Of a stretch of 64,000 bases of DNA, positions 1-64,000 are shown piece by piece. The translations under genes were made by a program, and so were the position numbers. The first letter of the stretch is position 1. Each line of letters begins with the position of its first letter. Where the stretch lies: positions 156,939 to 220,938 of the forward strand of contig CAYTUK010000001.1 of NCBI GenBank assembly GCA_964441285.1, written 5' to 3'. The stretch comes from an uncultured Thiotrichaceae bacterium. Lineage in GTDB: Bacteria > Pseudomonadota > Gammaproteobacteria > SZUA-229. Under the pieces are notes generated by a model. That model saw nothing but the letters and a program-made list of their open reading frames with translations. It did no database searches and was not told the DNA's origin.

Positions 1-12
1 AGTATCTTAATT

Positions 13-204
13 ATGACTGATCAAATATTAACCATAAAAGAGGTGGCTGATTACCTCAAAGTGAATGAGCGAACGGTTTATCGCATGGCGACTGCCAAGA
101 AAATACCCGCCTTTAAAGTCGGGGGATCTTGGCGAATAAAACAAACTGAATTAGAGCAATGGATACAGGAACAACATAATCAATCGGGTGAACAGGAAGA
201 TTAG
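13..204 (+). CDS. AlpA/excisionase-family helix-turn-helix DNA-binding protein
   Basis: 63-aa ORF; motif IKEVADYLKVNERTVYRMATAKKIPAFKVGGSWRI typical of MerR-superfamily excisionase/AlpA HTH; sits immediately upstream of the R-M operon. Confidence 0.6.
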   Translation: MTDQILTIKEVADYLKVNERTVYRMATAKKIPAFKVGGSWRIKQTELEQWIQEQHNQSGEQED

Positions 205-297
205 TTTACTGGAGCTATGCTATCTAATCCCACAATAAAGGCTTACAGAAATTTCTCTGCATAGCGATGAAGCACATATTTAAACAGGAATGACAGC

Positions 298-1857
298 ATG
301 ACAAGTACCCAACAGCGCAACGAACTACAACGCCAAATTTGGCAGATTGCGAATGATGTTCGTGGCGCAGTCGATGGCTGGGATTTTAAGCAATATGTAT
401 TAGGTACCTTGTTTTACCGCTTTATTAGCGAAAATTTTGCCGCCTACATTGAAGGCGGTGATGACAGCATCAACTATGCCGAGCTTGATAATGATGTGAT
501 CACCGATGACATTAAAGACGATGCCATTAAAACCAAAGGCTACTTCATATACCCCAAAGAGCTATTCGTTAACATAGCCGCAGGCGCTAACACCAACGAA
601 AGCTTAAATACCGATTTAGCCGCACTATTTACCGCTATTGAAAGTTCGGCTAATGGCTACCCGTCTGAGCCCGATATCAAAGGCCTGTTTGCCGATTTTG
701 ATACCACCAGTAACCGCCTGGGTAACACCGTTGTGGATAAAAATACGCGTTTGGCTGCGGTACTAAAAGGCGTGGCGGGACTTAGCTTTGGCAATTTCCA
801 GGGCCAGTTTCAAGACAATCAAATCGACCTGTTTGGCGATGCCTACGAATTTTTAATCTCAAACTACGCCGCCAATGCCGGTAAATCCGGCGGCGAGTTT
901 TTCACCCCGCAACACGTCTCCAAATTGATTGCCCAGCTCTCCATGCACAAGCAAACCAGTGTCAATAAAATTTTTGATCCGGCCTGCGGTTCCGGCTCCT
1001 TGCTGCTGCAAGCCAAAAAACACTTTGAAGCGCATATTATTGAAGACGGCTTTTATGGACAGGAGATCAATCACACCACCTACAACCTGGCGCGTATGAA
1101 CATGTTTTTGCACAACATCAACTACGACAAGTTCAATATTCAGCTGGGCAATACCTTAATTGATCCGCATTTTGGTGATGACAAACCCTTTGATGCCATC
1201 GTCTCCAACCCGCCGTACTCGGTGAAGTGGAAAGGCAGCGATGACCCCACCCTGATTAACGATGAACGCTTTGCCCCCGCCGGTGTGTTAGCGCCCAAAT
1301 CCAAAGCCGACTTTGCCTTTGTGCTGCATGCCTTAAGCTATCTTTCAGCCAAAGGCCGTGCCGCCATTGTCTGCTTTCCCGGTATTTTTTACCGCGGCGG
1401 TGCGGAAAAGAAAATCCGCCAATACCTGATCGATAACAATTTTGTCGAAACCGTTATCTCACTCGCGCCCAATCTGTTTTTCGGCACCACCATCGCCGTC
1501 AATATACTGGTGCTGTCCAAACACAAAACCGACACCAGCACCCAGTTTATTGATGCCAGCGGTGAGGGTTACTTCAAAAAAGCCACCAACACCAATATCC
1601 TTACCGATCAGCACATCGAACAAATCATGCAAGCCTTCGATAGCAAAGCTAATGTTGAATATTTTGCTGAATCGGTAGATAACGACAAGATAGCCGAGAA
1701 CGATTACAACCTATCGGTCAGCAGCTATGTTGAAGCCAAAGACACCCGCGAGGTGATTGATATTACCCAGCTCAATGCCGAGCTTAAAACCACGGTAGCG
1801 AAAATTGACAAGCTACGTATAGATATTGATGCCATTGTGGCGGAGATTGAGGCATGA
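298..1857 (+). CDS. hsdM: type I restriction-modification system M subunit (N6-adenine DNA methyltransferase)
   Basis: 519 aa; N-terminal HsdM region ([18 protein letters not shown]); SAM-binding [11 protein letters not shown]; catalytic NPPY (SNPPYSVKW); ATGA overlap with downstream hsdS. Confidence 0.95.
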
Positions 1858-3134
1858 GTGATGTGAGCTTTATGGAGAAGTTGCTGGATGGGGTTGAGGT
1901 TGAGGTAGAGTGGATGGCCTTGGGGGATGATCGCGTTGGTAAATTCACACGTGGCGGCGGGTTGCAGAAAAAGGACTTTGTTGAAGAGGGTGTTGGCTGC
2001 ATTCACTATGGACAAATTTATACCCACTACGGAACCTTTGCTTACACGACTAAGGCATTTGTCACAGAAGAATTTGCTAAGAAAGCTCGCAAAGCAAAGA
2101 GTGGCGATTTGGTGATCGCGACAACAAGCGAAACCGATGAAGATGTCTGCAAAGCAGTTGCTTGGTTAGGTGATGATGATATTGCCATTAGCAGTGATGC
2201 TTGTTTTTACTCGCATAAACTTAACCCGAAATACGTTTCTTATTTTTTCCAGACTGATCAATTCCAGAAACAAAAGAGACCGTATATTACAGGTGCAAAA
2301 GTTAGGCGAGTAAATGCAGATAGTTTAGCCAAAATAAAAATCCCCATCCCCTGCCCAAACAACCCAAAAAAATCACTCGAAATCCAAACAGAAATCGTCC
2401 GCATTCTGGACACCTTCACCGAGCTGACCACCGAGCTGACCACCGAGCTGACCACCGAGCTTAGCGCACGGAAAAAACAATACAATTACTATCGCGACCA
2501 GTTGTTAAGCTTTGAAGAAGGGGAAGTTGAGTGGAAGAGTTTAAGTGAGGTTGCGGAGTATTCTAAAACGCGCATTAACTTTGAAGAACTTGATGAAGCC
2601 AATTATGTAGGTGTTGAAAATCTTTTGCAAAATCGTTTAGGCAAAACAGAATCTAGTCGCGTCCCAGAAAAAGGTAATCTTACTCAGTATAGCGAACAAG
2701 ATATTTTAATTGGCAATATTCGCCCTTACTTAAAAAAGATATGGCACGCAGATCGAATTGGTGGAACAAATGGCGATGTACTAGTTATTCATACAACCGA
2801 CAATGCTGTAAATCCTCGATATTTGTATCAAGTTTTAGCAGATGACAGATTTTTTGAATACAACATGCAACATGCTAAGGGTGCTAAAATGCCCCGCGGA
2901 AATAAAGCCAAAATAATGGAATACCCAACCCCAATCCCATACCCTAACGATCCAGAAAAATCGCTTGCCGAACAAGCACGCATCGTCTCCATCTTAGACA
3001 AGTTCGATGCTTTAACCAATTCCATCAGCGAAGGCTTACCCCGCGAAATTGAACTGCGCCAAAAGCAATACGAGTATTACCGCGATCAGCTGTTGAGCTT
3101 TCCCAATTCCCCTCCTCTGGAGGGGTGCCCGTAG
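1854..3134 (+). CDS. hsdS: type I restriction-modification system specificity subunit
   Basis: 426 aa; two dissimilar target-recognition domains separated by a central conserved region ([13 protein letters not shown]...[16 protein letters not shown]) repeated at the C-terminus ([12 protein letters not shown]...[16 protein letters not shown]); the last ~10 aa ([10 protein letters not shown]) are encoded by the inverted repeat of the adjacent cassette. Confidence 0.9.
2417..2460 (+). repeat. 12-bp tandem repeat ACCGAGCTGACC x3 plus an 8-bp partial copy, encoding (TELT)n in the HsdS central conserved region
   Basis: Directly visible: accgagctgacc at 2417-2428, 2429-2440, 2441-2452, then accgagct; translated [15 protein letters not shown]. 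Confidence 0.9.
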
Positions 3135-3147
3135 GGCGGGGTGGTTC
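3105..3147. repeat. left ~43-bp inverted repeat flanking the DUF559 gene
   Basis: AATTCCCCTCCTCTGGAGGGGTGCCCGTAGGGCGGGGTGGTTC; its reverse complement matches 3504-3550 at ~40 of 44 positions. Confidence 0.75.
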
Positions 3148-3150
3148 TTT

Positions 3151-3582
3151 ATGAGAAAAACAAAAACCTACAAATCACTCCCTTACAATCCCAGATTAAA
3201 AGGCAACGCTAAAGCCCTACGCAAAGCTGGAATATTACACGAAGCCTTGCTTTGGCTTGAGTTAAAAAACAAAAAGCTGAACGGGCTCGATTTTGATCGT
3301 CAAAAAATTATCGGTCATTACATCGTAGATTTTTACTGTGCAGAAAAAGCCGTTGTGATTGAAGTAGACGGTAGTTCTCACAACAACAAGCAGCGCCTAG
3401 ATGCTGAGCGTGACCAGTATCTCGAAAGTTTGGGGCTTTCTGTGATTCGCCTTTTGGTAAAAGATGTATTGCAGAATATGGCGGGAGTTGTGGTGTTTTT
3501 AAAGAACCACCCCACCCTAACGGGCACCCTTCCAAAGGAGGGGAATAATTACCTGCATGCAAGGAAGGAACCTAATGCCTAA
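3151..3582 (+). CDS. DUF559 / Vsr-like endonuclease-domain protein
   Basis: 143 aa; pattern LR.AG...E..LW..L......G..F.RQ...G.YI.DFYC....VVIEVDGSSH......D..RD..L...G..V.R typical of the DUF559 (very-short-patch-repair-like, restriction endonuclease fold) family. Confidence 0.75.
   Translation: MRKTKTYKSLPYNPRLKGNAKALRKAGILHEALLWLELKNKKLNGLDFDRQKIIGHYIVDFYCAEKAVVIEVDGSSHNNKQRLDAERDQYLESLGLSVIRLLVKDVLQNMAGVVVFLKNHPTLTGTLPKEGNNYLHARKEPNA
3504..3550. repeat. right inverted-repeat partner of 3105-3147
   Basis: GAACCACCCCACCCTAACGGGCACCCTTCCAAAGGAGGGGAATAATT; lies inside the 3' end of the DUF559 ORF. Confidence 0.75.
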
Positions 3583-4603
3583 TTTAAGTCTGCAAGACCA
3601 AACCACCGAATTCCTGCTCTACACCGCACCCGATGGTGAGATAAAAGTTGAGGTGCTATTAAGCAACGAAACCATCTGGCTAACCCAGAAACGCATGGCA
3701 GCCTTATTTGGCGTGGGTGTGCCGGCCATCTCAAAGCATCTTGAAAATGTTTATGATTCCAATGAGTTACAGCGCGAGGCAACTGTTTCCATTTTGGAAA
3801 CAGTTCAGCAAGAGGGCAGCCGAGAGGTAAAACGAAAACTGGAATACTACAACCTGGATGCGGTGATTTCTGTCGGTTACCGGGTTAATTCGGCGCAGGC
3901 GACTCAATTTCGCATTTGGGCGACAGCTTTGATAAAAGAGTACATCATCAAGGGCTTTGCCATGGATGATGAGCGATTGAAAAATGGCCATTATTTTGGC
4001 AAGGACTATTTCCGCGAGCTGCTGGAGCGGGTGCGCTCTATCCGCGCCAGCGAGCGGCGTATTTATCAACAGATTACCGATATTTTTTCTGAGTGCAGCA
4101 TCGATTACGACCCGAAGTCTGAGGCCACCCGTTTGTTTTACGCCCATGTGCAGGATAAGTTTCATTTTGCGATTACAGGCCATACGGCGGCAGAAATTAT
4201 TTCCCTAAAGGCGGATGCCAGTAAACCCATGATGGGTATGAGCACTTATAAAAATGCACCGGAGGGTCGTGTGTTGAAGTCGGATTCAACCGTGGCGAAA
4301 AATTATTTAAGTGAAGCCGATATTAAAAAATTGGAACGTGCAGTTTCAGCCTTTTTTGACTATATCGAGGGTATTATCGAGCGGCGTAACGCGTTCACTA
4401 TGGAGAGCTTTGCCGAAAGCGTAAACAAATTTCTTGGCTTTAATGAGTACCAGATTCTGGAAGGCTATGGAAAAATCAGCCGAAAGCAAGCGGAACAAAA
4501 AGCCATTGAAGAATACGAAAAGTTCAACAAACAGCAACGCATCGAATCTGATTTTGACCGAGAAGTGAAAAAGCTGCTGCAAAAAAGAGACTTAAAAGAA
4601 TGA
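3575..4603 (+). CDS. RhuM-family protein (virulence protein RhuM family) of unknown function
   Basis: Signature [27 protein letters not shown] typical of the RhuM family. The ORF caller gives 3557, but ATG 3575 with AGGAAGGA RBS upstream is the more likely start. The stop overlaps the hsdR start (ATGA). Confidence 0.8.
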
Positions 4604-7600
4604 GCGAATATAAAACCATTGCCGAATCCAGTACATTTATCGTTTTAGATAAATACATCAAAGCGTGCCAGATCAGCGAAAGCTTCCAAAGCGAAGACGA
4701 CCTGGAGCGAGAATTTATTCAGGATTTACAGAATCAGGGCTATGAATATCTCCCCTGCCTAAACACGCCTGAAAAAATGCTGGCGAATGTACGCGAGCAG
4801 TTGCAAGCCCTGAATAAGGTGCAGTTTTTAGAGGGCGAATGGATGCGCTTTGTTGAGGAGTATTTAGACAAACCCAGCGATAACATTTTTGATAAAACCC
4901 GCAAAATTCATGATGACTATATTCATGACTTTGTGTTTGATGACGGCCATATTCAGAACATTTACCTGTTAGATAAAAACAATATTACGCGTAATAAATT
5001 GCAGGTGATCAAGCAGTTTGAGCAAACCGGCTCACACGCCAACCGTTACGATGTGACCGTGCTGGTTAATGGTCTGCCTCTAGTACAAATAGAACTGAAA
5101 AAACGCGGCGTGGCGATTCGTGAAGCCTTTAACCAGGTGCACCGTTACAGTAAGGAGAGTTTTAATAGCAAGCATTCCCTGTATAAATATTTACAACTGT
5201 TTGTGATTTCAAACGGCACCGATAGCCGTTATTTTGCCAATACCACGGCGCGCAATAAAAACAGTTTTGATTTCACCGTGAACTGGGCGAAAGCCGATAA
5301 TAGTCTGGTTAAAGATTTAAAAGACTTTACCGCGACTTTCTTTCAAAAAAACACCCTGTTAAATGTGCTGCTGCATTATTCGGTATTTGATGTGAGTGAT
5401 ACCTTGCTGGTGATGCGCCCTTATCAGATTGCTGCCACCGAGCGCATTTTGTGGAAGATAAACAGCTCGTATGAAGCGAAAAATTGGAGCAAATCCGATA
5501 GTGGTGGCTATATCTGGCATACCACGGGTTCGGGTAAAACCTTAACCAGTTTTAAAGCGGCACGTTTGGCTACCGAACTCGATTTTATTGATAAAGTGTT
5601 TTTTGTGGTCGATCGTAAGGATCTGGATTTCCAGACCATGAAAGAATATCAGCGTTTCTCGCCAGATAGTGTCAATGGCTCTGACAGCACCGCCGGGCTC
5701 AAGCGCAACCTGGACAAAGATGACAATAAAATTATTGTGACCACGATTCAAAAACTGAACCATTTAATGAAAAGTGAAAGCAACTTATCTGTTTACCACA
5801 AGCAGGTGGTGTTTATTTTTGATGAGGCGCACCGCAGTCAGTTTGGTGAAGCACAAAAAAACCTGAAGAAAAAATTCAAAAAGTTCTACCAATTTGGTTT
5901 TACCGGCACCCCTATTTTTCCGCAAAATGCCCTGGGCGCAGAAACGACTGCCGGTGTATTTGGGCGTGAATTACATTCTTATGTGATTACCGATGCCATT
6001 CGTGATGAAAAAGTATTGAAATTTAAGGTGGACTACAACGATGTGCGTCCACAGTTTAAGGCGATTGAAAGCGAGCAGGATGAGAAAAAACTAACGGCGG
6101 CGGAAAACAAACAAGCTTTATTGCATCCCGATCGTATTCGGGAAATTTCGCAGTATATCCTGAATAATTTCAAGCAAAAAACACATCGCCTGCAAGCCAA
6201 CGGCAAAGGCTTTAATGCCCTATTTGCCGTTAGCAGTGTGGATGCCGCCAAGTTGTATTATGAGTCACTTAAGCACTTGCAAGAGGGCAGTGACAAGCCG
6301 CTAAAAGTCGCCACTATTTTCTCGTTTGCTGCCAATGAAGAGCAAAATGCTGTCGGTGAAATTCTGGATGAAAGCTTTGACGTCTCGGCGATGAATAGCA
6401 GCGCCAAAGAATTTTTAAACGTGGCAATCACTGACTATAACGCATTGTTTAAAACTAATTTTGGTGTGGATAGCAATGGCTTTCAAAACTATTACCGAGA
6501 CCTTGCCAAGCAGGTAAAAAGCCAGGAAATCGACTTGCTGATTGTGGTTGGTATGTTTCTGACGGGCTTTGATGCCCCAACACTGAATACCTTGTTTGTG
6601 GATAAGACCTTGCGTTATCACGGTTTGATTCAGGCCTATTCACGCACTAACCGTATTTATGATGCCACCAAGACTTTTGGCAATATTGTTACCTTCCGTG
6701 ATTTGGAGCGGGCCACGGTCGATGCCATTACCCTGTTTGGTGACAGCAATACTAAAAACGTGATACTGGAAAAAAGTTATAAGGAATACATGGAAGGCTT
6801 TACCGATGTGGTTACCGGTGAAGCCAGGCGCGGTTATATGGAAGTGGTATCTGAATTGGAGCAGCGCTTCCCCAATCCAGAAGCGATTGAAAAAGAGTCG
6901 GATAAAAAAGCCTTCGCAAAACTATTTGGCGAGTATTTGCGTGTCGAGAATGTATTGCAAAACTACGATGAATTTGCCGGTCTGAAAGCCTTACAAAGCA
7001 TCGATATGGACGACACGGAGGCGGTTGAGGCATTTAAAACCAAACACTATTTAAACGATGAAGATCTGGAAACATTGCAAGCGATTAAGGTGCCTGCCGA
7101 ACGAAAAGTACAGGATTACCGCTCAAGCTATAACGATATTCGCGATTGGCTGCGTCGTGAGAAATCAGCCGACGAAAAAGACAGCTCAAGTATTGATTGG
7201 GATGACGTGGTTTTTGAGGTCGACCTACTCAAGTCGCAAGAGATCAATCTGGATTACATTCTGGAACTGATTTTTGAAAATAGTAAGAAGGTTAAAGATA
7301 AAGCGACACTGATTGACGATGTACGTCGGGTGATTCGTGCCAGCCTTGGCCATCGTGCGAAAGAGAGTCTGCTGGTAGATTTTATTAATCAAACCGACCT
7401 TGACCAGATTGATGATAAGGCCAGTATTATTGATGTTTTTTTCAGCTTTGCCCAAGCGGAACAACAGCGTGAGGCAGGTGAATTAATTCGTGCTGAAAAT
7501 CTCAATGAAGAAGCGGCTAAGCGTTACATTACGACATCGTTAAAACGTGAGTATGCCAGTGAGAACGGTACAGAGCTAAATGCGCTGCTGCCTAAAATGA

Positions 7601-7698
7601 GTCCGCTTAATCCGCAATACCTAACCAAGAAACAAAGCGTGTTCCAAAAAATTGCCGTTTTTGTTGAGAAGTTTAAAGGCGTGGGTGGGCGGGTTTAA
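4600..7698 (+). CDS. hsdR: type I restriction enzyme R subunit (endonuclease/helicase), family IC-like
   Basis: 1032 aa; N-terminal PD-(D/E)xK nuclease motif ([13 protein letters not shown]); SF2 helicase motifs ([24 protein letters not shown]); size and organisation as in EcoR124I HsdR. Confidence 0.95.
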
Positions 7699-7883
7699 TC
7701 ACCGAGTAAGGCCTTATCCATTATCTTAATTTGGTATAGATTAAACCTGCTTCATTATGTGCTGGTTGATTGAGGTGAGGGGGTATAATGGGGGGGTATC
7801 TTGTTTGTGTATTTTTAAAAAACCTATATATAACATAGGTTAAGGCCATATATGGGCGGTGGTCTGGCGTTGATTACGCGAGT

Positions 7884-8108
7884 TTAATCTTGGTGTTTTA
7901 CGTTGGACTCATCTGGAGGCAGCGCATCTGTAGTGTGCGCATTGTCCGTTTCACTGACCGATTCTCTTTCATTATCGTCCATTAAAATTTGATAAGCGGG
8001 TCCTTCAAGGTCCTCAAACTGGTCAGATTTTATTGCCCACATAAATAACCAGATAATAATTGCTAGAAGAATTAAAGCCACGGGAAGTAACAGGTAAATG
8101 ATATTCAT
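7884..8108 (-). CDS. ccoS: cbb3-type cytochrome oxidase assembly protein CcoS/FixS
   Basis: 74 aa; single TM then SDQFEDLEGPAYQIL motif characteristic of CcoS; immediately downstream of ccoI. Confidence 0.75.
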   Translation of the reverse strand: MNIIYLLLPVALILLAIIIWLFMWAIKSDQFEDLEGPAYQILMDDNERESVSETDNAHTTDALPPDESNVKHQD

Positions 8109-8124
8109 TAGTTAATGGCATCTG

Positions 8125-10629
8125 TTATGTTTGTTTTGGTCTGTTGTTTTTGTCGCTTTGCAGACGAGTTAGACGCAATGCGTTTAGCACCACAAATAAG
8201 GAGCTAAGTGACATTCCGCTGGCGGCTAGCCATGGTTCGACATAACCCATTGCGGCGGCAGGGATGGCTATCATGTTATAGAGAATAGCCCAAATAAAAT
8301 TTTGTTTGATGATGGTAAGACACTTCTGCGCAATACTATAACCGCTAAAAATATGTAGAATGTTGTTGTTAAGTAAAACCATGTCTGCGGTGGCGACAGC
8401 GAGCTGTGAGCCTTTGCCCATCGCAATTGACAGGTTAGCGGCGGCCAGTACCGGTGCGTCATTAATGCCATCGCCTGTCATGGCGACTATCTTGCCTTCA
8501 TCCTGTAGTCGGCGCAACTGATTAAGTTTGTCCTGTGGTCGCAAATTGGCCTGTACATGGGTAATAGCCAGTTTATTTGCAATGGCTGTGGTGGTGGTAA
8601 TGTCATCACCACTCATTAAATGTACCTGCTTGCCAGCTTTCTGTAAATTTTTGATAAGTGTCTTTGCTTCGACTCTGAGCTGATCGCCAAGTAAAAAAAT
8701 ACAGTGAAGTTCAGCTTTTATGGTTGCGTCTGTGGCCAGAAAGATACTTGTGTAAAGCTCTTCTGTGGGGAGAGTAAGCAGAGTTTCATCGCTGTTTTGG
8801 CAATGCTGCTGGATAAAAGCGGCATTGCCCAGAAACCAGTGTGTTGTATCGATATAACCATCAACCCCATAACCGGGTGTGTTGTGTAAGTCTTTAACGG
8901 CTAATGGTGCTTGCTTATTTGCGCTAACAATGCAGCGGGCAATAGGGTGTTCGGAGGCGGATTCCAGTGCGGCGGCAATCTGTAAGCAGGTTTTGTCTGA
9001 GTATTTATCTGATAAGACGTGGGTTTTTTTTAACTGCAATTCACCTTCGGTGAGGGTGCCGGTTTTATCAAATACAAAATCGGTGATTTTTGTGAGCATC
9101 TCCAGTGCATGGGTGTTTTTGGGTAACAGGCCGATGCGTGCCAGTTGTCCGTTGGCTGCGGTAATGGCTGCCGGTGTTGCCAGCGATAATGCACAGGGAC
9201 AGGTTACGACCAGGGTGGCAATCGTGATTGATACCCATTCAGCGGGGTTATGCAGGTACCAGTAAATTGCAACGATGGTAGCAAGGCCAAGAATAATAGC
9301 AACAAACCAGCTGGCAATATAGTTAGCGAGCTGGGCAATTTTTGGCCGGGTATTTTGCGCCTGTTCAAGCAGGTGTTGTATTGATGAGAGTACGGTATCG
9401 TCACCAAGTTTTTCTACCTGGATAACCAGTGGGCTTTCTGTGTTAGTGCTGCCACCAATGGCCATGTCACCAATAGTCTTGGTTATCGGCAGACTTTCCC
9501 CCGTGAGCAGGGATTCATTGATTCCGGAAGTGCCTCGAAGAATGCGACCATCGGTAGGAATGTTTTCGCCTGGGCGCACCAGTATGCGATCACCGATATT
9601 TAATTCTGAGACAGCGACGGACTCCTGTTGCTCTTTATGCGTGGTGTTTTTACCGGTGTTAACCAGTCGAGTGGCAATTGCCGGGCGTAAATTTAACAGT
9701 AACTCAGTGGCTTCAGCGGTACGTTTTCGTGCGCTTAGTTCAAAGTAGCGTGCCGTGAGTAGAAAAAAAGTAAACATCACCACAGAATCAAAATACACCT
9801 GACCATGATTGACATAGGTGTGGTAGCTGCTGGCAATAAAGGCGATGGCAATGCCTAGTGCAACGGGGACATCCATACCAACACGGCGATTGGTTAAGTC
9901 TCGCCAGGCGGCTTTAAAAAACACATCGGAAGAGAAAAGGATTACGGGTATAGTTAGCAATAGACTTATCCAGCGAAAACTGTGTTTAAAGCCGGCATTA
10001 ATGCCCCACCATTCGCCGAAATACATAGCAAAGGCAAGTATCATAATTTGCATACCGAGTACCGCAGAGAGCCCGATGCGCCGGAGTTGCCGTTTGCGCT
10101 CATTCTCGATTAATTTCTGCTGTTTGTCAGGGTCAAAAGGATGGGCGAGGTAGCCTATTTGACTAATAGACATCAGTATTTCACTGAGACTGATGCGTGC
10201 ATTGTCCCAGCGTACTCGGGCACGGTGATTGCTGTAGTTGATGCTTACCTCGAGCACGCCGCTGAGTGCGCGTAGGTGTTTTTCATTCAACCAGACGCAG
10301 GCAGCGCAAACAATCCCTTCCAGAATTAATGCCACTTCCCGAATATCAGCATCCTCACCGGCATGATTTTCAGCAGTGATAAAGTGTTTTTGTATCTGTG
10401 GGTTATCGTAGGCCTTAAGTTGTTGTAGAAATTCCGGCACTAGCTCTTCAGCTTTTTCGGGTGCTGCGGTACGATAGCGGTAGAAATCGTCCATCCCTCC
10501 GCTGATAATGGCGTTGGCAACGGCTTCACACCCGTGGCAGCACATAGTTCTGGTTTCGCCCTGGTAGTTGATGCTGATATGACAGTCTGGTGGTACCGGT
10601 AAACCGCAGTGAAAACAGTTGTCGTTCAA
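8125..10629 (-). CDS. ccoI: copper-translocating P1B-type ATPase CcoI/FixI
   Basis: 834 aa; N-terminal Cys-rich CFHCGLP...CCHGCEAV; CPC transmembrane metal site (TCPCALSLATP); DKTGTLT phosphorylation site; GDGINDAP. Confidence 0.9.
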   Translation of the reverse strand: MNDNCFHCGLPVPPDCHISINYQGETRTMCCHGCEAVANAIISGGMDDFYRYRTAAPEKAEELVPEFLQQLKAYDNPQIQKHFITAENHAGEDADIREVALILEGIVCAACVWLNEKHLRALSGVLEVSINYSNHRARVRWDNARISLSEILMSISQIGYLAHPFDPDKQQKLIENERKRQLRRIGLSAVLGMQIMILAFAMYFGEWWGINAGFKHSFRWISLLLTIPVILFSSDVFFKAAWRDLTNRRVGMDVPVALGIAIAFIASSYHTYVNHGQVYFDSVVMFTFFLLTARYFELSARKRTAEATELLLNLRPAIATRLVNTGKNTTHKEQQESVAVSELNIGDRILVRPGENIPTDGRILRGTSGINESLLTGESLPITKTIGDMAIGGSTNTESPLVIQVEKLGDDTVLSSIQHLLEQAQNTRPKIAQLANYIASWFVAIILGLATIVAIYWYLHNPAEWVSITIATLVVTCPCALSLATPAAITAANGQLARIGLLPKNTHALEMLTKITDFVFDKTGTLTEGELQLKKTHVLSDKYSDKTCLQIAAALESASEHPIARCIVSANKQAPLAVKDLHNTPGYGVDGYIDTTHWFLGNAAFIQQHCQNSDETLLTLPTEELYTSIFLATDATIKAELHCIFLLGDQLRVEAKTLIKNLQKAGKQVHLMSGDDITTTTAIANKLAITHVQANLRPQDKLNQLRRLQDEGKIVAMTGDGINDAPVLAAANLSIAMGKGSQLAVATADMVLLNNNILHIFSGYSIAQKCLTIIKQNFIWAILYNMIAIPAAAMGYVEPWLAASGMSLSSLFVVLNALRLTRLQSDKNNRPKQT

Positions 10630-10842
10630 AATTTAAACAATGCCTTAATCTGAGTAGTAAATATTTTTATGGATACTGGCCAGGGTAACCTGTTAAGGTC
10701 ATATTAATATGCTGACAGTTATTTTTCTTGTGTTCTATATTTTGTATTCTATATAACTTATATTCTATATAATAGTGTTTAAGAAAAAGATCACGCATAG
10801 TTTTAGTCGAGTGCTACTAGTATAAGCCCTAAATTATCATTT

Positions 10843-11625
10843 TTGAGTATAGAATACAGTGTATCTATTATGAGTCAGCTAACGCGTATTAATTTTGAAC
10901 AATTAAAAGTTTCCTGTGTGGACTGCAGTTTACGCGAGTTGTGTTTCCCACATGGAATGACCAATGCTGAGATGAAGCAGTTGGGCAAGATTGTGAGCCA
11001 GCGTAACCCATTGCGCAAAAATGAAGCGCTGTATCATGATGGTGATACCGCGCAGGCGATTTATGCGGTGCGTTCGGGCAGCATTAAAACAGCGGCAGAA
11101 AGCATCAATGGTGATGAGCAAATTGTTGGTTTTCATTTATCTGGAGAGATGGTGGGGCTGGATGGTTTTAGAGATGGCACCCACTCCTGTACTGCTATCG
11201 CACTGGAAACAACCAGTGTTTGCGTGATATCGATGGATAAACTGGAGCAGCTTTGCCATGTAATGCCCGGCCTGCAGAAGCAGATGCGCCGGGTTATGGG
11301 GAAGGAAATTAGTGCGGATCATGGCATGTTGCTGATGTTAGGTAAAATGTCTGCAGAAGAGCGGCTGGCCAGCTTTTTGCTGAGCTTTTCACGGCGCATG
11401 GAAGAACGTAACTGGAAAGCTGACGAGTTCGTGTTAAGTATGCCGCGTCAGGATGTTGCCAATTATCTTGGTCTTGCGGTTGAAACGGTGAGCCGTCTGT
11501 TTGCACATTATCAGGACGAGGGACTTATTGCGGTTGATCGGCGTCGCATCAGTGTTCTGGATATGGCGCGGCTAAGATTGCTGGTTGGCGAACACGAGCC
11601 AAAAACGGTCGCAGATGCAAAATAG
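10843..11625 (+). CDS. fnr: FNR/Anr-type Crp-family oxygen-sensing transcriptional regulator
   Basis: N-terminal Cys cluster CVDCSLRELC plus a downstream Cys as in the [4Fe-4S] FNR; cNMP-binding fold; C-terminal HTH (ETVSRLF); alternative start at 10870. Confidence 0.85.
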   Translation: MSIEYSVSIMSQLTRINFEQLKVSCVDCSLRELCFPHGMTNAEMKQLGKIVSQRNPLRKNEALYHDGDTAQAIYAVRSGSIKTAAESINGDEQIVGFHLSGEMVGLDGFRDGTHSCTAIALETTSVCVISMDKLEQLCHVMPGLQKQMRRVMGKEISADHGMLLMLGKMSAEERLASFLLSFSRRMEERNWKADEFVLSMPRQDVANYLGLAVETVSRLFAHYQDEGLIAVDRRRISVLDMARLRLLVGEHEPKTVADAK

Positions 11626-11771
11626 ACTTTGTTAATGCGGTAAAGGTCTCTGTATCTAAATTCCTGTTCGCGTCACCATGTATTATAAAAAATTTAGCTT
11701 TATACAGCATGGATATACAATATTTACACATAAGAATTAACGGCGCCGCGGTGAGAACGCTTAAATCGCTC

Positions 11772-13160
11772 TCAGATGATTCTGGAATAGGCTTGCTGGA
11801 TTTCGTTGTCGTGTAAATAATGATCAAATTGCATACAGATGGAACGTGCAAGCAAGCGGCCTTTTGCCGTAATGCTCAAGTTTTCTGCGGTGAGTGTAAT
11901 CAGACCATCGTTAGCCATTTCATTGAGTTTGGGTATGGCGTCGCTAAAATAAGCTGGAAATTGTATGTCCCATTTGCGCTCCAGTCTTGCTATGTCGAGA
12001 AAGTTATTACACATAAGTTGATTAATGATCTCACGGCGCAGAATATCGTCAGGTTCCAGCTCGACACCACGAAATACAGCCAGTCGGTCTGCATTTAATC
12101 GGGTTTCATATTCGTCAATGCTACGAACGTTCTGGCCGTAATTATCTCCTACATGGCTGATTGCGGTGATACCCATCGCGATAATGTCACAGTTCGCATG
12201 GGTAGAATAGCCCTGAAAATTACGATGTAAAGTGCCATTTTGTTGGGCTTTTACCAGATCGTCAGTGCCTTTGGCAAAATGATCCATGCCGATATAGAAG
12301 TAACCGGCATGCTGTAATTTATCAATGGTTAATTGCAGGATAGTCAGTTTCTGTTCGGCAGAAGGCAGTGCGGCCTGGTTTATACGCCGCTGCGGTTTAA
12401 ACATCTCCGGCATGTGTGCGTAGTTGTAGACGGCAATTCGATCCGGGTTGGCGGCGATTACAGTATCCAGGGTTTTTTCAAAGCTTGTGGGTGTTTGTTC
12501 AGGCAGACCATACATTAAATCAATGTTAATGGATTCAAACTGGTTGTTTCGAGCTGACTGAATGGATTGCATAATCTGCTCGGTGCTGTGAATACGATTG
12601 ACGGCTTTTTGAACATTTTCGTCAAAATCCTGAACTCCAAAGCTGATTCGGTTAAATCCTAGCTGATGCAAATGTTTAATTCTATTTTCATCGACAGTAC
12701 GCGGGTCCACTTCAATACCGAATTCACCATTATTGGTCGTGATATGAAAATTCGCATGAAGACTCTCCATGAGCTCGGCAATTTCATCATCACTAAGAAA
12801 AGTGGGGGTGCCGCCGCCCCAGTGGATCTGTATAACCTCGCGGTCATCAACGAGCAGGCGACCTTGCATGGCAATTTCTTTTTTTAATAACTTTATATAG
12901 GGTGCCGCTTTGGTTTTGTCTCGGGTGACGATTTTACTGCAGCCGCAGTAGTAACAGATGGTGTCACAAAAAGGAATGTGCAGGTAAAGCGATAACTTGG
13001 CAGGGATAGGATCTTCATTGCTGACATCAATCCATGTCATGTAGTCAGTGTCATCGTGCTCGTTGGTGAACTGTTTTGCCGTGGGGTATGAAGTGTAACG
13101 TGGGCCAGCATAGTCATAACGCTGGATCAGCTTTTTATTAAACAGAATTTTATCGCTCAT
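11772..13160 (-). CDS. hemN: oxygen-independent coproporphyrinogen III oxidase (radical SAM)
   Basis: 462 aa; radical-SAM CxxxCxxC (CDTICYYC); HemN-type N-terminus (RYDYAGPRYTSYPTA). Confidence 0.9.
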   Translation of the reverse strand: MSDKILFNKKLIQRYDYAGPRYTSYPTAKQFTNEHDDTDYMTWIDVSNEDPIPAKLSLYLHIPFCDTICYYCGCSKIVTRDKTKAAPYIKLLKKEIAMQGRLLVDDREVIQIHWGGGTPTFLSDDEIAELMESLHANFHITTNNGEFGIEVDPRTVDENRIKHLHQLGFNRISFGVQDFDENVQKAVNRIHSTEQIMQSIQSARNNQFESINIDLMYGLPEQTPTSFEKTLDTVIAANPDRIAVYNYAHMPEMFKPQRRINQAALPSAEQKLTILQLTIDKLQHAGYFYIGMDHFAKGTDDLVKAQQNGTLHRNFQGYSTHANCDIIAMGITAISHVGDNYGQNVRSIDEYETRLNADRLAVFRGVELEPDDILRREIINQLMCNNFLDIARLERKWDIQFPAYFSDAIPKLNEMANDGLITLTAENLSITAKGRLLARSICMQFDHYLHDNEIQQAYSRII

Positions 13161-13309
13161 ACGTTTGCCTTTTGTTGGGTAACGGGTGTTTGCTTCTTTT
13201 GTTGTTGGAGATCGATCAGGTTGAAATCGAACTGCTTATCCAATAATTGACTTTGCTGCGTTAAATAATAAGAAACAGGCCAATATTACAGTTGATTCGC
13301 CGTTTCGAC

Positions 13310-13323
13310 TTGATCTATATCAA
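13310..13323. promoter_or_regulatory. FNR/Anr box TTGATCTATATCAA (perfect TTGAT-N4-ATCAA)
   Basis: Exact match to the FNR consensus in the hemN/ccoN divergent intergenic region, 150 bp upstream of the hemN start codon. Confidence 0.7.
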
Positions 13324-13753
13324 GTTACTTATTTTTCAGATTTTATATTATTAGGTACAGGTGATTAGTAGGCGTGCCCTATTATTCTGTGCAGATACGG
13401 GTAGTGATAAGACCTGTTTATAAATGGTTTCGTTTTAAACCCCTTGAATGAAAGGGGTAATAGTGTATGATTTACATGTTTTTTACAGATACGCGGTGTT
13501 TTTTACAGGTGCGTGGCGAAAAACTGGGGATAAAATGTGCTGGTCTAATGGATATGCCTGTACTCTAGTTGATTGATAGCTGTGGATTACAACACTGGCC
13601 GGTTGAAAATATTTAAGTAAAAAAATTATTTAAGTGTTTCTTGAGGTTAATTATAATAATATAGTGACTGAATTTTGAAGAAATAATGCTAGAATTCATT
13701 AATTCAAAATATACTGATAAACTAACACAATTAGGTGATGCGGAAAATTTATT

Positions 13754-15196
13754 ATGACTGATCAAACAATGATAAATAGTGATGATGTTTATAATTATCG
13801 GGTGGTTCGACAGTTTTCTATTATGACCATTGTACTGGGTATAGTTGCTATGTCAGTCGGTGTGCTCATTGCTTCACAACTGGCCTGGCCGGTGATGAAT
13901 TTTAATATTCCCTGGCTGACTTTCGGGCGTTTACGGCCTTTGCATACTAATGCTGCTGTTTTTGGCTTTGGGGGTTGTGCCTTATTTGCAACGTCCTATT
14001 ATGTTGTGCAACGTACCTGTCATGCCCGTTTGTTTGCGCCAGCGTTAGCAGAATTTACCTTCTGGGGCTGGATGTTGGTCATGTTGCTGGCGGTGATCAC
14101 ATTGCCCATGGGTTACACCACATCAAAAGAATATGCCGAGCTGGAATGGCCCATTGATATATTAATCGCCATTGTCTGGGTCGCGTATGCAGTCGTCTTC
14201 TTTGGCACGATTGCCAAGCGGCGGGTGAAGCATATTTATGTGGCAAACTGGTTTTTTGGTGCATTTATTATTACCGTAGCCCTGTTGCATGTGGTGAACA
14301 GCGCAGAGATTCCTGTTACTTTAACCAAATCCTATTCGGTTTATGCGGGGGTTCAGGATGCGATGGTGGAATGGTGGTACGGGCATAATGCAGTAGGTTT
14401 TTTACTGACGGCTGGCTTTCTCGGTATTATGTATTATTTTGTTCCAAAACAGGCGGAACGTCCGGTTTATTCTTATCGGCTCTCGGTTGTGCATTTCTGG
14501 TCATTGGCATTTACCTATATCTGGGCGGGGCCACATCATCTGTTATACACGGCATTGCCCGATTGGACGCAATCACTGGGGATGGTTTTTTCCCTGATTT
14601 TATTGGCACCTTCCTGGGGTGGCATGATCAACGGCATTATGACTCTGTCAGGTGCATGGGAGAAATTGCGGGATGACCCGATTCTTAAATTTTTGATTGT
14701 ATCGATTTCTTTCTATGGTATGTCAACTTTTGAAGGGCCGATGATGGCGATTAAGACGGTGAATGCTTTGTCGCATTATACTGACTGGACAATTGGTCAC
14801 GTTCATTCTGGAACTCTGGGTTGGGTAGGGATGATTACTATTGGTTCAATGTATTACCTGATTCCAAAACTGTTTGGCACCAAAATATATAGCAAAAAGT
14901 TAATTGAAACCCATTTCTGGGTGGCCACGGTTGGTATTGTGTTGTATATAACCTCAATGTGGATTTCAGGTATTATGCAGGGTTTAATGTGGCGAGCAAC
15001 AAATAGCGACGGTACGCTGACATACAGCTTTGTTGAAGCCGTTCAGGCAACACATCCATTTTATGTTATCCGTCTCAGTGGCGGCATCCTGTACCTGTCG
15101 GGTATGTTCATCATGGCTTATAACATATTCAAAACTACGGTCAGAGGTAAAGCAGTCAATAACGCGCTGATTCCAACACCTGTCATGGCGCATTAA
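13754..15196 (+). CDS. ccoN: cbb3-type cytochrome c oxidase subunit I
   Basis: 480 aa; 12-TM haem-copper oxidase; conserved [10 protein letters not shown] and His ligands. Confidence 0.95.
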
Positions 15197-15247
15197 ACCG
15201 TTGACTACCGTAATTTTCATAATTGAATTAAGCAGGAGATAAAATAT

Positions 15248-15862
15248 ATGTCGACACTTCAGGAGAATGTGGAAACTAAAGTTGGGTTTTTGATTACGTT
15301 TACGCTGGTTGTTGTTTTGTGGGGAGGACTGGCGCTTATTGTTCCGCTATTTTTTCAGAATTCGACAACAACCCCCGTCGAAGGTTTAAAACCCTATACC
15401 GCGTTACAGCTTGAGGGGCGCGATATTTATATTCGTGAAGGTTGTGTGGGCTGTCATTCTCAGATGATACGGCCTTTTCGTGCAGAAACTGAGCGTTATG
15501 GGCATTACTCGGTAGCGGGTGAATTTGTTTATGACCGACCCTTCTTATGGGGGTCTAAACGGACAGGGCCTGATCTGGCACGTATCGGTGGTCGCTATTC
15601 CGATGCCTGGCATCGTATCCATCTGAATGATCCTCGCGATGTTGTGCCCGAGTCCATTATGCCTAATTTCCCCTGGTTATTGACAAATAACCTGGACGGT
15701 AGCGACATACAGGCAAAGATGCGCGCATTAAGAGAATTGGGAACACCTTACACGGATGAACAAATTAAAAATGCACCGGCTAAGCTCAAAGGCAAGAAAG
15801 AAATTGACGCTGTTATTGCCTATCTGCAGTCTTTAGGGACGCATGTGAAAACAACGCGGTAG
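15248..15862 (+). CDS. ccoO: cbb3-type cytochrome c oxidase subunit II (monohaem)
   Basis: 204 aa; N-terminal TM; CxxCH (CVGCHS). Confidence 0.9.
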
Positions 15863-15868
15863 TTACTT

Positions 15869-16081
15869 ATGCATAATTCTATACTTATACAGTCTGTATG
15901 GACGGTTCTTGCCTTTGTTATCTTTATTGGGATTGTTATCTGGGCATGGAGTGGTCGGCGTGAAAAAGATTTCGATAAAGCCGCACGTATGGCGCTGGAT
16001 GAAGATAAAAATAATAACGACGATAATAGCAATAACAAAGATAACGCAGTGGATGAACAAAGCAGTAAACACTCTTCATAG
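15869..16081 (+). CDS. ccoQ: cbb3-type cytochrome c oxidase subunit CcoQ
   Basis: 70 aa; single TM (VWTVLAFVIFIGIVIWAWSG) then KDFDKAARMALDED as in CcoQ; Asn/Asp-rich low-complexity tail. Confidence 0.75.
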   Translation: MHNSILIQSVWTVLAFVIFIGIVIWAWSGRREKDFDKAARMALDEDKNNNDDNSNNKDNAVDEQSSKHSS

Positions 16082-16176
16082 CGTGTTGAAGGACGTTTTT
16101 CAAGTAAGTGACACATATTTAAAGTGGCACATATTTAATAAGTAATACATATTTAATTAGGGTATGAGGAATCATT

Positions 16177-17094
16177 ATGTCTGACTTTACAAGTCCATTT
16201 TGGAGTTGGTATATTATGGCGATAGCAGGTGGTGGTATCATCTGGTTGCTTTTTTTACTGCGTGGTAATTCAAAAATGACAGGTAAGGTGGGTGAGCCGA
16301 CGGGTCATGTTTGGGATGAAGACCTGGAGGAGCTAAATAACCCTCTACCTCGCTGGTGGCTGGTCATGTTCTATGGGGCCATTTTTTTTGGTATTGGTTA
16401 TCTTATATTGTACCCTGGTATGGGATCATACAAAGGGCTGCTGAAATGGACTGAAGTAGGCCAATACAACACCGAAATGGCTACGGCGAAAGCTAAATAT
16501 GATCCCTTGTTTGACAAATTTCTTAAAGAAGACCTTGCGACACTTGCGAAGAATAAACAGGCGTTAAAAATTGGGGGACGCCTATTTGTTACCTATTGTG
16601 CAGTTTGTCATGGTTCTGATGCGCGTGGCGCGCGAGGGTTTCCTAATTTACGGGATAATGATTGGTTGTATGGTGGTGAACCTAACACAATTCAAACCAC
16701 GATTTTATATGGTCGACAAGGTACAATGCCCGCCTGGGAAGGTCCATTGGGTGGCATGAAAGGTGTCGATGCGGTGGCTAATTATGTAATGAGCCTTTCA
16801 GGGAGAAAAGTGAATAAGAAACTGGCTGCTGAGGGAAAGGTGAAATTTGATATGTTTTGTGTAGGCTGTCATGGCCGTAATGGTAAAGGCAGCTATTTAA
16901 ATAATATTCCAGGTATTGGAGCGCCTAATTTGACCGATAATATCTGGTTGTTTGGTGGTTCAGCTCACACCATTGAAAGAACCATAGCAAAAGGGCGTAC
17001 AGGTAAGATGCCTGCACATAAAGACTTTTTGGGTAAAGCAAAAGTGCATATTTTGGCAGCGTATATTTATAGTTTGTCACACCAAGCGAAATAA
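16177..17094 (+). CDS. ccoP: cbb3-type cytochrome c oxidase subunit III (dihaem)
   Basis: 305 aa; two CxxCH motifs (CAVCHG, CVGCHG); N-terminal TM. Confidence 0.9.
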   Translation: MSDFTSPFWSWYIMAIAGGGIIWLLFLLRGNSKMTGKVGEPTGHVWDEDLEELNNPLPRWWLVMFYGAIFFGIGYLILYPGMGSYKGLLKWTEVGQYNTEMATAKAKYDPLFDKFLKEDLATLAKNKQALKIGGRLFVTYCAVCHGSDARGARGFPNLRDNDWLYGGEPNTIQTTILYGRQGTMPAWEGPLGGMKGVDAVANYVMSLSGRKVNKKLAAEGKVKFDMFCVGCHGRNGKGSYLNNIPGIGAPNLTDNIWLFGGSAHTIERTIAKGRTGKMPAHKDFLGKAKVHILAAYIYSLSHQAK

Positions 17095-17109
17095 GTGTAT
17101 ATTGAGTCC

Positions 17110-17403
17110 ATGGATGGAATACCCCCTGTACAGCGTATTATTGCGATACTCTGGCCGTCTTTTATAACGGCAGGTATTGCGACCGTGTTGTTTACGGTCG
17201 CATTTGATCCGGTCATTGTTTTCCCCGATAAGGATCTTGGGCGTATAGGTCTCTATGGTATCTGTTTCTTTCTCTTCTGGTTGTTTGGTGCGTTTACCGC
17301 TGCGGCTACATGTTATAGCCTGAAGCCCTGTAGTACGATAAATAACAGTACGATAAATAGCAGTGCGACAAATAAAGTCGGCGTTAAAAAAACGCGGGCT
17401 TGA
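17110..17403 (+). CDS. hypothetical small membrane protein, 2 predicted TM helices, in the cco operon
   Basis: ORF immediately after the ccoP stop; hydrophobic stretches IIAILWPSFITAGIATVLFTVAF and IGLYGICFFLFWLFGAFTAAA; no family recognised; the frame opens at GTG 17095. Confidence 0.4.
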   Translation: MDGIPPVQRIIAILWPSFITAGIATVLFTVAFDPVIVFPDKDLGRIGLYGICFFLFWLFGAFTAAATCYSLKPCSTINNSTINSSATNKVGVKKTRA

Positions 17404-17559
17404 GGCAGCGGTTGAAAGAAATACCGGCAACGATAGCGTAGTAGATGATCGCAGCAGACAACTTAAATTAACTAAATCTTAAAACTAAATCTATATTCTT
17501 ACTGTGTGCAGTGGGTTCTATTGTACGCAACAACAACAGCATTAGGTAATATTCTGACT

Positions 17560-18963
17560 ATGAATCAAAATGATAGCGCTGCTGACGACGATGTTGAGCA
17601 GTCGCTTTATGCCAAGCGCCAGAAAATTTATCCGCGCGAGGTGCATGGCCTATTTGCTGCACTGCGCTCATTTGGTGTATTAACTTTATTAGGTTTGTAC
17701 TACATTCTGCCGTGGTTACAATTGGATCATCGGCAAGCGATACTGTTTGACTTACCTGATCGTAAATTCTATATTTTCAATATAATTTTCTGGCCACAGG
17801 ATTTTTTCTATCTGGCTTTATTATTAATTATTGCTGCACTGGGTTTGTTTTTTGTTACTGCGCTTGCCGGGCGTGTCTGGTGTGGTTACAGCTGTCCACA
17901 AACGGTCTGGACCGAAGCTTTTTTATGGATTGAGCGTAAAGTTGAGGGCACGCGCCAAACACAGATGAAGCTTGATAGGGCCGAAAATTCATTCCGCAAG
18001 TTTCGCCTTAAAGTCACGAAGCACCTTATATGGATTATATTTTCACTGTATACCGGAGTAACCTTTGTCGGCTATTTTTCGCCTATACGTGAACTCACAG
18101 TAGAGTTTTTGACGCTGAACATAGGACCGTGGCAAGCTTTTTGGATATTTTTCTATGGTTTTGCAACCTATGGTAATGCCGGTTGGCTGAGGGAACAGGT
18201 TTGTATGTATATGTGCCCTTATGCGCGGTTTCAGAGCACGATGATGGACAGGGACACGATGATTATTTCTTTTGATGAATCGCGCGGTCTGCCAAAAGGT
18301 TCACGCAAGAAAGGTCTGGATAAAGACACGCTGGGTTTGGGTGATTGTATCGACTGTACCATCTGTGTGCAGGTTTGTCCGACAGGTATTGATATTCGTG
18401 ATGGGTTGCAATACCAGTGTATCGGTTGTGCGGCCTGTATTGATGCCTGTGATGATGTGATGGATAAAATGGGTTATGAGCGAGGCCTGATTCGTTATAC
18501 AACAGAGAACTCTCTAAATGGGAGCGTGACGCATGTTTTACGCCCACGGGTCATTATCTATGCGATTATTCTTTCTGCTATGACCTTTGGTGCCTTTTAC
18601 TCCATTTTTGAGCGCAAACCGATAGCCTTGGATGTTATACGTGATCGCAACACCCTGTTTCGAGAAACCAATGCGGGTTTAATTGAAAATGTCTATATAT
18701 TAAAAATAATGAACATGGACAATAAGCCACACGATTATCGATTATCGGTCGCTGGGCCGAATAACCCTATTCTGAAAAAGGATGTTAAGGTAGTGCATGT
18801 TGCTAGCGGTAAAGTGCTGGATCTTCCTGTCCGAGTGCAGGTTGATGAGGATAATATTAAAACCCGTAGCACGCAGATAGAATTTAAAGCCTCTGCGATA
18901 GGTGATCCAGGAAAATTAACGGTAACACAAAAAGCCCGGTTTCTCGGGCCTATTGATCAATAA
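17560..18963 (+). CDS. ccoG: cytochrome c oxidase accessory protein CcoG/FixG (polyferredoxin)
   Basis: Two 4Fe-4S ferredoxin motifs (CIDCTICVQVCP, CIGCAACIDACD); upstream CGYSCPQ; the ORF caller starts at 17506, but ATG 17560 fits CcoG N-termini better. Confidence 0.85.
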   Translation: MNQNDSAADDDVEQSLYAKRQKIYPREVHGLFAALRSFGVLTLLGLYYILPWLQLDHRQAILFDLPDRKFYIFNIIFWPQDFFYLALLLIIAALGLFFVTALAGRVWCGYSCPQTVWTEAFLWIERKVEGTRQTQMKLDRAENSFRKFRLKVTKHLIWIIFSLYTGVTFVGYFSPIRELTVEFLTLNIGPWQAFWIFFYGFATYGNAGWLREQVCMYMCPYARFQSTMMDRDTMIISFDESRGLPKGSRKKGLDKDTLGLGDCIDCTICVQVCPTGIDIRDGLQYQCIGCAACIDACDDVMDKMGYERGLIRYTTENSLNGSVTHVLRPRVIIYAIILSAMTFGAFYSIFERKPIALDVIRDRNTLFRETNAGLIENVYILKIMNMDNKPHDYRLSVAGPNNPILKKDVKVVHVASGKVLDLPVRVQVDEDNIKTRSTQIEFKASAIGDPGKLTVTQKARFLGPIDQ

Positions 18964-18993
18964 CGCATTTTCTGTAAAGAATAAAAAACGATT

Positions 18994-19605
18994 ATGAATA
19001 GTCTAACAATGAATCAAACTAAACCCTGGTATCGTCTTCCACTGGTGTGGATGCTGATACTTATCCCTTTCTCCGCCGTTGTTTCGGGTGTGATTATACT
19101 GTGGTTTGCCATCGACACCAATGATGGATTGGTGGTTGATGATTATTATCAGGAGGGGTTGGCGATTAACCAGGTCATCGAAAGGGATGATGCCGCAACA
19201 CGCTTGCATATCGAGGCCAAACTGGAATATAACAATGCAACCCGTGTGGTAAAGCTAACTTTTAATAAAGGCTTGCTGAAGAGTTATCCAGCGACGATAC
19301 AGTTGCACATTAAACATGCGACACTGGCTAAAAAAGATCATAAGGCCGTTTTACAACGTGGTATCAGCAGCGCAACTTCTGGAAAATACCAGGGTATATT
19401 GTCAAGGCCATTAATCAATGGTTACTGGTATTTTCAAATCAGCAACAACCGGATTCATTATACTGAAAGCACGGGCAATAAAGCCAATAAAAGAGTGGCG
19501 GCTAAAAAGGATCATAATAACTGGCGTCTAACCAAACGCTTTAAAGTAACTCAGGCGTTTAGTTTTATGTTGAAACCGTTGCCAAAAACAGCGGCGACAC
19601 CTTAA
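18994..19605 (+). CDS. ccoH: FixH/CcoH family protein
   Basis: 203 aa; N-terminal TM then DDYYQEGLAINQ motif of FixH; positioned after ccoG. Confidence 0.75.
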   Translation: MNSLTMNQTKPWYRLPLVWMLILIPFSAVVSGVIILWFAIDTNDGLVVDDYYQEGLAINQVIERDDAATRLHIEAKLEYNNATRVVKLTFNKGLLKSYPATIQLHIKHATLAKKDHKAVLQRGISSATSGKYQGILSRPLINGYWYFQISNNRIHYTESTGNKANKRVAAKKDHNNWRLTKRFKVTQAFSFMLKPLPKTAATP

Positions 19606-19606
19606 C

Positions 19607-19627
19607 CCGCAACCTGCGGATTATTTA
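19607..19627 (+). terminator. candidate intrinsic terminator after ccoH
   Basis: Short hairpin CCGCA-ACC-TGCGG followed by ATTATTT; weak. Confidence 0.3.
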
Positions 19628-19730
19628 ATCACTCCTCGGGTTCAGCCGCTTTCCACATGTGTGTTGCCCGTGTTGCCTAATCGTTGGCGAAGTGGGTTTG
19701 TTCATTCTACACGGTGTAATAATTTGTGAC

Positions 19731-21302
19731 TTAATGGCGAAAATGGCGCATGCCGGTAAAGACCATAGCCATACCATGTTCGTTTGCAGCGGCAATTACT
19801 TCGTTATCGCGCATTGATCCACCCGGTTGGATAACAGCAACAATACCGGCATCGTGGGCAGCATCAATGCCGTCTCGAAACGGGAAAAAAGCATCGGATG
19901 CCATCACTGAACCGGGTACTTTAAGGTTCGCATATTCTGCTTTAATGCCAGCAATACGCGCACTATTGATGCGACTCATTTGTCCAGCACCGATCCCAAT
20001 GGTTGTGTCGTCCCGGCCATAGACAATGGCATTGGATTTAACAAATTTGGCAATTTTCCAGCTAAATAGTAGATCGTTCATCTGTTGTTGATCAGGTTGG
20101 TGTTCGGTGACAACGTTTAGTTTGTTATAAAGCAGCAGGTCAGCATCCTGTACCAGTAGACCGCCATTAACCCGCTTAAAATCAATCCGCTGATTGTCAG
20201 GCTTCCATTGGCCACATTTAAGTAATCGAATGTTTTTCTTTTCTGCAACGGTGTCTATGGCGGTTTGGCTTATTGATGGTGCGATGATCACTTCGACAAA
20301 CTGGCGCTGAATAATGGCCTTTGCGGTTGCTCCGTCCAGTTCACGATTAAAGGCGATGATACCGCCAAATGCCGATTCAGGGTCAGTGCTATACGCTGCA
20401 TCATAGGCCTCCATGATTGAACCACGGACGGAAACGCCACAGGGATTAGCGTGTTTGACAATAACACAGGCGGGCTCGTCAAACTGTTTAACGCACTCCA
20501 GTGCGGCATCTGTATCGCCAATATTATTGTAAGAAAGTGCTTTTCCCTGAATTTGTTGTGCAGTGGCGATGCAGGCTTCAGCAGGATTTTTTTCCGTGTA
20601 AAAGGCAGCATTCTGGTGCGGATTCTCACCATAACGCATTTCCTGCGTTTTATTGAATTGCAGGTTAATGGTACGCGGGAACGTATCTTTGCTGCCATCA
20701 GTATGCAGGCGGCCAAGGTAGTTGGCAATCATGCCATCGTAGGCAGCGGTGTGCTCGAAAGCTTTAACGGCAAGGTCGAAACGTGTTGCGTTGCTCACAC
20801 AGCCATTATTTTTGGACAGATCATGTAGCACTTTTTTATAGTCGTCTGGATCAACGACAACACTGACATAGGCATGATTCTTGGCACTGGCCCGTACCAT
20901 CGCGGGGCCGCCAATGTCGATATTTTCAATGGCATCATCAAAACTGCAATCTTGTTTAGCAATAGTGGCTTCGAATGGGTATAAATTAACGACCACTAAA
21001 TCGATAGGTGCGATATCGTTATCTTTCATGACGGACTCATCTGTGCCTCGACGCCCCAAAATACCACCATGAATTTTAGGATGCAGAGTTTTGACCCGAC
21101 CATCCATAATTTCCGGGAATCCGGTATGCCTGGAAACTTCAAGTACCGGAATAAAATTATCGAGTAATGTTTTTGCAGTGCCACCAGTTGAAAGTATTTC
21201 TATGCCCTGCTCATGCAGCGTTCTGGCAAATTCTATGATGCCGGTTTTGTCAGATACACTGATGAGTGCGCGGCGTATGGGATACGATTGGGAATCTGTC
21301 AT
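19731..21302 (-). CDS. purH: bifunctional AICAR formyltransferase / IMP cyclohydrolase
   Basis: 523 aa; highly conserved PurH throughout ([11 protein letters not shown]...; C-terminal AICARFT domain). Confidence 0.95.
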
Positions 21303-21429
21303 GATTTTGCCTTTGGTGTTATTGACCTAAATATCGGAAAGGCGGAAATTATAGCCGATTGTGCTGCTGAATGAAAAATGCACGCGCATCCAGGCGGATA
21401 AAATTAAGGCTGATTTAAGTGGCCGAGGC

Positions 21430-21720
21430 CTATTTGTGCAGGTTATAGCTGCGTAATTTTTTACGCAGCGTGCCACGATTTAAGCCAAGAAATGCTGCCG
21501 CCTTGGACTGGTTGCCCTTGGTATGTTCGAGAATTGCTTCGAACAGGGGGCGTTCGATCTGTTTTAATACCAAATCGTACATATTAGTGGGTTGGGCATC
21601 TTCCAGCTCATAGAGATAACGACGAATGGAGTGTTTGACTGCGTGGCTCAGTTGGGAAATCTCTTCGTGATGTGGGTTATTAAGCTGGTCGTTAAGGTCG
21701 TGAATATTTTGTGCGTTCAT
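21430..21720 (-). CDS. fis: DNA-binding protein Fis
   Basis: 96 aa; C-terminal HTH GNQSKAAAFLGLNRGTLRKKLRSY. Confidence 0.9.
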   Translation of the reverse strand: MNAQNIHDLNDQLNNPHHEEISQLSHAVKHSIRRYLYELEDAQPTNMYDLVLKQIERPLFEAILEHTKGNQSKAAAFLGLNRGTLRKKLRSYNLHK

Positions 21721-21731
21721 GCGGCTTCTTA

Positions 21732-22733
21732 TTATCTGGTTTTATAGTTAGATTTATTTTTTGAAATAAAATGATTAGTGGTAAAAAAATTAGTGACAAG
21801 TTCCAGCTGTGTGCCGCTGTCTTCTATTACATTTATCCGTTTTTTGAAGGCATCAGCCTGAGCCTGGTTTTTACAGTACCATGCTATATGTTTGCGAGCA
21901 ATTCTTACGCCAGCCTGTTCGCCGTAAAAAGTATATAAGTTTTTAAGGTGTTTTAGCAATATAAAAAGAATTTCTTTACTTTCGGGAGGAGCGATCAGGT
22001 TGCCGTGGTCAAGATAATGTCGGATTTCACGAAAAATCCACGGGTTGCCCTGTGCCGCACGACCAATCATTAAGGCATCGGCATTGGTATAATCAAGCAC
22101 CTGCCTGGCCTTTTCCGCGTTGCTTATATCACCATTAGCAATCACTGGAATTGAGATGGAAGCCTTAACTTCGGCAATGGTGTCATATTCTGCGTCACCT
22201 CGGTAGGCGCAATGGCGGGTGCGTCCATGAATGGTGAGCGCTGCTACGCCATTATCTTCAGCAATTTTTGCAATGGTTAAAGCATTGCGGTTACTTTTGT
22301 CCCAACCGGTACGAATTTTCAGGGTAACGGGTAAATTGACTGCATTTACCACTGCTTTAAGAATGGCGGCAACTCGTGATTCGGTTTTCATCAATGCGGC
22401 ACCGGCCATCACATGGCAGACTTTCTTTGCTGGACAGCCCATGTTGATATCGATAATCTGTGCACCATGCTTAGCGTTAAAAATTGCAGCTGCGGCCATC
22501 TGTTTGGGTTCTGTTCCCGCTATTTGTACACTGCGTAGACCCGGCTCGCCATCATGGTTAAGACGCAGCCGGGTTTTTTTCGTGTGCCACAGGTGTTGCT
22601 GCGTGGTCACCATTTCTGACACGCAAAAACTGGCACCAAGTTGGTGACACAGGGTGCGAAATGGGCGGTCTGTGACACCGGCCATTGGTGCGAGAATTAG
22701 AGGCGTGCTGAACTGGTTGGAACCTATCTTCAT
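21732..22733 (-). CDS. dusB: tRNA-dihydrouridine synthase B
   Basis: 333 aa; Dus TIM-barrel motifs (LAPMAGVTD, catalytic Cys region NMGCPAKKV); classic dusB-fis operon. Confidence 0.9.
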   Translation of the reverse strand: MKIGSNQFSTPLILAPMAGVTDRPFRTLCHQLGASFCVSEMVTTQQHLWHTKKTRLRLNHDGEPGLRSVQIAGTEPKQMAAAAIFNAKHGAQIIDINMGCPAKKVCHVMAGAALMKTESRVAAILKAVVNAVNLPVTLKIRTGWDKSNRNALTIAKIAEDNGVAALTIHGRTRHCAYRGDAEYDTIAEVKASISIPVIANGDISNAEKARQVLDYTNADALMIGRAAQGNPWIFREIRHYLDHGNLIAPPESKEILFILLKHLKNLYTFYGEQAGVRIARKHIAWYCKNQAQADAFKKRINVIEDSGTQLELVTNFFTTNHFISKNKSNYKTR

Positions 22734-22813
22734 GGGGCGTTATTTTGACAGGTTTTAGCTCAGAGTTATATGCGTAAATACTTTGGTGAGCAGTATAAAG
22801 TGTGCTACAGCGG

Positions 22814-23674
22814 TTAGAGGAAACTAAATTCGTAGGTCATTGCCTGTTTACCTGGGTCCTTAATCGCCAGTGTGAAGCTCACTGGTTGACCTGGGGTGAG
22901 TAACTGATGCAGGTTTTGGCTGGTGGGCAAATACTCTTTTGGGGTGAATCGGCGGGCAGCAACAATACGGCCACGAATATTTGAGAAATCGACTTGCATA
23001 TCCGGGTAGGGCTGGGCATAACTGGCATGATTTACCAGCGTAACAGCGATGGTTAAAGCCTGTTTCCGATTCGGCTGGTTATAGATGTTTCTCCTCAATA
23101 ATTCAATTTGTGCTGGGTTGCGCAGGTTCGCCCACGCACAATTAACGTGTTTACAGACCTGTTTGATCCAGGGTTGTGCTTCGGGTAATTGTGCTAGCTG
23201 ATTACGATTGAACCAAACATATTCAACAATCAAAGTGAAGCCGAGAAACAGAATGGCCAGACTCCATAATAGGCTGCCAATTACTGTGGGTGAATGGCGC
23301 TGGTTATTACGGTATTTGTCGGGGATGACTGAATTTGCCGAAAAATTTGAGTCGTCGCTTTCCTCCAGTTGAAACAGATCAAACTCAGTCTCAGCTTTGT
23401 CCGCATTCACTTCATGCTCAGAAATGGTGCGGTTTTCATCGGCGGTGATTTCTTTTTGTCCGTTTTCTGCATGGGTATCGCTAGCTGCCTCGAAAGCGGA
23501 GTCGGTAGAGTTTTTAGTAAGAGCTTTGTCTGTTGTGTTATTGCTGGCATCCTCTTTGAGGGCATTGAAAACTTCATCGCAGACGCCGCAACGCACCAGA
23601 CCTTCGGCAATGTGAAGCTGATCTTTATTAAGCCGAAATTGGGTTTTGCAGTGTGGGCACTGGGTTTGCATCAA
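22814..23674 (-). CDS. zinc-ribbon (MJ0042-type) plus DUF3426 domain protein
   Basis: N-terminal CPHC...CGVC zinc ribbon; acidic linker; TM; C-terminal DUF3426-like region; conserved position between prmA and dusB as in Pseudomonas. Confidence 0.7.
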   Translation of the reverse strand: MMQTQCPHCKTQFRLNKDQLHIAEGLVRCGVCDEVFNALKEDASNNTTDKALTKNSTDSAFEAASDTHAENGQKEITADENRTISEHEVNADKAETEFDLFQLEESDDSNFSANSVIPDKYRNNQRHSPTVIGSLLWSLAILFLGFTLIVEYVWFNRNQLAQLPEAQPWIKQVCKHVNCAWANLRNPAQIELLRRNIYNQPNRKQALTIAVTLVNHASYAQPYPDMQVDFSNIRGRIVAARRFTPKEYLPTSQNLHQLLTPGQPVSFTLAIKDPGKQAMTYEFSFL

Positions 23675-23784
23675 GTGACTTTACACTATTTTCTGTTTTT
23701 TGGGGACCGGCTCGTTAGCAGGGGATATTTGATCCTGATCTGTAAGGACTAAAAGGGATTGATGCTAAATTGGACCTGTTTTTT

Positions 23785-24708
23785 TTACCGACAAATACCG
23801 TGCAATAAAACCCAGTCTCCGTCAATTATGGCTTTATCCATATTGAAATACGTGAGGTAAACTTGCCGAACATTCTCGGCTTGTTCATGAAGAATGCCTG
23901 ATAAAATAATATCGCCGCCGGTACGACAGTGGCTTGCCAGTTGTGGTGCAAGCTGGATGAGCGGGCCACTGAGTATATTGGCAATAACAATGTCGTATAG
24001 TGCGTTAGTGTGTTGTGCATTATATTCATCAGGTAGGTAAATCGAGGTATTTTCCCCAACCTGATTGGCATGGGCATTGGATAGCGTGGCCTGTAATGCC
24101 TGTGGGTCAAGATCGACGCAATCGGCATTGGTTAGACCTAATAACCTGGCGGCAATCGCGAGAATACCAGAGCCACAGCCAAAATCGAGCAGCGAGTGTT
24201 GCTGCTGAATATTGGCGTCCAGCCAGCGCAGGCATAAGGCGGTAGTCGGGTGTGTGCCAGTACCAAAAGCCAGACCGGGATCAAGCCGTAAATTTACTGC
24301 ATTTTTATCGGGCGGTTGCTGATGCCAGGGGCAGACCCAGAGCCGCTTACCAAACTGCATGGGTTGGTAATGATCCATCCATGCGCGTGTCCAGTTCCGG
24401 TCGGCAAGAATTTCGTGTTCAATGTTGATTTCTACTGGTGGTAAACCGGCGGTTAAATTTAGCGGTGAATCCGTCTGTAAGCAGCTCAGTATTGCACGCT
24501 TGGTTTCACCGGTGTTAATGTTGGCAGGAAATAAACCAGTGACCACGGCTTTATCCCATACTGGTGTCTGGCCGAGTTCAGGTTCCAGTATAGGCTGGTC
24601 AGCGGCATCACGAAGAGTGACAGTCTGTGCGCCATGAGCAAACAGACAGTCCTCGACAGATTCGGTGAATGTGTTTGTGGCCGTAACTGATATTTGTATC
24701 CAGTCCAT
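23785..24708 (-). CDS. prmA: ribosomal protein L11 methyltransferase
   Basis: 307 aa; PrmA N-terminal domain and SAM-binding LDFGCGSGILAIAA. Confidence 0.9.
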   Translation of the reverse strand: MDWIQISVTATNTFTESVEDCLFAHGAQTVTLRDAADQPILEPELGQTPVWDKAVVTGLFPANINTGETKRAILSCLQTDSPLNLTAGLPPVEINIEHEILADRNWTRAWMDHYQPMQFGKRLWVCPWHQQPPDKNAVNLRLDPGLAFGTGTHPTTALCLRWLDANIQQQHSLLDFGCGSGILAIAARLLGLTNADCVDLDPQALQATLSNAHANQVGENTSIYLPDEYNAQHTNALYDIVIANILSGPLIQLAPQLASHCRTGGDIILSGILHEQAENVRQVYLTYFNMDKAIIDGDWVLLHGICR

Positions 24709-25028
24709 AATTTAATTGCTGGGTTGCTCTAATTGCGCGATTAGTCTGTTGGGGCTATTATCTATGTAATGTTATCGACACAAGCTATCTGTGTGGTTGC
24801 GTTTGAGTTTAACATTATTACTGAAACGGATGAAAAGGATACTTACTTATTCAAGACCGTTAGCCGCAGGGATGCGGGTGTCGAGCCTACACGGATGTAT
24901 TGACAGCGTGTCTTAATAATAAGTGTCCTTTTCATCCGTCCTGTTAGTTAAATGTGCAGGCGAACTGGAATGTTAATTATGGTCGCTAGATTTTAATTTC
25001 AAAATATTGAATTAATGATTTGTTGTGA

Positions 25029-25508
25029 GTGAGTGGTATGGATCAGGATAATTTTGAAACAGCATTAAACAGAATGAGGGCGAAAGATTATTTTGCTGCC
25101 AGCCGTGCGTTTGAAAAAATATCGGGGGTAATGGGTGAGCAGGACGGGCAATATAATTTAATTATTTCGTACCTGGGTCTGGCTCAGGTATTTACTGGCA
25201 ATACAGAAGGTTTGCTGTTATGTCGTGATGCCGCCAGTAGTGAAACACTTGATGGTGATGTGTTTCTGAATCTTGCTGCTGCGGAATGGGAATCGTCGAA
25301 TCGAAAGCGCACGATTGATGCCATTAAGCGAGGAGTAAAAATTGATGGTGGCAATAAAAGACTGGATTATGCCAGCACAAAGCTTGGTTGTCGTAAACGC
25401 TGCTGTTTTAATTTTCTGCCGCGTGCCCATCATTTAAACCGCTTATTTGGGCACTTATTGCGTCGATCTCATGAAGACTTAACGGCATATCATCTGCTCT
25501 TTCCATAA
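25029..25508 (+). CDS. hypothetical protein (weak)
   Basis: 159-aa ORF with GTG start; first ~110 aa look protein-like, but the C-terminal part is Cys/Arg-rich and may be non-coding read-through; no family recognised. Confidence 0.3.
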   Translation: MSGMDQDNFETALNRMRAKDYFAASRAFEKISGVMGEQDGQYNLIISYLGLAQVFTGNTEGLLLCRDAASSETLDGDVFLNLAAAEWESSNRKRTIDAIKRGVKIDGGNKRLDYASTKLGCRKRCCFNFLPRAHHLNRLFGHLLRRSHEDLTAYHLLFP

Positions 25509-25545
25509 AGCAGAATAAAAACAGTGCCCCGTGTTATAGTATGTG

Positions 25546-25901
25546 TTGGAGTTGGCTAGGTGATCGCGCTAACCCTGTTTCCAGGGTTGGGGAGGAAAGT
25601 CCGGGCTCCATAGGACAGAGCGCCAGGTAACGCCTGGGAGGTGAAAGCTTACGGAAAGTGCCGCAGAAAATATACCGCCGATTGGTTTTAGTATTAATCG
25701 GTAAGGGTGAAATGGTGTGGTAAGAGCACACCGCGTGGCTGGTAACAGGCATGGCAAGGTAAACCCCGCTCGGAGCAAGACCAAATAGGGGGGCATTATG
25801 CGTGGTCCGCGCTGCCCTCGGGTAGGTTGCTTGAGGTGCATGGTGACATGTTCCCAGATGAATGATCACCCTCGACAGAACCCGGCTTATCGGCCAACTC
25901 C
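25546..25901 (+). ncRNA. rnpB: RNase P RNA, bacterial type A
   Basis: Conserved blocks GGAGGAAAGTCCGGGCTCCATAGG, GCCAGGTAACGCCTGGG, ACGGAAAGTGCCGCAGAAAATATACCGCC, GGTAAGGGTGAAA, GGTAAGAGC, GGTAACAG, GGTAAACCCC, GGAGCAAGACCAAATAGG, CAGAACCCGGCTTATCGG; the 5' GGAGTTGGC pairs with 3' GCCAACTCC (P1); followed by TTTTT. Confidence 0.9.
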
Positions 25902-26120
25902 TTTTTAAATAATCGTCAGCAGTTATCGGCAGGCAGTCACAATGTCTGCCAACTGTGTGGTTCCTTCAGATAGATCTCCAACTTAAAGTAAATTATTGGT
26001 TTTGATTATCAAGCTGATGATTTAAAAACATATCTTATATAAGCCCTTTCTGTTTCCCTTAAATGATGGCTAAGTTGCTGTCAGAGTTACACTTTTTAAT
26101 GTTTGTTCGCATAAAAATGC

Positions 26121-26150
26121 TTGACATTGAGGTGTCGAACTACCTATAGT
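26121..26150 (+). promoter_or_regulatory. sigma70-type Pmra promoter (TTGACA-18-TATAGT)
   Basis: TTGACA at 26121-26126 and TATAGT at 26145-26150, upstream of mraZ. Confidence 0.55.
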
Positions 26151-26158
26151 GTCGCTAT

Positions 26159-26183
26159 GTGGTAAAAAGTGGTAAAAAGTGGG
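26159..26183 (+). promoter_or_regulatory. MraZ operator: three direct GTGG(T/G) repeats at 10-bp periodicity
   Basis: GTGGTAAAAAGTGGTAAAAAGTGGG; matches the known MraZ binding architecture (GTGGG direct repeats with 5-nt spacers) just downstream of the -10. Confidence 0.6.
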
Positions 26184-26221
26184 ATTTTCTGGATTCAGGG
26201 TTGACTACACATAATAATAAA

Positions 26222-26680
26222 ATGAATTTTCGTGGGATAAACAATGTGGCGGTGGACGCAAAAGGCAGAATGGCAATGCCGGCGCGTTATCGTGAGCGTC
26301 TGCTTGAAAGTTGCGGTGGTCACCTGATTGTTACGGTTGATCGCGATCATTGTTTGCTTGTCTACCCACTCCCTGAATGGGAAATTATTGAAAATAAATT
26401 AATCGAACTGCCTAGTCTAAACAAGCAGGCGCGGCTGTTGCAGCGTTTGTACATTGGTTACGCGACCGAGCTTGAAATGGATGCGCAGGGTCGAATTCTA
26501 CTTCCTGTTATGTTACGTGAGTATGCGAATCTGGGGAAGAAGACAGTTTTAATTGGTCAGGGTAAAAAGTTTGAAATTTGGGATGAACTGGTCTGGACTG
26601 AAAGTCAGGCCGACTGGGTGGCCGCTGTTCAGGCTGATAGTGATGAGTTACCGTCGGCGCTTGAAAACCTGTCACTGTAG
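26222..26680 (+). CDS. mraZ: transcriptional regulator MraZ
   Basis: MNFRGINNVAVDAKGRMAMPARYRERL N-terminus typical of MraZ; the ORF caller start 26159 lies in the operator, so ATG 26222 is preferred. Confidence 0.9.
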   Translation: MNFRGINNVAVDAKGRMAMPARYRERLLESCGGHLIVTVDRDHCLLVYPLPEWEIIENKLIELPSLNKQARLLQRLYIGYATELEMDAQGRILLPVMLREYANLGKKTVLIGQGKKFEIWDELVWTESQADWVAAVQADSDELPSALENLSL

Positions 26681-26683
26681 AAA

Positions 26684-27616
26684 ATGGGTAACTATGTACA
26701 TCAGCCGGTGCTTCTCAAAGAGTCACTGTCAGCGCTAAATATTTGTCCTGATGGGGTTTATATTGATGCTACGTTTGGTCGTGGTGGGCATAGCCGAATT
26801 CTGCTTAAACAATTAAATGAAACGGGTCGTCTGCTAGGGTTTGATCAGGATCCAGAAGCGATTACTTATGGCGAACAGCATTTTGCTGATGAGCCGCGAC
26901 TGATACTTGAACACTGTAACTTCAATCAGGTAAAACGCGTGATTGAGAAACACAAGCTGGTAGGAAAAGTAAACGGCATTCTGATGGATCTGGGGGTGTC
27001 ATCACCACAGCTGGATAACGCCAGTCGCGGGTTTAGTTTTGTGCGCTCTGGCCCGCTGGATATGCGCATGGATACTAGCTGTGGTGAATCGGCTATGCAA
27101 TGGTTAGCGCGTGTTGAGCTAACGGATTTGAGAAATGTACTCAAGTGGTATGGTGAAGAACGCTTTGCAAAGCGTATTGCAACGGCCATTGTTGATGCGC
27201 GGAATGAGCAGGTTATTTCAACCACCGGCGAACTTGCGCAAATAGTAACGGACGCGATTCCGGTAAAAGAAAAATATAAGCACCCAGCAACACGTAGTTT
27301 TCAGGCGATTCGGATTTTTATTAACCAGGAGCTAAAGGTGCTGGAAGAGGGGCTTGATGGTGCTATCTCAATTCTTGCTGATGGTGGTCGCCTGGCGGTA
27401 ATCAGTTTTCATTCGTTGGAAGATCGCATTGTAAAACGGTTTATGCGGAATAAATCGACGCGACCCAGATTACCAGCAGGTTTGCCTGTTATGGATGCAG
27501 ATATTGAAATCCCGTTTCGATTAGTGGGTAAGCCTATCGTAGCGGGTGAACTGGAGTTGGTGAGTAATAAGCGAGCAAGAAGTGCACGTTTGCGCGTGCT
27601 AGAGAAGAAGAAATGA
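26684..27616 (+). CDS. rsmH: 16S rRNA (cytosine1402-N4)-methyltransferase
   Basis: 310 aa; HQPVLL, DATFGRGGHS, LMDLGVSSPQLD motifs. Confidence 0.95.
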   Translation: MGNYVHQPVLLKESLSALNICPDGVYIDATFGRGGHSRILLKQLNETGRLLGFDQDPEAITYGEQHFADEPRLILEHCNFNQVKRVIEKHKLVGKVNGILMDLGVSSPQLDNASRGFSFVRSGPLDMRMDTSCGESAMQWLARVELTDLRNVLKWYGEERFAKRIATAIVDARNEQVISTTGELAQIVTDAIPVKEKYKHPATRSFQAIRIFINQELKVLEEGLDGAISILADGGRLAVISFHSLEDRIVKRFMRNKSTRPRLPAGLPVMDADIEIPFRLVGKPIVAGELELVSNKRARSARLRVLEKKK

Positions 27617-27894
27617 GTGCGCGACAGCGAATGCTCATTGTGCTGATATTGTTGTACGTGATGGTAATGGCATCTGCATTACTGCTGGTTTATAGCAGGC
27701 ATCAGTCACGAAAACTCTTTGTTGAATTGCAGCAATTGAATCATAGAATTGGCGCATTAAATACAGAATGGAGCCAGTTACAACTAGAGCAGAGTGCCTG
27801 GTCGAGACATGGACGGATAGAAGGGAAAGCCCGCAAGGAACTGTCGATGATTATGCCTCGATCAGATAAAGTGATTTATGTGAGGTTGCAATAA
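27613..27894 (+). CDS. ftsL: cell division protein FtsL
   Basis: 93 aa; single TM and coiled coil; position between rsmH and ftsI. Confidence 0.8.
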   Translation: MSARQRMLIVLILLYVMVMASALLLVYSRHQSRKLFVELQQLNHRIGALNTEWSQLQLEQSAWSRHGRIEGKARKELSMIMPRSDKVIYVRLQ

Positions 27895-27903
27895 AAAAAC
27901 GCA

Positions 27904-29742
27904 ATGAAGCAGAAAAAAAAAGTACAAAAATCTGCGCGTAAGCTAGTTGTTCGCCAAAGGACAGTTCGGTCGAAGGATAAAAATATACCGATGCCCTGGC
28001 GTCGGTTATCGGTATTATTGGTGTTTGTTGTACTGGTTCTGGTGCTTGCGGGGAAAGCGCTGGACATGCAGGTATTGCATAGTGGATTTTATGAGCAGCA
28101 AGGCAAAGCTCGTCAGGTTCGTACGGTTACAATTGCGGCACACCGAGGTGATATTGTTGACAGAAATGGACAGCCATTGGCGATTAGTGCCCCAGTTAAA
28201 AGTATCTGGATTAACCCAGGTGAAGTGCAGAAAGATGTTGGTGAATTAATGCCTCTGGCAAAGCTGCTGTCGCTCAATATGAAAAAACTACGGATTAAAA
28301 TTAAACGTAATGCAAAACGTGAATTTATGTACTTAAAGCGACAGGTACCACCTAATCTGGCAGCGAAGGTAATGGCATTATCTATTCCTGGTGTTGCTAC
28401 AGGAAATGAATACCGTCGTTATTACCCCAGTGGTGAGGTGACTGCGCATGTTCTTGGTTTTGTTGATATTGATAATAACGGACAGGAAGGTATTGAGCTA
28501 GCTTATAATAAATACTTAAAAGGAGTGCCGGGAAAAAAGCGCGTGATACGTGACCGTCTGGGTCGAGTGTTTGATGATATTGAGAGAATTAGCCCGGTGA
28601 AACCGGGTCAGTCCATTCATCTTAGCATTGATAAGCGGTTACAGTATCTGACTTATCGAACATTAAAAGCAGCAGTGATAAAAAATAATGCAGTGGCAGG
28701 TTCTGCAGTAATTCTGGATGTAAAAACAGGTGAGATACTGGCGATGGCAAACCAGCCATCATTTAACCCGAATGATAGAGATCAGCTAATACCACAAGCA
28801 ACACGAAATCGTGCAGTGACGGATGTTTTTGAACCGGGTTCTACTATGAAACCAATTAGTATTGCTGCGGCGTTAGAAAGTGGTCGCTGGAAACCTTCTG
28901 ACAAAATAGAAACTGCACCTGGTTATATGAAAGTAGACGGAAATATGATTCGTGATGAAAGAAATTATGGTGAGCTGAGTATGGGCGAGGTGATAGAAAA
29001 ATCCAGCAATGTTGGTATTAGCAAAATTGTTCTGTCTCTGGATGAGGAGACACAATGGGATATGTATCGAAAGATAGGGTTTGGTGTGTCAACGGGTAGT
29101 GGCTTCCCTGGTGAGGCAAGCGGTAGACTTTCTTTAACCGCAATGAATAATGATTTTACTCGCGCAACGATGGCCTATGGTTATGGTATTTCTGTTACGC
29201 CTTTACAGCTGGCACGAGCATACGCTGCTATAGCCAGTAATGGTATCTTGCGCCCAGTGAGTTTTTTGCATAAAAACCATCCAGTAGCTGTGGCTGGTCG
29301 GCGTGTTATGTCAGCTAAAACGGCACGAGAAGTACGCAAAATGATGCAACTTGTTGTAAGTGATAAAGGTACTGGTAAGCGTGCGCGTGTGGCGAACTAT
29401 TCGGTTGCAGGAAAAACCGGAACGGTGCATAAATTTATTAAAGGTGGTTACGCGAAAGATCACTATATATCAATTTTTGCGGGCATGATACCAGCAAATA
29501 AGCCAGATCTTGTGATGGTAGTCGTGATTGATGATCCACGTAATGGTGAATATTTCGGTGGTCTAGTTGCGGCACCAGTATTTAGCAAAGTAATGACAGG
29601 CGCAGTGCGTTTACTCGATATTTCTCCAGATAAAATAGCAAAAAAACAGTTATTATTTGCTCAAAAACACAGACCACTTAACCCTGCAACACAATCTTTA
29701 AATCATCAATATGATAAAAAAATTATCAGCGGGCAGGTGTAA
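27904..29742 (+). CDS. ftsI: peptidoglycan D,D-transpeptidase FtsI (PBP3)
   Basis: PBP dimerisation and transpeptidase domains; SxxK (STMKP), SSN (KSSNVG), KTG (KTGT); the start may be at the internal Met (27991). Confidence 0.9.
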   Translation: MKQKKKVQKSARKLVVRQRTVRSKDKNIPMPWRRLSVLLVFVVLVLVLAGKALDMQVLHSGFYEQQGKARQVRTVTIAAHRGDIVDRNGQPLAISAPVKSIWINPGEVQKDVGELMPLAKLLSLNMKKLRIKIKRNAKREFMYLKRQVPPNLAAKVMALSIPGVATGNEYRRYYPSGEVTAHVLGFVDIDNNGQEGIELAYNKYLKGVPGKKRVIRDRLGRVFDDIERISPVKPGQSIHLSIDKRLQYLTYRTLKAAVIKNNAVAGSAVILDVKTGEILAMANQPSFNPNDRDQLIPQATRNRAVTDVFEPGSTMKPISIAAALESGRWKPSDKIETAPGYMKVDGNMIRDERNYGELSMGEVIEKSSNVGISKIVLSLDEETQWDMYRKIGFGVSTGSGFPGEASGRLSLTAMNNDFTRATMAYGYGISVTPLQLARAYAAIASNGILRPVSFLHKNHPVAVAGRRVMSAKTAREVRKMMQLVVSDKGTGKRARVANYSVAGKTGTVHKFIKGGYAKDHYISIFAGMIPANKPDLVMVVVIDDPRNGEYFGGLVAAPVFSKVMTGAVRLLDISPDKIAKKQLLFAQKHRPLNPATQSLNHQYDKKIISGQV

Positions 29743-29746
29743 TATT

Positions 29747-31285
29747 ATGCAGGCATCAATGTTACTGGATTTTTTACTTGAGGGTTTTATTGATGATTCC
29801 CTAATTGAACAATGTAGAAATATTGAAGTCAATGCCCTGGTTCAAGATAGCCGGAAGATAAAAAAGGGTGATTTATTTATCGCGCACCAGGGTTTCAATA
29901 CGCATGGTCTGCTGTATGCACAGGATGCCGTTTCGAAAGGAGCGAGCATAGTTTTATGGGATGGTGATATTGTCAATCGTGATGAGATTCTGGATTCTAT
30001 TTCTAATAAAGTTTTATGTATTCATTGCGCTAATTTGAAACAAAAGGTTGGCGAGATTGCTTCACGATTTTATGGGCAGCCTTCCTTGTCGCTAGATATG
30101 ATTGGTGTAACAGGTACGGATGGTAAAACCACTATTTCACATTTTATTGCACAATGTCTGGATGCCTATGATGTGCATTGTGGTATTTTAGGTACGCTTG
30201 GAAACGGTTTTATTAATGATTTGCATCCGACAGGATTGACCACGGTTGATGCTTTGCAAGTTCAAAAAACATTGTATGACATTCAACAGGCCGGTGCTAG
30301 ACATGCAGTGATGGAAGTATCTTCTCATGGGTTAGAACAAGGCCGTGTAAATGGCGTTGCCTTTACAACTGCGGTGTTCAGCAATCTGGCTTCTGATCAT
30401 ATGGATTACCATAAATCAATGGCTAATTATGTTGAGGCTAAACGTAAATTATTTTATACGCCGGGTTTGAAAGCGGCGGTTATTAATCTGGATGATAAAT
30501 ATGGTCGAGAGCTGGCAAAAGAATGTCGTCAGCATGTTTGTGTCTGGGGCTACAGTATACAGGATAATACCAGGCCACTTGCCCAATATGCTGATTACCT
30601 TGTTCATACAACACAGATAAAACCCTATGAGACTGGTTTTTACCTTACCGTACAAACACCAAAAGGTGAGGGCCATATTGATGTGCCGGTACTTGGTCGC
30701 TTTAATGTATCAAATGCACTGGCAGTGCTAGCAACACTTTTAGTTACGCAGTCCAGTTTTGATGATGCCGTAAAAAGTCTGCGGAATATTTACCCTGTTG
30801 ATGGTCGTGTAGAAGTAATTGCAGAAGAGAATAAGCCTGTTGTGGTGGTTGATTATGCGCATACAGAACAAGGATTGTCAGCCGTATGCCAGTCTATTCG
30901 TGACCATTTTAAAGGTGATTTGTGGTGTTTGTTTGGTTGTGGTGGAGATCGTGATCGCAGTAAGCGACCTTTAATGGCAAAAGTTGCTGAAGAATATGCG
31001 GATAAAATTATTGTCACAACAGATAATCCACGGCATGAAAATGCACAGCACATTATTGATGAAGTGATGGCCGGTTTTGAAAACAGGGAGAATGTTGAAC
31101 AGATTATTGATCGACGCCATGCTATAGAAATTGCTATTACAAATGCAAAATCTGGTGATGTGGTTTTATTAGCGGGCAAAGGTCATGAAACCAGTCAAGT
31201 AGTAGGTGATGTGCATATTGCATTTGATGATCGTCGGGTCGCGCGCGAGTTTCTTGCAGCAAGAGAAGATGAGGTGGTGGTGTGA
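29747..31285 (+). CDS. murE: UDP-N-acetylmuramoyl-L-alanyl-D-glutamate--2,6-diaminopimelate ligase
   Basis: Mur ligase P-loop GVTGTDGKTT; DNPR motif typical of meso-DAP-adding MurE; the ORF caller starts at 29711. Confidence 0.9.
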   Translation: MQASMLLDFLLEGFIDDSLIEQCRNIEVNALVQDSRKIKKGDLFIAHQGFNTHGLLYAQDAVSKGASIVLWDGDIVNRDEILDSISNKVLCIHCANLKQKVGEIASRFYGQPSLSLDMIGVTGTDGKTTISHFIAQCLDAYDVHCGILGTLGNGFINDLHPTGLTTVDALQVQKTLYDIQQAGARHAVMEVSSHGLEQGRVNGVAFTTAVFSNLASDHMDYHKSMANYVEAKRKLFYTPGLKAAVINLDDKYGRELAKECRQHVCVWGYSIQDNTRPLAQYADYLVHTTQIKPYETGFYLTVQTPKGEGHIDVPVLGRFNVSNALAVLATLLVTQSSFDDAVKSLRNIYPVDGRVEVIAEENKPVVVVDYAHTEQGLSAVCQSIRDHFKGDLWCLFGCGGDRDRSKRPLMAKVAEEYADKIIVTTDNPRHENAQHIIDEVMAGFENRENVEQIIDRRHAIEIAITNAKSGDVVLLAGKGHETSQVVGDVHIAFDDRRVAREFLAAREDEVVV

Positions 31286-32652
31286 TGATGCTTTCACAGG
31301 CGGCCACAGTATTAAATGCAAAAGTTCGTGGTGTCGACGTATTGTTTACTGCCATTTCAAAAGATACGCGTAGTATTGCTAATGGCGATCTATATGTTGC
31401 CATAAAAGGCGACCATTTTGATGGCCATCTTTTTATGAAACAGGCAGAAATGTCAGGTGCAGCCGCCGCACTCGTAAGTGATTGGCAGAAAACGGAATTA
31501 TCACAGCTGTGTGTTGCAGATACTCGGCTTGCACTGGGGAAATTGGCTGCATACTGGGTACAGAAGTGGCATCAACCAGTACAACAGAAACTTATTGGTA
31601 TTACAGGCAGTAATGGTAAAACCACAGTTAAAGAAATGTGCCGTAATATTTTTGCACAAGCTGCCGGTGATGAAAGTGTGCTCTCAACACAAGGGAATTT
31701 TAACAATAATATTGGACTGCCATTAACCTTGCTGGGCTTACGTAAAAATCATCGGTATGCAGTAATAGAGATGGGTGCAAATCATGTTGGCGAAATTGAT
31801 TATCTAACGGAAATCGCTCGACCTGATATAGCTGTTATCACTAATGCTAACCCAGCGCATTTGCTAGGTTTTGGTTCAATTGAAAATATTGCAGATGCCA
31901 AAGCTGAAATTTTTAATGGCTTATCTGCACAAGGTGTAGCGATTATCAATGATGATGATGCGTTTTCAGAGAAATGGATTGAACAGGCCACAGGAAAAAC
32001 ACAGGTGTTATTTTCAATGGAAAATAATAAGGTGGATGTTTTTGCCCGCCAGAAAAGAGCCGGTGTCTATGAGGTGAAAACGCCGCAAGGCACAGCAGAA
32101 TTCCAGTTATTGATACCAGGTAGACATAATGTGATGAATGCACTGGCAGCAACAGCCGCAGCCAGTGTGGCGGGTATTGATTTAGATGTCATCGTTGAGA
32201 GCTTGAATACATTTAGAAATATTCGTGGACGTTTAACTGTTACCGAGATGAATAATGGTAGCAAAGTTATTGATGACAGCTATAACGCTAACCCTGTATC
32301 GGTATGTGCGGCTATTGATGTGCTTGCAGAGCAGTCAGGTAAAAAAATACTCATCCTGGGTGATATGGCAGAGCTTGGTAATAATGCATTAAAGTTGCAT
32401 GCAGAAGCTGGCATATATGCAAAACGGGCAGGTATTGATGTTCTATATACAATTGGAGAACAGAGCCTTTATACAGCACAGGCATTTGGTGAAAATGCCG
32501 AACATTTCGCCACAAAAAAAATGTTATTAAAAAAAGTACTGAGCGATTTAAGTGGTAAAGAAGTCATTTTAATTAAAGGCTCACGTAGTGCTGCTATGGA
32601 AGAAGTTTTAGCTGGCATCCTGATGCATAAAAATAATCAGAGGATAAACTAA
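31282..32652 (+). CDS. murF: UDP-N-acetylmuramoyl-tripeptide--D-alanyl-D-alanine ligase
   Basis: 456 aa; [10 protein letters not shown]; Mur ligase domains; ATGA overlap with murE. Confidence 0.9.
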
Positions 32653-33734
32653 TGTTATTAACATTAGCAGAATATCTTGAGCATTATGAAAGCGGGTTTT
32701 CCGTTTTCCATTATATTACTTTGCGGGCTATTTTTGGTGCAATTACGGCACTGGTTTTATCCTTGATGGTCGGGCCGGTAATGATTCGTAAATTATCCAG
32801 TTATAACGTTGGTCAACAGATCCGAGATGATGGTCCACAATCACACCTTGTAAAATCAGGAACACCTACGATGGGAGGCGCATTAATTCTGGTTTCAATT
32901 TCAATAAGCACCCTGCTGTGGAGTGACCTAAGTAATATTAAAGTTTGGGTGGTCTTGGGGGTGACGCTTTTATTTGGCTTAATTGGTGGTATCGATGATT
33001 ATAAAAAACTGGTTTATGGTAATGCAAAAGGCCTGTCTGCTAAAGCCAAATATTTTTGGCAAACCGTGTTTGGTTTACTAGCAGCTTATATCATTTATGC
33101 AAATGCAAAAACGCCGATAGAAACCACGCTTATTTTTCCCTTTCTAAAAGATGTATATCTACCTATGGGCGTTTTTTTTATTCCATTCGCGTACCTGGTT
33201 ATTGTCGGTGCGAGTAACGCTGTAAATCTGACCGATGGTCTGGATGGTCTAGCTATTATGCCAACCGTTATGGTTGCTGCTGCGCTGGGTATATTTGCTT
33301 ATGTAACCGGTCATACTACGTTTGCCAATTATCTGGGTATTCCCTATGTTGCTGGTGTTGGTGAGTTAACCATATTTTGTGGCACTATGGTTGGGGCAGG
33401 TTTGGGCTTTCTCTGGTTCAATACCTATCCAGCACAGGTGTTTATGGGAGATGTTGGTGCGTTAGCACTGGGTGCGGCACTTGGTGTTGTTGCTGTGTAT
33501 GCTCGACAGGAACTTATATTGATGATTATGGGTGGTGTATTTGTAATGGAAACTTTTTCTGTAATTATGCAGGTAGCTTCATTCAAACTAACGGGTAAGC
33601 GTATTTTTAGAATGGCACCAATTCACCATCATTTTGAATTAAAAGGCTGGCCTGAACCGAGAGTGATTGTTCGTTTCTGGATCATTACTGTGGTATTGGT
33701 ACTGATCGGGCTGGCATCGCTAAAGATTCGGTAA
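32652..33734 (+). CDS. mraY: phospho-N-acetylmuramoyl-pentapeptide transferase
   Basis: 360 aa; 10-TM; conserved [18 protein letters not shown]. Confidence 0.95.
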
Positions 33735-33742
33735 GCAGAGTT

Positions 33743-35149
33743 ATGAACGCAATAAAAATCATGACAGAAAGAAATAAACAATCAGCATATACCCTGGTTG
33801 TGGGGCTAGGTAAAACGGGTTTATCGGTAGTACGTTATTTGAATTCACTGGGTGAAAATATTGTGGTGGCGGATAGTTGTGATACCCCACTGGGGTTAAA
33901 GGTTTTAAAACACGATTATCCTGAGGTAAAAATTTATACAGGTCAATTTAATAAAAAATTATTTCTGCAGGCGCGCCGGATTATTGTTAGTCCCGGTGTG
34001 CCTCTGGCAACATCGGTGTTGCGGCAGGCTAAAGATGAAGGGATTGAGATTTGTGGTGACATTGATTTATTCGCGCATGAAGTCGTAGCGCCTGTGCTGG
34101 GCATTACTGGTTCAAATGGTAAAAGTACGGTTACCAGTCTGGTAACAAAAATGGCGATTGATGCAGGCATTAATGCCGCTGCAGGCGGTAATATAGGTTT
34201 ACCCGTGTTGGATTTATTGAATGAAGGCTCAGATGACGAAGAGAATAAGACGGCATTATATGTGCTTGAGCTGTCAAGTTTTCAACTTGAAACATTAAAT
34301 TATTTACCAATAAAAGCAGCTGTGGTGTTAAATATCAGTGCAGATCACCTGGATCGCTATGAAAACCTGGCCGCTTATGCATACAGTAAGCAGTTGATTT
34401 ACGATAACTCAGAGATATGGGTGATTAATGTGGATGATGTGCTTGCATCACCGGTGCCGGCAGTGAACAAAAAAACGATTGAATTCACTTTAAATAAACC
34501 TGCAGTTAACCAGTTTGGTATTGCTAAAACAGAGAATAAAGTACATATTTTTTATGGCGAAAAAGCCTTAATAAGTGTGCAGGATGTCAAACTCAAGGGT
34601 AAGCATAATTTACAGAATATACTAGCAGCGCTCGCCTTGGGCACAGCCATTGACTTACCACTGGACTCTATGTTGGCGACATTAAAAAGTTTTCCTGGGT
34701 TACCACATCGCACCCAATGGGTGGCAGAATTAAATGGTGTTAACTGGATTAATGACTCCAAGGCAACCAATGTAGGTGCTGCAATCGCAGCAATAAAAGG
34801 ACTGCCTGGAAAACAGATATTAATTGCTGGTGGTGAATCAAAAGATGCTGATTTTAGTGAACTTGCAAGCGTAATTACGCAGCATTGTCGCGCGGTAATT
34901 TTATTGGGTAAAGATGCAGCATTAATTGAACAGGCTATTCAAATAGCGCAACCTGATACAACGGTTGTTGTAAAGCGTGTTATCGATATGCGTGCAGCAA
35001 TCTATTTTGCAAATGAACACGCTTTGTCGGGAGATAATATTATATTGGCACCTGCCTGTGCCAGTTTTGATATGTTTGAAAATTTTGAGCATCGTGGTGA
35101 GGTTTTTATACAGGAAGTCAAACAGATAATAGAAGAAATACGGTCATGA
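33743..35149 (+). CDS. murD: UDP-N-acetylmuramoylalanine--D-glutamate ligase
   Basis: 468 aa; [13 protein letters not shown]-loop; Mur ligase fold. Confidence 0.9.
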   Translation: MNAIKIMTERNKQSAYTLVVGLGKTGLSVVRYLNSLGENIVVADSCDTPLGLKVLKHDYPEVKIYTGQFNKKLFLQARRIIVSPGVPLATSVLRQAKDEGIEICGDIDLFAHEVVAPVLGITGSNGKSTVTSLVTKMAIDAGINAAAGGNIGLPVLDLLNEGSDDEENKTALYVLELSSFQLETLNYLPIKAAVVLNISADHLDRYENLAAYAYSKQLIYDNSEIWVINVDDVLASPVPAVNKKTIEFTLNKPAVNQFGIAKTENKVHIFYGEKALISVQDVKLKGKHNLQNILAALALGTAIDLPLDSMLATLKSFPGLPHRTQWVAELNGVNWINDSKATNVGAAIAAIKGLPGKQILIAGGESKDADFSELASVITQHCRAVILLGKDAALIEQAIQIAQPDTTVVVKRVIDMRAAIYFANEHALSGDNIILAPACASFDMFENFEHRGEVFIQEVKQIIEEIRS

Positions 35150-36387
35150 GTATTGCTGCCGTTATGTTTAAGCAGTTTCAACCACTGTGCCGCTTACAGC
35201 ATTATGATTTAAGCGATATCGACATGATTTTATTGGTAGCGTCAATTGCATTACTGAGCCTCGGTATTGTTATGGTTGCATCATCATCAACCAGTGTTGC
35301 AGACAGAAATTTCTCTAACCCATTTTATTACCTTGACCGCCAGATGGTTTTTGTTGTGATGGGTGTTGTAGCCGCATTAACTGTGTTTAATATACGTTTG
35401 GTGCAATGGGAGAAATCAGGTGTAGCATTATTAATTTTTGCACTTTTTCTATTACTGCTAGTTTTAATTCCCGGGGTTGGTAAAAGTGTGAATGGTAGTA
35501 CGCGTTGGTTACCATTCGGGTTCTTTAATTTACAGATTTCGGAACTGGTTAAACTTTTTCTTATTGTATATGTGGCAGGGTATCTGGTACGGCATGGAGA
35601 GTCGGTTCGAACCACAATGTGGGGATTTTTAAAACCGATGCTAATGGTTGGGTTGACGGGTTTGCTATTATTAATCGAACCTGATTTTGGTACTACCGTT
35701 GTGCTTATGGGCACTGTGCTGGGTATGACCTACTTATGTGGCGCACGTTTCAGGCAGTTTTTTTCATTTGTTACCCTGTTTGGTATTGCCGCTTTGCTGT
35801 TGATCATCACATCCCCTTATCGCATGCAGCGGCTGGTGTCATTTGCCAATCCCTGGGCAGACCCTTTCGCTAGCGGCTTCCAGCTAACGCAGTCACTCAT
35901 TGCTATTGGTACCGGCGGCTGGTTTGGAGCCGGACTAGGCGGAAGTGTACAGAAGTTATTTTATCTACCTGAAGCGCATACAGATTTTCTATTTGCAGTC
36001 TTGTCAGAAGAGTTAGGCTTTGCTGGTGTAATACTGGTTATTAGTCTGTACACGGTTGTGTTTTTCCGGGCTTTTCGCATCGCATTGTTGGCTGAGCGTG
36101 CCGGCAATTTCTTTTCTGCTTATCTTGCTTATGGTATCGGTATCTGGCTGGCTATGCAGGCAGTGATTAATATGGGGGTAAACATGGGGTTGTTGCCAAC
36201 AAAAGGGCTGACTTTACCACTGATGAGTTATGGTGGTAGCAGTCTGGTTGTTTGTTGTATTGCTATTGGTTTGCTTATGCGTATTCATTATGAAAATAAC
36301 AGAACATCAAAACAGGGTAGAAATCGTTCGCGTAAACATAAAATAGCAGTGCAAAAAAAGCGGCGACAGGAGCAGCAGCATGCTTGA
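35146..36387 (+). CDS. ftsW: peptidoglycan glycosyltransferase FtsW (SEDS family)
   Basis: 413 aa; polytopic; SEDS motifs; position between murD and murG. Confidence 0.9.
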   Translation: MSIAAVMFKQFQPLCRLQHYDLSDIDMILLVASIALLSLGIVMVASSSTSVADRNFSNPFYYLDRQMVFVVMGVVAALTVFNIRLVQWEKSGVALLIFALFLLLLVLIPGVGKSVNGSTRWLPFGFFNLQISELVKLFLIVYVAGYLVRHGESVRTTMWGFLKPMLMVGLTGLLLLIEPDFGTTVVLMGTVLGMTYLCGARFRQFFSFVTLFGIAALLLIITSPYRMQRLVSFANPWADPFASGFQLTQSLIAIGTGGWFGAGLGGSVQKLFYLPEAHTDFLFAVLSEELGFAGVILVISLYTVVFFRAFRIALLAERAGNFFSAYLAYGIGIWLAMQAVINMGVNMGLLPTKGLTLPLMSYGGSSLVVCCIAIGLLMRIHYENNRTSKQGRNRSRKHKIAVQKKRRQEQQHA

Positions 36388-37462
36388 TATACGTCCGGTT
36401 TTAATTATGGCTGGTGGTACTGGCGGACATGTTTTTCCAGCACTGGCAGTGGCTGATGAATTACGCCAACGTGGTGTTCCGGTTGTATGGCTGGGAACGC
36501 ATGCGGGCATTGAAGCGAGACTGGTTCCTGAAGCAGGCTATCCGATTGAATGGTTGAGTATTACTGGTGTGCGCGGTAAAAAAATTATTCCTTTGTTGCT
36601 GGCACCATTAAAAATAACTCAGGCATGCTGGCAGGCATTATGTGTCATCCGTAGATGCAAACCCTGTGCAGTACTGGGTATGGGCGGTTTCGTTTCAGGT
36701 CCTGGTGGCTTGATGGCATGGTTAAGTCGTAAACCTTTATTAATTCATGAGCAGAACGCGATTCCTGGTTTAACCAATCGTTTACTGGCCAGATTAGCTG
36801 ATAGTGTTTTACAGGCGTTTCCCGGTGCACTTGGTCACAAAGCTAAAACCCTGGGTAACCCTGTGAGGCGAAGTATTTGTGACTTACCGCCGCCAGAAGA
36901 GCGGTTACCTCAATGTCATGCAGCTTTGCATTTACTGGTTATTGGCGGCAGTCTTGGTGCGCTCAAACTGAACCAGTTAGTCCCACAGGCACTGGCAGGT
37001 ATCGATGAAAAGATGCGCCCAGAGGTGTGGCATCAAACCGGTTTAAAACATGTTGATGTCACCAGTGAACAATATCGGCAAGGCGGCATCGAAGCACAGG
37101 TTGAGGCATTCATCGACAATATGGCAACGGCCTACGCCTGGGCCGATCTGGTGATCTGTCGCGCTGGTGCGATGACAGTATTTGAGCTTGCGGCAGCGGG
37201 CGTTGCCTCCATTCTGGTGCCATACCCGTATGCAGTTGATGACCATCAAACAGCCAATGCAATGTATTTACATCATGCTGGTGCTGCGATCATTAAACAA
37301 CAGCAGGATATTGATAGTCACTGGCTGGCTAATACAGTAATCGATTTTACACAGCATCGTGAGCGGTTACTGCAGATGGCAAAAGCTGCACGTACGTTAG
37401 CGGTACCAGATTCTGCAAAAAGAATTTCTGCACTGTGTTTGAGTGCAGGAGGTATTCTCTAA
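36380..37462 (+). CDS. murG: UDP-N-acetylglucosamine--N-acetylmuramyl-(pentapeptide) pyrophosphoryl-undecaprenol N-acetylglucosamine transferase
   Basis: 360 aa; [13 protein letters not shown]-terminal motif; GT-B fold. Confidence 0.9.
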
Positions 37463-38898
37463 TGCAACAGATTATGCCAATGGACTCGATTATGCGGCGC
37501 ATTCATAGAGTCCATTTTGTTGGTATCGGTGGTGCGGGAATGAGTGGAATTGCTGATGTGATGCACCATTTGGGTTATGAAATAAGTGGTTCGGACATTG
37601 CCAGAAATTCGGCCATTAAACATCTTGAAGATGAGGGGATAAAAATTTACTTATCTCATCGAGCAGAGAACATCGAAGATGTTGATGTGGTAGTTACATC
37701 AAGCGCAATTAATAACGATAATATTGAAGTAAAAACGGCGCAGAGTTTACGCATTCCAGTAGTCCCTCGTGCAGAAATGCTGGCTGAAATTATGCGATTT
37801 AGTCATGGTATTGCGGTTGCAGGTACACACGGTAAAACCACGGTTACATCTTTAATAGCAAGTGTTCTGGCTGAAGGTGGGCTTGATCCAACCTATGTTA
37901 TTGGCGGTAAGCTAAATAGCTCGGCAAAACATGCGCGGTTAGGTAAAAGTAAATATCTTGTTGCCGAAGCGGATGAAAGCGACGCTTCTTTTCTGTACCT
38001 GCAACCGGTCATTGCAGTAGTAACCAATGTAGATGCCGATCATTTACCTACCTATGGCGGCGATTTCAATCGGTTGAAAAAAACGTTTGTTGAGTTTTTG
38101 CATCATTTACCTTTTTATGGTCTAGCCGTTGTATGCGTGGATGATGATGAAGTCAGGGGTTTGCTCAGCGAGATTAATCGCCCGGTCATTCGTTATGGTA
38201 TTGAACAAGATGCAGATGTTTGTGCTTCAAATATAAAGTTTAAAGGGGCGCAGACAGCGTTTGATGTCATGTTACCTGAGAGTGATCACAGGTTATCCAT
38301 TACATTGAATATGCCCGGACGACATAATGTTTTAAATGCACTGGCTGCAATTAGTGTGGCAAATGAGTTGGGTGTAAGTGGTGAGGCAATACAACGGGCG
38401 TTGGCCGAGTTTGCGGGTGTTGGTCGTCGTATGGATATGCACGGTGAAGTAACGCTGTCTGTTGCCGGAGTAGATGCCTGTATTCTGCTGTTGGACGATT
38501 ATGCTCACCACCCAACGGAAATTGCAGCAACGCTGAATGCGGTCAGAAATGGTTGGCCTGATAAAAGACTGGTGGTGGTTTTTCAGCCACATCGTTATAC
38601 CCGTACGCGTGATTTATTTGAGGATTTCACACAGATACTTGCCGATGCTGATGTACTGATTTTAGCTGAAGTTTATGCTGCAGGTGAAGATGTTATCGCT
38701 GGCGCAGATGGTCGAGCATTATGTGCAGCAATCCGCGCAAGAGGTAAAGTCAACCCAGTTTTTATTGAAGACATTAACTTGTTGCATGAAACATTAAAAA
38801 CGATAATTCAGGAAGGTGATCTGGTTTTAACGATGGGTGCAGGAAGTATTGGTCGGGTTGCGTCAACATTGAAAGAAAAACTGCGGGCGGTAATATGA
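37462..38898 (+). CDS. murC: UDP-N-acetylmuramate--L-alanine ligase
   Basis: [22 protein letters not shown]-terminus; [10 protein letters not shown]; TAATG overlap with the murG stop; the ORF caller starts at 37435. Confidence 0.9.
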
Positions 38899-38899
38899 T

Positions 38900-39823
38900 A
38901 TGCCGGATGTTAGACAAATGACATTACCAATACCCGTTTGTAAGGTCATTGAACGTGAGCCGATGTCACGACATACCAGTTGGCGCACTGGTGGTGTAGC
39001 TGAGCATTATGCTGTGCCACAAACACTGGATGAGCTCAGACAGTTAATAATATCTTTGCCTGCTGACGAAAATATTGAATGGATGGGGTTAGGCAGTAAT
39101 ACATTGGTACGTGACGCTGGGTTTAACGGTACGCTAATAGCGACACAACATGTGATGAATGAAGTTCATTTTCTGGATAATCATACAGTCCATGTTGGTG
39201 CAGGTGTTGCAGATGCGAAACTGGCTCGCCTTTGTGCAAAAAAAGGGTTATACAATGCCGCATTTTTTGCTGGTATTCCAGGTTTGATTGGTGGAGCCCT
39301 GGCAATGAATGCAGGTGCATGGGGAGATGAGACCTGGTCCCATGTTGTTTCTGTTGAAACCATGAACCGACAAGGAAAGATTTGTCAGCGTAATAGCAGT
39401 GAGTTTGAAGTATCGTATCGTCATGTTGATAATTTAAATGGTGAATGGTTTGTTAGTGCCGTCATGCATTTTGCGCATAAAACAGACGATAAATTGATTG
39501 AAGAAAAGGATGTAACAAAGATTAAACAGTTGCTTGAAAAACGTGCGTATGCACAACCCACTGGCGTTGCCAGCTGCGGTTCAGTGTTTCGTAATCCAGT
39601 AGATAATTATGCTGCATATTTAATTGAAAATGCAGGTTTAAAAGGTCAACGTATAGGCGGAGCAGTGGTCTCTGATAAACATGCAAATTTTATTATTAAT
39701 GATAAACAGGCCAGTGCAGAAAATATTGAATCATTAATTAAGTTGATACAGAAAAGAGTTAAACAGCAGTCAGGGATCCTGTTGCAGACAGAAGTAAAAA
39801 TTATTGGGGAGCGTAGCTGGTGA
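38900..39823 (+). CDS. murB: UDP-N-acetylenolpyruvoylglucosamine reductase
   Basis: 307 aa; FAD-binding domain and MurB C-terminal domain (SCGSVFRNP). Confidence 0.9.
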   Translation: MPDVRQMTLPIPVCKVIEREPMSRHTSWRTGGVAEHYAVPQTLDELRQLIISLPADENIEWMGLGSNTLVRDAGFNGTLIATQHVMNEVHFLDNHTVHVGAGVADAKLARLCAKKGLYNAAFFAGIPGLIGGALAMNAGAWGDETWSHVVSVETMNRQGKICQRNSSEFEVSYRHVDNLNGEWFVSAVMHFAHKTDDKLIEEKDVTKIKQLLEKRAYAQPTGVASCGSVFRNPVDNYAAYLIENAGLKGQRIGGAVVSDKHANFIINDKQASAENIESLIKLIQKRVKQQSGILLQTEVKIIGERSW

Positions 39824-40752
39824 ATTCAACCATGCAAACAAGCTTCGGTAAAGTAGCTGTATTAATGGGTGGCGCGTCAGCGGAGCGTAAAATTTCATTA
39901 CAAAGCGGTAATGCTGTGCTTACAGCATTACAGCATAACGGGGTAAATGCTTTTGGTATTGATGTTGATGACAGGATTGTAAAAAACCTGTCTGCAGGTA
40001 ACTTTGAACGTGTATTTATTATGTTACATGGTCGCGGTGGTGAAGATGGCACCATACAGGGATTATTAGAAACGATGCATATTCCTTATACCGGTTCGGG
40101 TGTTATGGCATCGGCGCTGGCAATGGATAAATTACGAACTAAACAGATCTGGCAGGCAACAGGCCTGCCGACGCCAGCTCATTTTGTGCTGGATATAGAA
40201 CGAGATTGCGAGCAGGCAATACAGTCCGTGGGTCTGCCGATGATTGTAAAGCCAGTATTAGAAGGATCCAGTATTGGGATGAGTAAAGTTGAGCGCCAGG
40301 ACGAACTGATTCCCGCGTGGCAGAAAGCAAAGAAATGTGGTGGTGCAGTGATTGCTGAAAAATGGGTAGCGGGTAAAGAGTACACTGCTGCCATAATAGA
40401 TGAGCAGATATTGCCGCTGATACAGTTGGAAACACCCCATAAATTTTATGATTATGACGCTAAATACGAAGCGAATGATACGCGATATATCTGTCCATGC
40501 GGTTTGAGTAACCATGAAGAAGAATTGCTTGCAAATTTAGTTAGAAAAGCATTTTTTTCTATTGGTGCAAACGGTTTCGGTCGTGTCGATTTTATTATAG
40601 ATAGACAAAATCAGCCCTGGCTAATTGAAGTAAATACAGTACCGGGTATGACCAGTCATTCATTAGTGCCAATGGCAGCCAGGCAGGCAGGGATGTCTTT
40701 TAATGAACTGGTTCTGAGGATTTTAAATAGTTCAAAGGAAGGATCTGAGTGA
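39820..40752 (+). CDS. ddl: D-alanine--D-alanine ligase
   Basis: ATP-grasp; KVAVLMGGASAERKISLQSG N-terminus; EVNTVPGMT C-terminus; the start may be ATG 39832. Confidence 0.9.
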   Translation: MNSTMQTSFGKVAVLMGGASAERKISLQSGNAVLTALQHNGVNAFGIDVDDRIVKNLSAGNFERVFIMLHGRGGEDGTIQGLLETMHIPYTGSGVMASALAMDKLRTKQIWQATGLPTPAHFVLDIERDCEQAIQSVGLPMIVKPVLEGSSIGMSKVERQDELIPAWQKAKKCGGAVIAEKWVAGKEYTAAIIDEQILPLIQLETPHKFYDYDAKYEANDTRYICPCGLSNHEEELLANLVRKAFFSIGANGFGRVDFIIDRQNQPWLIEVNTVPGMTSHSLVPMAARQAGMSFNELVLRILNSSKEGSE

Positions 40753-41699
40753 TGAAAAGAAAGTCAAAGTTACGCGTATCAAAGGCATCTATTCCGCTGT
40801 GCTCTGTTCGCAAGCTGGCACCTTATGCTCTTGTCACTGTTATGCTGTCTATCGGGATTATATATCTTAAAAAAGTACAATTTAAAACGATATTACCTAT
40901 TAAGCAGGTGGTTGTTGAAGGTAAGTTAAAACACCTTAATCAAGCGTTAATTAAAACGCTGGTGCTCAATAATATTGGGGGCGGATACTTTACTTTAAAT
41001 TTAATGCGTGTGCGTAAGCGTTTGCTGAAAAATGCCTGGATAAAAAATATTTCGATCAGGCGACAATGGCCTGCAAGGTTGATTGTAAATGTGAAGGAGA
41101 AAGTGGCGGTTTCTTACTGGAATAAACATGCATTTATTAGCGCAGAAGGTAAGGTGTTTAGACCCGTAAACATGGATACTACTTTATTGTTACCGCATAT
41201 GTTCGGCCCTCCTGGACAGCAAAAAAAAGTCTGGATGTTTATGAATAAAATATATTCACCATTGGCATCTCTTCTATTGCGGGTTGATGTACTCTCTCTA
41301 GATAAACGTCGAGCATGGAAGTTGGTATTAAGCTATTTGGCAGAAAAAAAGCTAATGATAGCTGGGAAGCAGGCTAACAACACATTGACCATACGTCTTG
41401 GACGTTATGACACGGATATACGCTTTAAACGGTTTATTAATGTGTTTTCTAGAATAAATAGCCCGAATTTAAGCCAGATTAAAGCAATTGATATGCGTTA
41501 CCCAAATGGGTTTGCAGTGTTAAAAAAGAAGCTGATAAATAGAAAAGATAAAGTAGCCGCAAATGATTTCCAAAATATTTTTCCAGGTAATAATTTAAAT
41601 AATAAAATGGAAAATAGGCCTGAGGAATTTTGTCTGCGATCACTATTAATGGTTTCCTATTCATTATTGCCGTCGATAAATACGCCTAAAGAAGTTTAA
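40749..41699 (+). CDS. ftsQ: cell division protein FtsQ
   Basis: TM then POTRA (IKQVVVEGKLKHLN) and FtsQ beta domain; ~50-aa C-terminal extension relative to E. coli FtsQ. Confidence 0.8.
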   Translation: MMKRKSKLRVSKASIPLCSVRKLAPYALVTVMLSIGIIYLKKVQFKTILPIKQVVVEGKLKHLNQALIKTLVLNNIGGGYFTLNLMRVRKRLLKNAWIKNISIRRQWPARLIVNVKEKVAVSYWNKHAFISAEGKVFRPVNMDTTLLLPHMFGPPGQQKKVWMFMNKIYSPLASLLLRVDVLSLDKRRAWKLVLSYLAEKKLMIAGKQANNTLTIRLGRYDTDIRFKRFINVFSRINSPNLSQIKAIDMRYPNGFAVLKKKLINRKDKVAANDFQNIFPGNNLNNKMENRPEEFCLRSLLMVSYSLLPSINTPKEV

Positions 41700-41703
41700 T
41701 GCC

Positions 41704-42939
41704 ATGACTAAAAAATCAGATAAAAATATATTAATCGGTCTTGATATCGGTACCTCAAAAGTTGTTGCAATTGTTGGTGAGGTGAATGATGAAGGTGAAA
41801 TAGAAATTATTGGTGTTGGATCGAACTTATCCTATGGGCTTAAAAAAGGCGTTGTAGTAAATATTGAATCAACTGTACAGTCAATTCAGCGTGCCATTGA
41901 AGAAGCAGAATTAATGGCGAATTGTGAAATCAATTCTGTTTATACAGGCATAGCTGGTAGCCATATTCGTAGTTTGAATTCACATGGCATCGTTGCTATT
42001 CGTGAACGTGAAGTAACCGACAGCGATCTGGAACGAGTTATTGATGCAGCACGGGCAGTTGCGATCCCAGCTGACCAGCGTGTATTACATGTTTTACCAC
42101 AGGAATTCATTATTGATGATCAGGAAGGTATTCGTGAGCCAGTAGGTATGTCAGGTGTGCGACTGGAAGCAAAAGTGCATCTGGTCACTGGTGCTGTTGG
42201 TGCGGCGCAAAATATTATTAAATGCGTGCGTCGCTGTGGTCTGGACGTTGACGATATAATTCTTGAACAACTTGCATCAAGTTATTCAGTGTTAACTGAA
42301 GATGAAAAAGAACTGGGTGTTTGTCTGGTTGATATTGGTGGTGGAACCACTGATATTGCTGTTTTTTCCGATGGTGCAATTCGTCACACCGCCGTCATTC
42401 CGATTGCGGGTGATCAGGTAACTAATGATATCGCAGTTGCACTGCGTACCCCGACTCAATATGCGAATGAAATAAAAATTAAATATGCCTGCGCGCTGCG
42501 GCAACTGGCGAATCCTGAAGAAACCATTGAAGTTCCCAGTGTGGGGGACAGGCCACCTCGAAAACTTTCACGTCAAACACTTGCTGAGGTTGTTGAGCCT
42601 CGTTATGAGGAGTTGCTGGCACTTGTCTACGCAGAATTATGCCGCAGTGGTTTTGAAGATATTATTGCTGCTGGCGTGGTGTTGACGGGCGGAAGTTCGA
42701 AGATGGAAGGCGTTATTGAGCTGGCTGAAGAAATTTTTCATGCGCCTGTCAGACTTGGTGTGCCACAGTATGTGAATGGCCTTTCTGATGTGGTAAAAAA
42801 TCCTATTTATGCAACCGGTGTTGGTTTATTGCTCTTTGGTAATAAGCATCGTGAATCAAGCACTAGTCACATAATGATGGAAGGTGGTATCAAAGGTATT
42901 TTAGGACGAATGAAAAGCTGGTTTCAGGGGAATTTTTAG
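41704..42939 (+). CDS. ftsA: cell division protein FtsA
   Basis: 411 aa; actin-like ATPase (LDIGTSKV, VDIGGGTTD). Confidence 0.95.
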   Translation: MTKKSDKNILIGLDIGTSKVVAIVGEVNDEGEIEIIGVGSNLSYGLKKGVVVNIESTVQSIQRAIEEAELMANCEINSVYTGIAGSHIRSLNSHGIVAIREREVTDSDLERVIDAARAVAIPADQRVLHVLPQEFIIDDQEGIREPVGMSGVRLEAKVHLVTGAVGAAQNIIKCVRRCGLDVDDIILEQLASSYSVLTEDEKELGVCLVDIGGGTTDIAVFSDGAIRHTAVIPIAGDQVTNDIAVALRTPTQYANEIKIKYACALRQLANPEETIEVPSVGDRPPRKLSRQTLAEVVEPRYEELLALVYAELCRSGFEDIIAAGVVLTGGSSKMEGVIELAEEIFHAPVRLGVPQYVNGLSDVVKNPIYATGVGLLLFGNKHRESSTSHIMMEGGIKGILGRMKSWFQGNF

Positions 42940-43116
42940 GAGCGGGTGGAAAGTGGATTGAAAATAAAAAAGTAGTTGGTTAGAAAGATATAGTTGGTTA
43001 GAAAATAAAGGATGGAAACCGCTGATTAATTCTACATGAAGTAGATTGCCAGAGGTTTCTAACTAATAAGCAACAGAAAAATAAAATTAACAGAAATATC
43101 ATAGTGGAGAATAATT

Positions 43117-44301
43117 ATGCCTATATTTGAGTTGATGGATTCAGGTGCACAAGAAGCAGTCATTAAAGTGTTGGGTGTCGGCGGCGGTGGCGGTAATGCT
43201 GTGCAGCATATGGTGAGAAGTGGAATAGATAGTGTCGAGTTTATTTGTACCAATACGGATGCACAGGCATTGAGCCGAGTTGAAGGTGCCAAGTCGTTAC
43301 AAATTGGCAGTAATATCACCAAAGGTTTGGGCGCAGGAGCCACGCCCGATATAGGTCAACAGGCTGCGCTGGAGGATCGTGAATTAATCCAGGAAGCGAT
43401 TATGGGTACAGATATGCTGTTTGTTACCGCAGGCATGGGTGGTGGAACAGGAACGGGCGCAGCGCCTGTGGTTGCTCAGGTTGCGCGTGAAATGGGTATC
43501 CTGGTCGTGGGCGTGGTGACTAAACCTTTTGGTTTTGAAGGCCCGGCACGCATGAAAACTGCCTTGCAGGGTATTAAAGAACTAAGCGGCCATGTTGATT
43601 CATTAATCACTATTCCTAATGACAAACTAATGGATGTTTATGGCCGTGACTTTGATTTGATGAATGCCTTCAGTGGCGCGAATGATGTGTTATGTGGTGC
43701 GGTTCAGGGGATTACTGAACTGATTACACATCCGGGTGTGATTAATGTCGATTTTGCAGATGTTCGTACCGTCATGTCAAAAATGGGTATGGGAATGATG
43801 GGGTCCGGTAAAGCCTCTGGTCAGTCGCGTGCTCAGGAAGCAGCAGAAGCAGCGATAGCCAGCCCATTGCTGGAAGATGTTAATTTGCACGGAGCGCAGG
43901 GTATTTTGGTGAATGTAACCGGAGCAAATATGACATTGGGTGAGTTCCAGGACATTGGTTCGGTCATAAATGGTTTTGCTTCAGACGATGCCACCGTAGT
44001 GATGGGGACAGCCATTGATGAGTCGCTGGAAGATGAAATTCGGGTTACTGTTGTTGCCACCGGTCTTGGGCAGGCCAAAGGTGTTCAGCCACCCGTACCA
44101 GTAGCCGCCCGTCAGTCACCAGAAAATATTAAAGTGGTCAAGCACGAACAGCCAGAATCTATAGTTGAAAATACGGCTATTGACAAGGGAAAAGTAACAG
44201 GATCCTTGACGCGGCAGGTACCCGACGCAGTAACCAGAGGTGGCGGTTATGATGAAAAATTACTGGATATCCCCGCATTCTTACGCCGTCAGGCGGACTA
44301 A
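43117..44301 (+). CDS. ftsZ: cell division GTPase FtsZ
   Basis: 394 aa; tubulin signature GGGTGTGAAPVVA; conserved C-terminal peptide DIPAFLRRQAD. Confidence 0.95.
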   Translation: MPIFELMDSGAQEAVIKVLGVGGGGGNAVQHMVRSGIDSVEFICTNTDAQALSRVEGAKSLQIGSNITKGLGAGATPDIGQQAALEDRELIQEAIMGTDMLFVTAGMGGGTGTGAAPVVAQVAREMGILVVGVVTKPFGFEGPARMKTALQGIKELSGHVDSLITIPNDKLMDVYGRDFDLMNAFSGANDVLCGAVQGITELITHPGVINVDFADVRTVMSKMGMGMMGSGKASGQSRAQEAAEAAIASPLLEDVNLHGAQGILVNVTGANMTLGEFQDIGSVINGFASDDATVVMGTAIDESLEDEIRVTVVATGLGQAKGVQPPVPVAARQSPENIKVVKHEQPESIVENTAIDKGKVTGSLTRQVPDAVTRGGGYDEKLLDIPAFLRRQAD

Positions 44302-44544
44302 AATTGAAGTGGGAAAATCCCTGGTATGTGAATAATGTGGGCATTGTGGTGTAAAAACAATAGCATCATTGTGCGGTGAATCACCTGGGCTTCCAATTCA
44401 CCTGTTAATTATGTGATAATAAGGCAGTTTCTATCTGCATATTGACAATAGGGTTGTGGTACAGAGATAAGCGATGGTTTTAACGCAGGGTTTGTGCGTT
44501 AATTATTGTTAATGTGTTTATTATATAGGTATAGGGTTTAACTG

Positions 44545-45459
44545 TTGATTAAGCAAAGAACATTAAAAAATGTAATTCGTGCTACGGGTGTTGGTTTGCA
44601 CTCGGGCGAAAAAGTCTATCTGACACTGCGTCCGGCTACGCCTGATACCGGTGTTGTTTTTCGACGTATCGATTTAAATGAGCCAGTTGAAATCAAAGCA
44701 ACAGCACTGAATGTAGGTGCGACTCTACTTTCCACCACGCTGGAACAGGATGGTGTGAGTGTGTCGACTGTTGAACACCTGCTTTCAGCCATGGCTGGTT
44801 TAGGTATTGATAACGTTTATGTGGATGTAAATGCGGCAGAAGTACCCATTATGGATGGTAGTTCAGGGCCGTTTGTTTTTCTAATACAGTCAGCTGGCAT
44901 TGTTGAGCAAAATGCGCCGAAACGGTTTATTCGCATTAAAAAAACCATCATTGTTGAAGAAGAAGGTAAATGGGCACGATTTGATCCATTCGATGGTTTT
45001 AAAGTCAGTTTTGCGATTAGTTTTGATCATCCGGCATTTAAAAACGCTCCCTGCACCGCTGAAATAGACTTTTCAACAACGTCTTTTGTTAAAGAAGTCA
45101 GTCGTGCGCGTACGTTTGGATTTATGAGTGATATTGAAGCCCTGCGTAAGAATAATCTGGCTTTAGGTGGAAGCATTGATAATGCCATTGTGGTTGATGA
45201 ATATCGAGTGATAAATGAAGATGGCCTGCGCTATGAAGATGAATTTGTTAAACACAAGGTTCTGGATGCCATTGGTGACCTGTACCTGCTAGGCCATAGT
45301 ACTATTGGTGCCTTTTCCGGCTATCGTTCTGGTCATGCGCTGAATAATAAGTTATTAAAGGCATTATGCGCTGATCTGGAGGCATGGGAAGAGGTGACTT
45401 TTGAGGATGAAAAAGACGCATCCCCCATCTCTTATACGCAGCCATTACAGGCATTTTAG
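44545..45459 (+). CDS. lpxC: UDP-3-O-acyl-N-acetylglucosamine deacetylase
   Basis: 304 aa; near-identical blocks to E. coli LpxC (MIKQRTLK..., [10 protein letters not shown], HKxLDAIGDL); TTG start. Confidence 0.95.
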
Positions 45460-45598
45460 CGGTAGAACTACCTGATTTTTGAATATACCCGCTACCTTTC
45501 ATTGTAATCAAATCAAGATGTAACCAAATTCAAGGCCTCACCAGATTTGCCGATATATTATCGGTATGCAGGTTTGTTGGTGCGCAGGCAGGGGTTTA

Positions 45599-46060
45599 TC
45601 AGGGCTTTCTTAGTTGGGATAACCGGTGCAGTGCCTGGCTGAGTTCGGCATCATTAATGTAATCGGCAGTTTGGGTGAGCCATGTTGCCACCTGGGCGCT
45701 TATATTACGCTGGTTCTGTATGGTGCGTAATGGGGGTGTTGACACCATCTGACCGGGCCGAGTTAAGACCTGAATATGGCGGATAGTTTCAGGAATAAGT
45801 TGCCCAAGATTGATATTGTAAGCCCTGTTATGGCGTTTTTTGTGCAAAAGCTCGATTAATACAGGTGCTAGCTGGCGTAATTTTGTGGCCCAGACAGGAG
45901 TATCCGTCATAACAAACAGGGTATGCTGATTTATATTGACCACCTGAAAATGTAAATGCGACTGGGTTGGCAGCACCTCTTGCAATATATGGGTTAATAC
46001 GGACAGATTTTTACTCTTAATAAGCAGTTTCGGGTCTAATTGTTCAAAAATTGATTTCAT
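45599..46060 (-). CDS. DUF721 (DciA-like) domain protein
   Basis: 153 aa; conserved position opposite lpxC and upstream of the M23 peptidase and secA as in Pseudomonas; weak DUF721-like core; family call is tentative. Confidence 0.5.
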   Translation of the reverse strand: MKSIFEQLDPKLLIKSKNLSVLTHILQEVLPTQSHLHFQVVNINQHTLFVMTDTPVWATKLRQLAPVLIELLHKKRHNRAYNINLGQLIPETIRHIQVLTRPGQMVSTPPLRTIQNQRNISAQVATWLTQTADYINDAELSQALHRLSQLRKP

Positions 46061-46131
46061 AGTGAAAATTTAGCGGGTATTTTGACTATACTTGCATTAA
46101 TCCTTAAGTAAGAAGTAAGAACTTAACATAT

Positions 46132-47037
46132 ATGAACGTTATCTTTATTGGAAAATTCAGGGGAAGACCCCTTCGTCTTCAGTTAGAAGGCACTAAACAG
46201 ATGCTGATTTGTTTGAGTCTGATCAGTGTTTTTGTCGCTTCGCTTATTGTTACCGGCTACTGGTACGGTAGTCAGCAGGCTAGAACTAGCCACCTGGTGG
46301 CGCTTAAAAATGATATTTCTTTGCAACAGCAGATGATTAAACAGGCTCGCATGAATGCTGAATCTGATGTTGATACCTTTACCGCACGTATCGGAAAATT
46401 GCAGGCAAATATGATTCGCCTCAATGCACTGGGTCAACGCCTGGTAAAGATCGCAAAATTAGATACAAAAGAATTTAATTTTAGCAACCCGCCCCCATAC
46501 GGTGGGCCAAAGGAGCCAGAAAGCCCGGTTACACTTAATTTTAATAATGTAATCAATAACCTAAATGACCAATTAGCAAGCCGCGAGTCGCAGCTTGATG
46601 TATTGGAAAACTTGTTGATGAACCAGCAGTTACAAAAGCAGACTCGACCCAGCGGACGGCCGGTAAAAAAAGGCTGGATCTCATCCTATTTTGGTATGCG
46701 CATCGACCCATTTACCGGTAGGATGTCAATGCATAAAGGTATGGATTTTGCGGGTAAGGAGGGCAATGTTGTTATTGCTGCTGCAGAAGGTGTCGTTACC
46801 TGGGCAGGCCCAAGAGGTGGGTACGGTAATTTAATTGAAATAAATCACGGTAATGGTTATTCCACCCGCTACGGACACAATGAAAAACTGTTGGTTAAAG
46901 TGGGTGACACGGTGGCAAAAGGACAGGTGATTTCACTCATGGGGTCGACCGGTCGCTCCACTGGGCCACATGTCCATTTCGAAGTATTAAAAAATGGTCG
47001 CCAGATCAATCCAGCCCGGTTTGTCGCAGCAAAATAG
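46132..47037 (+). CDS. M23-family metallopeptidase with N-terminal TM and coiled coil
   Basis: C-terminal M23 motifs HKGMDFAG...GNVVIAAAEGVV...GYGNLIEINHGNGYSTRYGHN...GSTGRSTGPHVHFEV. Confidence 0.8.
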   Translation: MNVIFIGKFRGRPLRLQLEGTKQMLICLSLISVFVASLIVTGYWYGSQQARTSHLVALKNDISLQQQMIKQARMNAESDVDTFTARIGKLQANMIRLNALGQRLVKIAKLDTKEFNFSNPPPYGGPKEPESPVTLNFNNVINNLNDQLASRESQLDVLENLLMNQQLQKQTRPSGRPVKKGWISSYFGMRIDPFTGRMSMHKGMDFAGKEGNVVIAAAEGVVTWAGPRGGYGNLIEINHGNGYSTRYGHNEKLLVKVGDTVAKGQVISLMGSTGRSTGPHVHFEVLKNGRQINPARFVAAK

Positions 47038-47237
47038 ACTTTATTCGCTTTAAATCGTTTATACTTCCACAGTCAGATATAGCGTTATTTTATTGCGCTG
47101 AATTTGCCTTTTTTCCCTGTGCGGAAACCGGCAGCTTTCTACTGTATGCTGGATGGATAAAACGGGGTCTGTAGTAATAACACAGTGATATTTTGTATTT
47201 AATATATTCTAAAGAATTCAATGGGTCATAGAACTAA

Positions 47238-49952
47238 ATGTTAACAAATGTAGTCCGTAAGGTATTTGGCAGTCGCAATGAGCGAATCATTAGCAAACAT
47301 CTGAAAACAGTGAAATTGGTTAATGCATTCGAGCCTGAATTTGAGGTGTTAAGTGATGAACAGTTAACGGCTAAAACAGAAGAATTTCGTAAACGCCTGG
47401 ATGCAGGTGAAACACTGAGTCAACTTTTGCCCGAAGCCTTTGCAACCGTAAGAGAGGCGGGGCGACGCGTATTAGGGATGCGGCATTTTGATGTTCAGCT
47501 TATTGGCGGGATGGTGCTCGATAGCGGTAAAATTGCCGAAATGCGTACCGGTGAGGGCAAAACTCTGGTTGCAACGCTGGCCTGCTACCTTAATGCCTTA
47601 CCAGGTAAGGGCGTGCATGTTATTACGGTTAATGACTACCTTGCCCAACGTGATGCAGAATGGATGAGCCGTTTGTATAATTTTCTTGGCTTAACCGTGG
47701 GTGTCAGCGTTTCTGGCATGGAACCGCCGGCTAAAAAAGAAGCCTATGCAGCCGATATCACTTACGGCACCAATAACGAATTTGGCTTTGATTATTTACG
47801 TGATAATATGGCATTTACTGCCGATGAAAAAGTACAGCGTGAACTTAGTTTTGCTATTATCGATGAAGTCGACTCAATTTTAATCGATGAAGCCAGAACG
47901 CCCTTAATTATTTCCGGTGCAGTGGGTGATAGCAATGACTTACACCTGAAATTTAAGGATATTGTCAAAAAGCTGGAACAGGGACGGAAAGTTGAAAAAG
48001 ATGAGCCTGAAGAAGGAGACTTTTCGATTGATGAGAAAGATCGCAATGTGCATATAACCGAACAGGGTCATCAAAAAATAGAACAGATACTGGTTGATGA
48101 GGGCATTCTTGATGCCAGCGATAGTCTCTATAGTGCGTCGAATATTAATCTGGTGCACTACCTGAATGCCGCCCTGCGTGCACTGACTTTATTTCAGATA
48201 GATGTGCATTATATCGTGCGTGATGGTCAGGTGACGATTGTTGATGAGTTTACGGGTCGGACTATGGAGGGTCGACGCTGGTCGGATGGCTTACATCAGG
48301 CGGTTGAAGCGAAGGAAGGCGTTGATATTCAAAATGAAAATCAGACCCTGGCCTCAATTACATTCCAGAATTATTTCAGACTCTATGGCAAGCTTTCTGG
48401 CATGACAGGTACTGCGGACACCGAGTCAGAAGAGCTGCTGCAAATCTACAATCTTGAAGTGGTTGTGATTCCTACTAACAAGCCAATGGCTCGTAAAGAT
48501 CACACTGACCAAGTATTTCTCAACGCAGAAGAAAAATTTTCTGCAGTTATCGCAGACATTAGAGATTGTACCGAAAGGAAGCAGCCAGTACTGGTTGGCA
48601 CAGCTTCGATTGATGTTTCCGAACTACTGTCAAAAAAATTACAGGAACAGAAGATTAAGCATAATGTGCTTAACGCAAAGCAACACGAAAACGAAGCCCG
48701 TATTATTGAAGATGCCGGCCGCCCTGGCGCAATCACGATTGCAACCAATATGGCGGGGCGTGGCACAGATATTGTTCTGGGGGGTAATCTTGAAGCTGAA
48801 TTATCCACCTGCGCAGATGACGATGATGAAGAACGTGCGCTGCTACAGAAACAATGGGAACAGCGTCATCAGGAAGTGCTCGATGCAGGGGGTTTACATG
48901 TTATCGGTAGCGAGCGCCATGAATCGCGCCGTATCGATAACCAGCTACGTGGGCGTTCGGGGCGTCAGGGTGACCCTGGTTCTAGTCGTTTTTACCTGTC
49001 TTTACAGGATGATTTAATGCGCATATTTGCATCAGAAAAAGTAGGCGGTCTGATGAAAAAGTTGGGCATGGAAAAAGGTGAAGCCATTGAACACCCGTGG
49101 GTTAACCGTGCGATTGAAAATGCACAACGTAAAGTAGAAGGTCATAACTACGATATTCGTAAGCAATTACTTGAATATGATGATGTGGCAAATGACCAGC
49201 GCCGTGTTATTTATAGACAACGTAATGATATGATGGCAGAGGCCGATTTGTCTGAAACTGTTATGGCTATTCGTGAAGAAGTTGTTGACCGCACTATAAC
49301 CCACTTTGTGCCGCAAGGTAGCCTGGATGAGCAATGGGACATAAGGCGGCTAGAAGAGACTTTTGAGGAAGAGTTTGGATGCCGTATATCTGCATCTGAC
49401 TGGTTGGAAGAGGATAATGCACTGAATGAAGAAGGTCTACGTGAACGTATTCAGCAAACATTAATCGATGACTATACAATTAAGGAAAAAATAGTCAGTG
49501 AAGAAGGCATGCGTACCTATGAAAAGCATGTCATGCTGAATGTGCTGGATCGTTTCTGGAAAGAGCACCTCGCTGCAATGGATTATCTGCGCCAGAGTAT
49601 CGGTCTACGGGGATATGCGCAACAGGATCCGAAACAGGAATACAAACGCGAATCGTTTGAAATGTTTTCGAAAATGTTGGAGCATATGAAGTATGAAGTG
49701 GTCACGACTCTGTGCAAAGTACAAATACAGGCCAGTGAAGAACTTGAGCAGTTCGAAGCCAATGAAAACCCGACGATAGAAAATATTAACTATCAACATG
49801 CGGATGCGAGCTCAATGACGCAAGATGAGGAGGCGCAAGCATCTGCTGTCACCCAGCCTTACCAACGCAGTGAAAAGAAAATTGGGCGCAATGAGCCCTG
49901 CCATTGTGGTTCAGGTAAAAAATTCAAACATTGTCACGGTAAATTAAGTTAA
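47238..49952 (+). CDS. secA: preprotein translocase ATPase SecA
   Basis: 904 aa; Walker [14 protein letters not shown]; DEAD-like [19 protein letters not shown]; C-terminal zinc site [14 protein letters not shown]. Confidence 0.95.
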
Positions 49953-49956
49953 GAAT

Positions 49957-51171
49957 ATGCCTGTAGGTTTATCCGCACCGACCATTGTCCTACCCGTAAA
50001 AGGTGTGAAGGTTGCCAGTACCGCCTGCGGTATAAAAAAAAATGGTCACGATGACCTGGTCCTTTTTTATTTTGATGAAGGCAGTGTTTGTGCAGCAACA
50101 TTTACCCAAAATGCGTTTTGTGCTGCGCCGGTAACGGTTGCTAAAGAACACCTACAGAGAAAGTCGCCTCGCGCATTTCTCATTAACGCAGGGAATGCTA
50201 ATGCAGGGACGGGGCAACTGGGTCTGGATGATGCCAGACAAAGTTGTCAATGGGTTGCTGCGAGTCTTGCCTGTAGCACAACGGAAGTTCTGCCCTTCTC
50301 AACGGGGGTTATTGGCGAACCCCTGGCGATGGATAAATTACAGTTGGGCATTGAACATCTGCCGCTTGTATTGCACACAGATAACTGGCTAAAGGCAGCG
50401 CATGGCATTATGACAACCGACATAGTCGCTAAGGCTGTATCGGAGCAAGTAGAACTAAATGGCGAAACCATTACCCTCACAGGCATAACCAAGGGTTCAG
50501 GCATGATACGGCCTGATATGGCAACCATGTTATGTTTTATTGCAACCGACGCAAGTATTGCACAGCCCTTATTGCAACAGTATTTAAGCCGCGCTATTGA
50601 AAACAGTTTTAACTCAATTACGGTTGATGGCGATACCTCAACCAACGATGCCTGTCTACTGGTTGCAAGCTGCAAAGCGAAAACAACCTTAATTGCAGAG
50701 ACTAAAACGGCACAGACGTTTTATCAGGCGCTGGAGCGGGTATGTACTACTCTGGCACAGGCGATTATCCGAGATGGCGAAGGTGCAACAAAATTTGTTA
50801 GCATTGAGGTTGCACAGGCCGCATCAAAAATTGAAGCAAAAACCGTCGCCTATACTATTGCACATTCTCCATTGGTTAAAACGGCATTATTTGCCAGTGA
50901 CCCGAACTGGGGAAGAATACTCGCGGCAGTCGGGCGTTCAGGTATAGTCGACTTTGACATAACGCGAGTGACTATTTTTCTGGAAGATGTTTGCATCGTT
51001 AGTGGTGGCAGTAAAGATCAGCATTACACTGAAGCGCAGGGGCAGCAGGTAATGAAACAGTCTGAAATCACAATTCGAGTAGAGCTTGGACGTGGGGACC
51101 TGGCAGCAACCATCTGGACAACGGATTTATCGCACGAATATGTGAAAATTAACTCAGAATACCGTTCTTGA
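49957..51171 (+). CDS. argJ: bifunctional glutamate N-acetyltransferase / amino-acid acetyltransferase
   Basis: 404 aa; autoproteolytic ATML site (MATMLCFIATDA). Confidence 0.9.
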   Translation: MPVGLSAPTIVLPVKGVKVASTACGIKKNGHDDLVLFYFDEGSVCAATFTQNAFCAAPVTVAKEHLQRKSPRAFLINAGNANAGTGQLGLDDARQSCQWVAASLACSTTEVLPFSTGVIGEPLAMDKLQLGIEHLPLVLHTDNWLKAAHGIMTTDIVAKAVSEQVELNGETITLTGITKGSGMIRPDMATMLCFIATDASIAQPLLQQYLSRAIENSFNSITVDGDTSTNDACLLVASCKAKTTLIAETKTAQTFYQALERVCTTLAQAIIRDGEGATKFVSIEVAQAASKIEAKTVAYTIAHSPLVKTALFASDPNWGRILAAVGRSGIVDFDITRVTIFLEDVCIVSGGSKDQHYTEAQGQQVMKQSEITIRVELGRGDLAATIWTTDLSHEYVKINSEYRS

Positions 51172-51346
51172 ATTTTGGTATTAGAGGAGTGGTAATAACT
51201 GTCCGTTCCATCCGTTGCGGTTATAAATATAACTGTGAATGGATTCTGGTTTATCTTCAGATTTACAACTGAGCGGAACCGTTGTGTGCTGCAGGGTTAA
51301 TGCTTGTGAAATCGACATTGAAAATCGACGCTACGGCGGATTGTTG

Positions 51347-52342
51347 ATGACTGAAATAGTGGAAGTGGCTGTTGCAGCCATTGTGAATACCAGTAATGAA
51401 GTGTTGATTTGTCTGCGTCACCAGGCGGCTCATCAGGGCGGGCTTTGGGAATTTCCTGGTGGTAAAGTTGAACCAGGCGAGACCATCGAACAGGCTTTAT
51501 ATCGTGAGATCGAGGAGGAATTAAATCTGCTCATCCAGTCGGCGCGCCCCCTGATTACGTTAAAACATTGCTACACAGATAAAACCGTGCGTTTACATGT
51601 CTGGAAAGTTGATAGCTATTCATTTAGAACAGAGACTGATGTAAGAAAAAACACGGGTGCAGAAGGCCAGCCTATAAAATGGCAATCTGTTTATGACCTG
51701 GATAGCAGTGATTTTCCCTCGGCGGATAAATCAATTATCAGGGCTTTACAATTACCTGATTTATATTTAATTTCTGGAAATTTTAACTCAATTGAAGATT
51801 TCAAAAACCGCTTATGCTCAGCAATTAAACAAGGTATTCACCTGTTTCAATTACGTTTAAAACTCGCCTGGGTAGAAAAAAATCGCGCGTTAGCATCATG
51901 CGTATTAAAACTGGCAATTGAATTGTGCGAGCGTAACAATGTCAGCTTAATGCTGAATATCCCCGATGAACTGAGCCTGTATAAAATATCTGAAAAGGTT
52001 AAAATTAATACCGGTGTTCATCTGGATAGCCAGCGCCTACAAAACAGCAATGCAAAAAATATAGAGGCGTACCGCCGCTGTAAATTTATTTCCGCCTCCT
52101 GTCATACGCCAGCCGATATAATAAAAGCACAGTCACTGGAACTTGATTTTATTGTGTTATCGCCGGTGCAGAAAACAACGACACACCCCGATGCGAAACC
52201 GCTTGGTTGGCAGCAATTTAGCGTACAGGCAATGGACTGTGTGCTACCTGTATATGCGCTTGGCGGGGTCAGCGCAGCAAATCTTGAAACCGCCTGGTGT
52301 AATGGCGCACAGGGCATAGCGGGCATCGGGTTTTGCTGGTAG
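51347..52342 (+). CDS. mutT: Nudix hydrolase (MutT-like) fused to a thiamine-phosphate synthase-like (TenI/ThiE-fold) domain
   Basis: Nudix box GGKVEPGETIEQALYREIEEELNL; C-terminal TIM-barrel ThiE/TenI-like region (LISGNFNS...FIVLSPVQKTTTHP...ALGGV); the ORF caller starts at 51239, but the 36 upstream codons look non-coding. Confidence 0.75.
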   Translation: MTEIVEVAVAAIVNTSNEVLICLRHQAAHQGGLWEFPGGKVEPGETIEQALYREIEEELNLLIQSARPLITLKHCYTDKTVRLHVWKVDSYSFRTETDVRKNTGAEGQPIKWQSVYDLDSSDFPSADKSIIRALQLPDLYLISGNFNSIEDFKNRLCSAIKQGIHLFQLRLKLAWVEKNRALASCVLKLAIELCERNNVSLMLNIPDELSLYKISEKVKINTGVHLDSQRLQNSNAKNIEAYRRCKFISASCHTPADIIKAQSLELDFIVLSPVQKTTTHPDAKPLGWQQFSVQAMDCVLPVYALGGVSAANLETAWCNGAQGIAGIGFCW

Positions 52343-52348
52343 ATAGAT

Positions 52349-53119
52349 TTAAATGACACACATTTGCAATTTAAATGTTATGTCCTGTTTGCATTGATCA
52401 GGTCTGGCAGAGGGGTCGTCATTCTGCATAAAGCGAATCGAGAAGCGGTGTTTCCCCGCACTTATTTCCGGGTAGCAGGGGTTGTCTAGCGGAATAGTAA
52501 TACGTAATAGCTGAATGGACTGGTTAGTGTCGAGGGCTTTCTGAAAAAATCCACTGCTGGCAACTTCAGTTGTATCTTCAGCGCTGTGTCGAATAACGTC
52601 GAGAATAAGCTGGATAGAATGGTCAAGATAGCTAAAAGGCTGGAACCATTTTTGCAGATTTTTATGGCGTTTTTCTTTTGGCTGGCTGAGCCAGTGTTTA
52701 AGTGCCGGTAAATCAAAATCACAGATACTACCAGGCACAGAATTTTTTTGCTGGATAGCCATAATCAGATCAATGTTTTTGATTTCCTGACCGATTTGTC
52801 CATGAACCCCTTGAAGTTCTCCCATACATTTCTGTATATTTTTAAGTACAGATGTAAGTTGTTTTTGGTCAATCTGTGGGCGCTTTGATAAACGCTTAAG
52901 CTGGGAATGTTGTCTTTCTAGCTCCTTGAGAACTTCCAGTTTAATGTCGGTGCGTGAGATAAACGCCATAATTTCAATAATGGAGTCGATAGCGATCATG
53001 TTGTTCCAGTCGGAGCCGTGTTGCAGGTGAAAGGCATATCGTTGAAAAAGTTTTTCCAGGCGGAGAAACGCTCTTACCTTTTCATTCAGAGGTTGTTCGT
53101 AGACCAGGTCGCTGTTCAC
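52349..53119 (-). CDS. zapD: cell division protein ZapD
   Basis: 256 aa; N-terminal YEQPLNEKVRAFLRLE matches ZapD/YacF. Confidence 0.85.
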   Translation of the reverse strand: MNSDLVYEQPLNEKVRAFLRLEKLFQRYAFHLQHGSDWNNMIAIDSIIEIMAFISRTDIKLEVLKELERQHSQLKRLSKRPQIDQKQLTSVLKNIQKCMGELQGVHGQIGQEIKNIDLIMAIQQKNSVPGSICDFDLPALKHWLSQPKEKRHKNLQKWFQPFSYLDHSIQLILDVIRHSAEDTTEVASSGFFQKALDTNQSIQLLRITIPLDNPCYPEISAGKHRFSIRFMQNDDPSARPDQCKQDITFKLQMCVI

Positions 53120-53197
53120 ATTAATGTAATCGGTTTTGTGATGTCAATTGGTTAGTTTACACTTTTTTTCGGTGCTTAAAAATTACCCGTGACGGAT

Positions 53198-53815
53198 TTA
53201 TGTCGCCAGCAGTGAATATTTCTGATGTAAGGCATTAATCAAACTGCCCAGTTGTGCCCGGTCGCGGTTATTCGTCAGCACATCATCAGCGTTGAGCTGG
53301 CGTTGCTGATCATCTATCTGGTTTTGAATAATCAGTCTGATTTCATTAATATCTCGATTATCGCGTTGTATAATGCGTTGGATACGTAGTTCTTCATCGG
53401 CATCTATAACCAATATTCTGTCGACCATAGCTTCAAGATGGTTTTCGAATAAAAGCGGGATAACAATGATAACGTAGCCTGCTTGCCTGGTTTTGCTGGC
53501 CCTTTTTTCAATTTTATTCAGTTGGTGCTTGATTTCGCTATTGATGCATGGGTGTAAAATAGCCTCCAGCTTTTGTTTGTGTGCTGGATTGTTGAAGATA
53601 CTTTTAGCTAATTTCGGGCGGTTCAAACTGCCATTGGAATTAAGAAAATGGTTGCCAAAGGCATCAATAATTGCCTGTAGACCGTCTGAGCCGGGCGTAA
53701 CCAGCTGTCTGGCGATGATGTCGGTATCAATAATGGGTGCGCCAAGGCGAGCGAAGTGCTCGGAAACTACTGATTTCCCACTACCAATGCCACCGGTCAG
53801 TCCTATCTTTAGCAT
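53198..53815 (-). CDS. coaE: dephospho-CoA kinase
   Basis: 205 aa; P-loop GLTGGIGSGKS; CoaE fold. Confidence 0.9.
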   Translation of the reverse strand: MLKIGLTGGIGSGKSVVSEHFARLGAPIIDTDIIARQLVTPGSDGLQAIIDAFGNHFLNSNGSLNRPKLAKSIFNNPAHKQKLEAILHPCINSEIKHQLNKIEKRASKTRQAGYVIIVIPLLFENHLEAMVDRILVIDADEELRIQRIIQRDNRDINEIRLIIQNQIDDQQRQLNADDVLTNNRDRAQLGSLINALHQKYSLLAT

Positions 53816-53823
53816 ACTGGTTG

Positions 53824-54705
53824 TCAGTGCAGAAAGCTGAGGTATTGCTGGTTAATTTGCTCCCCCCACAATAATGCAATCCAGCCAGCAATTGCCAGAT
53901 AGGGGCCAAAAGGGATAGGTTGCTGTTTTTCGGTTCGGCGTAACAGAATCATCGTTATGCCAGAAACAGCGCCAATAATGGAAGAGAGCAGAATAATTTG
54001 CGGCAGCAGGGTATAACCGCACCATGCGCCTAGCGCTGCCAGCAGTTTAAAATCACCATACCCCATGCCTTCTTTGCCCGTGACAAGTTTAAATAGATGA
54101 AACACGCTCCATAAAATTACATAACCGGCGATGGCACCAATAACACTGCTTTCAACATTACTAAACAGGCCAAACAGGGAAAACAACAGCCCCAGCCAGA
54201 GTAGAGGTAACGTCATATTGTCAGGTAATAACTGCTTTTTCAGGTCAATTAAAGTTAACGCAATTAAAACCCAGCCAAACAATAATGCCGCTGGCGTTTG
54301 CAGGCTAACCCCATAAGCGTAGGCAACAGATAGCGATACCAGTGCAGTCATGGCCTCAACCAGCGGATATTGAATAGAAATGGGTGCACCACAGCCAGCA
54401 CACCTGGCGCGTAGCAGTAGATAACTTAATAACGGAATATTTTCCCAGAAACGTATTTTATGGCCACAGTTTGGGCAGGCAGAAGCGGGTAGTGACAGAC
54501 TCAATATGCGGGTGTACGCATTAAATTCCGGTTTGTCCTGTCCAAGAAATTCATGGCATTCCAGCTTCCAGTCACGTTCCATTATCAGCGGTAAGCGGTA
54601 GGCAACCACATTTAAAAAACTGCCGACACAAAGTCCGATAAAAAGCACAGTGGAGTAAAATAACCAGGGTGAGGACGCAAAGGCTTGAATAATAGAATCA
54701 AACAC
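53824..54705 (-). CDS. pilD: type IV prepilin peptidase / N-methyltransferase (A24 family)
   Basis: 293 aa; tetra-Cys motif CPNCGHKI...CAGCGAPI; polytopic; catalytic Asp region. Confidence 0.9.
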   Translation of the reverse strand: MFDSIIQAFASSPWLFYSTVLFIGLCVGSFLNVVAYRLPLIMERDWKLECHEFLGQDKPEFNAYTRILSLSLPASACPNCGHKIRFWENIPLLSYLLLRARCAGCGAPISIQYPLVEAMTALVSLSVAYAYGVSLQTPAALLFGWVLIALTLIDLKKQLLPDNMTLPLLWLGLLFSLFGLFSNVESSVIGAIAGYVILWSVFHLFKLVTGKEGMGYGDFKLLAALGAWCGYTLLPQIILLSSIIGAVSGITMILLRRTEKQQPIPFGPYLAIAGWIALLWGEQINQQYLSFLH

Positions 54706-54764
54706 AGTAAAGCAAAGAAGTTTTTCTGATTTTCATTGGGGGGACAGTTGGTACAATTGCATAC

Positions 54765-56003
54765 TTAATGAACGACTGAACCCATTTTAAATATAGGCAG
54801 GTACATAGCAATAACCAGCCCACCAATAACCACGGCGAGGAATGCCATAATCATGGGTTCCATTAATGCTGTTAAATTATCAACTGCATCATCCACGGCT
54901 TCTTCGTAGTATTCAGCCACTTTGTCCAGCATGTCATCGAGGGCACCGGATTCTTCACCAATACCAACCATCTGTATCAGCATATTTGGGAACAGATCTT
55001 TATTTTGTGACAGGCTGACTTGAAGTGTGGTACCGGATGCAATGTCGTCACGTACCTGCATAATCGCTCGATAGTAGATGATATTACCGGATGCGCCGGC
55101 GACGGATACCATGGCTTCAACCAGTGGCACGCCAGCAGCAAACATGGTTGCTAAGGTTCTGGAAAAGCGTGCAAGAATTGCATTGGTGGCCAGTTGGCCA
55201 ACGGCAGGGAGTTTTAGTGTTAGCCGATCTAAAAATTCACGAAAACCCTTGGAGCGGATTTTTGCCTGCTTGAAGGCATAAATTACTGCGATTATTGCGC
55301 CAATAAAAAACCAGACGTTATTCACCAGACCGTTGGACAAACCAACAACAAACTGAGTAAAAGCAGGGAGTTCAGCACCAAAACTGGCAAACATTTTTGC
55401 AAAAGTCGGCACTACAAAAATTAACAGAATCGCCGATACCACCACAGCAACCACTAAAACAGTGATCGGATAGGTCATGGCTTTTTTGATTTTTGTTCTT
55501 AAAGCTTCTGATTTCTCTTTATAAGTAGCAACCTTTTCCAGCAATGTTTCCAGCGCGCCGGATTGTTCGCCGGCATCGACCAGATTGACAAATAAATCAT
55601 CAAATTGCGCTGGATGCTCAGCTAATGCGCTGGCAAGTGTGCCACCGGCCTCAACGGTCGCTTTAACCTGATAAATGAGTTTTGACATGGAAGGGTTTGA
55701 GTGACCCTGTGCAACAATGTCAAACGACTGTACCATTGGCACACCCGCTTTCATCATGGTTGCTAGCTGGCGGCTGAAAATGGCGATGTCTTTGGTGGTG
55801 ATGGATTTTTGTCTGGGTGAAAATAAGCCTGCGCTTTTTTTCTTTATTTTACCTTTACGGGGAATCAGTCCCTGTTTACGTAAATCGGCCTTAACCAGAT
55901 CGATACTTGCTGCAACAGTTTCGCCCTTTATGGCCTGGCCTTTCTTATTGGTGGCTTCCCATGAATAGGTTGCTGTTTTTATTTTTACTTTTGCTTTTGC
56001 CAT
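54765..56003 (-). CDS. pilC: type IV pilus inner-membrane platform protein (GspF family)
   Basis: 412 aa; duplicated T2SSF domains. Confidence 0.9.
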   Translation of the reverse strand: MAKAKVKIKTATYSWEATNKKGQAIKGETVAASIDLVKADLRKQGLIPRKGKIKKKSAGLFSPRQKSITTKDIAIFSRQLATMMKAGVPMVQSFDIVAQGHSNPSMSKLIYQVKATVEAGGTLASALAEHPAQFDDLFVNLVDAGEQSGALETLLEKVATYKEKSEALRTKIKKAMTYPITVLVVAVVVSAILLIFVVPTFAKMFASFGAELPAFTQFVVGLSNGLVNNVWFFIGAIIAVIYAFKQAKIRSKGFREFLDRLTLKLPAVGQLATNAILARFSRTLATMFAAGVPLVEAMVSVAGASGNIIYYRAIMQVRDDIASGTTLQVSLSQNKDLFPNMLIQMVGIGEESGALDDMLDKVAEYYEEAVDDAVDNLTALMEPMIMAFLAVVIGGLVIAMYLPIFKMGSVVH

Positions 56004-56048
56004 AAGGTTCTTCCGATAAATAAATATGTAGCGATCTGGTTGGCTGAG

Positions 56049-57761
56049 CTAATCTTTAGTGACACGATTAATTTCTTCCAGGCTGGTTAAGCCGGCAACC
56101 ACTTTTTTAATTGCCGATTGCCTTAGATTGTCTATGCCTTCTTTAACCGCCTGATCAGCGACATCAATTGCAGTGCCATTATCCATAATAATCCGTCCCA
56201 TTGTGTCTGAAATAGGCAATACCTGATAAATGCCAACACGACCTTTATAACCATCACTACACTGGTCACAGCCTGTAGCCGTATACAGCTGGGGCTTGGC
56301 TTTTATTTGCGCTGCGGTAAAGCCTTCTTTTTCGAGGGCGGCATGAGGGATGTCGATTTTTTCCTTGCATTTGTTACATAATCGTCGGGCCAGGCGTTGG
56401 GCAATAATCAGATTGACGGCTGAGGCAATGTTAAACGGTGATACCCCCATATTAACCAGCCGTGCAAGAGTTTGCGGGGCATCGTTAGTATGTAAGGTAG
56501 ACATGACCATATGTCCGGTTTGTGCCGCCTTAATCGCAATTTCTGCCGTTTGCAGATCACGAATCTCACCCACCATAATAATATCTGGATCCTGGCGTAA
56601 AAAAGCCCGTAATGCGGCTTCAAAAGTTAAACCCACTTTATCGTTAACATTCACCTGATTAATGCCTTCCAGGTTAATTTCCACCGGGTCTTCTGCGGTG
56701 GAAATATTGGTATCGGGGGTGTTGAGTATATTTAAACCGGTATACAGTGACACGGTTTTACCACTACCTGTCGGGCCAGTAACCAGTATCATCCCGAAAG
56801 GATTATTCAGTGCATTCATATAGCGTTCTTTCTGTTCCGGTTCATAACCGAGTGCATCAATCCCTATACTGGCACTGGATGGGTCGAGAATACGTAACAC
56901 AATCTTTTCACCAAACAGTGTCGGACAGGTATTAACACGAAAATCAATGGCCTTTGATTTCGAAATTTTGAGTTTGATGCGACCGTCCTGTGGTACACGT
57001 TTCTCTGCGGTATCCATGCGTGACATTACCTTTAAACGTGCCGCCAGTTTGGGGCTCATAGCAACAGGTGGTGAGGCTACTACCCGTAATACGCCATCAA
57101 TACGTAGCCGGACTCGATAGGCTTTTTCATAGGGTTCAAAGTGAATATCGGAAGCGCCTTTTTTGATTGCATCGAGCAGAATTTTATTGATAAAACGCAC
57201 CACTGGGGTGTCATCAATGTCGGATGTATCGTCTTCTTTTGCTTCAGCATCGGGGTCGGTAAAATCCAGATCGTCCAGATCTTCTAAATCATCCCCCATC
57301 ATGCTGTCCATGGCCTCTTCCTGTTCCTGGAGAAGCTTTTCAACCAGTGCAGAGAGCTTGTCTTCTTCAATCAGAACTGCTTCGGTATTCATCCCTGTCT
57401 GGAATTTGATGTCATCAATGGCATCCAGATTAGTTGGGTCAGAGATGCCGATATACAGCCGGCTACCCCGTTTATACAAAGGGAAAGCATGGTGTTTTTT
57501 TATCAGTTTGTCATCAACTAGATTATGCGGAATGGTTTCCATATCCAGTGCGTTAATATCAAACATGGGCAGGCCAAATTCTGTTGAGACCTTCATCGCA
57601 ATATTGCTTGCCGATAGAATGTTATTACTTACCAGATAGCGGGTGAAGGAAATTTTCTCTTCATGCGCGCCTTTGATCGCATCGATGGCTATATTCTCTT
57701 TCAGCAGACCATCATTAACCAGTTTTCCCGGCAGCCCTTTTAGTTTGATCTGTGTCGCCAT
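56049..57761 (-). CDS. pilB: type IV pilus assembly ATPase (GspE family)
   Basis: 570 aa; Walker A GPTGSGKT; tetra-Cys CNKC...CDQC; N-terminal GSPII domains. Confidence 0.9.
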   Translation of the reverse strand: MATQIKLKGLPGKLVNDGLLKENIAIDAIKGAHEEKISFTRYLVSNNILSASNIAMKVSTEFGLPMFDINALDMETIPHNLVDDKLIKKHHAFPLYKRGSRLYIGISDPTNLDAIDDIKFQTGMNTEAVLIEEDKLSALVEKLLQEQEEAMDSMMGDDLEDLDDLDFTDPDAEAKEDDTSDIDDTPVVRFINKILLDAIKKGASDIHFEPYEKAYRVRLRIDGVLRVVASPPVAMSPKLAARLKVMSRMDTAEKRVPQDGRIKLKISKSKAIDFRVNTCPTLFGEKIVLRILDPSSASIGIDALGYEPEQKERYMNALNNPFGMILVTGPTGSGKTVSLYTGLNILNTPDTNISTAEDPVEINLEGINQVNVNDKVGLTFEAALRAFLRQDPDIIMVGEIRDLQTAEIAIKAAQTGHMVMSTLHTNDAPQTLARLVNMGVSPFNIASAVNLIIAQRLARRLCNKCKEKIDIPHAALEKEGFTAAQIKAKPQLYTATGCDQCSDGYKGRVGIYQVLPISDTMGRIIMDNGTAIDVADQAVKEGIDNLRQSAIKKVVAGLTSLEEINRVTKD

Positions 57762-58402
57762 TGTTTAACCTTAATTAACCCCATTGCAAATAATGCGGTA
57801 GACTATTTGACTGTAGTTTTGTATTTATTCGATGTGTCTCTGGATAATCCCTGCACCTCACGGTTTCCGTGGTAACCATACCGCTGTTTAAGTGGTCAGT
57901 TTTGTATGCATTGCCATGCAGGAGCATGGGGTCGAGATATTCGATTATCTCCTAGATAATAGCCTAATTTTTTATGAATGCCTATACTGAGCTAAGTATG
58001 GATTAGGATGAAGCCAATGTTATGCTATTCAGAAAAAAAGATGAGCCCCACAGTATTTAAAGAAAAAAGGCATCAATCATTTCTACTGGCCTGAAATTGA
58101 TGTAGATTTAACTATGGCAGTTACAGCAGAAATATTTACAGTCTCTGTCTGCACGCTGTGTGGTGAGACCTGTTCAGAACTTGCCAGTAGTTATCTGTTC
58201 ACTGTGTATTGTTATGTCATCAAGTACGGTGTCTGTTACTAACGGTCGTATGCGCCCCCACGCAGGAGCGTGGGACGAAAAACGATTAACTTACTGACAT
58301 TGGCTCTGCCCTCAGTTTTGTATTAGAGATTATTGTGATCTGTCCCCCGTTTTCTTTGCGGATGCGGTGAGTTTACGAACCCCATTCTATACGCTAACAA
58401 GA

Positions 58403-58441
58403 CTGTCTCCTGTCCTGCATAATTGTCACATAGTGACAATT
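58403..58441. promoter_or_regulatory. candidate upstream activator site for pilA: tandem CTGTC motifs plus a perfect 21-bp palindrome AATTGTCACATAGTGACAATT
   Basis: CTGTC at 58403 and 58410; palindrome at 58421-58441, centred ~90 bp upstream of the sigma54 -24 element. The location and TGTC content resemble PilR-type enhancer sites. Confidence 0.4.
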
Positions 58442-58527
58442 ATAGACCCATAGCGATCGCTTAAGCACCCCTTATAAAATAGTGTATCTAACTGATATAG
58501 AAAGATAAATATATTATTTTATAAAAT

Positions 58528-58543
58528 TGGCACAATGCCTGCA
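58528..58543 (+). promoter_or_regulatory. sigma54 (RpoN) -24/-12 promoter TGGCAC-N5-CTGCA
   Basis: TGGCACAATGCCTGCA with GG-N10-GC spacing, ~75 bp upstream of the pilA ATG. Confidence 0.65.
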
Positions 58544-58618
58544 TTATGAAAGACAGTCTGCAAACAGGACGCAAATACAAAAAAATAAAACTTATTTATT
58601 ATCTCTCGGAGAGACTGT

Positions 58619-59092
58619 ATGAAAAAAATATCCGCCAACACCCAACAACAGGGTTTTACCCTAATCGAATTAATGATCGTGATTGCCATTATCGGCATTC
58701 TGGCATCAATCGCCTTACCGGCTTATCAAACCTATACCAAAAAAGCCAAGTTCTCAGAAGTCGTGCTGGCAACAAGCCCAGTTAAAACTGCAATGGAATT
58801 ATGTATTCAGGAATCCTCCTCTGCTACCCCTATTACAGACTGTGCTGATGGCGGTACAAGCAATGCAGGTAAAGTTGTGAAGGCTTCTATACCTACTGCT
58901 TTTGCCGGTCAACTTGCAGGTATGACCCTTGCTGCTACAGGTAAAAGTCCAGGTATGATTACCGCAACGGCGGTTGCTGCATTGAACGTAAATAGTAAAA
59001 CTCAAACTTATACTTTAACCCCAACAGCAGCTAATGGGACTGTTACCTGGGCAACTGGCGGTACCTGCTTAGTTGGTGGCTTGTGTAATTAG
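58619..59092 (+). CDS. pilA: type IVa major pilin
   Basis: 157 aa; class III signal peptide with cleavage/methylation site [18 protein letters not shown]; C-terminal disulfide loop CLVGGLC. Confidence 0.9.
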
Positions 59093-59126
59093 AGCTAAAT
59101 TAACAGTAGCTTCAATAAAAAGAAAT

Positions 59127-59160
59127 AAAGCCTCGCTAAAAAGCGGGGCTTTATTTCTTC
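59127..59160 (+). terminator. intrinsic terminator after pilA
   Basis: AAAGCCTCGC-TAAAAA-GCGGGGCTTT hairpin followed by ATTTCTTCT. Confidence 0.6.
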
Positions 59161-59188
59161 TCGTTTGTATAATTAAACCTGATCCCAG

Positions 59189-59648
59189 TGTAATCCCCCC
59201 ATTTATAAGCGAAGTTAAAAGTAGGGGTTATGTCGCCTCCAGCAATCGTCTGGGTGGTATCCCACCAATAGCGGTATGCGGACGTTCATTATGGTCAGTC
59301 CAAAGCTATTTCGTGGCTAGTTGTTGTGCGTGTTTAATATTTTTAAACAGATACAGATCTAACCATTCATGTCTTGCCGTTCGGTTAAATCGTTCGATAT
59401 AAGCATTTTGTGTTGGCTTGCCTGGTTGGATATAAAGCAAGGTTATTTGATGCTTATTTGTCCAGTCGATGCGCTTTTGGCTGATAGACTCCGGTTCATT
59501 GTCACATCGTATTGCATCAGACTTATTACGCTTGATTCGTCGTCGAGGCTTGTTATCGGTATAGCGTGATTTTTTCATAGAAAACTCTGCAGTTTAGTTT
59601 ACGGGTGTTTTCTACTTTTGACTCCTGTTATTTTTCGGGGGGATTACA
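59189..59648 (-). mobile_element. internally deleted IS3-family insertion sequence remnant with 12-bp terminal inverted repeats TGTAATCCCCCC
   Basis: Perfect inverted repeats at 59189-59200 and 59637-59648 (TG...CA termini); enclosed fragment encodes only the C-terminal part of an IS3 OrfB (DDE integrase core). Confidence 0.65.
59215..59578 (-). pseudogene. IS3-family transposase OrfB C-terminal fragment (truncated, in-frame stop)
   Basis: AIRCDNEPESISQKRIDW...IQPGKPTQNAYIERFNRTARHEWL matches the IS3 OrfB catalytic region; continues after a TAG as LWTDHNERPHTAIGGIPP; N-terminal two-thirds and orfA are missing. Confidence 0.7.
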
Positions 59649-59722
59649 AAAGGTGATATAAATTAAATCGCATGGATTACGTGCAAAACCTCATACTAGG
59701 TGTGCATTTACGAATTGATGCA

Positions 59723-60988
59723 TTAATCCCAACTTAGTGCGCCGCCGGTCTGGTATTCAGTGACTCGGGTTTCAAAAAAGTTTTTTTCTTTTTTGAGGTC
59801 AAGGACTTCAGACATCCACGGGAATGGGTTATTTACACCGCTATATTGTTCCGGCAAACCGATTTGTGAGCAGCGTCGGTTAGCAATAAACTGTAAATAT
59901 TCTTCGAACATGGGGGCGTTTAAACCGAGTATGCCACGGGGCATGGTATCGCGTGCATATTGGGTTTCAATCTCAACTGCATCACGAATTAATGCAATCA
60001 TTTGCTGTTGGAATCCATTGCTCCATAAGTGCGGGTTTTCAATTTTAATCTGGTTGATTACGTCGATACCAAAATTCATGTGCATGGATTCGTCACGCAG
60101 AATATACTGAAACTGTTCGGCAACGCCAGTCATCTTATTACGCCGTCCCATCGACAGGATCTGGGTGAAGCCAACATAGAAAAAGATGCCTTCAAAAACC
60201 ACATAGAAAGCAATGAGTTCACGCAGCAGTGTCTGGTCATTTTCGGGGGTACCGGTGTGGAAGTTTGGGTCGGCCAGGTGCTGGGTGAAGGGCAGTGCCC
60301 ATTCCGCTTTACGGGCAACAGCAGGCAGTTCACGATACATGTTGAAAATTTCACCTTCGTCCAGCCCCAGTGATTCAACACAGTATTGATAGGCATGCGT
60401 ATGGACAGCTTCTTCAAATGACTGACGCAATAAATACTGGCGGCACTCTGGGTTGGTAATGTGTTTGTACACAGCCAGCACCAGATTGTTGGCGACCAGT
60501 GAGTCGGCACTGGCAAAAAAACCAAGATTGCGCTTGATGACAGTACGTTCGTCTTCCGTTAAACCATTTGGGTCGCGCCAAAGCGCGAGGTCGGCGGTCA
60601 TATTGATTTCCTGTGGCATCCAGTGGTTGGCGCAGCCATCGAGATATTTCTGCCAGGCCCAGTCGTATTTAAATGGCACTAGCTGGTTGAGGTCGGCGCG
60701 GCAGTTGATGATTTTTTTATCATCGACCTGAATGCGTGAGGCGCCCATTTCAATGCCTTCGAGTCCGGTACCACTGAGATCAGCCGCGTCTTCAATGCAG
60801 CTGTTGTCAGTAGACGCAGGAGACCTGATTGTAGGTGATGGGGCAACGCAGGGAGCAGCGCCAGCAGTTTCCATCAAACGGTCATTGTTTACCATGCCAT
60901 CACCGGCATGGGGCGGTGGTGTCCGGTTGTTTTTGTTGCTATTTGACGGATCAAATTGTGCAAAGGGATCATCCCAGTTATTCAGCAT
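59723..60988 (-). CDS. nrdB: class Ia ribonucleoside-diphosphate reductase beta subunit
   Basis: 421 aa; ferritin-like di-iron radical protein ([16 protein letters not shown]); ~70-aa low-complexity N-terminal extension as in Pseudomonas NrdB. Confidence 0.9.
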
Positions 60989-61051
60989 TTCTAGCTACCT
61001 CAGTGACCAGTTTTGTGGTGCTGGTCATTATTATTGTTATAGGGTTTGATG

Positions 61052-63988
61052 TTACTGGCAGGCATCGCAATCTGGATCCAGTATGGAACAGGCCTTTGGA
61101 GCCTGTGACCCCGATGCTTCTATGGTTTGCGCGCCGGTGTTTTGGACGGCATTTAACGCATTGCTACGGGTTGAATCCATCGTGGATTTTTCGACGTGGG
61201 TGGCACCCATGGAACGCAGGTAATAGGTGGTTTTTAATCCGCGTACCCAGGCCAGTTTATACAGTGCATCCAGTTTTTGGCCGTTCGGTTCGGACATATA
61301 CAGATTCAATGACTGGCCCTGGTCAATCCATTTCTGGCGGCGTGAAGCGGCTTCAACCAGCCAGCGGGCATCAAGTTCAAAGGCTGTCTGGTAAAGCAAT
61401 TTTAAATCGTCAGGTACGCGGTCAATGTGTTGTACGCTGCCATCATAATATTTGAGATCGTTGGTCATAACTTCATCCCATAGACCTCGTTTACGTAAAT
61501 CATCGACCAGGAAAGGGTTGACAACGGTAAATTCACCCGACAGGTTCGATTTTACAAACAAGTTCTGATACGTCGGTTCAATTGACTGACTGACACCACA
61601 GATATTTGAAATTGTGGCTGTTGGGGCAATGGCCATAGTATTGGAATTGCGCATACCAACTTTTTGTACGCGAGCGCGCAGCGAATCCCAGTCGAAGGTA
61701 TAACTACGGTCGACATCAAGATAATTACCTCGGCCTTCTGCAAGGTAATCGATAGAGTCAATGGGAAGAATGCCTTTGCTCCAGAGTGAGCCTTCAAAGG
61801 TGGAGTAGCGCCCACGCTCTTCAGCCAGGTTGGTTGATGCTCTGATTGCGTAATAGCTAATCGCTTCCATGGTGCGGTCGGCAAATTCGACCGCCTCATT
61901 GGAGGCATAGGTCATCCGTTGTTGATACAGCGCATCTTGAAAGCCCATGACACCCAGACCAACAGGGCGGTGGCGCAGGTTGGAATCGCGTGCTTGCGGT
62001 ACGCTATAGAAATTGTAATCAATCACATTATCCAGCATGCGCATGGCGGTATTGATGGTTTTCTCCAGTTTATCTGTGTCCAGTCCGGTGTCATTAATGT
62101 GTGCGGGCAAGTTTACCGAGCCCAGATTACACACCGCAATTTCATCATCACTGGTGTGTAACATGATTTCCGTACATAGGTTTGAACTGTGTACCACACC
62201 GGCATGTTGATTGCTGTAGCGTAGATTGCAGGGGTCTTTGAAGGTAATCCAGGGATGGCCGGTTTCAAATAACATGCTTAACATTTTGCGCCATAAAGTG
62301 CCTGCCTTAATGGTTTTGTAGATGCGGACATTCCCTTTTTCGGCTTTGGCTTCGTAAGCAAGATAGGCTTTTTCAAATTTCTTACCATATAACTCGTGCA
62401 GGTCGGGGGTTTCATTTGGAGTGAACAGCGTCCAGTCTTTGTCTTCGGCAACACGTTGCATAAACAGGTCGGGAATCCAGTTTGCGGTATTCATGTCGTG
62501 AGTACGGCGACGGTCATCCCCGGTATTTTTACGCAGGTCAAGAAATTCTTCGATGTCGATGTGCCAGGTTTCAAGGTAAGCGCACATTGCGCCTTTACGT
62601 TTGCCGCCCTGATTCACCGCAACAGCGGTATCGTTAGCTACTTTCAGGAAAGGCACCACACCCTGCGATTTACCATTAGTTCCCTTGATGTGAGCGCCCA
62701 TACCACGCACACGGGTCCAGTCATTGCCCAGACCGCCGGCATATTTGGATAACAGTGCATCATCTTTTATCGAGCTAAAAATGCCGTCCAGATCATCAGG
62801 GATGGTGGTCAGGTAACAGCTGGAGAGTTGTGGGCGTAAGGTGCCAGAGTTAAACAACGTTGGCGTTGAGCTCATGAAATCGAATGAGGAGAGCAGTTTG
62901 TAAAATTCAATGGCGCTGTCTTCACGGTTGATTTCATTCAGTGCCAGGCCCATAGCAACGCGCATGAAAAATGCCTGTGGCAACTCAAAACGGGTATCTT
63001 CGTAATGAATAAAGTAACGGTCATACAGCGTTTGTAAACCCAGGTAGGTGAATTGATGATCGCGAGAGGCATCCAGCTGTTTGCCCAGGTGTTCAAGGTC
63101 GAATTCCTGTAGACGGGGGTCGAGCAGTTCCAGATCAACAGCACGGTTAATATAGCGTGTAAAGTAACGGCCATACTGAGCGCGCATTTCAGTTTGAGTG
63201 GCATTGCTGGGCACGTTGTAGATAAAACTTAACGCTTCGGTACGCAGGTCATCAAGCAATAGCCGAGCAGCGGCATAACTGTAATCCGGCTGTTTCTCGA
63301 TTAAGGTGCGTGCGCTCATTACCAGCATGCGTGCTACATCCTTTTGTGGAACGCCTTCGAACAGGTTACGTTGTGTGTCGTCGAGAATGGCGGCTGTGTT
63401 TATATCTTTTAGATCCTCACAGGCTTCGGCGACAATAGCGTGTAAACGGTTTACGTTTAGAGGTTGCGTGCTGCCATCATCGAGAGTGACATTAATCGTG
63501 TTTTCAATGCGTTCTGGCCTGGCTGTTTGTTGTTCAGCCTGTGCGCTGGCGCGGGCACGCGCATGCTCGTCGCGGTAGATAACATAAGCGCGTGAGATTT
63601 GTTGATGACCACTACGCATTAACGCGAGTTCGACCTGATCCTGTACGTCTTCAATGTGGAAAGTACCACCATCGGGAATGCGACGGGTGAGTGCATTACA
63701 CACATCTAGCGTTAACTGTTTAACCATTTCGTGGATACGGTTACTGGCTGCCGCATTCCCACCTTCAACGGCCAGAAAGGCTTTAGTCATTGCGATGGAA
63801 ATTTTTTCTTCATCAAAAGCGGTAACTTTGCCGTTCCGCCGAATAATGCGGTATTGACCGGGTGCAGTCGCTGCAAGACTGGTTGCATCCGCATCAGATA
63901 TCTGAGAGATTCCAGTTTGAGCATTCGCTGCCTGGGTGTCGGTTGAGAGTGATGCGGGGTCTGACTTATTTGGTGTATTTATTTGCAT
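61052..63988 (-). CDS. nrdA: class Ia ribonucleoside-diphosphate reductase alpha subunit
   Basis: 978 aa; ATP-cone region(s) at the N-terminus (KRNGKVTAFDEEKI); catalytic core with active-site Cys/Asn/Glu region (NLCTEI) and C-terminal Cys pair (CDAC). Confidence 0.9.
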   Translation of the reverse strand: MQINTPNKSDPASLSTDTQAANAQTGISQISDADATSLAATAPGQYRIIRRNGKVTAFDEEKISIAMTKAFLAVEGGNAAASNRIHEMVKQLTLDVCNALTRRIPDGGTFHIEDVQDQVELALMRSGHQQISRAYVIYRDEHARARASAQAEQQTARPERIENTINVTLDDGSTQPLNVNRLHAIVAEACEDLKDINTAAILDDTQRNLFEGVPQKDVARMLVMSARTLIEKQPDYSYAAARLLLDDLRTEALSFIYNVPSNATQTEMRAQYGRYFTRYINRAVDLELLDPRLQEFDLEHLGKQLDASRDHQFTYLGLQTLYDRYFIHYEDTRFELPQAFFMRVAMGLALNEINREDSAIEFYKLLSSFDFMSSTPTLFNSGTLRPQLSSCYLTTIPDDLDGIFSSIKDDALLSKYAGGLGNDWTRVRGMGAHIKGTNGKSQGVVPFLKVANDTAVAVNQGGKRKGAMCAYLETWHIDIEEFLDLRKNTGDDRRRTHDMNTANWIPDLFMQRVAEDKDWTLFTPNETPDLHELYGKKFEKAYLAYEAKAEKGNVRIYKTIKAGTLWRKMLSMLFETGHPWITFKDPCNLRYSNQHAGVVHSSNLCTEIMLHTSDDEIAVCNLGSVNLPAHINDTGLDTDKLEKTINTAMRMLDNVIDYNFYSVPQARDSNLRHRPVGLGVMGFQDALYQQRMTYASNEAVEFADRTMEAISYYAIRASTNLAEERGRYSTFEGSLWSKGILPIDSIDYLAEGRGNYLDVDRSYTFDWDSLRARVQKVGMRNSNTMAIAPTATISNICGVSQSIEPTYQNLFVKSNLSGEFTVVNPFLVDDLRKRGLWDEVMTNDLKYYDGSVQHIDRVPDDLKLLYQTAFELDARWLVEAASRRQKWIDQGQSLNLYMSEPNGQKLDALYKLAWVRGLKTTYYLRSMGATHVEKSTMDSTRSNALNAVQNTGAQTIEASGSQAPKACSILDPDCDACQ

Positions 63989-64000
63989 ATCCGTCCTACA

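Follow-up and report, generated by a model that had tools for sequence, protein, structure and literature searches.

The question raised by the type I restriction-modification (R-M) operon in the window (the whole analysed stretch of 64,000 nucleotides from an uncultured Thiotrichaceae bacterium) is why two further genes, encoding a DUF559 nuclease and a RhuM protein, lie between hsdS and hsdR. The earlier note on this DNA saw in them either a two-gene defence or abortive-infection module or accessory factors of restriction. In our view they are most likely two unrelated passengers of an intact EcoR124/prr-like operon with the order HTH-hsdM-hsdS-rhuM-hsdR, in which rhuM is the older resident and the DUF559 gene came later, within a cassette of its own.

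The full gene order, all on the + strand, is HTH-hsdM-hsdS-DUF559-rhuM-hsdR. The order of the last five genes had been described correctly, as had the ATGA overlaps between hsdM and hsdS (1854-1857) and between rhuM and hsdR (4600-4603), whereas the first gene (13-204), upstream of hsdM, had been missed. The hsdM product (298-1857) matches Pfam N6_Mtase (PF02384, 2e-118) and HsdM_N (PF12161, 3e-16) as well as PADLOC MTase_I (4e-114). HsdS (1854-3134) contains two stretches of Methylase_S (PF01420), and PADLOC Specificity_I spans its residues 1-418; its central conserved region is encoded in part by a perfect 12-bp × 3.8 tandem repeat (TELT; 2417-2461), the copy number of which varies across orthologues. 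In HsdR (4600-7698), HSDR_N (PF04313), SWI2_SNF2 (PF18766), T1R_D3-like (PF22679) and EcoR124_C (PF12008, 4e-71) domains were matched, and PADLOC REase_I covers residues 28-1028 with 1498 bits. Thus, all domains required of type I HsdM, HsdS and HsdR are present in the Pfam and PADLOC matches, and, judged by this content, the operon is an intact type I R-M operon of the EcoR124-like (type IC) group, as had been assumed for the locus housing DUF559 and rhuM. Because a promoter/terminator scan revealed no excess of either, sigma-70-like promoters included, the suggested co-transcription of both inserted genes with hsdR is plausible.

The small gene at 13-204 encodes a helix-turn-helix protein (Pfam HTH_17, 1.7e-20) and is probably the regulator of the operon; loci L093 and L105 and plasmid pE31A likewise have an HTH gene 5′ of hsdM. 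Its product matches NCBIfam antiphage_MADS1 (MAD1) with 82.6 bits, just above the cut-off of 80. Assignment of the locus to MADS was nevertheless rejected, since the type I subunit models fit HsdM and HsdS much better than mad2/mad5 do; no further mad genes follow downstream of the MAD1-type gene.

That an accessory defence gene is embedded in a type I operon is nothing new. The prr locus of E. coli (EcoprrI, hsdM-hsdS-prrC-hsdR) is a type IC R-M system with an embedded anticodon nuclease, PrrC, whose masking and activation logic is known. The window operon belongs to the same family, as seen from the EcoR124_C domain of HsdR, and likewise carries its additional genes in the slot between hsdS and hsdR, but the slot holds rhuM and the DUF559 cassette instead of prrC. 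The two arrangements meet in about ten other operons, which have a gene of about 415 codons between hsdS and rhuM; in both cases tested (L082 and L092) this gene encodes a PrrC homologue (PADLOC, 455-497 bits). Fic-type genes occur at other positions in related operons. In four orthologous operons (L081, L085, L095 and L146; identity of 82% or more for hsdM and 79% or more for hsdR), rhuM follows hsdS directly and the cassette is absent. Four Aeromonas plasmids also match as hsdS-rhuM-hsdR with the cassette region left uncovered, and in pE31A, the one inspected in full, the corresponding 167-bp gap contains no hairpin unit. We therefore regard rhuM as the probable older passenger, sitting in the gap where relatives carry PrrC alongside it; by analogy with PrrC, RhuM might serve as a second line behind restriction.

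The rhuM reading frame was first listed at 3557-4603 (Pfam RhuM, 4e-105). Alignment with homologous operons places the true start at the ATG at 3575, yielding a protein of 342 aa (3575-4603), and the homologues among the matches listed are nearly all 342-344 aa long. Two public gene calls exist for identical DNA, one of which fits the start at 3575, while the other gives 357 aa. The likely ribosome-binding site, AAGGAAGGA (3562-3570), is kept in the cassette-free operons. With this start, the overlap between DUF559 and rhuM is 8 nt (ATGCCTAA) and not 26. The protein scores 351 bits against PF13310 (cut-off 33.7) and matches the PADLOC candidate system PDC-S05 over its full length (4e-151, residues 14-343). 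A PDC-S05 representative, which is a single gene and comes from a cold-seep genome rather than from the window operon, is reported to protect E. coli, with plating lowered about 1000-fold for T7 and T5 and about 10-fold for T4 (preprint, bioRxiv 10.1101/2024.09.26.614923). The statement of the earlier note that neither inserted gene has a demonstrated function is therefore outdated for RhuM, which counts as a known stand-alone anti-phage gene and, by analogy with this representative, probably provides single-gene accessory defence here.

The N-terminus of RhuM gives weak Bro-N-like and HTH hints, the former of which suggests DNA binding, and the C-terminus forms a conserved helical domain. Comparison with solved structures, both by sequence and by profile, returned no meaningful match, and AlphaFold2 with 30 homologues produced no usable model (pLDDT 35); the accepted homologues all shared 85% identity or more, and the same close set came back from a search by profile. 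Some RhuM homologues are named Fic in their records. These names are not supported by the sequences, and we rejected a Fic/DOC identity: PF02661 was not matched even at E-values up to 10 by any of 15 diverse RhuM proteins, and the conserved stretch HFAITGxTAAE is without the GNGR residues of the Fic motif HxFx(D/E)GNGRxxR.

The DUF559 reading frame (3151-3582; 143 aa) matches Pfam DUF559 (PF04480, 1e-30) with 106 bits against a cut-off of 20.6, and its product has a homologue of solved structure, PDB 3hrl (3.5e-15). These matches agree with the previously proposed Vsr-like fold. Within the motif YIVDF.C ... E.DG..H, residues D60, E71, D73 and H77 do not vary among 28 sequences, one of which is 3hrl while the others span 40-88% identity, and by analogy with Vsr and I-Bth0305I (PMC3239194) we infer that they are catalytic. 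The dN/dS ratio of 0.03-0.13 denotes strong purifying selection, which, like the invariance of the motif residues, points to a functional gene. The protein shares fold and catalytic residues with the Vsr repair endonuclease (PMC3424549), but belongs to PF04480 rather than PF03852. A Vsr repair system was rejected because no cytosine-5 methyltransferase lies beside DUF559, the only nearby methyltransferase being the N6-type HsdM.

DUF559 is enclosed by a 46-nt imperfect inverted repeat, absent from the earlier note, the arms of which lie at 3106-3151 and 3500-3546 and together with the gene core form a cassette of about 441 bp (3106-3546, + strand). These boundaries are accurate to a few bases: the left edge falls at 3105-3107, and the right end possibly extends to about 3556, AATAATTACC being common to the window and L001. 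Each arm is a double hairpin. The left one consists of hairpin 1 (CCCCTCC-TCT-GGAGGGG) and hairpin 2 (GCCC-GTA-GGGC, with a G·A mismatch), the latter only weakly terminator-like together with TTCTTT, and ends on its inner side with GGGGTGGT, located 5-8 nt upstream of the DUF559 ATG and probably serving as the ribosome-binding site of this gene. It also encodes the last nine codons and the stop of hsdS (NSPPLEGCP*). Compared with empty sites, the replacement in HsdS is confined to the non-conserved tail downstream of ..YYRDQLLSF; the hsdS tails of filled and empty operons differ by about 20-30 bp, and no clean filled/empty allele pair was found. The right arm lies within the 3′ end of the DUF559 reading frame and encodes ..KNHPTLTGTLPKEGN. 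As the frame is intact and has no stop inside the cassette, it crosses the right arm and ends 8 nt into rhuM. DUF559 tails all share ..HPxLTGTPPKEGN and then diverge over 0-24 aa.

The repeat is far from a chance occurrence, with 0.00 copies of its 26-nt core expected in the window and an alignment score of 72, whereas none of 1540 control positions reached 50. Over eight loci with unrelated flanks, the limits of homology coincide with the repeat tips, (A)TTCCCCTCC to GGAGGGGAA(T). The arm stems are almost unchanged between copies that are near synonymous saturation (pS about 0.7), the differences residing mostly in the loops. When 26 units were considered, 95.5% of cells paired in the hairpins, five pairs displayed compensatory changes and the observed hairpin score was matched by none of 500 shuffles. 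No Rfam family matches the arms, and the cassette contains no transposase. An unambiguous target-site duplication was not found; the cassette ends are palindromic and read AATT/AATA, a pattern that would mask a duplication.

The wider comparison covered the 80 closest RhuM loci and 80 DUF559 loci. Inverted repeats scoring at least 30 flank DUF559 in 45 of 77 loci, compared with 5 of 1540 random control positions. The association of gene and arms is kept from phylum to phylum, DUF559 sequences 75-89% identical are present in distant taxa, and the immediate neighbours of the 80 DUF559 genes represent 158 Pfam families. Several loci display further copies or derivatives, namely, tandem cassettes in L002 (450/455 identical), a gene-less arm-spacer-arm unit of 119 bp in L004, an in-frame insertion into the coding sequence of hsdR in L003, extra solo units no more than 6 kb away from the gene in L001-L011, and doublets. 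One Smithella MAG has a copy on each of three contigs, and these copies are about 80% identical. In the 64-kb window no dispersed arm copies were detected beyond the two arms, and the cassette has no match in E. coli genomes. Distant DUF559 relatives occur in just 38 of 72,556 plasmid records and arm matches number 4 among 2.9 million viral contigs; thus, phages and plasmids are not obvious vehicles. Its comparative anatomy suggests that the cassette is a small mobile element, and in the open-access literature that we searched no description of a repeat-bounded DUF559 element was found.

These observations suggest a scenario where the DUF559 gene reached the operon after rhuM, as a self-contained repeat-bounded unit that inserted into the final codons of hsdS. 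Since then the left arm would have encoded the new HsdS tail and stop and probably supplied the ribosome-binding site of the nuclease. Expression of the gene probably relies on read-through from hsdMS; in 53 of 70 loci, DUF559 points in the same direction as the gene upstream of it (p = 2e-5). The substrate of the Vsr-like nuclease might be its own arms in hairpin or cruciform form, or else pairs of arms without a gene, and the cassette might then be copied by recombinational repair, in a manner resembling both a free-standing homing endonuclease and a RAYT with its REP repeats. More tentatively, DUF559 genes of this type may represent the autonomous form of an undescribed class of small mobile cassettes that spans phyla, in which a promoterless gene for a Vsr-like nuclease with an open 3′ end is held within double-hairpin repeats, propagates itself via these arms, spawns gene-less MITE/REP-like derivatives and prefers sites just downstream of hsdS in type I R-M operons. 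We consider this broader proposal a serious possibility rather than the expected outcome.

Each of the known systems closest to such a cassette differs from it in some respect. The DUF559 protein has the Vsr-like PD-(D/E)XK core of EDxHD homing endonucleases (PMC3424549) such as I-Bth0305I (PMC3239194), which sets a precedent for a Vsr-fold enzyme of this kind, and its gene similarly appears self-propagating. However, the protein has just one domain, of about 135 aa, and the cassette has no intron or intein, is bounded by hairpins and occupies many unrelated sites instead of one allele. We rejected an EDxHD homing endonuclease identity because the cassette lies between genes and, given the diversity of its neighbours, no single conserved allele is targeted. 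Similarly to RAYT/REPIN, a small nuclease-type gene lies between inverted, structured palindromic repeats with solo units and doublets nearby, but the enzyme is a PD-(D/E)XK Vsr-like nuclease (PF04480) and not a Y1 HUH transposase, and the 3′ end of the gene is inside one of the repeats. Terminal inverted repeats, the gene-less derivative and in-frame insertion into a coding sequence are shared with MITEs and their autonomous partners (Correia, Nezha), whereas a recognisable transposase and a clear target-site duplication, as in MITEs/IS, are lacking.

To our knowledge, DUF559 is a very large family without an assigned role. Here its anatomy is that of a mobile unit, with exact limits set by the repeats in unrelated contexts, arms that are better conserved than synonymous sites and carry compensatory hairpin changes, and derivatives that are gene-less or in tandem. 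Should the nuclease indeed act on the arms, a PD-(D/E)XK enzyme would underlie a system that parallels RAYT/REP. This would also account for the appearance of DUF559 in screens for genes that bear inverted repeats, for the ragged C-termini of annotated DUF559 proteins and for the odd 'PPLEGG'-type peptides with which host proteins such as HsdS end. Were the cassette class real, a large family of 'unknown function' would gain a role, and one more type of nuclease would join the few enzymes that mobilise structured repeats.

The alternative that survives best, although we consider it unlikely, is that DUF559 is a true accessory nuclease of type I R-M, for example one that nicks or repairs DNA together with HsdR, that the repeats are regulatory hairpins and that mobility is secondary. 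DUF559 is found beside hsdS or hsdR far more often than random insertion would give. HsdS is its commonest neighbour family (9 of 142), including cases from KSB1, Bacteroidota and a viral contig; the order is hsdS-DUF559-hsdR in L015 (KSB1), DUF559 follows hsdS in L019 (Bacteroidota) and precedes hsdR in L167. The co-orientation with the upstream neighbour and the strong purifying selection would also fit, and COG2852 has been named among R-M-associated families (PMC7251935). The earlier claim that both families recur in R-M loci holds as well: 42 of 80 RhuM loci have an hsd gene no more than 5 kb away, and 14 of 80 DUF559 loci have one no more than 6 kb away. In the remaining 66 DUF559 loci, however, no hsd gene falls within that distance, and DUF559 has housekeeping genes as neighbours. 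Close DUF559 sequences in distant taxa, gene-less and tandem copies, and orthologous operons that are intact without DUF559 likewise argue against a dedicated role in restriction and for a passenger.

Much less probable still is the idea, put forward in the earlier note, that DUF559 and RhuM constitute one two-gene defence or abortive-infection module within the R-M operon. The genes are adjacent on the same strand, and the layout is common to four operons (the window, L001, L008 and L093), in which the 8-nt overlap could couple translation of DUF559 and rhuM. The tight junction is real, but it fails as a sign of a module, being a by-product of the open 3′ end of the cassette, which reads into host DNA. 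Moreover, the four operons are homologous and in all of them the cassette entered at the same hsdS codons, give or take a few bases, which fits a single event, and L081, with a closer RhuM relative (88% identity), has no DUF559. Co-occurrence, proposed as the check, turned out to be low: DUF559 is present in 2 of the 80 RhuM loci, only one of them with the window layout, and RhuM in 5 of the 80 DUF559 loci. Given also that DUF559 resides in a separately bounded unit and that the PDC-S05 representative was reported active alone (bioRxiv 10.1101/2024.09.26.614923), the proposed two-gene system, in our reading, does not exist as such.

We give hardly any credence to the view that the inverted repeats are sites of programmed inversion that flip DUF559 as a phase switch. 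In a systematic inverted-repeat screen, 'DUF559 domain-containing protein' had an odds ratio of 14 among predicted inversion targets (PMC9881135), but that screen picks up any coding sequence overlapped by an inverted repeat, an overlap that the anatomy of the cassette explains. In the window, the stretch 1-10.6 kb contains no recombinase gene. The repeats lie exactly where the transposed unit begins and ends, and all seven copies in homologous operons (the window, L001, L003, L005, L008, L093 and L167) are oriented as the hsd genes. The least probable reading of all, in which the DUF559 frame is a decaying relic flanked by chance by ordinary REP-like extragenic palindromes, could appeal to the single copy in the window and to the resemblance of the arms to REP-type hairpins, but is disfavoured by the signal of purifying selection, the intact motif residues and the pairing of gene and arms across phyla.

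The gene order hsdM-hsdS-DUF559-rhuM-hsdR proposed in the earlier note is borne out on the plus strand, every assignment being backed by both Pfam and PADLOC: hsdM (298-1857), hsdS (1854-3134), the DUF559 ORF (3151-3582), rhuM (listed as 3557-4603) and hsdR (4600-7698). The ATGA overlaps described for hsdM/hsdS and rhuM/hsdR are both found in the sequence. By Pfam and PADLOC, none of the three Hsd subunits is truncated, and an EcoR124-type C-terminal domain is present in HsdR. The start of rhuM needs correction. Alignment with homologous operons lacking DUF559 gives the order ..LLSFPK(tail)*, GGAAGGA and the ATG of rhuM, and in the window AAGGAAGGA is likewise present at 3562-3570, ahead of the rhuM ATG at 3575. 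RhuM homologues are 342-344 aa long in nearly all cases listed, and two public gene calls on identical DNA give 342 and 357 aa, respectively. With rhuM starting at 3575, its overlap with DUF559 comes to 8 nt.

The proposal that DUF559 and RhuM form a two-gene module inside the type I R-M operon is not supported, since among the 80 closest RhuM loci from metagenomes the window layout is repeated in L093 only (the remaining 79 yielded no hairpin unit), and since orthologous operons (identity of at least 82% for hsdM and at least 79% for hsdR) have rhuM directly after hsdS (L081, L085, L095 and L146). In other orthologous operons (L082, L084, L088, L091, L092, L094, L096 and L097) a gene of ~415 aa lies between hsdS and rhuM, and both representatives tested (L082 and L092) encode PrrC (PADLOC, 455-497 bits). 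With a PrrC homologue directly upstream of rhuM, two accessory defence genes thus share the hsdS-hsdR gap. The PrrC-like gene of L005, a locus with a DUF559 relative, is split by a frameshift into ORFs 6423-6968 and 6929-7600. In four Aeromonas plasmids the match has the order hsdS-rhuM-hsdR and leaves the cassette region uncovered. Aeromonas media plasmid pE31A (L168) is annotated as HTH-ATPase-hsdM-PDDEXK-hsdS-rhuM-hsdR, and no hairpin unit was found in its 167-bp hsdS-rhuM gap. Its PDDEXK nuclease-domain gene (3942-4982), nested between hsdM and hsdS and overlapping both, marks the hsdM-hsdS gap as a further cargo position in the same operon family.

Recurrence of both families in R-M loci, also claimed earlier, holds: at least 42 of 80 RhuM relatives are located in type I loci, and 14 of 80 DUF559 loci have hsd genes no more than 6 kb away. 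The position of rhuM varies (hsdS-rhuM-hsdR, hsdM-rhuM-hsdS or after hsdM), RhuM enrichment beside hsdS was also found in PMC9881135, and the operon with rhuM is a further member of this known pattern. RhuM of the window corresponds to PADLOC PDC-S05 (4e-151), a candidate single-gene system; a representative expressed alone is reported in a preprint to protect ~1000-fold against T7 and T5 and ~10-fold against T4 (bioRxiv 10.1101/2024.09.26.614923). Other candidate defence genes, namely, Fic (PDC-S04, SoFic) and Bro-N (PDC-S13), are found at different positions in related operons. By analogy, RhuM might play a PrrC-like back-up role. Its N-terminus gives only weak Bro-N and HTH hints, and its identification as Fic was rejected, as Pfam revealed no Fic signal.

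The noteworthy part of the locus is the DUF559 cassette, of which we found no description in the literature searched; the only trace is the statistical enrichment of DUF559 among inverted-repeat-bearing genes (PMC9881135). The DUF559 gene is bracketed by a 46-nt imperfect inverted repeat (3106-3151 and 3500-3546), missed in the earlier note. From the outside inwards, each arm reads ATT-CCCCTCC-nnn-GGAGGGG-TG-GCCC-nnn-GGGC-GGGGTGGT, that is, two hairpins. The final nine codons of hsdS and its stop (NSPPLEGCP*) are encoded by the left arm, whose inner GGGGTGGT is 5-8 nt upstream of the DUF559 ATG in the window and relatives. The right arm, encoding KNHPTLTGTLPKEGN, is contained in the DUF559 ORF. 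To delimit the unit, we fetched 80 genomic loci encoding DUF559 relatives and aligned the window with seven having unrelated flanks (Methylomonas, Ca. Endonucleobacter, Casimicrobiaceae, a betaproteobacterium, Alteromonas, Marinagarivorans and a gammaproteobacterium). In all of these, similarity begins at (A)TTCCCCTCC and stops at GGAGGGGAA(T). The best protein relatives are 75-94% identical across very different taxa, including Chlorobaculum and Serratia, and range from 132 to 228 aa. All tails share ..HPxLTGTPPKEGN and differ thereafter over 0-24 residues, as the unit itself provides the ORF with no stop codon. We infer both the mobility of the cassette and its mechanism.

Flanking inverted repeats scoring at least 30 were detected in 45 of 77 DUF559 loci versus 5 of 1540 positions drawn at random from these loci; the window scores 72, and every control stayed below 50. 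Hairpin sequence varies between phyla while palindromy is kept (CCCCTCC/GGAGGGG, CCCCTTC/GAAGGGG, CCCCTCT/AGAGGGG, TCCCCCTTT/AAAGGGGGA). Across 26 aligned units, 95.5% of cells are paired, compensatory change is present in 5 of 11 pairs, and none of 500 shuffles reached the observed covariation; in slid controls the paired share dropped to 38-63%. In copies with synonymous sites near saturation (pS ~0.7) the arm stems are almost unchanged, differences being mostly in loops, which means that selection acts on the arms as nucleotide sequence. The same G.A mismatch recurs in each of the 11 units with the long variant of hairpin 2 (GGCAGGC-nnn-GCCTGAC; alignment A4, columns 23/39), an intriguing feature given that the nuclease is related to a mismatch endonuclease.

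In the window, the cassette follows ..TTTCCCAA of hsdS and replaces the variable HsdS tail of empty operons (e.g. PEAEKAIANG). Filled and empty operons differ over ~20-30 bp at the junction, so it is not a clean cut-and-paste. The insertion point is common to the window, L093, L008 and L003, and that of L001 is no more than a few bases away from these hsdS codons; since the operons are homologous, one ancestral event suffices for all five copies. A search of the 64-kb window revealed no unit copies beyond the two arms. Elsewhere, L002 has two complete tandem units (5389-5834 and 5951-6396; 450/455 identical), as well as a partial third arm at 6482-6502, and three contigs of one Smithella MAG carry a copy each. 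In L004 a 119-bp unit (4803-4921) has 33 nt between its left and right arms and no gene; the DUF559 gene 160 bp downstream of it has a degenerate left arm of its own. Solo units and doublets occur near the DUF559 gene in L001-L011. In cyanobacterial MAGs (L007, 5752-6450; L009, 4599-5338) arm doublets flank the gene on both sides, their outer tips facing each other across 17-19 nt as long, REPIN-like palindromes. In L003, one unit lies in frame within hsdR and another forms the HsdS tail. The hsdR in question (8219-11425) contains the hairpin unit (~8640-8681) plus extra sequence, ..QFETTPPFGHPSKGGELSS..SRTHHANRYDV, and ORF 5629-5937 of this locus fuses the N-terminal 57 residues of HsdR to the HsdS C-terminus and an arm, an anatomy that points to rearrangement at or near the repeats.

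The DUF559 gene as a relic is ruled out by dN/dS of 0.03-0.13 and the invariant residues E31, W35, R50, Q51, Y57-I-V-D60-F, C63, E71, D73, G74, H77 and D84 (28 sequences, 40-88% identical), and its sequence is that expected of a working nuclease gene. The protein matches PDB 3hrl (3.5e-15), and DUF559 has been grouped with Vsr and homing endonuclease structure 3r3p (PMC3424549). That DUF559 is a genuine accessory of type I R-M appears unlikely. HsdS is the commonest single neighbour family (9 of 142 neighbours), the order hsdS-DUF559-hsdR also occurs in a KSB1 genome (L015), and in a Bacteroidota genome (L019) hsdS is followed by DUF559. The genes immediately adjacent to the 80 DUF559 copies represent 158 Pfam families, most of them housekeeping. 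The association with hsdS is real and could stem from a target preference of the cassette, a gap tolerant of cargo, hitch-hiking on frequently transferred R-M loci, or function. In 53 of 70 loci the upstream neighbour is co-oriented with DUF559 (p = 2e-5), suggesting that DUF559 expression relies on read-through transcription. On an IMG/VR contig classed as viral (L167, 107-1125), an hsdR homologue is preceded, at a distance of 5 bp, by a DUF559 gene that is 67% identical and has a matching right arm.

The small HTH gene upstream of hsdM (13-204, plus strand), similar to genes preceding hsdM in L093, L105 and pE31A, scores 82.6 bits versus the cut-off of 80 for NCBIfam MAD1. Assignment to the methylation-associated defence system on this basis was rejected, as the remaining locus scores as ordinary type I. 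Housekeeping genes on the minus strand at 7884-10629 (a FixS/CcoS-type cbb3 oxidase maturation gene and a CcoI/FixI-type heavy-metal P-type ATPase) place the downstream edge of the R-M insert between 7698 and 7884. Finally, the central conserved region of hsdS contains a perfect tandem repeat (2417-2461; 12 bp x 3.8, CACCGAGCTGAC, TELT), with fewer or variant copies (TAEL, IAEL) in orthologues. Because copy number of the hsdS central repeat sets recognition-site spacer length in EcoR124I/II, this repeat may, by analogy, be a specificity-switching hotspot.

Follow-up and report, generated by a model that had tools for sequence, protein, structure and literature searches.

The window, which is the whole stretch of DNA analysed here (64 kb), opens with a restriction-modification locus in which the genes follow the order hsdM-hsdS-DUF559-rhuM-hsdR (Table 1). 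The stop codon of hsdM and the start codon of hsdS overlap in the sequence ATGA. The hsdM, hsdS, and hsdR genes are all full length and HsdR contains the EcoR124_C domain; the locus therefore represents a complete type IC system. The gene that the earlier note had called hsdS is indeed a specificity subunit, and its assignment to type IC follows from the EcoR124_C domain of HsdR and from the match of HsdS to the EcoR124 HsdS chain. Historically, membership in the family was judged by complementation between subunits or by antibody cross-reaction. Exact-protein look-ups of HsdM, HsdR, and RhuM returned none on record.

Table 1. Features of the hsd locus and of the parts of hsdS, with positions in the window.
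Feature	Position	Strand	Basis
Small helix-turn-helix ORF upstream of hsdM	13..204	+	Sequence reading; locus L081 has a 59-aa PF12728 HTH_17 gene there
hsdM, type I methyltransferase subunit, 519 aa	298..1857	+	TIGR00497 E=6.7e-191; PF02384, PF12161
hsdS, type IC specificity subunit, 426 aa, intact	1854..3134	+	PF01420 in two stretches; 7bst_A phmmer E=3e-55; AF2 pLDDT 78
6-nt repeat GGTTGA x3.2, encoding VEVEVE in the N-terminal conserved segment	1892..1910	+	Tandem Repeats Finder
TRD1, approximately aa 26-160	1929..2333	+	Bounds from alignments
Central conserved-region helix, aa 171-217, bearing the repeat	2364..2504	+	AF2
Tandem array, 3.75 perfect copies, TEL(TTEL)3	2417..2461	+	Tandem Repeats Finder, frame reading, shuffles
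TRD2, approximately aa 226-365	2529..2948	+	aa identity 97.9% with L082 and 100% with L089 across its 35 available aa
Distal conserved-region helix, aa 367-414, counterpart of the central one	2952..3095	+	AF2
Putative insertion with inverted repeats at both ends, carrying the DUF559 gene	3106..3546	+	Arms 3106-3151 / 3500-3546, 81-83% complementary
DUF559 (Vsr-like) gene	ORF 3151-3582		PF04480 E=1e-30
rhuM-family gene between hsdS and hsdR	3557..4603	+	PF13310 E=4e-105; L081 has the same gene before hsdR
hsdR, type IC restriction/translocase subunit, 1032 aa	4600..7698	+	TIGR00348 E=6e-203; PF12008 EcoR124_C E=4e-71; PF22679, PF04313

The accessory genes of the hsd operon vary among related loci. 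In locus L081, a Fic gene is situated between hsdM and hsdS, and AAA_13 and rhuM genes precede hsdR (L081 2279-5337). The accessory genes of the window are DUF559 and rhuM (3151-4603), and locus L093 contains other sequence of about 1.9 kb (about 1400-3279). The gap between hsdS and hsdR seems to gather accessory genes. Downstream of the hsd genes, the window contains a cbb3-type oxidase region that includes hemN and a regulator resembling fnr (8125-19605), an RNase P RNA (25548-25905; Rfam RF00010, 331 bits), and a same-strand run of ORFs (27904-45459), the last three products of which are FtsA, FtsZ, and LpxC. This run is followed by secA and was read as the dcw cell-division/wall cluster. 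The best named relatives of SecA belong to 'Gammaproteobacteria bacterium' MAGs (77% identity), and proteins from hydrothermal-vent metagenomes reach about 75%.

Both ends of the window HsdS are unusual. The N-terminal conserved segment has four residues (VEVE, VDVE etc.) in all readable homologues (about 90), and VEVEVEW was found in none of them, which makes the 2-aa VE insertion unique to the window allele within this set. At the other end of the gene, the DUF559 gene lies between two inverted repeats, which are imperfect and about 46 nt long. The left arm codes for the last 9 hsdS codons and the stop codon, and the homologues end in ..FPKPE.. instead. The segment 3106-3546 looks like a small insertion with inverted-repeat ends. 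With the VE insertion and a C-terminus supplied by the putative insertion arm, there is some doubt whether the window HsdS is fully functional. Positions 3105-3279 are 91-92% identical in contigs labelled as a methanotrophic Bathymodiolus symbiont (L046) and Ca. Endonucleobacter bathymodioli (L048), and locus L094 matches the same positions inside a 96%-identical stretch.

A 12-nt tandem array was detected on the plus strand of hsdS by Tandem Repeats Finder (period 12, 3.8 copies, 100% matches, no indels, score 90), and it represents the top-scoring tandem repeat of the whole 64 kb window. The array comprises 3.75 perfect copies of the 12-nt unit over 45 nt. Read in frame from 2418 to 2462, it consists of ACCGAGCTGACC three times and then ACCGAGCTT, and the encoded peptide is F-TEL-(TTEL)3-SARKKQY, in which TEL(TTEL)3 corresponds to aa 189-203 of HsdS. 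Three occurrences of the 12-mer were counted in the window compared with 0.10 expected, and none of 100 dinucleotide-preserving shuffles reached 3 occurrences. The earlier note had described a perfect 12-bp repeat at 2417-2460 in 3.7 copies; the description holds, with the trivial correction that the perfect run ends one base later, at 2461. The position between two target-recognition domains (TRDs), claimed in the same place, was likewise confirmed by the two PF01420 stretches that flank the array within the ORF 1854-3134. [quoted passage not shown]

The sole solved structure matched by sequence was the HsdS of EcoR124 (PDB 7bst chain A, E=3e-55 by phmmer). The central and distal type IC conserved motifs were both aligned to 7bst_A, and an alignment to 35 homologues was also made. 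In the alignment to 7bst_A, the columns of the array coincide with those of the TAEL repeat of EcoR124, whose segment is FTALTAELTAELNMRKKQ, and the array is 4 aa (one unit) longer. Its position thus makes it the homologue of the TAEL repeat, and what had been proposed from the sequence as an analogy to EcoR124 turns out to be the same element, in the same family and in the same alignment columns. An AF2 model built from 36 sequences (mean pLDDT 78) has one continuous central helix of 47 residues (171-217, with mean pLDDT of 80-89 in 10-residue blocks), which contains the repeat (aa 189-203), and a distal helix of 48 residues (367-414). The top Foldseek matches of the model were all HsdS structures, 7bst_A included.

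Several properties are thus shared with EcoR124I and EcoR124II, namely the 12-nt / 4-aa repeat, the central helix, and the same flanking motifs (IVRILD.F ...), and the length in the window equals the three-repeat state described for EcoR124II. On the other hand, the unit is TTEL/TELT in the window and TAEL in EcoR124, and the first partial unit of the window is also a perfect DNA copy, which gives 3.75 identical units versus about 3. EcoR124 is encoded on the E. coli plasmid R124, whereas the window locus is chromosomal and has DUF559 and rhuM inserted between hsdS and hsdR. The two window TRDs show weak or no relationship to the EcoR124 TRDs, so the half-sites of the window enzyme differ. Since there is no characterised enzyme with the TRDs of the window, its recognition sequence is not predictable.

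The principle that repeat number determines the specificity of type IC enzymes has been textbook knowledge since 1989. The 12-bp sequence in the first dimerisation helix is present twice in EcoR124I, which recognises GAA N6 RTCG, and three times in EcoR124II, which recognises GAA N7 RTCG (Loenen et al., 2014, PMC3874165). The change in copy number between them originated by unequal crossing-over (PMC3874165). EcoDXXI and EcoPrrI (TCA N7 RTTC and CCA N7 RTGC) have three TAEL repeats, which were called the apparent optimum, and an 8-nt methylation interval (PMC3874165). The window shares this three-repeat state, but its TRDs are not theirs. In NgoAV of N. gonorrhoeae, the number of LEAT repeats ranges from 0 to 3 among natural strains, and the PacBio motifs were GAC N6 TGC with 1 repeat and GAC N7 TGC with 2 repeats (Sánchez-Busó et al., 2019, PMC6789123). 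One unit per spacer base has accordingly been published for EcoR124I/II, EcoDXXI hybrids, and NgoAV (PMC3874165, PMC6789123), and the account of 2 versus 3 repeats and N6 versus N7 in EcoR124I/II, on which the earlier note relied, is as published (PMC3874165) and was reproduced in N. gonorrhoeae PacBio methylomes (PMC6789123). The window array would follow the same one-unit-per-base-pair principle as NgoAV. NgoAV, however, has a phase-variable poly-G tract that truncates HsdS, and a homopolymer switch of this kind was not seen in the window hsdS. A survey of phase-variable type I systems with simple sequence repeats discusses the TAEL coiled-coil repeat explicitly (Atack et al., 2020, PMC7383803). 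The likeness to the surveyed systems is a repeat inside hsdS that is proposed to change specificity; the difference is that theirs are tracts of short units which mostly switch expression on and off by frameshift. The length of the window unit is divisible by three, so that a change in unit number alters the length of the helix and not the reading frame.

Across the family, the segment between the conserved F and RKKQY of the central region was measured. It was extracted from 108 of the 120 best protein homologues; 88 of these had a segment of 13 aa, 15 had one of 17 aa, and 5 had one of 9 aa. Among 72 arrays from genome and metagenome loci, the corresponding numbers were 39 (13 aa), 29 (17 aa), and 4 (9 aa). 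A segment of 5 aa was seen in few cases and only in fragment proteins, and none of about 250 homologues had a segment longer than 17 aa. The distal segment (F to RQKQY) had 17 aa in every homologue examined. With 17 aa, the central segment of the window equals the distal one; it thus represents the symmetric state and the longest form found in nature. A search for longer arrays with a synthetic five-unit query gave short fragments only, none with more than 3 repeats. In IMG/VR (2.9 million viral contigs), the pattern of at least 4 full units and a partial one had two matches, both of them unrelated TEF-type repeats and not hsdS, and the three-unit pattern was found in 30 stretches, at least 22 of which are hsdS in the 17-aa state. 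A four-repeat construct of Gubler and Bickle from 1991 is said to become promiscuous. In the EcoR124 register, the window array is read as three repeats, i.e., the common 'optimum' and the top of the natural range. Consequently, natural precedent exists only for losing a unit.

The repeat units are strongly homogenised at the DNA level. When units encoding the same peptide were compared, 91 of 103 pairs within an array were DNA-identical (88%) versus 973 of 7193 pairs between arrays (13.5%). The own codon usage of each gene predicts 1.2% identical pairs, and the maximum in 20,000 simulations was 10, compared with the 91 observed. Codon bias as the cause of the identical units was ruled out by the difference between the predicted 1.2% and the observed 88%. 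DNA identity of units within genes indicates homogenisation, which is the expected footprint of repeated gain and loss of units, and it points to a continual turnover of this kind. It seems that neither the three-repeat cap nor the strength of homogenisation has been quantified earlier. Copy-number variants among related alleles, which the earlier note had suggested looking for, were found both as TRD2 relatives with 1 or 2 units (see below) and as pairs one unit apart. The E. coli group provided four such pairs, each with 100% identity in the sequence on either side of the array (P0028/P0052, P0018/P0042, P0063/P0073, and P0067/P0100). Inside its extra unit (TAELTAEPTAEL), the three-repeat E. 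coli allele P0018 contains a Leu-to-Pro substitution, and the rest of its sequence matches the common two-repeat P0042 at 100%. With a proline placed in the coiled coil, P0018 looks like a recently expanded and possibly impaired variant.

The TRD2 type of the window is found again in other alleles. Locus L082 (JGI metagenome record SWIR1) has 92.7% DNA identity over 2340-3106, a TRD2 with 97.9% aa identity, and two units fewer than the window (1 unit). Locus L089 (VAPF01018576) has 93.5% DNA identity over 2340-2633, a TRD2 that is 100% identical over the 35 aa present, and one unit fewer (2 units). The TRD1 of both L082 and L089 differs from that of the window. Just upstream of its array (about 570-640), L082 has deletions of 1 nt and 2 nt, which shift the frame for about 13 codons before it is restored; these may be sequencing errors or signs of a decaying gene. 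Similarity to all relatives begins at about 2337-2341, which is the start of the conserved region. The TRDs also occur in exchanged positions, because the TRD1 type of the window (closest match, 85.7% aa) is found in the TRD2 position of L046 (about 327-725) and L048 (about 3983-4381), and its TRD2 type (76%) in the first TRD position of L097 (5534-5950). No protein with both TRDs of the window HsdS was present in a database of 5.8 billion clusters, where the best matches were 54-76% identical. An allele with the TRD1 and TRD2 of the window and another copy number was not found among the relatives, i.e., there is no direct pair of the EcoR124I/II type, and no near-identical DNA of the window hsdS was found in E. 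coli genomes and plasmids.

Scanning metagenome contigs with the flanks as anchors yielded nine loci, of which L093 has the array length of the window and the other eight are one unit shorter. The VAOX01 assembly contains L093 (3 units) and L094 (2 units) together with a contig (L085) that is 99.9% identical to window positions 7486-23160. The TRDs of L093 and L094 are unlike those of the window and unlike each other; these loci are therefore distinct alleles and not slippage variants. Contigs that are 99.9-100% identical to the cbb3-oxidase/hemN flank were found in VAOX01015332, SRR6439355, SRR6439356, SRR6439361, and SRR32234003. The ends of the same-species contigs from all five assemblies fall at 7486-7745, a span of about 260 nt that includes the hsdR stop codon. 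The neighbouring proteins HemN and FixS are on record, and every contig that carries them stops at the end of hsdR. These breaks imply that the hsd island is either strain-variable or repeated in those samples.

From the observed homology, position, and copy state of the array, the variation among relatives, and the homogenisation of units, we infer with considerable confidence that the array is the spacer-setting helix repeat of a type IC enzyme, in which the number of units would set the spacer, and slippage or unequal crossing-over would change the specificity. The central helix would pair antiparallel with the distal helix and so fix the distance and twist between the two TRDs. Each 12-nt unit would add about one helical turn and, as in the studied enzymes, extend the spacer by 1 bp. 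The units share one DNA sequence, which makes replication slippage or unequal crossing-over possible, and the removal of a unit, or more rarely its addition, would create a new specificity. Such unit changes recur across the type IC family over evolutionary time. Given the three-repeat state shared with EcoR124II, EcoDXXI, and EcoPrrI, the window enzyme is predicted by analogy to belong to the longer spacer class, with an 8-nt interval between the methylated adenines, or N7 in the case of 3+4 half-sites.

It is conceivable, at rather low probability, that copy number changes mainly as a by-product of recombination between alleles in the central region while TRDs are shuffled, and not by slippage within an allele. 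All relatives with the TRD2 of the window differ from it in TRD1 and in unit count, the similarity to every relative sets in at the start of the conserved region, and TRDs move between the first and second positions, all of which would be expected from such exchange. However, no inter-allelic exchange is required to explain the E. coli-group pairs whose sequences are identical to the left and right of the array, and breakpoints are not resolvable inside the conserved region. Recombination between alleles probably contributes to copy-number change and is compatible with slippage. We regard it as unlikely that the array works as a fast switch resembling phase variation, in which cells with 2, 3 (or 4) units would coexist in one population and give rise to mixed methylomes and mixed phage resistance. 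The perfect array over 45 nt, the strong homogenisation of units in the family, the occurrence of 3-unit and 2-unit hsdS contigs next to a 99.9%-identical flank in VAOX01, and an hsd island that is strain-variable or repeated in five assemblies would fit such a switch. The two VAOX01 loci are nevertheless separate alleles by their TRDs, the array is shorter than would be expected of a contingency locus, and variants of the same allele were not seen among the contigs compared. A 12-nt unit in only 3.75 copies lends itself poorly to slippage in comparison with classical contingency repeats.

A static structural repeat, in which protein constraint and codon preference keep the units alike and copy number is effectively fixed, appears very improbable. 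There are only three full-length length classes and the 17-aa state matches the distal helix, which does suggest strong structural constraint, but the proportion of identical unit pairs is far above that predicted from codon usage, one unit separates alleles with 100% identity outside the array, and alleles with nearly the same TRD2 have 1, 2, or 3 units. An array mis-collapsed or mis-expanded during assembly can be practically dismissed, since any sequencing read exceeds its 45 nt, exactly the same 3.75-copy DNA recurs in the independent assemblies L007 and L093, and the reading frame is intact.

The array of the window is a further example of the known type IC element, and its TTEL spelling, its 3.75 perfect copies, and its uncultured gammaproteobacterial host are minor variations. 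We also put forward, as a speculative idea with a low chance of being right, that the hsd island acts as a population-level generator of diversity, where TRD shuffling and the loss of units from a fully homogenised array of maximal length would keep several specificities in circulation among otherwise 99.9-100% identical strains, and that type IC arrays would not go beyond three repeats because the fixed 17-aa segment of the distal helix limits the length of the central one. If the length of the array changes, another set of sites would be methylated and restricted, so different phages and foreign DNA would be accepted, and other genes would possibly be epigenetically marked. The length classes (5, 9, 13, and 17 aa), the three-repeat cap, the homogenisation of units, and the recurring one-unit pairs are of some value for predicting the motifs of type I enzymes, and the hsd locus marks a hotspot of strain variation in this uncultured bacterium.
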